From IMG/VR virus record IMGVR_UViG_3300009173_000003: 35,804 nt of DNA. One strand, 5' to 3'. The notes beneath the pieces were generated by a model, which was not told where the DNA came from, made no database searches, and saw nothing but the letters and a program-made list of their open reading frames with translations. This DNA comes from a virus. Numbering within the stretch: the stretch's first letter is position 1; every line of letters starts with the position of its first letter. The translations under genes and the position numbers were made by a program. Below are positions 1-35,804 of the stretch, piece after piece.

Positions 1-123
1 AGCATCATCATCGGTGCATTTCAACTGTAGGCCAGCAGAGTTGTCTGCCCTTGTTCCATAGATGGTATTATACACATCAAGATAGCCAGCGAGATTTACA
101 TTACCGTCAATGTCTACTGCGTC
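1..123. repeat. Exact 123-bp terminal direct repeat (copy 1 of 2), marking a circularly closed or terminally redundant contig
   Basis: Nucleotides 1-123 (agcatcatcatcggtgcatttcaactg...gtctactgcgtc) match 35682-35804 base for base. The minus-strand reading frame is continuous across the join (123 nt = 41 codons). Confidence 0.95.
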
Positions 124-2754
124 TAAGTTAGCCGTCCCATCAACGTCTAGGTCACCAGAAGTGGTGACTGATGTTAGAGTACCTACAGAAGTAATGTTAG
201 TTTGGGCAGCAGTCGAAAGTGTGCCTGTCAGAGTGCCACCACTCACAGTACCACTAGTTGTGATTGCACCCGATCCTACGTCAATGCTAGTAAAGCCAGA
301 AGTGATAGAACCTGCATCTAAGGCTCCGACAGTTACCAGATTGGCAGCGGTCGTAATTGCAGCCTGAGTTGCTCCTGTAACAGTCGCTGCAGTCCCACTA
401 GCGTTGCCGGTCAAATCACCGACAAATGCAGTGCTGGTGATGCTGGTAGCTCCAGTGACTACACCAGCGTCAACCACGATGGTGCCATCTAGCACAATTT
501 GCTGTCCAGTCAGTGGAGTAATTAGTAGATCGGTTCCTGCTGTGCTGCTCAGTGTGTTGCCGTTAAGGTTTAGGTTGTCTACTTGCAAAGCAGTTAAGGT
601 TCCCAGAGATGTCACATTTGCCTGTGCAGCAGTGGTCAATGTCCCAGCAAGGCTGGTCGCTGTAACCACATTATCTTTCAAAAGCACTGAGTCGATGGTG
701 ACTCCGGCATTTAGTGATAGTTCGCCAATCGTATCGGTGCTAACTTTCTTACCGACTGACACCTCGATGTCATACGCACCTGTGGTGTTGCCGTTTGCGA
801 GCACCTCGGCAAGCGTATCGGATGCTCCCACCTGACTGTCTACATAGCTCTTAATGGCGCCCTGGGTAGCGAGCAGTACCGCAGACCCGGTAGCCAGGGT
901 AGCGTTGTCGATGCCAGTAACTGTAGCACCTGTAGCGAGAGCGACACTCGAGAACGAGCCGGCGCCACCAGTGATCGAGGACGATCCGGTGTTGATGGTT
1001 CCGAAACCACTCGAAATACTGCCTGAGCCGAGAGCCCCAACACTTACCAGGCCCGTAGCGGTAGTCACACTGTTCTGGGTGGCCGTAGAGAGCGTCCCAG
1101 CTAGTGTCGTACCGGACACTGTGCCTGTAGTTGTTATGGCCCCATTGCCAACGTCTATGGATGTGAACCCAGATGTGATCGAACCCGTGTTCAGAGCTCC
1201 AACGCTTACTAGGCCGGTAGCAGTGGTTACGCTGTTTTGGGTAGCAGTAGATAGAGTCCCTGCGAGTGTGGTCGCCGTGACCACATTGTCTTTGAGCAGC
1301 ACAGAGTCAATCGTGACACCGGCAGCTGACGTTGTTTCCGCTATCGTGTCAGTATAGATCTTCTGACCGGCTGAGATAATGAGGTCCACTGAGCCAGTGG
1401 TATTCCCAACGGCGAGAACGTCTGACAGCGACTGTAATGCCGCAGCGTCTACATAAGTTTTTACTGCTCCCTGGGTCGCTAATAGCGTGGCACTCGAGCC
1501 GAGAGCTCCATTATCGATACCTGTAACTGTAGCACCTGTAGCTAATTCTAAGCTGTTATTAGCCTTTAGTGCCGTTCCTGTGATTGCGGCAGCAGTTGAG
1601 CCACCGATCACTGAGTTGTTGACAGTTCCACCTGAAATAGTGAGATCATTGGCAACGTAGGCATCAGCCACAGCGGTCCCCTGCCAAACTCCCGTCCCTA
1701 TAGTCCCTAATGTCAGGATAGAGGTTTGACCTACATAGCCAGTGGCTATTGTGATAGCATCAGCAGATACTGTAATCTTGTCTGCTGTACCGATCACATT
1801 TAGCGTGACGGCTCCAGAAGTACCGCCACCTGTCATTCCTGCACCAGCAACTACGCTAGTAATATCTCCGACTTCAGGCGTAGTCCAAGCCATTGTGCCA
1901 CTACCATCAGAAGCAGATAGCACTTGGTTAGCAGACGGCACTCCTGCTGGCATAATAAGCGTGTAAGAAGTTGTTGTTCCTGCCGCCTTAAACGCAACGT
2001 ATTCGCCACCAGTAGTATCCTCAAGCATCAACTTGCCAGCGTCATCAACGATTATATTACCACCCCTAATACTACCAGTGGTAATTATTGTACTGGCCCC
2101 TGTGTCTATTTCACCAAATCCACTGGTTATAGAACCAGCATTTAAGGCTCCGACTGCTGTTATTTGTGTTTGTGAGGCGTCAACATTCAATGCACCACTG
2201 GAACCTGTAAGTCCAGTCCCACCCATAGCAGTTGCTAAGTCTGCGATAGATTCTTTACGAGTCCCATTGCTGTCATCTGCATCAATGATTGCGATGCTGT
2301 CATTAGCGACATTTACGGCAGCAACCGAGAGATCGTTAAAGTTCAGTGCTAGGGTTACATCGGGTCCAGTACCATTCGTTACTGTCAGTCCACCATTCGT
2401 AGCATCAGCTACAGATTTGAGGTCGCCCTCTTCGTCTGTGACCCATGCGAGAGTTCCGGATGCGTCCGAGGTTCTGAGTATCTGGCCTGACGCGCCTACA
2501 GCACCAGGCATAGTTAACGTGTATTGAGTGACCGCAGATGGAGCTTGGACCTTTACTGTGTCAGTGCCAGCTCCTGTCTCCTGTAAACCGACAGAGTTGA
2601 ACTTAATGTCGGACATCGTGACATCAGTGCCACCAATAGCAAACACGGCATCGACCACATCGACTACATTTTCATTGATAATGGTTCCCCAAGTATCTGT
2701 AGACCCACCAACAGTGGGCTTGGTCATACCTAAGTTAGTTGTCGGATTAGCCAT
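1..2754 (-). CDS. Tail fibre protein, N-terminal 918 codons. The gene runs off the left edge and continues at 35681 going down to 34602, for about 1277 aa in total
   Basis: ATG at 2754 sits 3 nt after the adaptor stop, with AGGA 7 nt upstream. My manual translation of the minus strand is open from 2754 to position 1: MANPTTNLGMTKPTVGGSTDTWGTIINENVVDVVDAVFAIGG...LATQGAVKTYVD...SITSGFTSIDVG... It joins in frame to the ORF at 34602-35756 (..DVYNTIYGTRADNSAGLQLKCTDDDASAGPL..). It is absent from the ORF track only because no stop lies inside this end of the window. Gly/Thr/Ser/Val-rich repeats are typical of phage fibres. Confidence 0.85.
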   Translation of the reverse strand, partial: MANPTTNLGMTKPTVGGSTDTWGTIINENVVDVVDAVFAIGGTDVTMSDIKFNSVGLQETGAGTDTVKVQAPSAVTQYTLTMPGAVGASGQILRTSDASGTLAWVTDEEGDLKSVADATNGGLTVTNGTGPDVTLALNFNDLSVAAVNVANDSIAIIDADDSNGTRKESIADLATAMGGTGLTGSSGALNVDASQTQITAVGALNAGSITSGFGEIDTGASTIITTGSIRGGNIIVDDAGKLMLEDTTGGEYVAFKAAGTTTSYTLIMPAGVPSANQVLSASDGSGTMAWTTPEVGDITSVVAGAGMTGGGTSGAVTLNVIGTADKITVSADAITIATGYVGQTSILTLGTIGTGVWQGTAVADAYVANDLTISGGTVNNSVIGGSTAAAITGTALKANNSLELATGATVTGIDNGALGSSATLLATQGAVKTYVDAAALQSLSDVLAVGNTTGSVDLIISAGQKIYTDTIAETTSAAGVTIDSVLLKDNVVTATTLAGTLSTATQNSVTTATGLVSVGALNTGSITSGFTSIDVGNGAITTTGTVSGTTLAGTLSTATQNSVTTATGLVSVGALGSGSISSGFGTINTGSSSITGGAGSFSSVALATGATVTGIDNATLATGSAVLLATQGAIKSYVDSQVGASDTLAEVLANGNTTGAYDIEVSVGKKVSTDTIGELSLNAGVTIDSVLLKDNVVTATSLAGTLTTAAQANVTSLGTLTALQVDNLNLNGNTLSSTAGTDLLITPLTGQQIVLDGTIVVDAGVVTGATSITSTAFVGDLTGNASGTAATVTGATQAAITTAANLVTVGALDAGSITSGFTSIDVGSGAITTSGTVSGGTLTGTLSTAAQTNITSVGTLTSVTTSGDLDVDGTANLDAVDIDGNVNLAGYLDVYNTIYGTRADNSAGLQLKCTDDDA

Positions 2755-2757
2755 GTT

Positions 2758-3393
2758 TTATCCTAGGGTTCGAGATCGCATAGAAATGGAGGAGCCGCTG
2801 TGGAGTTCTCTCTCACCCTGTAGGCGCAGGGTGGTCAATGCTTGATTGAGTCGATTCGTCCACAACGGCATTCGTTCATCGTTTTTCAAATAGGGTTCAG
2901 CCTCCACTAGAGCACCAAACAGGTAAATGTCCGGATTGTTCGTAAGCAGCCAGTTGGTGGTGGCAGAATCAGTCAGCGCCGCAATGCGCGTGTAGTAAAT
3001 AATTGAAGAGGTATATGCTTGATCCGGAGAGCGCAGCACTTCTAACTGATTGCTCGAGCCCCCAATCAATGTGAAATAGTAAGGCTTGCCTGTTCCGGTC
3101 ATCGTAACCCTGAGCTCTGACAAGTCTTCAGGTGACAGGTATTCTAGCACAATAACTGGCTGTAAATCCAACACAATGCGAATAATTTCCAAAGTGTTGG
3201 CAGGAAGCGTAGTATACTGACCACTTATCGAGAAGCTGTCATTTTTCGTAATCATATCCGGAGCACGGATTGTGCGATTGAAACTCGCCTCTGCGAGCTC
3301 GATAAACGTAGGTATCTCCGAAGTCAAATCGGTGCGATCCAGCCAGTTGGCTATCTGAGTTTGCAGTTGGGCGTAAGTGCTGATATTCGCCAT
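2758..3393 (-). CDS. Putative head-to-tail adaptor protein (211 aa)
   Basis: The ORF is coupled by stop-start overlap to the upstream gene (TGATG) and lies 3 nt before the fibre gene. The N-terminus STYAQLQTQIANWLDRTDLTSEIPTFIELAEASFNRTIR resembles, from memory, the adaptor family of BPP-1/epsilon15-type podoviruses. Its position is between capsid and tail genes. Confidence 0.6.
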   Translation of the reverse strand: MANISTYAQLQTQIANWLDRTDLTSEIPTFIELAEASFNRTIRAPDMITKNDSFSISGQYTTLPANTLEIIRIVLDLQPVIVLEYLSPEDLSELRVTMTGTGKPYYFTLIGGSSNQLEVLRSPDQAYTSSIIYYTRIAALTDSATTNWLLTNNPDIYLFGALVEAEPYLKNDERMPLWTNRLNQALTTLRLQGERELHSGSSISMRSRTLG

Positions 3394-3758
3394 CAGATCC
3401 TGCCCGGTCGCGTTTTGAACATTTTGTTATGGGGGTCGTTGAGCCACTTTTTCCAAGTTTTGCCGTGCAGCCCCTTACCCGACATAAAGCCTATACGCAG
3501 CTCGGCCGGCATCTGCTCCATAATCGCCTCCGGAATGCGAGCAACATGATGAAAGGTTTCCTGGGAAGGCTTTAGAGGATTTCCCCACCGGGCATTTTCA
3601 TCAAAACTGTTGTAGTCCATACGATTAATTTCCAGGATCGGCTGAATATCCTGTCGAGTCTGGATAATGCTCCTCTCTTCAATCTGGTCATAATGGTAAA
3701 TTTCAGTCTTACCAGTTTTTTCATCGTATGACAGCAATGCTTCTTTTTTCGTTGACAT
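3393..3758 (-). CDS. Hypothetical protein of the head module (121 aa)
   Basis: ATG at 3758 is preceded by CTGGAG. The stop overlaps the adaptor start by 1 nt. I recognise no motif. Confidence 0.7.
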   Translation of the reverse strand: MSTKKEALLSYDEKTGKTEIYHYDQIEERSIIQTRQDIQPILEINRMDYNSFDENARWGNPLKPSQETFHHVARIPEAIMEQMPAELRIGFMSGKGLHGKTWKKWLNDPHNKMFKTRPGRI

Positions 3759-3770
3759 AATGCTCCAGTT

Positions 3771-3803
3771 AGAGGAGCAGGAGCTGACGCCCCCACTCCC
3801 CTC
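3771..3803 (-). terminator. Strand-specific stem-loop immediately after the capsid gene (putative attenuator or RNA-stabilising hairpin)
   Basis: The minus-strand RNA reads GAGGGGAGUGGGGGC-GUCA-GCUCCUGCUCCUC(U). It forms about 14 bp including 4 G-U pairs, so it folds only in the minus-sense transcript. It starts 12 nt after the MCP stop. There is no U-tract, so it is not a canonical intrinsic terminator. Confidence 0.35.
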
Positions 3804-3815
3804 GAGGTTTGGAAT

Positions 3816-4823
3816 TTAAGCTGCTGTGATTCCAGCAACTATGCCGTGTGCTGCCTCGTTGTTGACTTGCAGACCCCATTCTGAAAGAGCCATGCGTTTG
3901 TCAGCATCACCAGACTTGGCTAGAGCCTCGATGCGATACGGCCGGAGGGTTGCCAAAGCAACTTCGTCAGTATCGATCAAGAAAGCCCAGTCGTTCATCA
4001 ATGCACCAGCACCAGCGTCAATCACTGTCGTGAAGAACCGGTTTGGGACTACTGATAAATTGCCGAAGTCGCTGACGTAGATGTCTGCTGCCCCTATGAT
4101 AACACTTGGCTCAGCTCCATCCACATTGTATCGGCTAGAGGCGATTCCTGAGAATGCACTCACAGCAGATTTATTGAAAGGTGAAACCATCAACATCCGA
4201 GGCTCGCCACCAGACGAAAAACATTCCTGCATCGTGGTCTTGAGCATTGCTTCGGTAAACGCTGTAGGCGTTCCGAAAGACTTCCAGACCTGTGCGGCAC
4301 CTGTCGGGGTCGAACCCGAATAACTAGGTGCAGTTACGTTGGTGGAAGTTTCGTTGGTTTTTAGCCAACCAGGGAAACCAGCAGTTACTCTGGCTGTGGC
4401 CGTGGCTCCGACAACAGCTCCCACTCCGTTGAGTAGGCAAGCAACTTCGATGTTCCTTTTGAGCTCTTTCGCTGCCTTAGCAGCCTGATAACCGACTTCG
4501 CTCTGGCGACCAGCCTTACGCACTGTCTGCTCGGTTCCAGAGATTATGAAGTCAACCATGTTTATCTGAGCATAATTCCCAAGCCGAACAGTAGGTGTAA
4601 CTGCCGTAAATGAGCTCAGATCTTGTCCTTCTACTACCGGGGTAGCTGAGGCAGCGCTGAGGCTGTCAGTCTGCCATTCAAAATAAGTATTTTCGGCTTC
4701 CCGGGTGCCTATATTGCTCTGAAAAGGCGTCTGAGTAGGGGAAATATCAGCGATTAAATCACTGAGGTCCTCTCTGATACCCTTAGCATCATAGGTGAGA
4801 AAGCTATTCGCAACAACTGCCAT
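3816..4823 (-). CDS. Major capsid protein, SU10/DUF5309-like (HK97 fold), 335 aa
   Basis: The N-terminal signature is FLTYDAKGIREDLSDLIADISPTQTPFQSNIGTREAENTYFEWQTDSL. This is the characteristic T-Y-D-x-x-G-x-R-E-D-L...ISP..TPF...EWQ.D.L motif of that capsid family. A GGAG RBS is present, and the gene follows the scaffold gene. Confidence 0.9.
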   Translation of the reverse strand: MAVVANSFLTYDAKGIREDLSDLIADISPTQTPFQSNIGTREAENTYFEWQTDSLSAASATPVVEGQDLSSFTAVTPTVRLGNYAQINMVDFIISGTEQTVRKAGRQSEVGYQAAKAAKELKRNIEVACLLNGVGAVVGATATARVTAGFPGWLKTNETSTNVTAPSYSGSTPTGAAQVWKSFGTPTAFTEAMLKTTMQECFSSGGEPRMLMVSPFNKSAVSAFSGIASSRYNVDGAEPSVIIGAADIYVSDFGNLSVVPNRFFTTVIDAGAGALMNDWAFLIDTDEVALATLRPYRIEALAKSGDADKRMALSEWGLQVNNEAAHGIVAGITAA

Positions 4824-4840
4824 TTTTTGTCATCTCCAAG

Positions 4841-5860
4841 TCAATCCGCTAACATTTCGGCCAGCAACGGAGCTGCGTCATCGACCTTACCGGTCGCTCT
4901 CAGCTTCTGTCGCTGATTCTTGTGTTTACGGGTGGCCGTCCGGCGAGTAGTCTCTCGACTCCCACCTCGGACACTGCCGATTTTAGATATGGCCTCGGTA
5001 ATTTTCTCGCCGCCGGTCAGTTCATCGTGGATCATAGCCTTTCGCAGTATCACAACTGCTCGAGCATCGTTCAGATTGCCGAGCTCCCCCGAAGAGTAGT
5101 TCTGCGTCTGTCCGTACTCCATCAATTTTCGCTGATCTTCGGCTTGAACATTACTGTCAGCCCATTCAGGAATTTTTTCGAGCAGTATTCCGCGTTGCAC
5201 CTCTAAATGCTGTTGGAGCTTTTGCTCACGCTCTTGCTCCTGTATACCATGCATTCGTTGTTGCTCGGCGACCACAGCTTGAATCTCACCAGCCCGTTGA
5301 CGTTCTAGCTCCTTGAGCCTGAGCCATTGGACCGGATCTTCACGCTCTAAAGCGTTCCAGTCCATATTGGGCGGCTGATTAGCTGCTTCCATCTGTGCTC
5401 GAAGTTGGTGCAACACCTCTGTGTACTGTTGGTGTTGCTGGCTCAGGGCTGCCTCCTGTGCTGGTAGACCTTGCAGTTGTTCTTGCAGTGTCTGCCGCTC
5501 AGTTGCGAGCTCCTGATTCCGTTGTGTGAAGGTCGCGCCTCGCTGGTATCCATTTACGAGTTCGTTCAACGATACTTGTGCCTCTTCTCCATCGACTTTG
5601 ATGGTGTAAAGAGGTTGATCGTTTTCAGATAGCTCGCCTGGTTCATCGGCGTCTTGCTCTTCCACTACCGCGTCATCGGCTGACTCGGCCTCCTGCTGCT
5701 CTACTTCTAATGAATCGGTCGAAGGTTGCTCTTCCGTAGAAGAATCCTCTCGCGGTAGCTCATTAGATCCGGTGAGTGCGTGAGTGAGAGCCTCTTGGAT
5801 CTCACCCATAGAGCGTGGGCCACTCTGTTCTGGTGCTTTGGTGGCTACTAGTTCGCTCAT
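4841..5860 (-). CDS. Scaffolding protein (339 aa)
   Basis: The protein is acidic and Q/E-rich, with coiled-coil-like composition (EEQDADEPGELSEN..., QELATERQTLQEQLQGL...). It sits between portal and capsid genes. Confidence 0.7.
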   Translation of the reverse strand: MSELVATKAPEQSGPRSMGEIQEALTHALTGSNELPREDSSTEEQPSTDSLEVEQQEAESADDAVVEEQDADEPGELSENDQPLYTIKVDGEEAQVSLNELVNGYQRGATFTQRNQELATERQTLQEQLQGLPAQEAALSQQHQQYTEVLHQLRAQMEAANQPPNMDWNALEREDPVQWLRLKELERQRAGEIQAVVAEQQRMHGIQEQEREQKLQQHLEVQRGILLEKIPEWADSNVQAEDQRKLMEYGQTQNYSSGELGNLNDARAVVILRKAMIHDELTGGEKITEAISKIGSVRGGSRETTRRTATRKHKNQRQKLRATGKVDDAAPLLAEMLAD

Positions 5861-5864
5861 ATTT

Positions 5865-6116
5865 TCATTTCCTTAGTTTGTTTGTTCGTTTTTGTTCTAT
5901 CGTAAAATCGTTTATCAATATTCGCAGATGTCTTAAAACTTCGTCAAGGCCTCGATCTTGATGGTACAGACTTTCCCGTGTCGCCGTATCGGTCAGTTCC
6001 GTCAAAGACCACTGCCCGATCAGGCTCGATTTTGCTTTCGCTACCACCTCCAAGAAGACATCATCTTCTAAAATCTCCTTGGCTCTCCTGGCTTTCATCT
6101 CTGTGGTTAAACTCAT
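5865..6116 (-). CDS. Hypothetical protein (83 aa) coupled to the portal gene
   Basis: ATGA overlap with the portal stop (6113-6116). It ends 4 nt before the scaffold start. Confidence 0.7.
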   Translation of the reverse strand: MSLTTEMKARRAKEILEDDVFLEVVAKAKSSLIGQWSLTELTDTATRESLYHQDRGLDEVLRHLRILINDFTIEQKRTNKLRK

Positions 6117-8179
6117 AAGCCTTGCCGGAGACTAGCCTTGACCACTTCAAGATCTACATCATTCTGGAATTTCTCTTCGGCCGTAAATTCGCGTATAGCG
6201 AGATCCCCGGCTATCCTGGCCGACTCTCGTTCATCAAGTTGAGTCTGTTTCATGGCTGCCAGTTGCAGTTTCTGCATCTCTATCTCGGCCCGGCTCTGTA
6301 TGTCAGCCATCTGAACTTGCAACATCTTGTCTTCCATTGAAGGCTCGGGTGGCCCTTCTGGTGGTGCTGGCTCATAGTCGAGAGGAATCGGCTTGAAGAA
6401 CTGGTTTGCGTCCTTAAATCCGGCTACTTCGAGCATTTTCGCTAACGTGTTTCTAAATTGACCCAGTCCTACCAACGGATTACTCGGGCCAAGTTTTTCT
6501 AGGATTTCTTTCTGCTGACTGGCGACCTGGGCTAACACTCCCAGCTTTTCATCGGTCATACCACTGCCGAGTCCAACATTCGCCTCACAGTCCATGCCGG
6601 AATCCCATACTCGGGGATCTACCGGCACCCAAGTGTCGCGTAACCGGACCACACGTTCCCGGTCCTGGTGCGTAATTACGAGATCCAGTACCCCTTTCGA
6701 CATTCTCTTGAAGCCATTCGCAAACAGGCGAGCCATCAGTTCGAGATGTTGCTCGGCCCCTTTCACTGTCGCCTGGACAGCTGCCCGGGTAGTCGATTGC
6801 AGTACATCCGGGTCGAGTCCTTGTGAGGCGGCCGTCTGACCGGTTCTCGACTCTTTCATTTGATCGAGATAAGCGATCATCGGAAAAGCCTCTTTACCTA
6901 AAAACGGCACATTGAATGGTGTGATCATTCCAGGTTGCCTGGTTCGGATAATCGCTCCCGGTTCATCGTTCATAACGTCATCGAGATCCACCATGCCCTC
7001 TACTACGGCAGTGCGTGGATACAGGGAGAACGATAATGAGTCGAGCATACCACGGAGTGTCGCAGATTTTATTCGCTGGATGTCTTTTGTGAGATCCGCT
7101 AAATCGGACCCGAAAAACATATGTGGTTCCGGATCTGAATTGAACACGGCGAACGGAATGCTTGCGGCTGGTTCGTTGTTTACAATCTCATAGCTGTCGC
7201 CTATCGTGCAAATCCGTCTGAGTTCGGCCAGGCCATCACCATCAAAGTCAACGTAAGTCCAAGCCTCAACGTACAAAACACGCCTTCGTTCATATGCAGA
7301 TAACGGACTGCGAGTATCGGGATACGAAGTCCTTGCTATGTACTCCTCGGAATCAATGAACCCTACCTGATCGCTCAGATGTTCATCGAGCGTTTCCTGG
7401 TCATAACCTAAAGCCACCAGTGAACTGACAGTCGCCATCGTGCGATGTCCGCAGATCTGGCAATCGTCTAACGATGTGGCTGCAGCATCTACGAAAAACT
7501 CTTCCGGTGGCATCGTCTCAATCTTGACTCGATTTTTCTTGGTGCTGCGCTTGATCTCGACATCATAGACTTGTGGAATTGGTATCCCTTGAGATTCCAT
7601 CTCCATCATTTGTTCTTCGCCAATTCCCGGAGCAGGGTTACCCATAACCGATACAGCTTCTACGCCTTCCTCTTGTAGGATCAGGCCCAGCGAACCTTCA
7701 TCGAGTCCTTCAAAGCTGTGAGTATTGACGATAGCCGAATCGTCCCAGCTCCATTTCACGAAGCCTCCACGATTCATTAGTGCATCTTTGAACACGGAAT
7801 AAAATATTTCCAGGCCATCATTATCGACCTGGATGATATGGGAAACGTAGTCGGTGGCTTGTTCTGCCATCGCTACATCATCGGCAGTTTTGGGGACAAA
7901 TTCGACAGGCTTAGAGGAGCCGAAAAATACTCGCATCATTGATGGCAACACCGCCATCGTGGCGTCACGCACATCTCGAGAGACTACCTGGGACCGACCG
8001 ACAACCTCATTACCGAATGGTTCACCACGATAGAATTTCGTGGACTCGGCCCGGATAGGGCTGATTTCGTCATCGATATAATCGATAGCGTCTTCAATGG
8101 ACTGACGAACAGAGCTCTGCAGCTCTTCGTCAGACATCCCTACGCCAGCTTCTGTTTCAGCTTCGTCTATGTATGCCAA
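6113..8179 (-). CDS. Portal protein (688 aa if the TTG at 8179 is used; an alternative ATG lies at 8137)
   Basis: Size and position fit a portal (downstream of terL, upstream of scaffold and capsid), and the C-terminus is an acidic coiled coil. Codon 1 at 8177-8179 is TTG, with GGAG about 13 nt upstream. The first ATG (MSDEELQ) is at 8137. Confidence 0.85.
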   Translation of the reverse strand: MAYIDEAETEAGVGMSDEELQSSVRQSIEDAIDYIDDEISPIRAESTKFYRGEPFGNEVVGRSQVVSRDVRDATMAVLPSMMRVFFGSSKPVEFVPKTADDVAMAEQATDYVSHIIQVDNDGLEIFYSVFKDALMNRGGFVKWSWDDSAIVNTHSFEGLDEGSLGLILQEEGVEAVSVMGNPAPGIGEEQMMEMESQGIPIPQVYDVEIKRSTKKNRVKIETMPPEEFFVDAAATSLDDCQICGHRTMATVSSLVALGYDQETLDEHLSDQVGFIDSEEYIARTSYPDTRSPLSAYERRRVLYVEAWTYVDFDGDGLAELRRICTIGDSYEIVNNEPAASIPFAVFNSDPEPHMFFGSDLADLTKDIQRIKSATLRGMLDSLSFSLYPRTAVVEGMVDLDDVMNDEPGAIIRTRQPGMITPFNVPFLGKEAFPMIAYLDQMKESRTGQTAASQGLDPDVLQSTTRAAVQATVKGAEQHLELMARLFANGFKRMSKGVLDLVITHQDRERVVRLRDTWVPVDPRVWDSGMDCEANVGLGSGMTDEKLGVLAQVASQQKEILEKLGPSNPLVGLGQFRNTLAKMLEVAGFKDANQFFKPIPLDYEPAPPEGPPEPSMEDKMLQVQMADIQSRAEIEMQKLQLAAMKQTQLDERESARIAGDLAIREFTAEEKFQNDVDLEVVKASLRQGL

Positions 8180-8215
8180 GGATCGTGCTTCGCTCCAATA
8201 CCCTGCCCCGAGAAT

Positions 8216-8245
8216 AAGATACTATTTTTAATTGAGGTCTGTCAA
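8216..8245 (-). promoter_or_regulatory. Putative sigma70-type promoter in the terL-portal gap
   Basis: The minus strand reads TTGACA (8245-8240), then 18 nt, then TATCTT (8221-8216). An alternative -10 is TAGTAT with a 15-nt spacer. It lies in an unusually long 176-nt non-coding gap in an otherwise gap-free operon. Confidence 0.3.
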
Positions 8246-8355
8246 AAATTGGCTAGGTTAGGGCCGCCAGGCTTCCGGGGACAGAGATGGAAGATTTAAC
8301 CCTGTGGTCATTTAAGCTGCGCCGTAGAAACCCACTTCCCACTGGCGTCAGCACC

Positions 8356-9741
8356 CTAAATTACTCCAGCCAAATTCCTTTTCAACTTACCGACACGCCT
8401 CGAGCTCCGGCCGCCCATAGCTGTGCCGGCATCACTCGCAAAGGTTAACACAAATGCGTCTGCACTATCCGGTGACGCTACTCCTCTCTTTTTGAGATCG
8501 CGTTTGCTCTCAATTTTTACGCGACCGCTCGAAGTATAACTATAACGCACGGTGGACAGTTCAGCTTTCAGATTCGGATCTTGGGGCAGTCGAACGTCTC
8601 GACCTTCCAGCCAGGCCTTAGCTTTATACCACAGCTCCGATCTCAGGTTCATGTATTGCGTTCCCATCGCTGGACTCTCCGCGACATTGATTCCGTAGGC
8701 CGGCAATCCGAGTTCACGCAATCGGTCCACGACTCCGGCCCCTAATCCGATTGAATCGACAAAGATCTCTAAAGGCTTGTCATCGGTTGAATCGTATTCA
8801 GCTTTCACTGCCCCGGTTAGCTGCATCGTGTCCAGGTTGCGCCATAGCCGGATCGGTTCCGTAATCGCATTGCCTTTACGTTTACACAGAGCTGAGGCGT
8901 CAGCACCGAATCGTGCAACATCGACACCCCACACACTCGGCCCGTATTGGACCGGTGCAACGTCTCGACTGATCGCTTGCGTGATTAATTCCTGGGCAAT
9001 AACTGTATCATCATCGCCTCTAGGGAACTCGCCCAACACTCGCACTCGATAGACATTGGATTCTTCGCCGTAACGGACTCGGCACTCTTCGATATATTCC
9101 TTGGATACTCGAGTCGTATCCTCACACGACACATGAAATGTTTTCCAGCGTTTGCTCAGTTTGTGAAACGTGTCATAAAAATATCCCGAGCTCCTGACCG
9201 GGTTGCCGGCTAGGACCATTGACGCATGGTGGGCAGACATCGAGCCACCAGCAGCCTCATACACCTGTTCAGGGACACCACTCGCTTCATCACATATCAG
9301 CAGCACACTGTCGGCGTGGACACCTTGCAGGGCATCGGGTTGTTCAGCTCTCGAAGTTTTTGCAGATATGAAGTTGCGTTCTGGGTCCGCGATCAATTCG
9401 ATGCGGTCTGCTTTCACGTTGAACATATCTCGGTAGCCGGTAGGAGCCTGTTTCAGCCATGCTTTCGTTTCCGGCAGCAATGCATCTTGCAGTTGTGCCG
9501 AGGTCGGTGCAGTCATTACGACCTTCGCGTGGTAGTGTGTCGAGATCCACCACAGTGCGAGCCAAGAGAGGCAACTTGTCTTACCAACGCCGTGACCTGA
9601 GCGAATGCTTACTCCTCGAGCTCCGGAGGCTACGGCAATCATAACTTCTTGCTGCCATCTATCTGGCTTGGCTTTCAGAATGCCTTCAACAAACAGAACC
9701 GGATCTTCACGCATCAGAATGAGCTGGTCGGTGTAGCCCAT
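8356..9741 (-). CDS. terL: Terminase large subunit (461 aa)
   Basis: Walker A is SGHGVGKTS. Walker B/coupling is VLLICDEASGV. The C-terminal RNaseH-like nuclease motif is WGVDVARFGADAS. I place the start at ATG 9741 (MGYTDQLILMRED), 1 nt after the stop of the upstream 922-aa ORF. The ORF-track start at 9813 would overlap that gene by 71 nt. Confidence 0.92.
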   Translation of the reverse strand: MGYTDQLILMREDPVLFVEGILKAKPDRWQQEVMIAVASGARGVSIRSGHGVGKTSCLSWLALWWISTHYHAKVVMTAPTSAQLQDALLPETKAWLKQAPTGYRDMFNVKADRIELIADPERNFISAKTSRAEQPDALQGVHADSVLLICDEASGVPEQVYEAAGGSMSAHHASMVLAGNPVRSSGYFYDTFHKLSKRWKTFHVSCEDTTRVSKEYIEECRVRYGEESNVYRVRVLGEFPRGDDDTVIAQELITQAISRDVAPVQYGPSVWGVDVARFGADASALCKRKGNAITEPIRLWRNLDTMQLTGAVKAEYDSTDDKPLEIFVDSIGLGAGVVDRLRELGLPAYGINVAESPAMGTQYMNLRSELWYKAKAWLEGRDVRLPQDPNLKAELSTVRYSYTSSGRVKIESKRDLKKRGVASPDSADAFVLTFASDAGTAMGGRSSRRVGKLKRNLAGVI

Positions 9742-9742
9742 C

Positions 9743-12511
9743 CTATCTTCTTGGGAGCAGTGGTGGCCCAATGGGTGGCTGGAGCAATCCTCTTTGCTGA
9801 TTCTGCTCCTCATCGTCCAGTTGGCGAGCTACTGCACTCGTACCTAGCAGTCCTGGTCCAGTGGCACTATACAACCTTTGTCCCTCTTGTCCCACTTTTG
9901 CTCGCATCTCAGGCGTAATCGCAAACGACTGGTTGGTCATAACTCCAGATTCGGGAGAAGTTTTCAAATGTCCGAGGATTCTGTCCTCATACCTTTTAAG
10001 TGTTCTAAGTTCAGTGGGACTAGCCAATGCTATCCCATCAGCGCCGGGCCTAGCCAATGCTATCCCATCAGCGCTTGTTCCTCCGCTTACTTCCGCAAAT
10101 TCTATCCAGCGTCTGACGAGCGGATCGTCTGCTAACCCTAATTCACTAGCACCTTGTTTAAGCTGGGCCAGGGTTAAATCTTCGGCCCCGTCAGATATGC
10201 GCCCCGATATCGACACACCCTCAATTTCAATACCACCCACTTGGTTGCCATATTTGTTTGTCATTCTCGGAATGATCCTGTCGTAAAAGCCTATCATGCC
10301 TTCGCCACCAACCTCCAGATCCTCGCCTTCAATGCTACGAAACTGTGTCTGTTCCGCCGGAGCTTCGTTTAGCTCTGTGACACGCCTTTCCGCATCGGCC
10401 CGAGTTGAGTGGGACGAGTTCATCCAGCGATCCTGCCCACCCCTCGATTCAAAAACCCTAAAATCTGGCTCTTGGGTAGCCGGGTGGAATGATTCATCGA
10501 TCCAATATTCTATAGATTCGCTGGGTTCTGCTGATAGCAAGCGTTCGGCTGGCTCTTTACCGATATAGTCGGGCAACTGCTCCGGGGTGATGCCAGTTTC
10601 TGAGACGATTGTTTCACCATCCAAGCCATGCGCCTCCAGTTTGCCGGTATTTGGATCGTAATCAATACTTGTAACGTGCTTTCGCAGATCATACAGCTCA
10701 GAGGCTTGCTGACCGCTTGCCCAAGCTACCCTGTCGTAGCCACCATCAACGCCTTCCTGGATCGCTCTTTTCATAGCGAGCTCGGACCATTCGTCAACAT
10801 TTTGGTATGGACCTTGAGGGATCTGACGATCTAATGCATTTCTTGCAAGTATCGCTGCACTATGGCGTTTGTCTGCAGCACTTAGCTTGTTTTGTATTAT
10901 GAACCACTTTTCGCTTTCACCAGGAGGTGCGTTTATATAATTTTTGCCAGCTTGATTAAGATTCACGCCATGTGTTTCCTGCAAAGCCTCTAGCGCTTCA
11001 TCGGCAGCACGAACTTCATCATCTAATGCTCGGGCCTCCTGTGCGTCAACATACCCCCGGTCACGGCCTTTTTGATGCCAGTCGCTTTGGATCTCCTCGA
11101 TGAACAGCACTTTCTCAGGCTCGCCAGTCTTCGGACTGATTACAGTCCTGTCGCTCATACGCAGATGAACGAGTACGTTAGGTTCGGACCAGTGTGAGTT
11201 TGTGAACTCGGCTGTGCGAGGGAAGGCATTAATCTGTTCAGTAAGGGCATCGTATTTTACTTGTATCTCTGAAGGCATCGATGCAGTACCATCGTACCCC
11301 ATTCCTAATTCCTTACGTGCTTTCATTAGGCGGTCGATTTTTTGTTGCCCCTGCGGCTCCAACTGGATCGTGAGTTCCCGGTAATTTTCGCTCGGGCCTT
11401 CAATTCTCGTATCGCTACCACCGAACTTGGGAGTTCCGGGACCGCCGACACCGGCGAGTTCTTCTTGGGCGAGAGTCACCTCATGAACTTCGTCCCACAA
11501 ACCTCTTGCTAGTTCTTCATTTCCACGTTGTCGAGCCTGGTGGGCTTGTCTTTCCAGATCTTGTATCTCAGTCACAAACTCATCTTCATTCCAATGCTCA
11601 TATTCGCCACCTGGGCCGGTTCTTTGCTGTGTTCGCCATGTCTCTTTCAGCTTGATGCCGTTGTCGGCCATGTGTTGCTGCAATTCTGCACGGGTAAACT
11701 TTCTGTCCGGGTTCTCGCCCAACAGCTTAGTAACTCCTGTCCATTCCATCTCACCTTCTGGGATGCCACCCGGTGCTTTTTTTAGCGTGGCAAGCCACTG
11801 TGAGCCTGTTGCTTTGCCCTGTTGTGTATCCAAGAAAAACTTCTCGAGGCGTGAATTGCTTACCGCATCCAAACCACTTCGAGAGGCTTTGATTGCAGCC
11901 CGAGTTGATGCCACGAACGGAACGGCTGCCAGACCGAAACCTGGCACGGCCGAGCCTAGTTCGAGTAGTCCCAATTTTGTGCTGCCCTCCGGGTCGGCCA
12001 ATTCACGCACACCCCTTGTTGCTGCCGCTGCATCGGATATTAGACCGGCGGTGACTTCACTAGCCATCATTCCACCGAATCCGCCAGCTTTGCCGGCACC
12101 AGTCTCTGGGGCTCGAGGCGACCAGGGCTGATCGATAAGGTCTGTAATCCAGCCACCGGGTCCACCGACCGATTCTGCGCCTAGTGTGCGAGCGAGATCA
12201 AGCAAGCCACGCGGAGTTTCACGGGCCAAACCTCTGCCGAAATCTCCTACCATACGAGGCACCGAATAACGGAGGTGGTCGAGAATCTTTTTTTTACGCG
12301 ATGGTTGTGGCCCGATCCACGGGTAGCCTGGCATACCAGCCATCGCACGTTGCCGGTTGGTTTCTTGTGCCATAGCGAGTGGGTCCATCTGTCCCACAGG
12401 ACTTTCGGCCCATTGCTCTGCGTCTCCCAACAATGAAGGTGGCCGTCTGCCTCCGGGTGGTGGTGGGTTTTGATTTAGCAACCCGTCAACGTGTCCAGGA
12501 ATATGTGGCAT
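9743..12511 (-). CDS. Large uncharacterised multidomain protein (922 aa); candidate virion-delivered 'polyvalent'-type protein
   Basis: Long uninterrupted ORF, abutted 1 nt from terL and 6 nt after the 533-aa ORF. It has a P/G-rich N-terminus followed by a G/A-rich hydrophobic segment (GFGGMMASEVTAGLISDAAAA...GSAVPGFGLAAVPFVAS). Internal motifs include WLATLKKAPGGIPEGEMEWTGV, NVLVHLRMSDR...VLFIEEIQSDWHQKGR and GYDRVAWASGQQASELYDL. I recognise no enzymatic signature with certainty. Confidence 0.8.
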   Translation of the reverse strand: MPHIPGHVDGLLNQNPPPPGGRRPPSLLGDAEQWAESPVGQMDPLAMAQETNRQRAMAGMPGYPWIGPQPSRKKKILDHLRYSVPRMVGDFGRGLARETPRGLLDLARTLGAESVGGPGGWITDLIDQPWSPRAPETGAGKAGGFGGMMASEVTAGLISDAAAATRGVRELADPEGSTKLGLLELGSAVPGFGLAAVPFVASTRAAIKASRSGLDAVSNSRLEKFFLDTQQGKATGSQWLATLKKAPGGIPEGEMEWTGVTKLLGENPDRKFTRAELQQHMADNGIKLKETWRTQQRTGPGGEYEHWNEDEFVTEIQDLERQAHQARQRGNEELARGLWDEVHEVTLAQEELAGVGGPGTPKFGGSDTRIEGPSENYRELTIQLEPQGQQKIDRLMKARKELGMGYDGTASMPSEIQVKYDALTEQINAFPRTAEFTNSHWSEPNVLVHLRMSDRTVISPKTGEPEKVLFIEEIQSDWHQKGRDRGYVDAQEARALDDEVRAADEALEALQETHGVNLNQAGKNYINAPPGESEKWFIIQNKLSAADKRHSAAILARNALDRQIPQGPYQNVDEWSELAMKRAIQEGVDGGYDRVAWASGQQASELYDLRKHVTSIDYDPNTGKLEAHGLDGETIVSETGITPEQLPDYIGKEPAERLLSAEPSESIEYWIDESFHPATQEPDFRVFESRGGQDRWMNSSHSTRADAERRVTELNEAPAEQTQFRSIEGEDLEVGGEGMIGFYDRIIPRMTNKYGNQVGGIEIEGVSISGRISDGAEDLTLAQLKQGASELGLADDPLVRRWIEFAEVSGGTSADGIALARPGADGIALASPTELRTLKRYEDRILGHLKTSPESGVMTNQSFAITPEMRAKVGQEGQRLYSATGPGLLGTSAVARQLDDEEQNQQRGLLQPPIGPPLLPRR
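10020..10074. repeat. Perfect 25-bp direct repeat with a 30-bp period inside the 922-aa gene
   Basis: ctagccaatgctatcccatcagcgc occurs at 10020-10044 and again at 10050-10074. This encodes the in-frame duplication ADGIALARPG / ADGIALASP. Confidence 0.9.
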
Positions 12512-12517
12512 CTAGTC

Positions 12518-14119
12518 TTATCGCATCCAGGGTGCGGCATTCAGTGACTGAGGTAGGAAGCGTTTGCCTTCTCTCATCTCCTGAAAGTATTGCAGCAGTC
12601 CTTCGGCCGTGTCGTCATAGCCGCCAGCTATGCCGAACTCATCAATGTTCCCAAAGCCTAAATTGGAGATCTGGTTCGCCTCTCTGATAGCTCGTTCCGT
12701 TATACTTTGGAACGTACCCGGTGGCGTTTCGGGTATAGAAATCCCTAGAACCCTGCCACCTTCCCACCTAGCTCCTTGAGCTGACGAACCTGTAGGCAAT
12801 CCATGTTTTTTGGCAGACCGAACGTATGGCCTCGAGAAATTTTGGTATGATGGCGCGTTTGGCGTCAGCAATCCCGTTCCTTTCTCATTGAAAAAATAAT
12901 CATTTTTACTGAATTTTGATGTATCGAATATATCCGGCACCCCCCCTCGATACGGGGTTGGCAGTCCTAGGGCTGCTTTTCGCAGTTCTGGGATTCGCTG
13001 GATTATCCAGTTGGCGCTTCCACCCTCATGCACATCCATAGGGACGTTTCCTCCGGCCAGATTAACGTCTAGACTTCCCTTGCCGCTTAGTGCATTATCG
13101 AACGAAGGAGTTTTCCAACTCCCTGCCCCGGGGGATGGCGATCCATCTGCCATCGGAGCGAGCCAGCCTCTATCGGCCTGTCTGCGCCCTGTCTCAAGCA
13201 TCGTTTCTAACCCATACGGGCTACGGAACAATGCATTCGGATAGATCGACCTATAAATTTTTTGAGCTTCTTTTATCGAAATGTTGTTTTGTCGTGCAAA
13301 GTTAACGATTGACGTTTTCATCAGTTGAAGGTCTACTGGCGATCTAGGAGAAGTCGCGGCGCCTATGATATTAAATTCATCAAAACTCATGCCGGGAGAA
13401 TTTTCTGGCATTCTTTCCAGTATGCCTCCGGTCTCATACCACTTTTCACCACCGACATCGATGCCGGCCTCTACTTGTTCATCTATGAGGTCTTGAACTT
13501 TTTCGCTATTTGCCCACCGCTCACTGAGCTCGGTGGGTTTTGTTCGTGGTGTCGGCGCGATGGGATTCGGCTGATCGGGGTGAGGAAGGCGTGTGCCTTC
13601 AATCTTCGGAGCGTTGCGTCTAAATAATTTTATGCTTCCGACCAGCTCTTTCAGCGAAGCGCCGGCGATAGGCAGGCCCAGGCCGGCTGTAGCCCACATC
13701 GCCCTGGGCAAATCTTTGTCCTCGATAGCGGCGATTAGGTCTACAAGGTCGATTGCCATGTCCGGACCAGGAATCATTCCAAATCCTATGAGGGCTCCTG
13801 TCTCCTCTAGTGTCTCGGGCTCGACTAATCTTCGCAGTTGGCGCCACAACGTGTCATCGTCCGGGTCTTGTTCTTGAGCTCGGTGAGGGAAGTCTGGATC
13901 TGGTAGTGATTCCAGCAATCCGGGCGCCTGTTCCGGGAATGCGTAGCCCTCTTTCAGTGGCCCAAACTGGGGTTCTTCTTCTCCCCCGTATGCCAGTGTC
14001 AGTTCGAGTGGGGCTCCTTCAGTCGGATACTCATGTGGTATGCCCTGATACGACATCCAGCCTTCTTTTGGCAAAGCCATCGTAGGATCAAAACCTTGGT
14101 GTGGTCTGCCTTGGTGCAT
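12518..14119 (-). CDS. Large uncharacterised protein (533 aa), paired with the 922-aa protein
   Basis: Its ATG overlaps the stop of the preceding small ORF (TAATG). The N-terminus is acidic and Pro-rich. It is followed by the hydrophobic segment LIGFGMIPGPDMAIDLVDLIAAIEDKDLPRAMWATAGLGLPIAGASLKELVG. The C-terminal roughly 350 aa are globular with no motif I can name. Confidence 0.8.
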   Translation of the reverse strand: MHQGRPHQGFDPTMALPKEGWMSYQGIPHEYPTEGAPLELTLAYGGEEEPQFGPLKEGYAFPEQAPGLLESLPDPDFPHRAQEQDPDDDTLWRQLRRLVEPETLEETGALIGFGMIPGPDMAIDLVDLIAAIEDKDLPRAMWATAGLGLPIAGASLKELVGSIKLFRRNAPKIEGTRLPHPDQPNPIAPTPRTKPTELSERWANSEKVQDLIDEQVEAGIDVGGEKWYETGGILERMPENSPGMSFDEFNIIGAATSPRSPVDLQLMKTSIVNFARQNNISIKEAQKIYRSIYPNALFRSPYGLETMLETGRRQADRGWLAPMADGSPSPGAGSWKTPSFDNALSGKGSLDVNLAGGNVPMDVHEGGSANWIIQRIPELRKAALGLPTPYRGGVPDIFDTSKFSKNDYFFNEKGTGLLTPNAPSYQNFSRPYVRSAKKHGLPTGSSAQGARWEGGRVLGISIPETPPGTFQSITERAIREANQISNLGFGNIDEFGIAGGYDDTAEGLLQYFQEMREGKRFLPQSLNAAPWMR

Positions 14120-14286
14120 TATCGGTAGCCTTTCCTGGCCTTACGCCGGTGTGAGGCATCGCCGACATTCATCTTCAGGGCTTTCAAGTGGGCGAGCGCT
14201 GCACTGCGATTCTTGTGGACCTTGAGAGGTTTCCAGCCATTAGCGAGTTCCACCTGGACAGTCGTGTCCTTGATGCGGTATGGCAT
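14119..14286 (-). CDS. Small basic protein, 55 aa (below the ORF-track cutoff)
   Basis: Manual translation gives MPYRIKDTTVQVELANGWKPLKVHKNRSAALAHLKALKMNVGDASHRRKARKGYR. The ATG at 14286 directly abuts the TAG of the upstream ORF. Its TAA overlaps the ATG of the 533-aa gene. Confidence 0.6.
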   Translation of the reverse strand: MPYRIKDTTVQVELANGWKPLKVHKNRSAALAHLKALKMNVGDASHRRKARKGYR

Positions 14287-14511
14287 CTAAGCTGTGTAGT
14301 CTCCGAATCCAGATGTGCCGGCCTGTGTAGGTCGCTTGGTCATTCCGAGCATCCTCTTCAGACGTTGTCCCTGGCGAGGGTTGGTCACCCGAGACATTGC
14401 GTCAGTAATCGCTGTCCGTTCGTTGCCAGGCACTTGAGACGCCTGAGCTTGACGGGCTGCAGCCATCCCAGCCGGGGTGTACGGAAATTTCCTTCCAGCG
14501 ACATTAGGCAT
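14287..14511 (-). CDS. Small hypothetical protein (74 aa), first gene after the putative promoter at 14.56 kb
   Basis: The ATG is preceded by GAAGAGGAAC. The N-terminus is MPNVAGRKFPYTPAGMAAARQ. It is followed with no gap by the 55-aa ORF. Confidence 0.65.
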   Translation of the reverse strand: MPNVAGRKFPYTPAGMAAARQAQASQVPGNERTAITDAMSRVTNPRQGQRLKRMLGMTKRPTQAGTSGFGDYTA

Positions 14512-14554
14512 ACGAGTTCCTCTTCTCAGATCACAGACGAATTACCCACCACCT

Positions 14555-14584
14555 ACTATGCCACAATATGTGGCGTTTCGTCAA
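14555..14584 (-). promoter_or_regulatory. Putative promoter with an operator-like palindrome in the spacer
   Basis: The minus strand reads TTGACG (14584-14579), then 18 nt, then CATAGT (14560-14555). The 15-bp palindrome GCCACAATATGTGGC (14560-14574) fills the spacer. It lies about 45 nt upstream of the 74-aa gene. Confidence 0.3.
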
Positions 14585-14606
14585 ATCGTGAGCCAGCGGC
14601 ACGGGT

Positions 14607-14684
14607 GGAACAAGCACTATTGGGTTAACTCCATTAGAGAGTAGATATAGGAGTAAAGCATATTAACCCTGTTCCGCTTGTTCC
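14607..14684. other. Nested inverted repeats that could form a 78-nt two-tier stem-loop
   Basis: GGAACAAGC (14607-14615) pairs with GCTTGTTCC (14676-14684), 9 bp. GGGTTAA (14622-14628) pairs with TTAACCC (14663-14669), 7 bp. The two helices are separated by a symmetric 6x6 internal loop. The structure begins 2 nt after the stop of the 82-aa gene and has no U-tract. Confidence 0.5.
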
Positions 14685-14686
14685 GT

Positions 14687-14935
14687 TCATTCGTCTTCGC
14701 AAAGATCCTCGATGGTTTCAAACTCTTCCGCATCTAAGAAAATCGGCTGGCTCTGATCCACCTGGGCACACATAATATTTTCCATGCAGCTTCTCGCATC
14801 GTGATAGTTAATGCCGTCTTTTTTTATCAGTATCTCGATACATTTGTTTACACTGTAGACCAGCCTGGACTCTTGAACGGCAACGTCATAGGTCTTCCCG
14901 ATAACTGCCTTGTCAAATCCGTCAGCTTTCAACAT
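14687..14935 (-). CDS. Conserved small phage protein (82 aa), function unknown
   Basis: ATG at 14935 is preceded by GGGAGG; the ORF-track start at 14938 is a GTG one codon upstream. The sequence MLKADGFDKAVIGKTYDVAVQESRLVYSVNKCIEILIKKDGINYHDA resembles, from memory, a widespread small phage protein family (GFDDAIIG...KCIEIL). Confidence 0.7.
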   Translation of the reverse strand: MLKADGFDKAVIGKTYDVAVQESRLVYSVNKCIEILIKKDGINYHDARSCMENIMCAQVDQSQPIFLDAEEFETIEDLCEDE

Positions 14936-14998
14936 CACTGCCTCCCGTAGTTTATTTAGTTTTTTAATACTTACTTAGTTACTATTGTCTCGTTGCCC

Positions 14999-15156
14999 TG
15001 TCTTGACCCCTGTCCCGTGAGGTGTCTTTTTAGGTGTCTAGACCCTAGTTCCTGGAAACCCTGAAAGCCTTATAAACACTGCCTTCCTACTACCCTGGAA
15101 GGTGTCTAGAAGTATGCCATTTAAGGTGTCTAGAAAGGTGTCTTGACCCCCTGTCC
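14999..15156. repeat. Iteron-like array: five AGGTGTCT direct repeats bracketed by a 17/18-bp direct repeat, with TGTC cores phased at 12 bp
   Basis: AGGTGTCT occurs at 15020, 15032, 15100, 15124 and 15136. TGTCTTGACCCCTGTCC is at 14999-15015 and TGTCTTGACCCCCTGTCC at 15139-15156. TGTC cores sit at 14999/15011/15023/15035 and at 15103/15127/15139/15152. The array is in the 224-nt non-coding gap between the 77-aa and 82-aa genes. Confidence 0.85.
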
Positions 15157-15162
15157 GCGAGA

Positions 15163-15396
15163 TTAGGTATTTTGGTCCATCTTTTCGAGCTGATTTTTGG
15201 TCAACTTTATACCCTGATCTTGTAACCAATTTTGGACCGATTCGGCCGTTAAGCAGCTCTTCGTAGTGGCAATATCCCTGAGAGTAGCCATCACTACCTG
15301 GAGCAACTTACGATGTGGGTCACCGACATGATAAAACTTGACCCGGCCCTGGAGCTTGTCCGCTAAATCTAAAACTTCTGCTTTGCTTACTGCCAT
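15163..15396 (-). CDS. Hypothetical protein (77 aa)
   Basis: The ATG overlaps the end of the upstream ORF by 10 nt. I recognise no motif. Confidence 0.65.
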   Translation of the reverse strand: MAVSKAEVLDLADKLQGRVKFYHVGDPHRKLLQVVMATLRDIATTKSCLTAESVQNWLQDQGIKLTKNQLEKMDQNT

Positions 15397-15755
15397 AATT
15401 TTCTCCGAATTTTTTTGAGTAAATAGTGTATGTTGAAGTGCTCAATATGACCGGCCCTTACTTTTTGTCCGGGGGTCAACTTTTTCGATCTGACCCCAGG
15501 ATCGACCCCGTCCCAATGTATAAAATCCCACCGAATATGCAGCCTCGGCCGTGGATTCCTACGCATAATCCTGATGTCCGATAAACAATGGCTTAGGTAG
15601 GCCATTTCGTATTGCGTATAATAGATATTATCGGAAGCTGTGCTGAGATCGGCAATGATCTTATGCATAATGATGCATAGCCTCCGACTCGCCTGGCTCC
15701 AACCAAACTGTCCCAGTTTGCCTGAGCCGGCCTGGTCGTACGGTTCTAGTTCCAC
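15387..15755 (-). CDS. Hypothetical protein (122 aa from GTG 15755; first ATG at 15668)
   Basis: The open frame is coupled to the next gene. The start is uncertain: either GTG with AAGGG 11 nt upstream, or the internal ATG. Confidence 0.5.
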   Translation of the reverse strand: MELEPYDQAGSGKLGQFGWSQASRRLCIIMHKIIADLSTASDNIYYTQYEMAYLSHCLSDIRIMRRNPRPRLHIRWDFIHWDGVDPGVRSKKLTPGQKVRAGHIEHFNIHYLLKKIRRKLWQ

Positions 15756-15813
15756 GAACCTAAACCCTTGCAGGACAACGACTTACGGCATCGTTCTCGG
15801 GTGCGAGTGTGGG

Positions 15814-15836
15814 TTCGGGGTCCATATACCCCCGAA
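15814..15836. other. GC-rich hairpin after the 107-aa gene
   Basis: TTCGGGG (15814-15820) pairs with CCCCGAA (15830-15836) across a 9-nt loop. It lies 4 nt downstream of the stop at 15840. There is no U-tract on either strand. Confidence 0.4.
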
Positions 15837-15839
15837 GAC

Positions 15840-16163
15840 TCAATACCCTGCATGGTACTTAGCTTTTAGCACTCCGAACACTCTGACACCATCCTCGAGC
15901 AGTCTACGCTCTTCCGGGAGCAGATCACAGCTATCTAGCATCTCTTTAGCGTGAGTCCTCCAGTTGTTATACCACAGCACATTATACTGGCTTACACACG
16001 CTGTATCGAACCAGAGTGCAGCCTGTCGTGATCCTAGCCATATCATCGAGTCATGGTACTCAGCCTCGGTAGGAGCAGTCGTATTCTTTGCCCCATGTTT
16101 CTGCATATCTCTCACGGCTCTTAGGACAACCGCCAGCGCCAGGTATCGAGTCGCTTTGTCCAC
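15840..16163 (-). CDS. Hypothetical protein (107 aa)
   Basis: The GTG start overlaps the terS TAG by 1 nt and has GAGGGTGAG upstream. The N-terminus is ATRYLALAVVLRAVRDM. Confidence 0.6.
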   Translation of the reverse strand: MDKATRYLALAVVLRAVRDMQKHGAKNTTAPTEAEYHDSMIWLGSRQAALWFDTACVSQYNVLWYNNWRTHAKEMLDSCDLLPEERRLLEDGVRVFGVLKAKYHAGY

Positions 16164-16663
16164 TACTCACCCTCAACGATCTCAACATCTAGAACCTCGA
16201 CCTCGGCCAGTTGCCTAGCTTCCTTGGCCCGTTCTTGTGCCATCCGTTCGACCTCTTTCAGCGAGCTCAGGAACTCGTCCCCGATTTGGATACCGATAGC
16301 CGCCACCATCTCCGGCTTCCCAAACTGATTTCGATTAAACTTCTCAGCCAACCATTTCCGTGTGTCCGATTGCAGTCTAGCGACCTGGACATTCGATGGG
16401 TCAGCATCATCGGCAATCTCAAGCGCCTCTTCTGCGTACTGGGTCGCCCTGATCTCCATAACCGATTGCCACTTCGACCACCTCTCGGCCGTCTCCTTCA
16501 GCCAGCTATAGTACACCCCGTGCGACATCCTTCCAACTTCGCTCGGCATATTCTTGAGCAGCTTCCTCACTGACCCATGCTTCAAGTACAATGCAAAGAC
16601 TTCATCCTCTCCGTACTTTGAAAGTTTGCGGCCGATACTTCGGGTAAGTTTTGCTCCTGACAT
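16163..16663 (-). CDS. terS: Terminase small subunit, Sf6 gp1-like (166 aa)
   Basis: ATG at 16663 has GGAGAA 9 nt upstream. The N-terminal HTH-like region is VFALYLKHGSVRKLLKNMP...VYYSWLKE. Further along comes ...ALEIADDADPSNVQVARLQSDTRKWLAEKFNRNQFGKP. This parallels the Sf6 gp1 motif AKARLRVDTRKWALARMNPRKYGDK as I remember it. Confidence 0.65.
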   Translation of the reverse strand: MSGAKLTRSIGRKLSKYGEDEVFALYLKHGSVRKLLKNMPSEVGRMSHGVYYSWLKETAERWSKWQSVMEIRATQYAEEALEIADDADPSNVQVARLQSDTRKWLAEKFNRNQFGKPEMVAAIGIQIGDEFLSSLKEVERMAQERAKEARQLAEVEVLDVEIVEGE

Positions 16664-16922
16664 ATCGTTTATTCTCCATTTCCCATGACGGCCAGCCCTC
16701 AATGATGCTGTCGAGCTTGGCGTTTAGTTCTTCTCTAGTCAGGCGTTCGCCCCCCTCATTAAAACGCAATGGATCATTGTCTGGCAACCTCGGCGTGGTA
16801 TCCAGCTCCTTGATCGCCCGTGCAATATCAGATCTCCAGTCAGCTGCATGTCCTGTCGCGTCCTCGAGTGGAAGCATCGACAGTCCTGCCAGCACTCGCA
16901 TCACATAGCTAACGTCTGCCAT
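16602..16922 (-). CDS. Hypothetical protein (106 aa) overlapping the terS start by 62 nt
   Basis: ATG at 16922 (MADVSYVMRVLAGL...) is preceded by GGGGGAG. It overlaps the helicase 3' end by 14 nt and the terS 5' end by 62 nt in another frame. Confidence 0.45.
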   Translation of the reverse strand: MADVSYVMRVLAGLSMLPLEDATGHAADWRSDIARAIKELDTTPRLPDNDPLRFNEGGERLTREELNAKLDSIIEGWPSWEMENKRYVRSKTYPKYRPQTFKVRRG

Positions 16923-17793
16923 TGCTCCCCCAAGGATCAAAGTCAGGGTCAACCTCGGATACTCGCAACGTAGAGAAATCTATCTCGAGTGGGATACCAC
17001 CTTGGATCAATTCCCCGTGGCGATTCTTCAAGATCAGTAATTTGAAGTAGCCCTTCGAGCCTTCCCGGCGGACAGTCGTATGGTCGAGCCCCAAGACCAA
17101 ATCAGAACTAGCTTCTACCACCATTCCGCCGTGTAAATTTTGGGCCACAGGAGGATTTTCAGACGTTGATCCTGTCCTGTTCCACTGACTCAACATCAGA
17201 ACAGTGGACTCCGTCTCCATACAGAACCGCCTGAGCTCTGTCACCACACGCTGTGTCGATTCGTATATCGCTGCCTCGGTTCCGGCAGTAGCAAGCTGGA
17301 GATAGTCCAAGCAGAAAAACTTGCAGCCTTCCTCTGCACAGGATCGAGCGTAGGCTAGGATCTCTTCCCAGCTCATTAGTATTCCCTCGGGAACGTACAG
17401 TGCTGGAGCGTCTGCGAATGCTTGTTTGGTCACCGACCAAGCAAATTTGTTGAACCCACCAGGCTCAAGGTCGCGTAGTTTCTGACCGGTATAAATCGAA
17501 TACAACCTCGTACTCAACTGGATGTTCGTCTGCTCCAGGTTGATCATGCCGACCGAATGGCCTTGCTTCAGAGCTGCCGCACACATCGATAATGCGAGCG
17601 TAGTTTTTCCGATTCCGGGGTTTCCCGCCAGACAATTTAACCAAGGCCCACTGCCTTTTCTCATCCCCTGGTCGTGGCAGATTCGGTCCAAACTCGGAAG
17701 CCCAAAGCTGATGGAATGCACCTTGGGATTCTCCTGCAACTCCGCATATTCCTCTAGCCATTCATCGCCAAAGATGTTGACCTTCTTCATCAT
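16909..17793 (-). CDS. DnaB-like / RecA-fold replicative helicase (294 aa)
   Basis: Walker A is LAGNPGIGKTTLALS. Walker B-like is KFFCLDYLQL. ATG at 17793 forms an ATGA overlap with the nuclease stop. Confidence 0.75.
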   Translation of the reverse strand: MMKKVNIFGDEWLEEYAELQENPKVHSISFGLPSLDRICHDQGMRKGSGPWLNCLAGNPGIGKTTLALSMCAAALKQGHSVGMINLEQTNIQLSTRLYSIYTGQKLRDLEPGGFNKFAWSVTKQAFADAPALYVPEGILMSWEEILAYARSCAEEGCKFFCLDYLQLATAGTEAAIYESTQRVVTELRRFCMETESTVLMLSQWNRTGSTSENPPVAQNLHGGMVVEASSDLVLGLDHTTVRREGSKGYFKLLILKNRHGELIQGGIPLEIDFSTLRVSEVDPDFDPWGSNGRR

Positions 17794-18593
17794 CGCTGCG
17801 CCCAAACCGGCAAGTCAATCGTGTGTACCACCGGCTCATAGGCCGGCCACTCGCCATCGAGCCCGTACTGGTCGATGCATTCTGCCCACTGGTGAAGCAA
17901 TGCTTGCACCTCATGTTGACCCTGGCGCACAGCCGCATCACTCACCAGGTACACGGCCACAGCATAGGGTGGTTTCTTTTCACAGCATATCATGTAGAAT
18001 TTGTCGCGCTTCTCAAACGGAGACAGGTAATGGCCGGCCTGTCGGTAATAACCAAAATTGGCGATGGCTTTTGCCATGTGCTCTGGGCTGGCATCGATGG
18101 TCGATTTGAGGTCTACCAAGTAGCCATCATCGCCAGGCAAAGCATCGATCTTAGACTTGCATGAAATACCGCTGCCTTCGTCTGTCCACATCGCTACCAC
18201 CTCAGTCTTGGCACCCTCGAGCAGATCAGATGCCACCGGATGTGCCAAGACTGAATCACGCATCCGGCAGACAATGTCATAGTCGGCCGGCTTCAAGATT
18301 TTCGCAGGAGTATACTGCATGGCGAGTTCCTTTTTCGCTGCCTTGCCTTCCTTGGTCGTAGCCTTCAGGTCAGAGCCTCGAGCCCAATGTTTCTCAAACT
18401 TGTCGGCCTCTAGCGTAGCCACATGGAAGGCCGAGCCTAGCCTCATAGCCGGTGTGGCCGGAGAAGGGTTTTTGATCGCTTCCATTAAATGAGCTGGACT
18501 GATTTTCAGCTTGCCAAGCAAACTGTTAGACGCGGATGGGTAGTTGAAATAGTCGGCGTCTGCCATGTCGTAGTGCAACTTTAAATCATTCAC
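17790..18593 (-). CDS. PD-(D/E)XK (Cas4/RecB/YqaJ-like) exonuclease (267 aa)
   Basis: The core motifs are ...IDALPGDDGYLVDLKSTIDASP...FGYYRQAGHY (D...D/ExK followed by QxxxY). The GTG start overlaps the upstream stop (GTGA), with AAAGGTGG as RBS. Confidence 0.75.
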   Translation of the reverse strand: MNDLKLHYDMADADYFNYPSASNSLLGKLKISPAHLMEAIKNPSPATPAMRLGSAFHVATLEADKFEKHWARGSDLKATTKEGKAAKKELAMQYTPAKILKPADYDIVCRMRDSVLAHPVASDLLEGAKTEVVAMWTDEGSGISCKSKIDALPGDDGYLVDLKSTIDASPEHMAKAIANFGYYRQAGHYLSPFEKRDKFYMICCEKKPPYAVAVYLVSDAAVRQGQHEVQALLHQWAECIDQYGLDGEWPAYEPVVHTIDLPVWAQR

Positions 18594-19588
18594 TCTGCAC
18601 CACCTTTAGAGAGATAAACATAACCGCCTAGCTCACTTTTGAAATTGTAAAGATCTTCGATATGGCGTACAGAATCATGCCATTTACCGGTATAATCTAC
18701 GCTGAATCCATTGCCATCGAGCAACAATTTCTTCGGGTGCCTCTCTACTTGTTCCAAGAAGACATCTGGATCAAAAATCTCATTGGTATTGCTGACCTTA
18801 GTATTTCTATAATGCAGCAGATAATGAAAGGCACATAGATAGTTTCTTGTTCTCAGGTGCAGGTAAGCATTGCGGTGTAGCTTCCCCAGGGTTCTTTGTC
18901 TGGGCAATGCATCCAACACCTCTAACAAATAGTCTAACGTGCCAACACCTTTCGCCACGCTATCCATTTTTATGTCGCCACTCTTAAAAAGATCTGTGAG
19001 CAATGCACCGGCCTGTCCAGAGTTCCAAGGCAACGGAGTGTGCTTTATCAGGGCTGCTACCTCGATACTTTTTCTGCCACATAATAGGCCCAACACTGAG
19101 GTGAACCCTATTTTATAGCCATCGTTAGTATTCCTGGTAAGCCCAGCCTTATCTACTTTGTTGTTATACGATTCTAATAATCTGTTGAACTCAATGTACT
19201 CTGAGATCCCATCCTTAACGTGTAAGTGTAGGTATTCAGGCAAAGTTAACGGCTTCTGATTTTGATTCAGCTGCCTTATGGTTTGAGTCGGAACAATATT
19301 ATCCGGGGTAACCACAAATGAAACCGGATACCCACCTCTCCTGGATGCTTCCAACCTATGTTGGCCGTCTAGGACTACCATGCCTGGAGTGACAATGATA
19401 GGAACAAATTCATAGTGGCATTCGTTGAAGGACTTGAGGAGTCCCTTAACGTGTTCTTCGCTGATGCGCCGGTTACCCTCATGGTAGCTGAACAGATCAT
19501 AGTCTCGCGTCTGATAAATATATCCAATACGTTGGGCCTCTATGTAAACTCCTGTCCCCATTGTGCTTCTATCCATTTCGTAATTCAT
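18590..19588 (-). CDS. ParB/Srx-fold protein with a DGQHR motif (332 aa)
   Basis: The N-terminal sequence is EGNRRISEEHVKGLLKSFNECHYEFVPIIVTPGMVVLDGQHRLEASRR, which fits the ParB N-terminal-domain pattern. ATGA overlap with the upstream gene. Confidence 0.7.
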   Translation of the reverse strand: MNYEMDRSTMGTGVYIEAQRIGYIYQTRDYDLFSYHEGNRRISEEHVKGLLKSFNECHYEFVPIIVTPGMVVLDGQHRLEASRRGGYPVSFVVTPDNIVPTQTIRQLNQNQKPLTLPEYLHLHVKDGISEYIEFNRLLESYNNKVDKAGLTRNTNDGYKIGFTSVLGLLCGRKSIEVAALIKHTPLPWNSGQAGALLTDLFKSGDIKMDSVAKGVGTLDYLLEVLDALPRQRTLGKLHRNAYLHLRTRNYLCAFHYLLHYRNTKVSNTNEIFDPDVFLEQVERHPKKLLLDGNGFSVDYTGKWHDSVRHIEDLYNFKSELGGYVYLSKGGAE

Positions 19589-20349
19589 TTTTCATCGCTC
19601 CATAGCTCTTTGAGGCTCACGCCTTGAGCTTGTTGTGGGTTGTAAGTGTTCTCCAGTGAGCGGAAGTACCAGGACTCTCGCCGCTCGGGACTGCCTAAAA
19701 AACTTTCCGGGTATTGATACTGTCTTTTACTGCTGTGAAATTCGCTGCCCTTCAAGCTCTTCAATATTCCACGAAAGAGCTGTAATGGATCTAAATCACC
19801 ATTCTTTAAATGCTCAGCATACAACGCATTCAGAACTCGGGCTCGCTTGTCTGTCAGGCTAGGGTGTGGCCCCTTCGGGCTCAGCTCCTCTAGCCAGACC
19901 TGCCACATCTCAATCGAATGATCGATCCCGTTGGCCTTCGGCTGCTTCACTTTCGCTGTCGATTTCTGTTCAACTTTTGTATAACTAGCGATGCTTTGCC
20001 AGTGGTCGTAATTGATGACCTCGATCAACGTGCCGACATTCGACTGATCATGTGCAATGATCCGGATACGGCCGTCAGCTACCAACGTCTTCATCATCCG
20101 TTCGACCTTGCCTGGCGACCATTGCACCTTCCTGCCCCTCAAGCTGTAGGCACAGTCTCGGGCTATCGCTCGATAGCTTCTAAGGAACTGACCTCTTCCT
20201 ACCTTCACGCCCGAATACTCGTAGCTCTTCTTGCCGAAGTTTGTCCTGAGCAGGATGAAGATCCAAAGTTTCAGCATATCCGGCTCACCGAAGATGCTCT
20301 TATCCAACAGATCTCTGCTGAGCAGGATGAAGCCAGGAGCTTTAGCCAT
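19585..20349 (-). CDS. Putative replication initiator / replisome organiser (254 aa)
   Basis: The N-terminal winged-helix-like region is GFILLSRDLLDKSIFGEPDMLKLWIFILLRTNF...GVKVGRGQFLRSYRAIA, typical of phage replication organiser proteins. It lies upstream of the helicase. Confidence 0.5.
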   Translation of the reverse strand: MAKAPGFILLSRDLLDKSIFGEPDMLKLWIFILLRTNFGKKSYEYSGVKVGRGQFLRSYRAIARDCAYSLRGRKVQWSPGKVERMMKTLVADGRIRIIAHDQSNVGTLIEVINYDHWQSIASYTKVEQKSTAKVKQPKANGIDHSIEMWQVWLEELSPKGPHPSLTDKRARVLNALYAEHLKNGDLDPLQLFRGILKSLKGSEFHSSKRQYQYPESFLGSPERRESWYFRSLENTYNPQQAQGVSLKELWSDEK

Positions 20350-20731
20350 GCTTGTGAACCCCGTAGCTAATCTCGACCCGGGGGTACTTCCGATCTATGC
20401 CCATATTTTCCCATTCTAACTTTTCTATCTGCTTATCATCGACATAGACAATGCCCTCAAGTGCGTCAGCAATTCCCTTCAGTAGGTTGTTAGGATCTCT
20501 CCTGCGCTTGTCTGGCATATAGAACGCCAGATGCATCCACACAGCACCTTCCGGATGCACAGGCCGACCTCGCACCTGAGTCATAGCCAACGTAGCGCAC
20601 AACTCTTTGCCCGTACGATAGCGCCTAGTGAGAACATGGGCCTTGCCACCAATGAATCGGCGATTGTCGGGAACTAATCCTTGCCACGGCAACACGATGT
20701 CGTAGGGGTAATCGCTACCCTTCTGTGCCAC
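20342..20731 (-). CDS. rusA: RusA-family Holliday junction resolvase (129 aa)
   Basis: The motif is ...HLAFYMPDKRRRDPNNLLKGIADALEGIVYVDDKQIEKLEWE, matching the RusA catalytic Asp pattern D..N..K...D.L......DD. The GTG start at 20731 is uncertain. Confidence 0.8.
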   Translation of the reverse strand: MAQKGSDYPYDIVLPWQGLVPDNRRFIGGKAHVLTRRYRTGKELCATLAMTQVRGRPVHPEGAVWMHLAFYMPDKRRRDPNNLLKGIADALEGIVYVDDKQIEKLEWENMGIDRKYPRVEISYGVHKHG

Positions 20732-20972
20732 GATGCCTCTGCTGCTCCAGTTGTCGCCTGGCCTCGATTAAGGCGCCCTCGGCTTGCAATAGATGGTTGC
20801 GAGCCCTCTCCAGGTAGCCCTGGCCGGCCTCGTTCACGATGTCCCAAGGCACGTTCCCCAACTTCGCTCTCAACCTCTCTGAATCCCTCCCAACTACACC
20901 GAGAATTGCAGCACAATCCTCAAGTAGCTGGCCGTGGTCGAGCTTCAATCTGCTCGTTGTTTTACTCGCCAT
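20715..20972 (-). CDS. Hypothetical protein (85 aa)
   Basis: The ATG overlaps the upstream TAA (TAATG). The C-terminus looks coiled-coil-like. Confidence 0.6.
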   Translation of the reverse strand: MASKTTSRLKLDHGQLLEDCAAILGVVGRDSERLRAKLGNVPWDIVNEAGQGYLERARNHLLQAEGALIEARRQLEQQRHRGTEG

Positions 20973-21238
20973 TAGAACGGCAAGTCATCCGAGTCAGTCG
21001 GTTTCGCTGACTGATAGGTGTTCACCTCAAGGTAAAGAGGTGGAGATTCGAGGTTTTTCCCGTCATAAATCTTGACATCAATCTTGACCATCTCCTGGTC
21101 AGATTTTTTAGCTAAAAATTCCGTCAACTGCTCTGGGTATAACCGCAACGTGCAGCAGATAAAATGTTGAGCCTTCTCTGGAGGTGCTGACACAGTCAAT
21201 CCGTGCGAGCGATTCACAAATTCTTTGTTGCTCGGCAT
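20972..21238 (-). CDS. Small protein (88 aa) ending in an SSB-type acidic tail DSDDLPF; candidate compact ssDNA-binding protein or SSB-tail mimic
   Basis: ATG at 21238 is preceded by AAGGAAAAATA; the ORF-track start at 21286 would overlap the upstream gene. The C-terminus ...YQSAKPTDSDDLPF matches the conserved bacterial SSB tip (DDDIPF). The gene sits inside the ERF/RusA recombination module. Confidence 0.6.
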   Translation of the reverse strand: MPSNKEFVNRSHGLTVSAPPEKAQHFICCTLRLYPEQLTEFLAKKSDQEMVKIDVKIYDGKNLESPPLYLEVNTYQSAKPTDSDDLPF

Positions 21239-21251
21239 TATTTTTCCTTGG

Positions 21252-21623
21252 TTAAATGATGCGCCACATTTTGGCACGGCGACCACTGCGAGTTACGGCA
21301 CTCTGGTCGGACATCTCGATTAAGTTCATCCTTCTCAATTCTGGCAACCGGCGATTAGCTGTAGCGTGTCGCCATCCTAATGCTTCATCAATAGCGTCAC
21401 CGGTGGACGCCCCGTGCTCCTCTAGGTATCTCAAGATCATACCTCGATGTGTACCAGCGGCAACGTGCATAGACCTGGCTGCCTCATGTGAGGTGTCCGG
21501 GTCCGAGGACCGAGCTCTAGGCGAGACGCCAAACAATGATTCCTGGTTGGGATCATGCGCCTTCTCTTTTCGTTTCGGCTCTCCCTCAAAGTCGATTTCA
21601 TCCATGCCCGTCCTGCGCCTCAC
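21252..21623 (-). CDS. Winged-helix (MarR/ArsR-like) DNA-binding protein (123 aa)
   Basis: The sequence is ...SSDPDTSHEAARSMHVAAGTHRGMILRYLEEHGASTGDAIDEALGWRHATANRRLPELRRMNLIE. It starts with a GTGA overlap to erf, or at the ATG at 21605. Confidence 0.6.
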   Translation of the reverse strand: MRRRTGMDEIDFEGEPKRKEKAHDPNQESLFGVSPRARSSDPDTSHEAARSMHVAAGTHRGMILRYLEEHGASTGDAIDEALGWRHATANRRLPELRRMNLIEMSDQSAVTRSGRRAKMWRII

Positions 21624-22333
21624 TTGGGCGTGTCCTTTATGGCTGACTCCAAATAATCGATGGCGGCCGAGGTGAACTCTAGGGCCGACCGATCCCGGTC
21701 ACCTTTCCCACCTTTCTCTAGCACGTTCTTGGCCAGGTCAATGGCCTTGGCATCCACGTTGCCATTCTCCTCAGCTGCATCGATAAGATCTTTCAGTACC
21801 GACAACTCTGATTTCAGCAGGATAGGATCATCAACTTTTTCTTCTTTCGGCTCGAAGGCTGGAGTAGCTTTCTTCGGAGCTACCCTTTTCTTAGGAGCCT
21901 TCTTCGGAGCTTGGGCCGTGGCCTCATTGCCATCATCATCATCGCTTAGACCAACAGAGATCCCGAGAGCTGCTTGCGTGGTATATCTCCGTAGATAGCT
22001 GATGGCTGAACCGAAGCCGTGAGCTGTCTGGGCGGCGAGTGGAATGGAAGCCGGTGGAAGTAATATCCATTCACCACTTTCGTGAATGAGCATGGTCGTC
22101 ATCGTGACTCGACCCTCTGCCTCTCCAGGAAACTGTGTCAGGGCTAGGCCGTGTTTCGCCAGGGCTGGCTTCGACACCTCAAGGACAGCAGACAGATCTG
22201 CGTACTGAGATTTGAAGTGCGAATTTTTCTGATTCATTAGAGCTGTGCCGACATCTGCCTGGGCTCCAACCAACGCCTTGCAAATACTGCCAATACTTTC
22301 GCTCATTAAAACGCTAGGTTGCGTATCATCCAT
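21620..22333 (-). CDS. erf: ERF-family single-strand annealing recombinase (237 aa)
   Basis: The motifs are ICKALVGAQADVGTALMNQKNSHFKSQYADLSAVLEVSKPALAKHGLALTQFP...MLIHESGEWI...GFGSAISYLRRYTTQAALGI, followed by a basic, low-complexity C-terminus. Confidence 0.85.
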   Translation of the reverse strand: MDDTQPSVLMSESIGSICKALVGAQADVGTALMNQKNSHFKSQYADLSAVLEVSKPALAKHGLALTQFPGEAEGRVTMTTMLIHESGEWILLPPASIPLAAQTAHGFGSAISYLRRYTTQAALGISVGLSDDDDGNEATAQAPKKAPKKRVAPKKATPAFEPKEEKVDDPILLKSELSVLKDLIDAAEENGNVDAKAIDLAKNVLEKGGKGDRDRSALEFTSAAIDYLESAIKDTPK

Positions 22334-22580
22334 GCTCTACTCCTGTGGGTAGTGAGGTTTCATTTCTCTCGAGTGCTGCTAAGGCCGGAGACAACATCTT
22401 CCGATAAACCTTCGGGATCTTATTGTCACCTCGTAGCCATTTGTAGACACTCGAGTGTCCAGCAAATAAAAATTCTTCTGCGTACTGTTCGACTGATCTG
22501 CCGTCCAGCTCAATGGCACGATGTAATTTTTCACACGCCCAGTCAGCAGCGTATGGTCCTGACCTGACAACATTTGCCAT
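22326..22580 (-). CDS. Cro/XRE-like HTH regulator (84 aa), first gene of the leftward operon
   Basis: The HTH-like segment is SVEQYAEEFLFAGHSSVYKWLRGDNKIP. AAGGGG lies 7 nt upstream of the ATG. The gene is adjacent to the operator array. Confidence 0.65.
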   Translation of the reverse strand: MANVVRSGPYAADWACEKLHRAIELDGRSVEQYAEEFLFAGHSSVYKWLRGDNKIPKVYRKMLSPALAALERNETSLPTGVEHG

Positions 22581-22603
22581 GAATGGCCCCTTGTTTAAGT
22601 CAA

Positions 22604-22694
22604 GGTGGTACGGCCAAGTCTAGAACTCTTATCACTTGTACTCTGACGTCCCTTGCGAGCACTTACTTTGCGTGGGATAAGCGGCCGTACCACC
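22604..22694. other. 91-nt element closed by a perfect 12-bp inverted repeat, with an inner 6-bp helix; a possible leader RNA structure
   Basis: GGTGGTACGGCC (22604-22615) pairs with GGCCGTACCACC (22683-22694). CTTATC (22628-22633) pairs with GATAAG (22676-22681). It lies 24 nt upstream of the Cro-like ATG. Confidence 0.55.
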
Positions 22695-22726
22695 AAATCT
22701 TATATTTTTTCTCTGTGTCCAGCTAC

Positions 22727-22755
22727 AGCATACAACCAAAGTTTTCCAATAGCAA
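22727..22755 (-). promoter_or_regulatory. Candidate leftward early promoter (weak match)
   Basis: The minus strand reads TTGCTA (22755-22750), then 17 nt, then TATGCT (22732-22727). It is flanked by O2 upstream, and O1 lies at about +1. An alternative -10 is TATAAG at 22704-22699. Confidence 0.25.
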
Positions 22756-22812
22756 ATGTCCAGCGACAATGTCCCTAGACAGATAGCGAAAACATCCTAT
22801 GTATATGAGGGC

Positions 22813-22842
22813 TTGCATTTCCCTGTGTATCGGGTTTATATT
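22813..22842 (+). promoter_or_regulatory. Candidate rightward promoter for the plus-strand cassette
   Basis: TTGCAT (22813-22818), then 18 nt, then TATATT (22837-22842). O4 starts at the last base of the -10. The ATG at 22891 is about 40 nt downstream, with a GAGGA RBS. Confidence 0.4.
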
Positions 22843-22890
22843 GTCCGTAGACAATAACCTACAGACCGAACTACTAGAAGAGGAAAACTA

Positions 22891-23247
22891 ATGGAAAGTA
22901 ACCTGTGGAGGTTCGTCCCAGCGGAAGCAGAGCTTCATGCTAAAGAGTCAGAGATGATGTACAAGAGAGCATTGATCGCCCAAGAAAGGGCTGAAGCTTT
23001 TCTAGCACAAGGCGATAAGGAAAGTGCTTCTAGGCTTTGTACTCATGGTTGGCTCAACCAAGACATATTGAGCGAAATTGATTACTCTGATTTGAACTAC
23101 GAGCAGTGCAAAAATTGTGGCAGTGTACTCGATGGTGAGCCAGCCTCGTTAGGTGGTAGTGGCAAAGTGGTAGAGCCTTGTGCCGTTGAAGGAGAGTGGA
23201 GTCCACTATATCTCAAAAACTATAGCTTAAAAAGAGAGGGAAAATGA
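22891..23247 (+). CDS. Hypothetical protein (118 aa) with four spaced cysteines; first gene of the opposite-strand cassette
   Basis: GAGGA lies 7 nt before the ATG. The N-terminus looks coiled-coil-like. Cysteines occur at RLCTHG, CKNCGS and EPCAVE, a possible Zn site. I see no HTH. Confidence 0.65.
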   Translation: MESNLWRFVPAEAELHAKESEMMYKRALIAQERAEAFLAQGDKESASRLCTHGWLNQDILSEIDYSDLNYEQCKNCGSVLDGEPASLGGSGKVVEPCAVEGEWSPLYLKNYSLKREGK

Positions 23248-23366
23248 CACCCACTGACCCTATCATCCATGCTCTAGCGTGGGGACTCATAGGTGGTCTT
23301 TTAGGCACCATTGTGATCGTTCTGGCTTACGATTGCATCCGGACGATCATCGGATGGTTCAAATGA
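23244..23366 (+). CDS. 40-aa single-pass membrane peptide (not in the ORF track)
   Basis: Manual translation gives MTPTDPIIHALAWGLIGGLLGTIVIVLAYDCIRTIIGWFK. ATGA overlaps occur at both ends (23244-23247 and 23363-23366). GAGAGGGAAA lies upstream. Confidence 0.65.
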   Translation: MTPTDPIIHALAWGLIGGLLGTIVIVLAYDCIRTIIGWFK

Positions 23367-23806
23367 GTGAAAAAAAATATACTGTAATCGAGACGGATAC
23401 AGATGGATACAAAAGATCTTACGAATGGACGGCCGTGGAGATTCTCGAAAGGATGGAGAAAGAGGTGGGCATTACCCATCTTGAATACGATTGCTGGCAA
23501 CAAAGCTGGAATGGACTGATGGAGTGCGATTGGCAGTCAATCCCAGAACTTGTCGCAGACAACAGAGAGAACAGGGCGATGAAGTTGTTCAAGGAAATGA
23601 AGCAAGAGATGGCTGAGGACTTGGCTAAATTAGTGGAGGAGCAAGACTTCGCTAGGAGACAACTACAACATTACGCAGCACAGATGCTTGAGTTTGAAAT
23701 TCTCACCAGAGATCCCCAAGAGGCTAAAGAGGCTATTACCCGTGAACGTATTCAGGTGGTATTCGGAGACACCCCATCGGGAGAGGAATCCGAAGTCATT
23801 TCGTAA
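23363..23806 (+). CDS. Acidic hypothetical protein (147 aa)
   Basis: I place the start at ATG 23363 (MSEKKYTVIETD...), which overlaps the stop of the 40-aa ORF. The ORF-track GTG start at 23279 lies inside that ORF. The 3' end overlaps the convergent minus-strand gene by 11 nt. Confidence 0.65.
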   Translation: MSEKKYTVIETDTDGYKRSYEWTAVEILERMEKEVGITHLEYDCWQQSWNGLMECDWQSIPELVADNRENRAMKLFKEMKQEMAEDLAKLVEEQDFARRQLQHYAAQMLEFEILTRDPQEAKEAITRERIQVVFGDTPSGEESEVIS

Positions 23807-24425
23807 TTAAGGCTCCGGCAACGAATCCCACTGCTGCCATCCACCAGTCGGCTTTGAGTCTCAAGCCAAACGAAGGCGAGGTAGCGTTTCTAAGGGCGGT
23901 GATCTGAGAGTCTTGGATCATCGCCCTCTCTTCATGCTCCACGATCACGGAACGTAGGCTTAGAACCAGGGCATTCGATTGTGTGGCCCTCATTCGCTCT
24001 GCGGCCGTCAACGCTCGTTCGACTTCTATGACTTCCTCTAAACTAGCTATCTGTATCTCGTAGCTATCTACTACCAGGTCCAGCTCTAACACTTGAGTAG
24101 AGTCCAGGCTTGCCCTCAAGCTCTGAGAGAGCTCCTCTGTCCGCTCGCGTTCGTTTTCTTGCGCCCTTACCAGCCTGGCTACCTCGAACTCCGCTAAGGC
24201 TCTCTGGGCGATAACTGCTGAATCAGCCCGGGCGAGTTCTTCGCCTAACGAATCTGCCACCGACTTTACCGAGTCCAACACAACTTCCTGAACCTCTAGC
24301 CTTTGTTCGGCATCATCGGCTATGCCACGATAGTAGCTGGCCTGAGTAGCACCACGAATACCTACGGCTAGTAGCCCTATCAGTGGAACCACAATCCATG
24401 CCCACCCCGGAATCCTAGTTGGCAT
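23796..24425 (-). CDS. Coiled-coil membrane protein in the spanin position (209 aa)
   Basis: It is the last gene of the lysis cassette and overlaps the endolysin 3' end by 11 nt. The N-terminal TMD is GWAWIVVPLIGLLAVGI. A long E/A/R/L-rich helical region follows. The C-terminal hydrophobic segment is WWMAAVGFVAGALI. The protein has no cysteine. Confidence 0.5.
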   Translation of the reverse strand: MPTRIPGWAWIVVPLIGLLAVGIRGATQASYYRGIADDAEQRLEVQEVVLDSVKSVADSLGEELARADSAVIAQRALAEFEVARLVRAQENERERTEELSQSLRASLDSTQVLELDLVVDSYEIQIASLEEVIEVERALTAAERMRATQSNALVLSLRSVIVEHEERAMIQDSQITALRNATSPSFGLRLKADWWMAAVGFVAGALITK

Positions 24426-24909
24426 TAGTTCCCCACCTCGCAGGGGCTATTCTGTCGAGCTTACCTCGAATATCAATGTGAGTGAAATTCTTATATCGGC
24501 CGATCCCGAACTCGGCAGCATCCTTATGGGACTTGAACCAGTCGGCTACTTGTCGATGCGTCCAGCCTATTTTCGTAATGTCGGCAGCTCCTCCGGTTGT
24601 GTGCATAGAATTGGTGACGCCACCAATGGTGTAATTGTACAACTTGGAACGATACCAGCTATTGATCAGCACAGGCCCAAATGGTGCAGTCTCTCGTAAT
24701 TCACACAGGAGCTCGCATAAGATTAATGCTGTCGGGATTTTGTCTTCTGCTGGAGCTTTCAGTATCGATTTCCATCGAGGTCGATCATGGGTCGAAGCTA
24801 TCGCTATGGCTTCCCGGCCAACGTCTGCAATCTCTAGCGGATGAAAATTCTTGATGCCTTTCGCCTGGAGTGCAGCTCCGCACACAGCAACCCATTCATC
24901 TTTCGTCAT
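24415..24909 (-). CDS. Endolysin, peptidase M15 (VanY/M15_3-like zinc peptidase), 164 aa
   Basis: The motifs are INSWYRSKLYNYTIGGVTNSMHTTGGAADI ... FGIGRYKNFTHIDIRG, which supply the H-x(6)-D and H-x-D zinc ligand pattern of M15 peptidoglycan peptidases. The gene lies between holin and spanin-position genes. Confidence 0.85.
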   Translation of the reverse strand: MTKDEWVAVCGAALQAKGIKNFHPLEIADVGREAIAIASTHDRPRWKSILKAPAEDKIPTALILCELLCELRETAPFGPVLINSWYRSKLYNYTIGGVTNSMHTTGGAADITKIGWTHRQVADWFKSHKDAAEFGIGRYKNFTHIDIRGKLDRIAPARWGTNAN

Positions 24910-25213
24910 CAGTGAAACCTGGAGAGTTGTCGAGCACTTCCGGGCGGCGTGGTTCTCTGGTTAATGATGCACCGATACCGCTCGCTATCGAGCCGAGTTG
25001 TGGCCCAAAATATTGTGCGATCCGAGGACCGGCTGCCCATGCCAATAATCCAGTGAATATCGTGCCTAAGAGGGCGTATGCAGCGTTTGGGACAGTCGCC
25101 CATAGGATAGCATCAAATACGATTAGAACAGCTGTAAACGCTAAAGAGGCGGTGAGCAGAACTCGGGCTGCCGACAGCTTTCCTTTCTCATCGGCCAGGA
25201 TCTGGAGCATCAT
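24896..25213 (-). CDS. Holin (105 aa from ATG 25213; an upstream in-frame ATG at 25231 gives 111 aa)
   Basis: Two or three TMDs are visible (AARVLLTASLAFTAVLIVFDAIL, AAYALLGTIFTGLLAWAAG), with a charged C-terminus. ATG 25213 forms an ATGA overlap with the upstream stop and has AGGA 9 nt upstream. Confidence 0.75.
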   Translation of the reverse strand: MMLQILADEKGKLSAARVLLTASLAFTAVLIVFDAILWATVPNAAYALLGTIFTGLLAWAAGPRIAQYFGPQLGSIASGIGASLTREPRRPEVLDNSPGFTDDER

Positions 25214-27036
25214 CGCCGGTTCCTGGCCCATCGACTTTGTTCTAGTAATCCTGGCACCGGTCCCAGTGCTGTTCCAGCTAACCCGGACGAATAGTTTCCT
25301 GGATTAGCCATCATAGTTTGGACAAATGGACGGCTGCCAACTACACGGCTCCCTAAATTCAAGAGTCCCCTATACACTGGCTGACCTAGAGCCGCCCCTA
25401 CTGCCATTCCAGACCCTCCCGGAACAAGAGCAGATCCAACCGCTCCCCCGGCCAGCGTACTGGCAGCATTAATGTTGGGAGCAAGGTTTTGTATCCCAGT
25501 TAGGGGCTGTGATTGACTTCCGGTAGCCCTTGTGACTTGTGCCATTCTGCTCAACGCATTCGCGTCATCCAATGCTCCGGGCGTATTCTGGAATACATGA
25601 GTCCCCGTCCGAGGCATATTGGGAGTTCCCATATTTAGCTTATTGAATAATTTTGATGGCGCAAAATCGGTAGTAGCGTGGGCGGCGTTGCTGGACCATG
25701 CTGCGGTTTGTGCGACATCTCGAGCGATAGCATCACGCCCAGATTGCGGCAACAATGCCATAACACGTTGCACTCTGTCCGGGTTACCACGGCCGCTCCC
25801 GACAATTTTACTGATCAACTGATCCGTACCATCTTCTGCTCCAGTCGCAGCCCTGAAGACAACCCGGTCTACTCTATATGGAGCGACAGAGTTTTTGAAA
25901 TACTCCATAGCCACATTATGAGCTTCACCACCAGTTTTTAGGTTGCTCGTTGCCCATGAGTCCATGTCATCTGCGATACTACTGAGCAAGAATTTTGCAC
26001 GACCATCGCCTACACCAGTCGCAGCTAACGGATTATCTACTAGTTCGTTAAGTGCTTTCTGCCAGTTGCGAAGTCTGCTATACGAAATCGGGTTGCCATC
26101 GTCTATCGCTTGTTGAATTGTCTTAGCCAGCCTGTCCACAGTACCGCCAGGGACATCTTTGAGCTCTTCGACTACTTGAGCGACTGTGCTTCTCGTTGAG
26201 TCGAGTGGAACTGTTGACCCTTGAGCTGCTCGAGATGCGTCATCGAACAAAGCTGTGGATTGTTGCTTCACTACCTTGTAACCATCCTCGAGCAAATCTG
26301 CTACCACTCGGTCAGAGCTTTTCCCGGCCACCTTGGGCGCGACATCATCTGCAAACTGTTGAGCTGCATTTCTCATTTGGTTTGCCTGGTTCGATGCTTG
26401 TCTCACTGCTGGCCCACTTCTTGCCGCAGTCAGGAAATCTTCTACCCCCTGAACTCCTGTATCAATGTCGCCAGCTCTAGGGGTCACATTGAGTCGAGAT
26501 GCGTCATCGAGATACTGTTCAGCACCTTCCTGTAATAGGCCTAATCCACGATTAACTACACGACCGCCAACCCGAGAGACACCACCACCGGTGAGCACAC
26601 TAGCCGGGAACCGGAGGTAACCGGGAATGTCTGGGACTTCATTTTTGTTTAGATCTATTTTCGACAGTGCGTGATCGGTCGCTGTCCCAACAAGCCCAGA
26701 CGCAGCCCCTACTACCATTCCAGGTGGGCCACCCATCATAAGGCCAATACCACCACCGACTAAAGCGGAAGTGACATAGTCAGAAGTCCTCGACTTAGTC
26801 TCCGGGTCTTCCGAGTCCCGATTAGCCAGAGCTTCTTTGAGCTCGGAAAATGTTGTAAATGTCGTTCCGCCCTCGGCAAGGCCGTGCCAGTCGCCATTAC
26901 TGTCTTTAAAGCCAGTGGCACCGGGTGCGTAAAAGTCTTCCCAGATCGCTTTTCCTAATGCCTCACCTTCCAAGTTCCCATATCTCTCGGGGAATCGCAG
27001 TTTCACAGATTCATATAGTTCATGTAGTTTATCCAT
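25210..27036 (-). CDS. Putative internal virion / DNA-ejection protein (608 aa)
   Basis: It is the last of three large ORFs after the tail genes. It has Gly-rich hydrophobic segments (ALVGGGIGLMMGGPPGMVVGAASGLVG) and no enzymatic motif. TAATG overlap with the upstream gene. Confidence 0.5.
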   Translation of the reverse strand: MDKLHELYESVKLRFPERYGNLEGEALGKAIWEDFYAPGATGFKDSNGDWHGLAEGGTTFTTFSELKEALANRDSEDPETKSRTSDYVTSALVGGGIGLMMGGPPGMVVGAASGLVGTATDHALSKIDLNKNEVPDIPGYLRFPASVLTGGGVSRVGGRVVNRGLGLLQEGAEQYLDDASRLNVTPRAGDIDTGVQGVEDFLTAARSGPAVRQASNQANQMRNAAQQFADDVAPKVAGKSSDRVVADLLEDGYKVVKQQSTALFDDASRAAQGSTVPLDSTRSTVAQVVEELKDVPGGTVDRLAKTIQQAIDDGNPISYSRLRNWQKALNELVDNPLAATGVGDGRAKFLLSSIADDMDSWATSNLKTGGEAHNVAMEYFKNSVAPYRVDRVVFRAATGAEDGTDQLISKIVGSGRGNPDRVQRVMALLPQSGRDAIARDVAQTAAWSSNAAHATTDFAPSKLFNKLNMGTPNMPRTGTHVFQNTPGALDDANALSRMAQVTRATGSQSQPLTGIQNLAPNINAASTLAGGAVGSALVPGGSGMAVGAALGQPVYRGLLNLGSRVVGSRPFVQTMMANPGNYSSGLAGTALGPVPGLLEQSRWARNRR

Positions 27037-28508
27037 TATCGCTGCTCCTCTTCATTTTTATTCAACCCCCACGGGTCAGTAGAATTACGCCATAAGCGTT
27101 CTTCTTCGCCGTACTGATTTAAGATACTTTGGGCGTCCTCCATGAAACTTGCTTGCACAGCAGCGTACTGTCCTTCCACCTTAGTTTGTCCACCTACTTG
27201 AACCATGTTGCCAGCCCACCTGACCGCGTCTTGGATGTAGGCTTTTCTCATCAGCTCCAGCATTGCCCTGAGCTCTTCCTCGCTCATTGATCGATCCTTA
27301 GCGGCCATCTTTTCTGACACCCGGAACTCAAAGTCTGACTTGGCTCCAGTGAAGTTTCGTAGAATTGCTAGAGCCCGGTCACTACCTAACCTTTCAAATG
27401 TTCCCATAATCGCTAACAATCGGGAATCGCCAGCCCACCGAACAGCAGCATCAGAAAAGGGGTTGCCTCTCAGGAATCCAGCTATTTTTGCAAAATCATC
27501 ATCGTTTACAATTCCAAGGGTCTGATCCACGTTGTCCAGAGATGGTAGCAGCTCGTTGTATATGGTCCCCCGGCCGTTGTAGATCTCTGAAATCCAGGCG
27601 TTCATTCCTTCGATTGCCGGGTCTTGTGGAGCCGGGCCTTCATCTCCAAGGTGGAATGTAGTGCTGGCCGGCGATTTAAAGGATTTCCACAATGCTTGTT
27701 TGTTCGGATCAAGTCCTGCATACCAATCAAACTGATCTCGTTCTAGTTCCTCGTCCGTCTTGCCAGGGTTAACCAGCTCTTCGAGCATCTTGAGTGTCTG
27801 AGGACTATCTGCATAGCCCATTAACTCTTCTCTTTTCTCTTCCGTAAGATCCGGCATATCAGCGATCAAATTTCCTGCGATAGCTTGTCGCCTTGCTAAC
27901 GACTCAACTTCTGAATCCGTTTCTGCGAGGGCTGCAGCTTGCTCGGCTGCTGCCTCAGCTCTAGCCGCTTCCAGTGTCCGTTGCTGGCCTCGCTGTGCTA
28001 CACCGGCAGCTGTGCCGGCCCCGAGTGATCCTAAGAAACTTGACCCGGGTTGTGATGCCGCCTGAGACATTGCACCACCAGCTGCAAGTAACAGCTCCGG
28101 AGTATTCTCTCGACTCAGGTACGAACCGATCTGCCCGAGAAAGCCTTGCGGATCTTGAGTCCCATTTTCAGTGCCATCGCCTGTCGATGTACCAATCTCG
28201 TTAATCTTTGACCCAGGAGTTTGAGCCAGAAGCTCAGCTACACTCTGGCCGATATTCGTTTGTGGTTGTGATGTCCCGGGATTCATGCCGGAGATAGCTG
28301 ACGGAGTTCCGTAAGCGGCAGATTGCTGCCGTCTAGTATCGCCTTCATTCATCATCGAGCGCCAGTCGCTTTGTGGACTAGCACTCTGTCGATTCAGGAA
28401 TGGACCGGTCGCATCCAGGACGTTGGAGCCCACCCCTAAGTCGGTCATCCGAGTCCCCGGTCTACTCCGAAGTAGGTCCAGCCATTGCTGTGGATTTGTG
28501 TATGCCAT
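27036..28508 (-). CDS. Putative internal virion / DNA-ejection protein (490 aa)
   Basis: GGAGAGAGAC lies before the ATG. The N-terminal half is low-complexity and S/G/Q-rich; the C-terminal half is helical. It sits between two other large virion-module ORFs. Confidence 0.5.
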   Translation of the reverse strand: MAYTNPQQWLDLLRSRPGTRMTDLGVGSNVLDATGPFLNRQSASPQSDWRSMMNEGDTRRQQSAAYGTPSAISGMNPGTSQPQTNIGQSVAELLAQTPGSKINEIGTSTGDGTENGTQDPQGFLGQIGSYLSRENTPELLLAAGGAMSQAASQPGSSFLGSLGAGTAAGVAQRGQQRTLEAARAEAAAEQAAALAETDSEVESLARRQAIAGNLIADMPDLTEEKREELMGYADSPQTLKMLEELVNPGKTDEELERDQFDWYAGLDPNKQALWKSFKSPASTTFHLGDEGPAPQDPAIEGMNAWISEIYNGRGTIYNELLPSLDNVDQTLGIVNDDDFAKIAGFLRGNPFSDAAVRWAGDSRLLAIMGTFERLGSDRALAILRNFTGAKSDFEFRVSEKMAAKDRSMSEEELRAMLELMRKAYIQDAVRWAGNMVQVGGQTKVEGQYAAVQASFMEDAQSILNQYGEEERLWRNSTDPWGLNKNEEEQR

Positions 28509-28517
28509 GTCTCTCTC

Positions 28518-31916
<3,399 letters not shown>

Positions 31917-31917
31917 T

Positions 31918-32319
31918 TTATCCTCCTAGTTCTTTAACGAGCATCACGCTCTTGTAGTCGTAGCCGTACGGCTCCAAAACCTTCTCCCAGCCTTTTCGTC
32001 CTAACAATTCGATTCCTTCACACTCATGTAATTCTGCATAGTAATCAGCTGCTTCCATGACAGCATCCAGGTTTGCTCTTTGCGTCCCTGTTTTACCACC
32101 GAACAACCATATTCTCAGCATTCTTTTGCGTGGATACAGCATGATCTTGAAGACGGCAGCCCCATCCTTTACAGGGTAGAAAACAGCTTCGCCGTCTTCG
32201 ATGTCTTTCCACACATCTTCAATGTCCCACTGCTGTCCACTCTTGGCTAACGCCTTAACCATAAATGGCTTGCAATGTTCCCATGCCTCTGCGAATCCTT
32301 GAAGGTCAACTGATTTCAT
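31918..32319 (-). CDS. Hypothetical protein of the tail/virion module (133 aa)
   Basis: It is coupled to both neighbours (1-nt overlap upstream; 1-nt gap to the 1132-aa gene). The pattern ...LRIWLFGGKTG...AADYYAELHECEGIELLGRKGWEKVL is faintly GNAT-like, but I cannot support that call. Confidence 0.6.
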   Translation of the reverse strand: MKSVDLQGFAEAWEHCKPFMVKALAKSGQQWDIEDVWKDIEDGEAVFYPVKDGAAVFKIMLYPRKRMLRIWLFGGKTGTQRANLDAVMEAADYYAELHECEGIELLGRKGWEKVLEPYGYDYKSVMLVKELGG

Positions 32320-32561
32320 CAGACTGCACTCGTTGACAAGGCACCGGCGTCAGACACTACCACCTGGTAGCGTGTACCATTCGCACTAACCAGAATCAGG
32401 CGTTCATTGTTCGCCAAGTCTACATCCTGGAAATGCTTAAAATTCGTGTGGTCGGATTCTTCGAGAGCTCTGTTATTCGACATCTCCAGGCTTCGATCAT
32501 ATTCGTCTGGTGGAGGAGCCAGCGTTAATCGCCTCACTCCTGCCGGAGCCTGTACGCTCAT
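32319..32561 (-). CDS. Hypothetical protein (80 aa)
   Basis: ATGA overlap with the 514-aa gene and TGATG overlap with the next gene. Confidence 0.6.
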   Translation of the reverse strand: MSVQAPAGVRRLTLAPPPDEYDRSLEMSNNRALEESDHTNFKHFQDVDLANNERLILVSANGTRYQVVVSDAGALSTSAV

Positions 32562-34102
32562 CGTCTACCCCCAGGTTGGAGTTCAAGCCTCGGTACGCCG
32601 ACATTCCAAGCAGCACTTGAGCTGCTAGTACATCTCATGCGACACGTTCTGCCAGTAAAGCGCACAGAGGTTGGGGCAGTCATCGTGAACGGCCCATGAG
32701 TTGTGTCGCTGTCGGTTGGATATAGCCTAGTGTAGAACGTGGTTGTGATGTCTCCCAGGGATGTAACGTCCGGGATTAGGCTGGTGCAACTCAAAACGCG
32801 GTCACCATTGCCGAGTTCGATAGGCCCAGATTCGACATACGGCACCTTCGCTGCCTGTCCGACATCGGCATAAGTATTCCCTACTTCGTGTTCGTAAGGG
32901 TTGCCGGACGCGTCAAACATAATCGGCTGCAGGAATATGCCACGGCTAGTTACGGCCGTGCGTCCTAGTGTTCCGGTAGACCAATGCTCTTCGACATAGT
33001 TATACGAGATATAGGCATCGACCTCGTCAGTAGAACTCGGGTAGAACCACACCACTTCATTGAACAAAGTATTATGCCAGGCTACGACTTTTGACGCCTG
33101 AGCCTGGTTCATTTCGGTAAGTAAAAAAGATTCGACATCGCACGGGATGGAGCGCAAAGTTCCATCGTACATGAAGAAACCTCGGGCTGATCGACCCATC
33201 CAGTATGCCGTGGGTCCAGCTACGGCTACTGCATTGGCGCAGACAGGGCCACAGGCGTCTCCTATGCGATCAAACGAGTAGACATAGGGCAACCCTACAT
33301 AAGTGGCGAGGTGGGCATCTATAGTCGTGAAAATCAAAAGACGATCCCTAACTTTTACGGCTCCAAGTAGGTCACCTTCAGTGTCTAGGATATGATCTCC
33401 TGACTGATTTGTGGAGCTGGGTGTCCAGTCAGTATTGTCCTCCGAGTCAGACCAGAATATTCTGCGTCTGTCCCGAGTAGCTTCTGCGCCACCAGACGGA
33501 GTGCCTCCGAATACCATCTGGATACGTTCACTGGTAACTGCTGTGGCGATAGCAAACTGAGGTGAATTGGCTATCCTGGCAGCTTTCGCACTTCCCGGTG
33601 AAGCTGTGCTTGCATCCCACATATAAACATCGCCATCGTCTGGTGTGCAACCTACAAGATTTTCGCCCCATAGGTCGAACGACCAGATCGTGGCCGGTTC
33701 CGGAATCCCCAAGTCTGGGCGAGGATTTCCGTATGTTGACTGTCCGTAAACTGCGTTTCCGTAGCCGATATTGGGATTTGCGCTGGTTCTGCCGGCCGTG
33801 AAGCCTGTCGGTGTTATGTCGTGGAGGGTGGCTGCCGAATCGTAGGCGTATAGCTTCGCGGCTGTGCCTACAGCCAACCAACGCCGGAAAGTGTTGTCCA
33901 TCCAGGGCAAAGCTGTGCGGCCGACACCAGTAATCGCCGTGGTGTTGTCGCCCCAAGTTCTCCATCCACCTATCGGGCCGAGAGCCCCCACAGACCAACG
34001 CATGAGGTCGGCGTCATACCACCGGCCTCGGGCTTGGTAGAGAGTGCCGTTTTTCCAAACGCCAGGCTCAAATTGAAGGGGAACGAACTCGGCGACTGGC
34101 AT
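32558..34102 (-). CDS. Putative tail hub / nozzle protein (514 aa)
   Basis: Large beta-rich protein with W/Y/G-rich repeated strands, lying downstream of the fibre gene and upstream of the ejection-protein genes. The function is inferred from position only. Confidence 0.45.
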   Translation of the reverse strand: MPVAEFVPLQFEPGVWKNGTLYQARGRWYDADLMRWSVGALGPIGGWRTWGDNTTAITGVGRTALPWMDNTFRRWLAVGTAAKLYAYDSAATLHDITPTGFTAGRTSANPNIGYGNAVYGQSTYGNPRPDLGIPEPATIWSFDLWGENLVGCTPDDGDVYMWDASTASPGSAKAARIANSPQFAIATAVTSERIQMVFGGTPSGGAEATRDRRRIFWSDSEDNTDWTPSSTNQSGDHILDTEGDLLGAVKVRDRLLIFTTIDAHLATYVGLPYVYSFDRIGDACGPVCANAVAVAGPTAYWMGRSARGFFMYDGTLRSIPCDVESFLLTEMNQAQASKVVAWHNTLFNEVVWFYPSSTDEVDAYISYNYVEEHWSTGTLGRTAVTSRGIFLQPIMFDASGNPYEHEVGNTYADVGQAAKVPYVESGPIELGNGDRVLSCTSLIPDVTSLGDITTTFYTRLYPTDSDTTHGPFTMTAPTSVRFTGRTCRMRCTSSSSAAWNVGVPRLELQPGGRR

Positions 34103-34443
34103 TATTTTATCGCGCCGTTCGTCTGTGGCTTGAGCATGATGTGCGGATTGTCATCGCCTAGCTCGCCACCGGCAATTTCACGGCCAGCCATCCCGAGCAT
34201 TTGGTATGCCAACCCGATATTTGCATCGATTTGTTCCAGGTGGTCCAATCGTTCTTTTTTTGCCTGGAACAACTCCCGTAAAGTTACCGCTTGCTCCAAG
34301 GTAAGTGGCACCCTGTCATCCAAGATGATTGTCCCGTTAGTTGACCCGGAAGTCGTAGCGGTGCTCAAGTCAGCACCCTCAATCACGGGTCCGGGATTTG
34401 AGGTTTGCAATTTCGACTTCGGTTCTGCTAATTCTTTCCCCAT
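34102..34443 (-). CDS. Hypothetical protein (113 aa)
   Basis: It has a single possible start at 34443. Its TAA overlaps the ATG of the 514-aa gene. It overlaps the preceding 73-aa ORF by 65 nt. Confidence 0.55.
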   Translation of the reverse strand: MGKELAEPKSKLQTSNPGPVIEGADLSTATTSGSTNGTIILDDRVPLTLEQAVTLRELFQAKKERLDHLEQIDANIGLAYQMLGMAGREIAGGELGDDNPHIMLKPQTNGAIK

Positions 34444-34600
34444 GCGTATCTACCTTTTCGTCTAGTCGCGATACGATTCGCTCCATCTGGGCCAACGTCT
34501 CGCGAGTTCCATTTAGTCCAGCCTTAACTCCGCCATAAGCGGCCCCTGCTGCTGCTGGAATAGCGAGCAGGGATACTAAATTCATCATTTCAGCTTCCAT
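34379..34600 (-). CDS. Small membrane-anchored coiled-coil protein (73 aa)
   Basis: ATG at 34600 lies 1 nt after the fibre stop; the ORF-track start at 34615 is a TTG inside the fibre gene. The sequence is MEAEMMNLVSLLAIPAAAGAAYGGV followed by a heptad-like ETLAQMERIVSRLDEKVDTHGERISRTEVEIANL. Confidence 0.55.
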   Translation of the reverse strand: MEAEMMNLVSLLAIPAAAGAAYGGVKAGLNGTRETLAQMERIVSRLDEKVDTHGERISRTEVEIANLKSRTRD

Positions 34601-34601
34601 G

Positions 34602-35804
34602 CTATAAGTCTTCAACTTCCTCTGGTTTTTCTGCTTCTAAAATCAATACACCATCATCGTCTGTGATTGTACTGGCGTGATATGTCGGGTCATCTCTCTC
34701 AGCCACGACCATCCAACTAACTGTATCGGTGCTAGTCGTGTCCTTGCAACTGATAATCAGCGTTGAGCCTGACACCGATCCTTTCAGTGCTGACCACCCT
34801 GTATCATTCTGTAAAAATACCTGCGGATCACGACACAGGGCTTCCCAAGTGCCATCGCTCATACCAGCAGATTCATCTAGGTCCACGCTGGCAGTTCCAC
34901 CCGAAAGGGCTACAGAAGAACGATAAATTAAATCCGCACGGGGACCCTCAATACACGCATGGGTCAAGGTATGTGTATCTGCCATATCTGTGAGAGGATG
35001 ATCGATACGGAAAGACTTGGAGGCGGCGGCTATATCCCCACCTACAGTTACATCTTGTCCATCTATCATCAACGCATAGTCGGTGTGGAGTGTAGCATTG
35101 CCAGTTAAATAGAATTTCTCATCGACACCCCTGACTCCATGTTGCCAGAAAAACGTTCCGCCTTCGGAGTATTCAACCGTTGCTGTGGCACCCCCTGCGT
35201 TACCGAGTATCTGGATAGATGGATTTCCTGAATCTGATGCAAATTTGAAGTTGTCTGTCCCTTCAGTGGTAAAGCATATTGTATCTGCCGCAGATTCTCG
35301 CATATATGTATTACCACCACCATCTAGGTAAATCTTGTTTGTAGCTGGTATGGTAATATCAGCACCAGTAGTGACTGCTCCTGTAAGCAGAGATGTCCCA
35401 CTGACGTCCAAATTGGCATTCATATCCACTAGCGTGGTGTCTATTTGAACCTCTGGACCACGAAGGCTCATCACTGCACCCGCTGATCCATTAGTTATAA
35501 CATTGAGCAGCATCTCCCCATCTTCCGTGCCGTCTTCTACATCGTGGGATTTGGTGGTGATCTGTGCATAGGTAACTAGTTCGTCTGCATCGTTGCGTCC
35601 CTGAGAGTAGATTCTACCTAGTGTATCACCATCTGCTGGGTTGGCAGTGTCTCTGTCCAATAGTATAAGCGGTCCAGCACTAGCATCATCATCGGTGCAT
35701 TTCAACTGTAGGCCAGCAGAGTTGTCTGCCCTTGTTCCATAGATGGTATTATACACATCAAGATAGCCAGCGAGATTTACATTACCGTCAATGTCTACTG
35801 CGTC
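34602..35804 (-). CDS. Tail fibre protein, C-terminal part (same gene as 1-2754 across the circular junction)
   Basis: The frame is open from the right window edge to the TAG at 34602, 401 codons, of which the top 41 duplicate positions 1-123. The C-terminal region is ...FRIDHPLTDMADTHTLTHACIEGPRADLIYRSSVALSGG... This resembles conserved distal tail-fibre modules I have seen, though I cannot name the family. Confidence 0.85.
   Translation of the reverse strand, partial: DAVDIDGNVNLAGYLDVYNTIYGTRADNSAGLQLKCTDDDASAGPLILLDRDTANPADGDTLGRIYSQGRNDADELVTYAQITTKSHDVEDGTEDGEMLLNVITNGSAGAVMSLRGPEVQIDTTLVDMNANLDVSGTSLLTGAVTTGADITIPATNKIYLDGGGNTYMRESAADTICFTTEGTDNFKFASDSGNPSIQILGNAGGATATVEYSEGGTFFWQHGVRGVDEKFYLTGNATLHTDYALMIDGQDVTVGGDIAAASKSFRIDHPLTDMADTHTLTHACIEGPRADLIYRSSVALSGGTASVDLDESAGMSDGTWEALCRDPQVFLQNDTGWSALKGSVSGSTLIISCKDTTSTDTVSWMVVAERDDPTYHASTITDDDGVLILEAEKPEEVEDL
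35682..35804. repeat. Exact 123-bp terminal direct repeat (copy 2 of 2)
   Basis: Identical to 1-123. Confidence 0.95.

Follow-up and report, generated by a model that had tools for sequence, protein, structure and literature searches.

A variable gene slot upstream of terL in a clade of uncultured SU10-type-portal phages, with candidate leader-tagged effectors as cargo

The terminase genes and the interval between them

The window analyzed here is a 35,804-nucleotide stretch of viral DNA (IMG/VR record IMGVR_UViG_3300009173_000003). It assembled as a closed circle with a 123-bp overlap, which is compatible with headful packaging without proving it. The small terminase gene, terS (16163-16663, minus strand), encodes a 166 aa protein of the Sf6 gp1 type. 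The protein scores 47.2 bits against the Pfam family Sf6_terminase (PF20901; cut-off 27) and matches phrog_1482 (E 1.3e-15). A profile built from this protein together with six relatives matches the Sf6 gene 1 protein of known structure (3hef, 4dyc, 4dzp) at E ~1e-10 over residues 41-121. With both the Pfam cut-off exceeded and a solved structure matched, the original assignment as an Sf6-gp1-like terS is upheld. The large terminase gene, terL (8356-9741, minus strand; 461 aa), matches Terminase_6N (33.8 bits; cut-off 22) and phrog_2 (9e-47), and an SU10_portal gene lies directly downstream of it.

The gap from the end of terS to the start of terL, both on the minus strand, is 6,422 bp, which bears out the 6.4 kb originally reported. 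All interval genes are also on the minus strand, at the coordinates given in the original prediction. In P22 and Sf6, terS and terL are adjacent, and the interval had been described as an island separating the two genes. An insertion that split an adjacent pair is not supported. All ten related contigs that contain both genes have them 3.8-7.4 kb apart in unchanged order, down to 79% terL identity; adjacency was found in 0 of 10. Gene order in the relatives L003 and L004 is the same as in the window. No terS was found within 3.1-4.5 kb upstream of terL in relatives whose slot before terL (see below) is empty. The separation is the standard layout of the clade and not a private insertion. The phages of this clade have portal, capsid, and adaptor genes of the SU10 type. 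They are uncultured and mostly marine, and every relative compared is a metagenomic contig.

It is very improbable that the interval derives from a foreign mobile element or from an island that was gained by recent horizontal transfer and entered between the two terminase genes. The G+C content is lower around 14.5-16.0 kb (0.45-0.48), and one small gene with its hairpin (p83, below) resembles a local insertion. Against this, i) family profile searches found no integrase, transposase, or homing endonuclease in the interval; ii) the separation and gene order are common to the ten relatives and the layout recurs in a distant lineage, L090; and iii) the G+C content of the two largest genes, p533 and p922 (0.49-0.56), is like that of the remaining genome.

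The interval is nevertheless the most variable part of the genome, as its accessory look had suggested. Identities to L003 and L004 are 96 and 92% for terL, 93 and 91% for the portal, and 93 and 86% for DnaB, vs 31 and 58% for p533. The p922 protein is 49% identical in L003, and L004 has an unrelated ART-PolyVal protein of 433 aa in its place. Presence/absence variation is limited to the segment from p55 to terL and to the p83 gene with its hairpin. The interval consists of two parts, a regulatory part and a cargo slot.

The regulatory part

The terS gene is next to last in a replication/middle string made up of DnaB-like, p116, terS, and p107 genes. Its stop codon overlaps the start of p107 (TAGTG), and p107 (15840-16163, minus strand; 107 aa) is translationally coupled to it. 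The p107 protein is 58-74% identical in close relatives and gave no family match in profile searches. After p107 comes a regulatory region of ~1.3 kb with a conserved non-coding block, the p77 gene, an array of 12-bp repeats, and a block of stops in three frames.

The conserved non-coding block (15397-15839, minus strand) contains a GTAAGTCGTTG box, a GGTTTAGGT..GGAACTAGAACCG..GACCA block, a promoter-like ATAAT..TATTATACG element, and a C-run. Alignment of eight genomes (A6) shows invariant blocks and indels that are not multiples of three. Covariation analysis of the block gave no support for RNA structure, no Rfam match was obtained, and a hairpin predicted at 15.8 kb is unexceptional (7-bp stem, z = -0.86). 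A 122-aa ORF (15387-15755, minus strand) within the block is probably spurious, because the block is conserved in eight relatives with non-triplet indels. Gene callers place no ORF at this position in L003 or L004, and in a tblastn search the ORF matches L003 only in two separate segments with a frameshift between them. Thus, the six small ORFs originally listed (107, 122, 77, 82, 74, and 55 aa) all exist, but the 122-aa one is probably not a gene, and the length of 82 aa is corrected to 83.

The conserved p77 gene (15163-15396, minus strand; 77 aa) ends directly at the repeat array. An alignment of 16 members (A4) has invariant R18, F21, G25, R29, L58, L65, and Q69. No PDB or family match was found for p77, which we regard as a candidate DNA-binding protein.

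The two-sided direct-repeat array (14986-15161, minus strand) has nine RGACA(CC) cores in a 12-bp register, arranged as four (15156, 15143, 15131, 15107) plus five (15039, 15027, 15015, 15003, 14990), with 68 bp between the clusters. The sequence AGACACCT occurs five times, all in 15020-15143, vs 1.18 expected, and none of 100 shuffles reaches five; the TGTC array predicted at 15.0-15.15 kb is real. The array is kept in L003, L004, L010, L011, L013, and L014. The repeat units drift in L016, L026, and L076, and they do so alongside terS divergence. Located ~1 kb downstream of terS, between terS and terL and at the head of the late operon, the array would fit a pac site, an operator array, or an iteron-type origin. 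Two-sided pac sites are found in P1, where hexamer repeats lie on both sides of the cut region, and in SPP1 (pacL-pacC-pacR). Like these, the array has clusters of direct repeats (4 + 5) flanking a central spacer of ~55-68 bp close to the terminase genes. It differs in lying downstream of terS and not inside or just before it. The array of 12-bp repeats could be a pac site read by the detached Sf6-type TerS.

Next is the stop block (14942-14985, minus strand), in which every one of the three frames is closed by a stop (AATAGTAACTAAGTAA) and an A/T-rich stretch comes after (AAAAAACTAAATAA). The block is present in seven genomes and is normally 52-55 bp upstream of the promoter described below; the distance is 401 bp in the window vs 52-55 bp in five relatives. 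At this site only the window has p83 (14687-14938, minus strand; 83 aa), a small accessory gene matching phrog_13182 (7e-11) and absent from L003 and L004. Genes similar to p83 are located elsewhere in L022, L084, and L085. Directly after p83 is a long imperfect hairpin (14607-14684, minus strand) with 22-nt arms and a folding energy of -29.1 kcal/mol (z = -3.4; an equally stable fold is reached by 1 of 200 shuffles). It is part of the p83 insertion, possibly as a terminator or an insertion scar.

A sigma-70-like promoter (14555-14584, minus strand) is predicted from a TTGACG hexamer, an 18-nt spacer, and CATAGT, with a TG upstream. Both hexamers are kept, with varying spacers, in L003, L004, L010, L011, L013, and L014, seven genomes in all with the window. 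The inverted repeats and promoter-like element described at 14.55-14.68 kb are supported by the hairpin score and by this conservation in six relatives. After the promoter comes a tightly packed string of p74, p55, p533, p922, terL, and portal genes, and from p74 (14287-14511, minus strand; 74 aa), the first of them, through terL the stop and start codons abut or overlap. The promoter is likely the start of the late (packaging, head, and tail) operon. It would launch p74, p55, p533, p922, terL, portal, scaffold, capsid, adaptor, and tail genes and the endolysin, in agreement with the suggestion that the interval has its own promoter, shared with packaging and head genes.

The variable slot between p55 and terL

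The upstream edge of the slot is p55 (14119-14286, minus strand), a gene for a small, basic, highly conserved protein of 55 aa with the signature MPYR..GW..H..A..HL.AL..NV. In an alignment of 25 members (A5), M1, P2, Y3, R4, G17, W18, A30, and H33 are invariant. The downstream edge is terL: DNA homology to L004 and L011 begins at base 9742, adjoining the terL start codon, and homology to L014 begins at 9717, just inside terL. A p55 homolog is present upstream of terL in 45 loci, and across these the p55-terL span ranges from 3 bp to 4.4 kb. The slot is empty (span 3-37 bp) in 13 of the 45; these loci are short fragments, and tagged proteins could therefore be encoded elsewhere in those phages. 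In L075, a tagged 308-aa protein is encoded upstream of p55. The largest loads, 4.4 kb, are those of the window and L003.

Occupied slots contain 77-122-aa ORFs, lysozyme cassettes, ART-PolyVal proteins of 405-439 aa, p533-type proteins, or proteins of 841-937 aa. The 433-aa protein of L004 is above the ART-PolyVal cut-off (34.9 vs 31.2 bits). The lysozyme cassettes pair a PF00959 lysozyme with a 92-aa transmembrane coiled-coil protein, and this pair looks like a lysis cassette. Since some relatives place such genes in the slot, position alone implies no packaging, and the slot is not reserved for effectors. The p55-terL position would be a recombination hot spot where gene cassettes are taken up.

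The large slot proteins and their common leader

Two large genes fill the slot of the window, p533 (12518-14119, minus strand; 533 aa) and p922 (9743-12511, minus strand; 922 aa). As originally described, they abut terL: the gaps are 6 nt from the p533 stop to the p922 start and 1 nt from the p922 stop to the terL start. Neither protein matches a Pfam, NCBIfam, or PDB family, and therefore no activity can be named for either.

The large slot proteins have a common N-terminal leader consisting of an M-x-H-x-P-x-H start, a linker, and a ~70-aa motif B, PET..A.L.G....P..G.AID..D......D.D..R..WA.AGL.LP..G. Disorder is predicted for the leader region, and motif B is Gly/Ala/Leu-rich and partly hydrophobic. 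No Pfam family matches motif B, the models for polyvalent-protein (LPD) domains included. When a motif B HMM was run over every ORF in the window and in 90 loci, it recovered slot proteins only, with two exceptions, P0019 (L005) and P0008 (L006, L007), which are in structural modules of other phages. In a library of 1.84 billion proteins, ~55 clusters match motif B alone; their proteins are 112-884 aa long, and the match begins within the first ~155 residues, mostly within the first 80. A distant 55-kb phage, L090, has a motif-B protein directly before terL and an SU10-type portal.

In p533, motif B is at about aa 91-160. The C-terminal domain (~aa 165-510) also ends many proteins of 800-2300 aa, and the AF2 model is poor (pLDDT 38). 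In the predicted structure of p922, the N-terminal leader (aa 1-~205), which includes motif B, is disordered; a confidently folded, multi-domain core (~215-885) and a disordered tail follow. The core has a signature of H440 N445 H449 R451 R455 E472 E473 Q475 S476 D477 W478 H479 and matches no solved structure. Its distant homologs (core ~aa 220-760) are fused to LPD23, InPase, ART-PolyVal, MuF_C, and Portal_Mu. In BFVD, the fold matches of p922 are large proteins from uncultured phages with names such as ART-PolyVal-like, LPD, or LT_GEWL, and in MW202675 a p922 homolog comes after the portal gene and an M15-peptidase protein. Profile and structure searches, proposed earlier for all eight interval proteins, gave no family for p533 or p922 but linked the p922 core to modules of polyvalent proteins.

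Leaders and C-terminal domains are shuffled. In the 680-aa protein of L042, a p922-type N-terminus is combined with a p533-type C-domain, and the first ~225 aa of p922 share 60% identity with cluster-3 proteins whose C-termini differ. From its distribution, the leader is a candidate address tag.

The same data bear on whether p533 and p922 are instead essential internal or ejection proteins, fast-diverging structural components that form a trans-envelope DNA channel like T7 gp14-16 or P22 gp7/16/20. Their place in the late operon beside terL and portal, the composition of motif B, and the homologs in structural modules of other phages agree with such a role. It is quite unlikely, however, given a slot that is empty in 13 of 45 loci and elsewhere holds unrelated ART-PolyVal proteins or lysozyme cassettes, and C-terminal domains that are swapped between leaders. 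A separate tail/virion module of the window (proteins of 1277, 514, 1132, 490, and 608 aa, the 514-aa one matching phrog_3287, virion structural protein) could supply the core ejection functions.

Proposed function of the slot proteins

The large slot proteins appear to be built like polymorphic effectors, with a common leader and exchangeable C-terminal domains. The leader would direct them into the assembling procapsid, and they would exit with the DNA at infection. The C-terminal domains would then act on the host, by ADP-ribosylation in the ART-PolyVal alleles and, for the p922 core, through a host-directed, probably enzymatic activity. We consider it reasonably probable that the interval as a whole is a clade-standard arrangement with a slot for leader-tagged, polymorphic effectors that are packaged in the capsid and injected. 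The original suggestion of an undescribed payload, such as virion-delivered effectors, fits the polyvalent-type fusions of the p922-core homologs; it must be qualified in that the slot is not effector-only and that delivery is something we infer.

The slot proteins might also be late-made accessory proteins that act, unpackaged, in the producing cell, in superinfection exclusion, DNA/nucleotide metabolism, or lysis timing, the common leader being a localization or interaction module, e.g., for the membrane or the terminase. This would suit the lysis-type genes in the slot of other relatives, the inferential basis of packaging, and the failure of profile searches to recognize an effector domain in p533 or p922. 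It is nonetheless unlikely. Motif-B proteins and p922-core homologs recur beside portal, capsid, and MuF_C genes and in Portal_Mu fusions, a neighborhood pattern known for virion-borne polyvalent proteins (PMC5512222). A late-only ADP-ribosyltransferase would be of no obvious use unless carried to the next host, as T4 Alt is, and the lysozyme cassettes are without the motif-B leader.

If packaged effectors are the right reading, an effector-delivery system would be tied to a gene position just upstream of terL. A stronger form of the proposal is tentative, and we rate its chances at a little under even: motif B with the M-x-H-x-P-x-H start would be an undescribed, portable capsid-targeting/ejection signal for polymorphic effector delivery in SU10-type-portal phages; two or more orphan cargo domains, including the p922 core (H-N-H-R-R / EE-QSDWH) and the p533 C-domain, would be new enzyme families acting on the host in the first minutes of infection; and the array would possibly be the pac site.

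Comparison with known systems

Four known systems resemble the proposed one in part. P1 packages large accessory proteins (DarA, DarB, Hdf, Ddr, and Ulx) into the capsid in an ordered manner and injects them to protect the incoming DNA, and the Dar genes are linked to head morphogenesis. No homology to the Dar proteins was noted; DarB has methyltransferase and helicase domains, whereas p922 is without them.

The internal proteins IPI-III of T-even phages carry a capsid targeting sequence, and those of T4 are packaged in the head and injected with the DNA; Alt, an ADP-ribosyltransferase, is packaged too (PMC3012670) and parallels the ART allele of the slot. The T4 proteins have no sequence similarity to the slot proteins, however, and their targeting sequence is ~10 residues long and is cleaved off by the prohead protease, whereas the slot leader is 70-200 aa. 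The head module here is podovirus-like and SU10-type, and no prohead protease or MuF-type gene was recognized among the window proteins scanned.

The MuF polymorphic toxins of temperate phages (Jamet et al. 2017, PMC5576092) combine a conserved head-morphogenesis N-terminal module with a variable C-terminal effector. The slot proteins share with these toxins a conserved N-terminus, a variable C-terminus, and a gene beside portal and terminase, and one distant p922-core homolog carries MuF_C. The differences are that p533 and p922 have no MuF or Phage_Mu_F match at E <= 1, and that no candidate immunity gene follows them, since the 6-nt and 1-nt gaps leave no room for one and terL comes directly after. 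The likeness of their C-terminal domains to those of the toxins lies in variability.

Polyvalent proteins belong to phages and conjugative elements; according to Iyer et al. 2017 (PMC5512222), those of phages adjoin late virion genes, and injection is predicted for them. The slot proteins resemble them in three respects: i) the p922 core is homologous to a module of large multidomain phage proteins; ii) the p533 and p922 genes stand with the late virion genes, directly ahead of terL and portal; and iii) the allele that L004 has instead encodes an ART-PolyVal protein. Polyvalent proteins are defined by at least two recognizable disparate activities per polypeptide and string together 2-15 known domains, whereas p533 and p922 are "solo" or two-module proteins, show no such activities, and match no Pfam polyvalent-protein domain. 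The slot proteins are further set apart by the shared motif-B leader and the fixed slot immediately upstream of terL.

Layout of the terminase interval

All genes between the two terminase genes lie on the minus strand and run towards lower coordinates. At 16163-16663 a 166-aa protein is encoded that matches the Pfam family Sf6_terminase (47.2 bits, cut-off 27) and phrog_1482 (1.3e-15), and the profile of this protein and six relatives matches the solved Sf6 gene 1 protein with an E value of ~1e-10. Pfam, PHROGs and the Sf6 gene 1 match thus uphold the assignment, and by profile similarity the protein is a genuine Sf6-type small terminase (TerS). The large terminase (TerL) is the 461-aa protein at 8356-9741; downstream of its gene come those for the portal, scaffold, capsid protein and adaptor, all but the scaffold of SU10 type. 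As the original prediction had it, terS and terL are well apart, with a spacing of 6,422 bp. The ORF sizes it gave are right, except that the "82-aa" ORF encodes 83 aa (p83; island proteins are named by their length).

Two long related contigs, L003 and L004, share the order DnaB-like gene, 106-aa gene, Sf6-type terS, small ORFs, 74-aa gene, 55/64-aa gene, large protein(s), terL and portal. Another 80 loci were retrieved via terL (71-96% identity). The terS-terL spacing is 3.8-7.4 kb in all 10 genomes that have both genes on the fetched stretch; in loci where nothing stands between the p55 gene and terL, no terS was seen within 3.1-4.5 kb upstream of terL. L090, a distant phage contig of 55 kb, has terminases from other families, Terminase_2 (TerS) and Terminase_6C (TerL), with terS ~5 kb upstream, beyond several opposite-strand genes; within its stretch 8001-12222, an 884-aa protein carrying the leader motif described below (motif B) immediately precedes terL and the portal, which is of SU10 type. 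A second terminase lineage thus has this layout as well, and since L090 and all relatives with both genes share it, the separation of terS and terL is ancestral to the group.

These comparisons argue that the interval is an architecture of the clade rather than a private island. A mobile-element origin was rejected, as no integrase or transposase gene was found in the interval and synteny is clade-wide. The idea of an island that had split terS from terL thus falls, no such insertion being present; what survives of it is an accessory payload that resembles effectors and has a conserved promoter of its own. In this clade, terS appears to sit in an earlier transcription unit, and terL to head the late operon. 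Among isolate phages, neither megablast with the whole interval nor tblastn with TerS gave a match, and Rfam and tRNA scans of the window returned nothing.

The first 123 bases of the window are repeated at its end (1-123 = 35682-35804, identical), so that the contig forms a circle of 35,681 bp. The junction is spanned on the minus strand by a 1277-aa ORF (2754 to 1, then 35681 to 34602), whose homolog in L003 is an 879-aa gene located after that of the adaptor. Because of this ORF, the plus-strand ORFs at 110-2845 are taken as antisense artefacts; the "384-aa" ORF at 34602-35756 is a mere fragment of it. Starting at the 14.56-kb promoter, the late gene string continues without a break round the circle, through the M15 endolysin gene (24415-24909), to 23796.

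The regulatory region

A regulatory layer extends from 16163 down to ~14555. The first gene, p107, is translationally coupled to terS through a stop/start overlap, TAGTG. It is followed by a ~440-bp non-coding block (15397-15839) whose DNA sequence is conserved among eight diverged genomes; some boxes in it are invariant, and the indels are non-triplet. The block contains a GTAAGTCGTTG box, present as a single copy in the window and as two copies exactly 151 bp apart in four relatives; a GGTTTAGGT..GGAACTAGAACCG..GACCAAACCAGTTCAG block; a promoter-like ACATAATG.ATATTATACGAA element; and a C-run. The candidate promoter of this block is at ~15627-15655. An Rfam scan of the block gave no match. 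The 122-aa ORF that had been counted as a gene here is probably spurious, given the non-triplet indels, and the hairpin proposed at 15.8 kb does not reach significance. Covariation gave no support for an RNA structure in this block at 15.7-15.8 kb.

The next gene, p77, is conserved across 16 relatives and its end directly meets a repeat array (14986-15161), in which RGACA(CC) cores recur nine times in a 12-bp register, four on one side of a 68-bp gap and five on the other. The array, a three-frame stop block (AATAGTAACTAAGTAA) and an A/T-rich stretch recur in six relatives; in more distant ones the repeat unit drifts to GCGGACACC, GCGAACACC and GTAACA. The two-sided layout, the place between the terminase genes and the co-drift with terS are compatible with a pac site of the P1/SPP1 kind. 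An operator array fits equally well since the repeats lie 50-230 bp upstream of the late promoter, beside p77, and a replication origin also fits since they adjoin an A/T-rich block. The conserved array between terS and terL is a pac or regulatory candidate.

The predicted late promoter (14555-14584 in the window), TTGACG-N18-CATAGT, follows the stop block at a distance of 52-55 bp in five relatives, and its hexamers are conserved while the spacer sequence varies. In the window the distance is 401 bp because p83 (14687-14938) and a hairpin (22-nt arms, -29 kcal/mol, z = -3.4) are inserted between the two as a ~350-bp segment (14607-14938), which is missing from six relatives bearing the same promoter. 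p83 matches phrog_13182, a PHROGs family of unknown function. Genes resembling p83 are found directly upstream of terL in two other loci, L084 and L085.

A variable slot upstream of terL

From the late promoter onward, the stop and start codons of p74, p55, p533 (12518-14119), p922 (9743-12511) and terL abut or overlap. p55, the best-conserved small gene, forms the upstream edge of a slot that ends at terL and whose contents are variable and modular. Measured from the end of p55 to the start of terL in 45 loci, the slot is only 3-37 bp in 13, and the possibility that its proteins are essential ejection proteins is regarded as quite improbable. Slots of 0.3-1.8 kb hold either ORFs of 77-122 aa or lysozyme-domain proteins and, after them, a 92-aa coiled-coil protein with a transmembrane segment. 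Those of 1.2-3.4 kb are occupied by ART-PolyVal proteins, by proteins of the p533 type or by ones of 841-937 aa. Slots of 4.3-4.4 kb occur only in the window and L003.

Twelve loci carry varied combinations of lysozyme, transmembrane and zinc-ribbon proteins: a PF00959 lysozyme-domain protein of 249-426 aa, a spanin- or holin-like protein of 92-94 aa with an N-terminal transmembrane segment and a coiled coil, and, in some of these loci, a small zinc-ribbon protein rich in Cys. The set resembles a lysis cassette, at the place where the window has p533 and p922.

Between the window and L003/L004, identity is 96/92% for TerL and 93/91% for the portal; it is 31/58% for p533, and p922 is either 49% identical or replaced. 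The replacement is a 433-aa ART-PolyVal protein (34.9 bits, cut-off 31.2). At the DNA level, homology with L004 and L011 returns at base 9742, beside the terL start codon, and that with L014 at 9717. Such a pattern reflects the exchange of cassettes at one fixed position rather than gradual divergence. In L075, a 308-aa motif-B protein is encoded upstream of p55 (3390-4316) and the slot is empty; therefore the tagged gene can sit on either side of p55.

Domains of p922 and p533

p922 has more than 100 homologs. Its core (~aa 220-760) has near-invariant residues, H440, N445, H449, R451, R455, E472, E473, Q475, S476, D477, W478 and H479, a pattern suggesting an active site. AlphaFold predicts a confident multi-domain core (pLDDT mostly >90 over 215-885) and a disordered leader. 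Foldseek with the whole-chain model found no PDB hit at E <= 0.001, and hence no known fold; in BFVD it found only large uncultured-phage proteins, several of them named ART-PolyVal-like, LPD or LT_GEWL. In its distant sequence homologs, the fusion partners are LPD23, InPase, ART-PolyVal, MuF_C and a Mu-type portal, and in MW202675 the p922 homolog comes after the portal and an M15-peptidase protein. Only two partial hits were obtained with p922 by tblastn against isolate phages, and none with p533.

p533 has no family or PDB match, and its AF2 model has a pLDDT of 38. PDB sequence profiles gave nothing credible for p533, p922, p77 or p55. When all island proteins were scanned against Pfam, PHROGs and NCBIfam, the matches besides those of the terminases were p83 to phrog_13182 and weak hits treated as noise (phrog_7348 "endolysin", 3.5e-4; DUF5101, below cut-off; CBP30; Sensor).

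A shared leader with exchangeable C-terminal parts

When aligned, the large slot proteins all begin in a similar way (MPHxPxH, MHQGRPH or MAHTPFH); the other elements common to their N-termini are a linker of variable sequence and motif B, of ~70 aa. A motif-B HMM was run on all ORFs of at least 60 aa in the window and the fetched loci. It matched slot proteins only, bar two proteins in structural modules of other phages: P0019, after the capsid gene in contig L005, and P0008, in contigs L006 and L007 and, in L006, beside a 2342-aa LPD38 protein. That the slot proteins are simply intracellular accessory proteins is an unlikely reading set beside these two placements and the portal and MuF_C fusions.

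A 680-aa protein in L042 combines a p922-type N-terminus with a p533-type C-domain, and the cluster-3 proteins are 60% identical to the first ~225 aa of p922, with nothing shared beyond. The C-terminal parts of the large slot proteins are thus shuffled. With the profile of the p533 family, a full HMMER search returned 194 hits, each a cluster at 50% identity. Among the 150 hits listed, ~55 clusters match motif B alone, in proteins of 112-884 aa and starting no later than residue ~155, in most cases within the first 80; ~80 clusters match the C-domain alone, which often comes last in proteins of 800-2300 aa. In Pfam scans of the large p533-C-domain proteins and the motif-B proteins, the partner domains were one GNAT and one ART-PolyVal. 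A profile search with the 71-column motif-B alignment returned nothing, the profile being too short.

Many slot proteins also have GLL(N/E/Q)..P(D/P)P near the N-terminus (10/29, vs 5/320 background ORFs). This enrichment largely reflects homology within clusters, and no claim is drawn from it. The C-terminus of p922 (9743-9870) ends in a similar sequence, GLLQPPIGPPLLPRR.

Possible delivery with the genome

Phage polyvalent proteins are expressed late, are virion-linked and are predicted to enter the host along with the DNA; the ART domains are modelled on T4 Alt, an ADP-ribosyltransferase that is packaged (Iyer et al., PMC5512222). The T-even internal proteins are a diverse set in which the sole shared part is a capsid targeting sequence (PMC3012670). 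By analogy with these systems, the motif-B leader would bring the slot proteins into the procapsid during assembly, the proteins would leave with the genome at infection, and their C-terminal domains would then act on the host. We lean towards this cargo model over the accessory and ejection readings. The sequence comparisons show the architecture, its variability and its modular make-up, and it is from the analogy that we infer encapsidation, injection and biochemical activity.

If the leader is a capsid-targeting and ejection tag, it would offer a sequence handle for injected effectors in abundant uncultured marine podophages and a possible tool for loading foreign proteins into these capsids. 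The two widespread orphan domains would then represent early-acting host-manipulation or anti-defence activities.

Diverse injected proteins with a shared targeting element are already known from the T4 internal proteins, P1 Dar, MuF toxins and polyvalent proteins. The locus is thus an extension of an established principle of injected proteins, not a new concept; what is new, within the theme of polymorphic virion-borne effectors, is an undescribed shared leader and two orphan cargo domains.

Follow-up and report, generated by a model that had tools for sequence, protein, structure and literature searches.

The window analysed here, the whole 35,804-nucleotide stretch of IMG/VR record IMGVR_UViG_3300009173_000003, holds the complete circular genome of a podophage (35.7 kb). 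A large gene lies on the minus strand between terS and terL, with the portal, scaffold, and MCP genes adjoining, and family matches identify the portal as SU10-type, with capsid and adaptor. The TAG stop of this gene occupies 9743-9745 and the terL ATG lies at 9741, a gap of 1 nt, so the coordinates bear out the earlier note's placement of a large ORF directly upstream of terL. On its other side, the 533-aa ORF of a neighbouring gene stops at 12518, 6 nt before the start of the large ORF. The public JGI call (P0001) gives a product of 876 aa, its start placed 46 residues too late; the longer, 922-aa start is correct because the N-termini of orthologs P0002, P0004, P0005, and P0006 all begin MPH(I/L)PGH. 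A scan of positions 8000-17000 for promoters and terminators returned sites no commoner than in shuffled sequence, and therefore no evidence of a separate transcription unit. Elsewhere in the genome, the endolysin is a Peptidase_M15_3 gene (24415-24909), and other large late genes (1,132, 490, and 608 aa) carry no annotation. The features of the locus, in window coordinates, are as follows.

8356..9741 (-): terL (Terminase_6N; Pfam/PHROG match), 1 nt downstream of the 922-aa gene
9743..12511 (-): 922-aa gene; ATG start, 922 codons plus TAG stop, N-terminus kept in orthologs
9746..9940 (-): conserved C-tail, residues 858-922 (NQSFAITPEMR..GQRL.., GLLG, terminal GLLQPPIGPPLLPRR), from ortholog conservation
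9941..10201 (-): variable C-terminal helical region, residues 771-857, from ortholog comparison
10016-10074 (no strand): 30-bp tandem duplication (ADGIALARPG / ADGIALASPT); TRF period 30, 2.0 copies, 96% matches
10202..11416 (-): enzyme-like module core, residues 366-770, from 302 domain instances; core model pLDDT 90.1
10811..11044 (-): long helical-hairpin arm inserted in the core, residues 490-567, from family alignment and model
11063..11098 (-): module signature EEIQSDWHQKGR, residues 472-483, the most conserved stretch of the family
11417..11866 (-): module N-terminal subdomain with a variable helical hairpin (301-365), residues 216-365, from conservation and AlphaFold model
11867..12109 (-): G/A-rich, moderately hydrophobic leader element, residues 135-215, from composition and homology
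12110..12421 (-): helical part of the leader, residues 31-134; 53-63% identity with P0015, P0016, and P0019
12422..12511 (-): Pro-rich disordered N-terminus, residues 1-30, with the first GLL motif (GLLNQNPPPP); 27% Pro, pLDDT <50
12518..14119 (-): 533-aa neighbour gene, with a G/A-rich leader element at residues 88-157

Leader, C-tail, and exchangeable middle

All of the strings quoted in the earlier note are found in the translation of the 922-aa ORF: GLLNQNPPPPGGRRPPSLL at residues 10-28, GLLQPPIGPPLLPRR at 908-922, HLRMSDR at 449-455, VLFIEEIQSDWHQKGR at 468-483, GYDRVAWASGQQASELYDL at 591-609, and WLATLKKAPGGIPEGEMEWTGV. The note had described a similar motif at both ends of the protein, and this resemblance exceeds chance, as judged by the number of GLL tripeptides and by ortholog conservation. 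From composition 0.74 GLL tripeptides would be expected; the protein has 5, at residues 10, 102, and 181 in the leader and at 887 and 908 in the tail, with none in the 665-aa centre. The N-terminal motif is kept in P0002, P0003, P0004, P0006, P0010, and P0015, and the terminal GLL..P motifs persist in orthologs with merely 50% overall identity, as well as in P0015 and P0010.

The two ends also travel without the middle. P0015, P0016, and P0019 are unrelated to the 922-aa protein outside the common leader part. P0015, whose gene has the equivalent position ahead of TerL and an SU10-type portal, keeps a leader 62% identical over 200 aa, and the C-tail as well, around a different middle; the C-tail occurs on P0010 too. 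Judging from these comparisons, the leader (~215 residues) and the ~65-residue C-tail appear to be a reusable frame in which related phages exchange the middle. When only the leader (residues 1-218) served as query, no homologs were returned, probably owing to compositional bias, because full-length searches do recover leader-sharing proteins.

Within the leader, the G/A-rich stretch that had been placed at about residues 150-205 is real, although its extent is wider (127-215; Ala 19%, Gly 16%). The leader element at residues 135-215 is homologous to the N-termini of the stand-alone module proteins P0007-P0014 and, through them, related to residues 88-157 of the 533-aa neighbour. Its hydropathy is borderline (peak 19-residue Kyte-Doolittle value 1.58, at residue 182) and the leader is modelled at low confidence, which makes a targeting role for the leader a guess. 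The 533-aa protein has no family match in Pfam or PHROGs, its gene is likewise hypervariable (31% identity in sister phages), and it is probably a second cargo protein.

Comparison with sister phages shows that the 922-aa gene evolves far faster than its neighbours: TerL is 85-96%, portal 78-93%, and MCP 82-93% identical, whereas the 922-aa gene is only 33-49% identical in the same phages. Along the gene, identity alternates blockwise, as in a mosaic, between ~95% and ~40%. The C-terminal helical region (771-857) is 31-40% identical in orthologs that are elsewhere 93-98% identical, and the arm at 490-567 is hypervariable among close orthologs. Set against conserved TerL, portal, and MCP, such divergence looks like the signature of an arms race.

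Distribution, fold, and residues of the central module

The earlier note had tentatively linked the central motifs to giant polyvalent proteins. A profile built from the central region makes the same connection, finding one module in giant proteins that carry polyvalent-type domains; its co-residents there include ART-PolyVal, LPD22, LPD23, LPD38, PBECR1/5, MuF_C, InPase, RadC, and GNAT (Pfam). Represented among these partners are ADP-ribosyltransferase, RNase (PBECR), pyrophosphatase, acetyltransferase, and MuF/portal domains. A search returned 102 homologs of the 922-aa protein, and the module profile matched 15,690 clusters at E<=1e-3 and 10,674 at <=1e-30, counted as representative clusters at 50% identity. 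Proteins of 2,000-7,500 aa are numerous among the top profile matches, and the module is spread over phages, prophages, and plasmids from many phyla. The exact pattern of the signature peptide is found in at least 599 stretches in IMG/VR and 114 in GTDB genomes. In the 5,000-aa P. aeruginosa protein WP_042853530.1 the module (residues 3328-3834, E 7e-86) is accompanied by 9 ART-PolyVal stretches and LPD23; enzymatic domains likewise surround it in giants encoded by prophages and by a P. aeruginosa plasmid of 278 kb. By tblastn, cultured or annotated phages yielded two distant records only, and plasmids the P. aeruginosa giants only. The best match to the 922-aa protein in GTDB genomes is in a Rhodobacteraceae MAG (33% identity over the aligned segment).

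The description of these central motifs as unannotated agrees with our searches, in which Pfam and NCBIfam gave no match and PHROGs a partial one. Positions ~1805-2090 of phrog_7348 ('endolysin', 2,564 positions) align to the module core at E 3.5e-4, and to homologs of the 922-aa protein down to E 7.8e-21; the 'endolysin' label, however, stems from another part of that giant family, and the 922-aa protein has no lytic domain. Searches of PDB sequences with profiles A3 and A5 found nothing except a poly-Ala artefact (E 7). A match of the 922-aa protein to CBP30 was at noise level and was set aside.

The module is homologous to parts of the polyvalent proteins described by Iyer, Burroughs, Anand, de Souza, and Aravind (2017, PMC5512222), who also reported solo versions of polyvalent-protein domains beside phage structural genes. 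The 922-aa gene is phage-encoded beside virion genes, and its place among the late genes is that described for phage versions and solo domains in the same paper. Polyvalent proteins combine 2-15 disparate activities, whereas the 922-aa protein consists of one conserved module with a leader and a tail; we found no second recognisable activity in it (Pfam, NCBIfam, PHROGs), although polyvalent proteins have at least two, and unlike them it lacks a self-processing zincin peptidase. The LPD models in the Pfam set searched do not match the module, which may or may not belong to those of LPD1-LPD40 in the paper that lack a Pfam model. By homology, the middle ~650 residues of the 922-aa protein (about 220-880) are a solo copy of a widespread unnamed module, and the protein is not a multi-activity polyvalent protein.

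The full-length AlphaFold model is confident over residues 220-880. The N-terminal subdomain of the module carries the motifs FYS..E.A / GVK.EE.EWTGL and E254, and in the core the inserted arm ranges from 47 to 165 aa in length across the family. Over the 302 domain instances, about 19 residues of the module are near-invariant and mostly polar: E379, H440, N445, H449, R451, R455, E473, Q475, S476, D477, W478, Q480, G482, G486, P568, W575, G600, Y743, and D744. The 922-aa protein retains the full invariant set of this family, which we call the EEIQSDWH module family, and its homology extends significantly across the ~500-aa module. The near-invariant polar set suggests that the EEIQSDWH module is an enzyme.

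Foldseek against the PDB gave no match at E<=0.001 (best E 0.096 for the full model, 0.014 for the core), and against BFVD only uncharacterised homologs. The top PDB matches, all sub-threshold, were coiled-coil proteins and scattered GNATs; the latter make up about 22 of the top 50 for the core and several for the full model, none of them significant (best GNAT E 0.059, highest probability 0.60, TM <=0.35). The order of elements around the strand-loop-helix of the module (VLFIEEIQSDWHQ.GR ... GYDRVAW ... QA..YDL) resembles the beta4-alpha3-beta5-alpha4 of GNATs. However, the 922-aa protein has no Pfam GNAT match, large helical and beta insertions interrupt the fold of the module, and the canonical Q/R-x-x-G-x-G/A motif is absent as such, being partly recognisable by inspection as R483-x-x-G486. 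Acyl-transfer (GNAT-like) chemistry is a weak lead only. A divergent ADP-ribosyltransferase was rejected (no Pfam match; hhalign of the core against ART-PolyVal, 7.7% probability over 20 columns), as were PD-(D/E)xK nuclease, 2H, HEPN, ligase, and SGNH readings of the motifs, where the order of conserved residues misfits by inspection and searches gave no support.

Gene neighbourhoods and the proposed role

Homologs of the module are repeatedly found next to virion genes. Among the 106 ORFs flanking the module gene at 77 IMG/VR loci, TerL was the commonest identifiable neighbour (16), followed by portal (6), SLT (2), and T7_gp14 (1), and a module gene followed by TerL and then portal is seen again where the terminases and portals belong to unrelated families. 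P0096 fuses the module to Portal_Mu and is followed by separate ART-PolyVal and InPase genes; P0070 fuses it to MuF_C and is the sole homolog with that domain, there as an extra fused domain. MW202675 has its module gene between a 'peptidase M15' gene, itself preceded by the portal, and a 'type I restriction enzyme' gene.

Such neighbourhoods, together with homology to polyvalent proteins, lead us to favour, if with modest confidence, a reading in which the 922-aa protein is an effector enzyme packaged in the virion and ejected into the host; we infer co-delivery with the DNA from gene context and fusions, and catalysis from the conserved polar residues. The protein would be made late, with the packaging genes, and loaded into the procapsid by its leader, its tail, or both. 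It would then leave with the DNA through portal and tail and act enzymatically on a host macromolecule or metabolite within minutes of the start of infection. What it binds, or what detects it, would be set by the hypervariable helical arms. Against this reading, the adjacency to terL could equally mean a packaging role, and the 1,132-, 490-, and 608-aa late genes could encode the actual ejected proteins.

A precedent comes from podophage phi24B, whose polyvalent protein gp47 was found in virions by proteomics and is proposed to be packaged in the capsid and ejected (bioRxiv 10.64898/2026.04.10.717836). Like the 922-aa protein, gp47 (2,811 aa) is large and has polyvalent-type domains in a short-tailed phage; it differs in carrying LPD5, LPD1, LPD38, and MuF-C and in being encoded at the opposite end of the late region. 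We also considered gp47 as a carrier of the module confirmed by proteomics, but hmmsearch found no copy in it. Packaged and injected enzymes are familiar from T4, with Alt and the internal proteins, and from N4, with the gp50 virion RNA polymerase. The working model that we propose for the 922-aa protein (head-loaded, ejected, first to act) is that of Alt and gp50, to which it has no sequence or detectable fold relationship; its gene lacks the prohead-protease context and the protein lacks RNA polymerase motifs.

A large podophage protein with a moderately hydrophobic Gly/Ala-rich segment, in a phage with SU10-type portal, capsid, and adaptor, might instead be a structural ejection (ejectosome) protein, stored in the capsid to build or extend a trans-envelope channel, its G/A-rich element entering the membrane and no effector enzyme role being played. 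That a T7_gp14-family internal virion protein and SLT-domain proteins neighbour homologs of the module fits this explanation, which we nonetheless consider unlikely. The residues that hardly vary across the family have polar or charged side chains (H, R, E, Q, S, D) and map to a compact alpha/beta core, not to membrane segments, and the module resides among enzymatic domains in the giants of prophages and the P. aeruginosa plasmid. The 922-aa protein matched no podophage core or ejection family (T7 gp14-16, P22 gp7/20/16, N4 gp51/52) in Pfam, PHROGs, or PDB sequence and fold searches, and the other large late genes could fill the ejectosome role. What the earlier note had named as speaking against its view, a confident match to a standard structural protein such as a tail or internal core family, was not found.

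The enzymatic-looking residue set would also suit an unpackaged late cytoplasmic enzyme that works with the terminase or on new phage DNA or RNA (modification, processing, repair), and the position of the gene between terS and terL, 1 nt from the latter, agrees with this, as does the prevalence of TerL beside homologs. We regard it as improbable: a housekeeping packaging factor would hardly diverge to 33-49% identity beside a TerL of 85-96%, an unrelated middle replaces the module in the same slot of P0015, no gene of this kind precedes terL in MW202879 (the nearest annotated phage to share the portal type), and the portal and MuF_C fusions and residence in polyvalent proteins favour virion association. 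Least probable is a minor head or portal-associated assembly protein such as SPP1 gp7 or Mu F, serving morphogenesis or DNA retention with no post-entry function, since the location inside the packaging/head block and the homologs fused to Portal_Mu and MuF_C are offset by the lack of any Phage_Mu_F or head-morphogenesis match (Pfam, PHROGs), by hypervariability and cargo swapping that are atypical of assembly proteins, and by the absence of the gene from related phages with the same portal type.

Phages and plasmids are predicted to use polyvalent proteins as first-strike weapons, yet an activity has been established for only a few of the domains in them. The EEIQSDWH module is a sizeable gap in this picture, with a cluster count above 15,000, comparable to a major Pfam clan, a sharply conserved polar set, and no Pfam, NCBIfam, or PDB model. 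The solo version in a 35.7-kb phage is a far easier object of study than a 5,000-aa giant, and the contrast between structural genes at 85-96% identity and a mosaic cargo gene at 33-49% may mark the sites of host selection and guide mutagenesis. Extending the effector reading, one may speculate that the EEIQSDWH module is a new, so far undescribed enzyme family, perhaps of GNAT-derived acyl or aminoacyl transferases with long, hypervariable helical arms gripping a nucleic acid or protein target, that virions and conjugation machines deliver to disarm host immunity, and that the GLL leader and tail form a new portable signal for capsid loading and ejection that underlies cargo swapping among podophages; that all of this should hold jointly is rather doubtful. 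If the leader and tail frame is a loading signal, it would offer a route for putting foreign proteins into podophage capsids.

A 30-bp repeat in the variable region

The 922-aa gene also contains a 30-bp tandem duplication, which the earlier note had called perfect, in-frame, and recent. It is in frame and has 2 copies, but is near-perfect, with a 25-nt exact core and 2 mismatches; AlphaFold places it in a loop modelled at low confidence within the variable region. P0003 has two diverged copies, and P0002, P0004, and P0006 have one each. The two copies in P0003 mean that the duplication is not unique to this genome, and 'recent' is only partly right, as the duplication is common to a 76%-identical ortholog. 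An identical 876-aa product with both repeat copies is encoded on 4 contigs from at least 2 samples.

A large late gene upstream of terL

The ends of the window (bases 1-123 and 35682-35804) share an exact 123-bp overlap; the contig therefore closes into a circle of 35,681 bp and is a complete, small podophage genome. Its late genes run from the small terminase subunit to the adaptor:

16163-16702, minus strand: terS (Sf6_terminase)
between terS and the 533-aa ORF, minus strand: five small ORFs
12518-14119, minus strand: 533-aa ORF, 5' neighbour of the 922-aa gene
9743-12511, minus strand: 922-aa ORF, between the 533-aa ORF and terL
8356-9741, minus strand: terL (Terminase_6N)
6113-8179, minus strand: SU10-type portal (E 2.7e-193)
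after the portal in late-gene order, minus strand: scaffold, major capsid protein and adaptor

The 533-aa stop lies 6 nt from the 922-aa start, and 1 nt separates the 922-aa end from the terL ATG. A simple scan for promoter- and terminator-like sites gave no excess over shuffled sequence, a result that fits a single transcription unit but does not prove it. Directly 3' of the adaptor gene, a ~1,278-codon open frame (34605-35804 joined to 1-2757, minus strand), probably a tail or nozzle/fibre gene, crosses the contig junction; it is missing from ORF lists because it runs off both contig ends.

All strings that the earlier note had quoted from the 922-aa protein are found in its translation. Four orthologs start MPH(I/L)PGH, and this shared N-terminus shows that the long start at 12511 is right; the public call of the same protein (P0001, 876 aa) begins at M47, 46 codons short (12374-12511, minus strand), and loses the N-terminal motif. 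The termini are indeed mirrored (GLLNQNPPPP at residue 10, GLLQPPIGPPLLPRR at residue 908). All five occurrences of GLL (0.74 expected from composition) fall within the first 215 or last 42 residues, and the pattern persists in orthologs as little as 50% identical, as well as in P0015 and P0010. The G/A-rich stretch is also present, at ~127-215 (19% Ala, 16% Gly), with a peak hydropathy of 1.58, slightly below the usual transmembrane threshold. A 30-bp-period duplication, previously described as perfect, does exist in two copies (10016-10074) but is near-perfect, at 96% identity. It sits in a low-confidence loop of the AlphaFold model within a hypervariable segment, with two copies in ortholog P0003 and one in P0002, P0004 and P0006; four contigs, which come from two samples or more, encode the identical two-copy product. 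The repeat is a tolerated loop expansion and not the gene's main point.

Leader, tail and a hypervariable locus

BLAST of 102 homologs divides the protein into a leader (1-215), a widely conserved central module (~220-880) and a C-terminal tail (858-922). The leader is 53-63% identical to those of homologs P0015, P0016 and P0019, whose other ~650-800 residues are unrelated to the 922-aa protein. P0015 occupies the same slot, upstream of a TerL (85% identical) and a portal (78% identical), and ends in the same tail type (...ARQRDEE...GLLAPPGR); the tail is conserved even with an exchanged middle, and the gene reveals a portable leader/tail frame. P0015 is 1,037 aa long (locus L010, 895-4008); the unrelated middle between its leader and C-tail has no library match and contains eight G(L/I)L motifs.

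The inner leader (135-215) aligns to the N-termini of P0007-P0014, stand-alone module proteins, and these in turn match residues 88-157 of the 533-aa neighbour (E ~1e-11), so that the two adjacent genes share a G/A-rich leader element. The 533-aa protein has just 10 homologs and no match in Pfam, PHROG, NCBIfam or PDB; identity to its counterpart in one sister phage is just 31%, against 96% for TerL, and it is probably a second cargo protein. Across sister genomes the structural genes are kept and the 922-aa gene is not, which marks a hypervariable cargo locus next to terL.

Identity to the window's genes at three sister loci
L001: TerL 96%; portal 93%; major capsid protein 93%; 922-aa gene 49%; 533-aa gene 31%
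L033: TerL 88%; portal 80%; major capsid protein 82%; 922-aa gene 33-37%; 533-aa gene no match
L010: TerL 85%; portal 78%; major capsid protein n/a; 922-aa gene leader only (62%); 533-aa gene leader element only (41%)

Between more closely related alleles, blocks 301-365, 490-567 and 771-857 alternate between ~95% and ~40% identity in combinations that differ among P0002, P0003 and P0004, while residues 216-300, 568-612 and 725-770 remain 85-96% identical. As read from sequence, the block pattern is recombinational mosaicism centred on the predicted helical arms. Such mosaicism is typical of proteins in host conflict.

A module of polyvalent proteins

The central module has no Pfam or NCBIfam match, and its sole match in PHROGs is positions ~1805-2090 of phrog_7348 (2,564 positions). 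At E<=1e-3, a 63-member module profile matched 15,690 representative clusters, of which 10,674 reached <=1e-30, with top scores in proteins of 2,000-7,500 aa. These giants carry ART-PolyVal (often several copies), LPD22, LPD23, LPD38, PBECR1/5, InPase, RadC and GNAT domains. The module is thus embedded in polyvalent giants, as the earlier note had suspected from the central motifs, and the 922-aa protein is a solo form; it adds to modules of an already known type and is not a new kind of system. Iyer et al. (2017, PMC5512222) note that solo versions of polyvalent-protein domains can be found beside phage structural genes. One giant, the 5,000-aa WP_042853530.1, is encoded on plasmid p382 (278 kb) of P. 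aeruginosa; it carries LPD23 and nine ART-PolyVal stretches, and the module spans its residues 3328-3834 (E 7e-86). Its size, its many ART-PolyVal copies and its neighbours' nearby accessions (e.g. WP_023121226.1) suggest that it is related to WP_023121221.1, a many-ART P. aeruginosa protein highlighted by Iyer et al. (2017, PMC5512222).

In IMG/VR, at least 599 stretches contain the exact peptide EIQSDWH. EEIQSDWH occurs in 114 stretches among 185,579 reference genomes, spanning Alpha-, Beta- and Gammaproteobacteria, Campylobacterota, Acidobacteriota, Planctomycetota, Firmicutes, Bacteroidota, CPR and a few archaeal MAGs; no close relative points to the host.

Over 302 domain instances, E379, H440, N445, H449, R451, R455, E473, Q475, S476, D477, W478, Q480, G482, G486, P568, W575, G600, Y743 and D744 are each 86-98% conserved, a dense polar set that, from sequence, looks like an active or ligand-binding site. 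Several 3,000-4,300-aa homologs (alignment A6, P0104-P0138) carry the whole module twice in tandem, with the full invariant set in each copy. AlphaFold2 gave confident models, with a pLDDT of 75.6 at full length (mostly >85 over 220-880) and of 90.1 for the core (362-770; pTM 0.73), predicted as an alpha/beta unit interrupted by a long helical hairpin (490-567) and, in this protein's clade, by an extra beta insertion (613-724). Foldseek found no significant match to the module in the PDB and uncharacterised relatives alone in BFVD. Of the 50 best PDB hits to the core, all sub-threshold, ~22 are GNAT acetyltransferases, and by inspection the succession of a strand (VLFIEEIQ), a loop (SDWHQ.GR), a helix, a second strand (YDRVAW) and a second helix (QA..YDL) resembles GNAT beta4-alpha3-beta5-alpha4; this relationship is a lead, not a result. 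Kinship with ART-PolyVal was rejected (hhalign probability 7.7%). The gene brings to light, in tractable form, a very large enzyme-like family that has no name.

Proposed virion association and possible roles

Several features of homologs and their loci speak for a link with the virion. At locus L013, P0096 (5198-8464) fuses a Mu-type portal to the module core within a Mu-like head module; ART-PolyVal (906 aa) and InPase (291 aa) come next, each as a gene of its own, in effect a polyvalent protein split over several genes. Another homolog, P0070, fuses MuF_C to the module. The 106 ORFs flanking module genes at 77 IMG/VR loci include 16 TerL and 6 portal genes, as well as two SLT proteins and a single T7_gp14 protein, a type of internal virion protein. 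Module, TerL and portal follow one another in this order also where the terminase and portal belong to non-homologous families. The portal of MW202675 is followed by the module gene, amid a run of large multi-domain genes. MW202879, which is the closest among annotated phages that have this portal type, lacks such a gene ahead of terL, and the 922-aa gene is therefore accessory.

For the 922-aa protein itself the data comprise homology, architecture, context and evolutionary pattern only, and they are best accounted for, with a little better than even confidence, by a packaged and ejected effector, in support of the earlier interpretation. Leader and tail would mediate loading and/or exit, the conserved enzymatic module would act early in the infected cell, and the variable arms would set, or hide, its specificity. 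No standard family of structural proteins was matched with confidence; such a match would have counted against the earlier interpretation. A structural ejectosome component, for which the SLT and T7_gp14 proteins beside homologs might speak, seems improbable. We also think it unlikely that the protein is a late enzyme that serves packaging but is not itself packaged, a role that its place beside terL would suit and that the portal and MuF_C fusions of homologs fit less readily. A head-assembly protein, in an accessory gene, is less likely still.

Elsewhere in the genome, three consecutive large late genes (25210-31916, minus strand; 1,132, 490 and 608 aa), lacking Pfam and PHROG matches and flanked by a virion structural protein (32558-34102) and an M15 endolysin (24415-24909), are candidates for canonical internal/ejection proteins or tail proteins. 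The plus-strand segment 22891-23806 is the sole stretch where GC and AT skew become positive. Two ORFs of 118 and 175 aa lie there on the plus strand, the rest of the genome being coded on the minus strand, and the segment may represent a divergent unit with a regulatory or early role.
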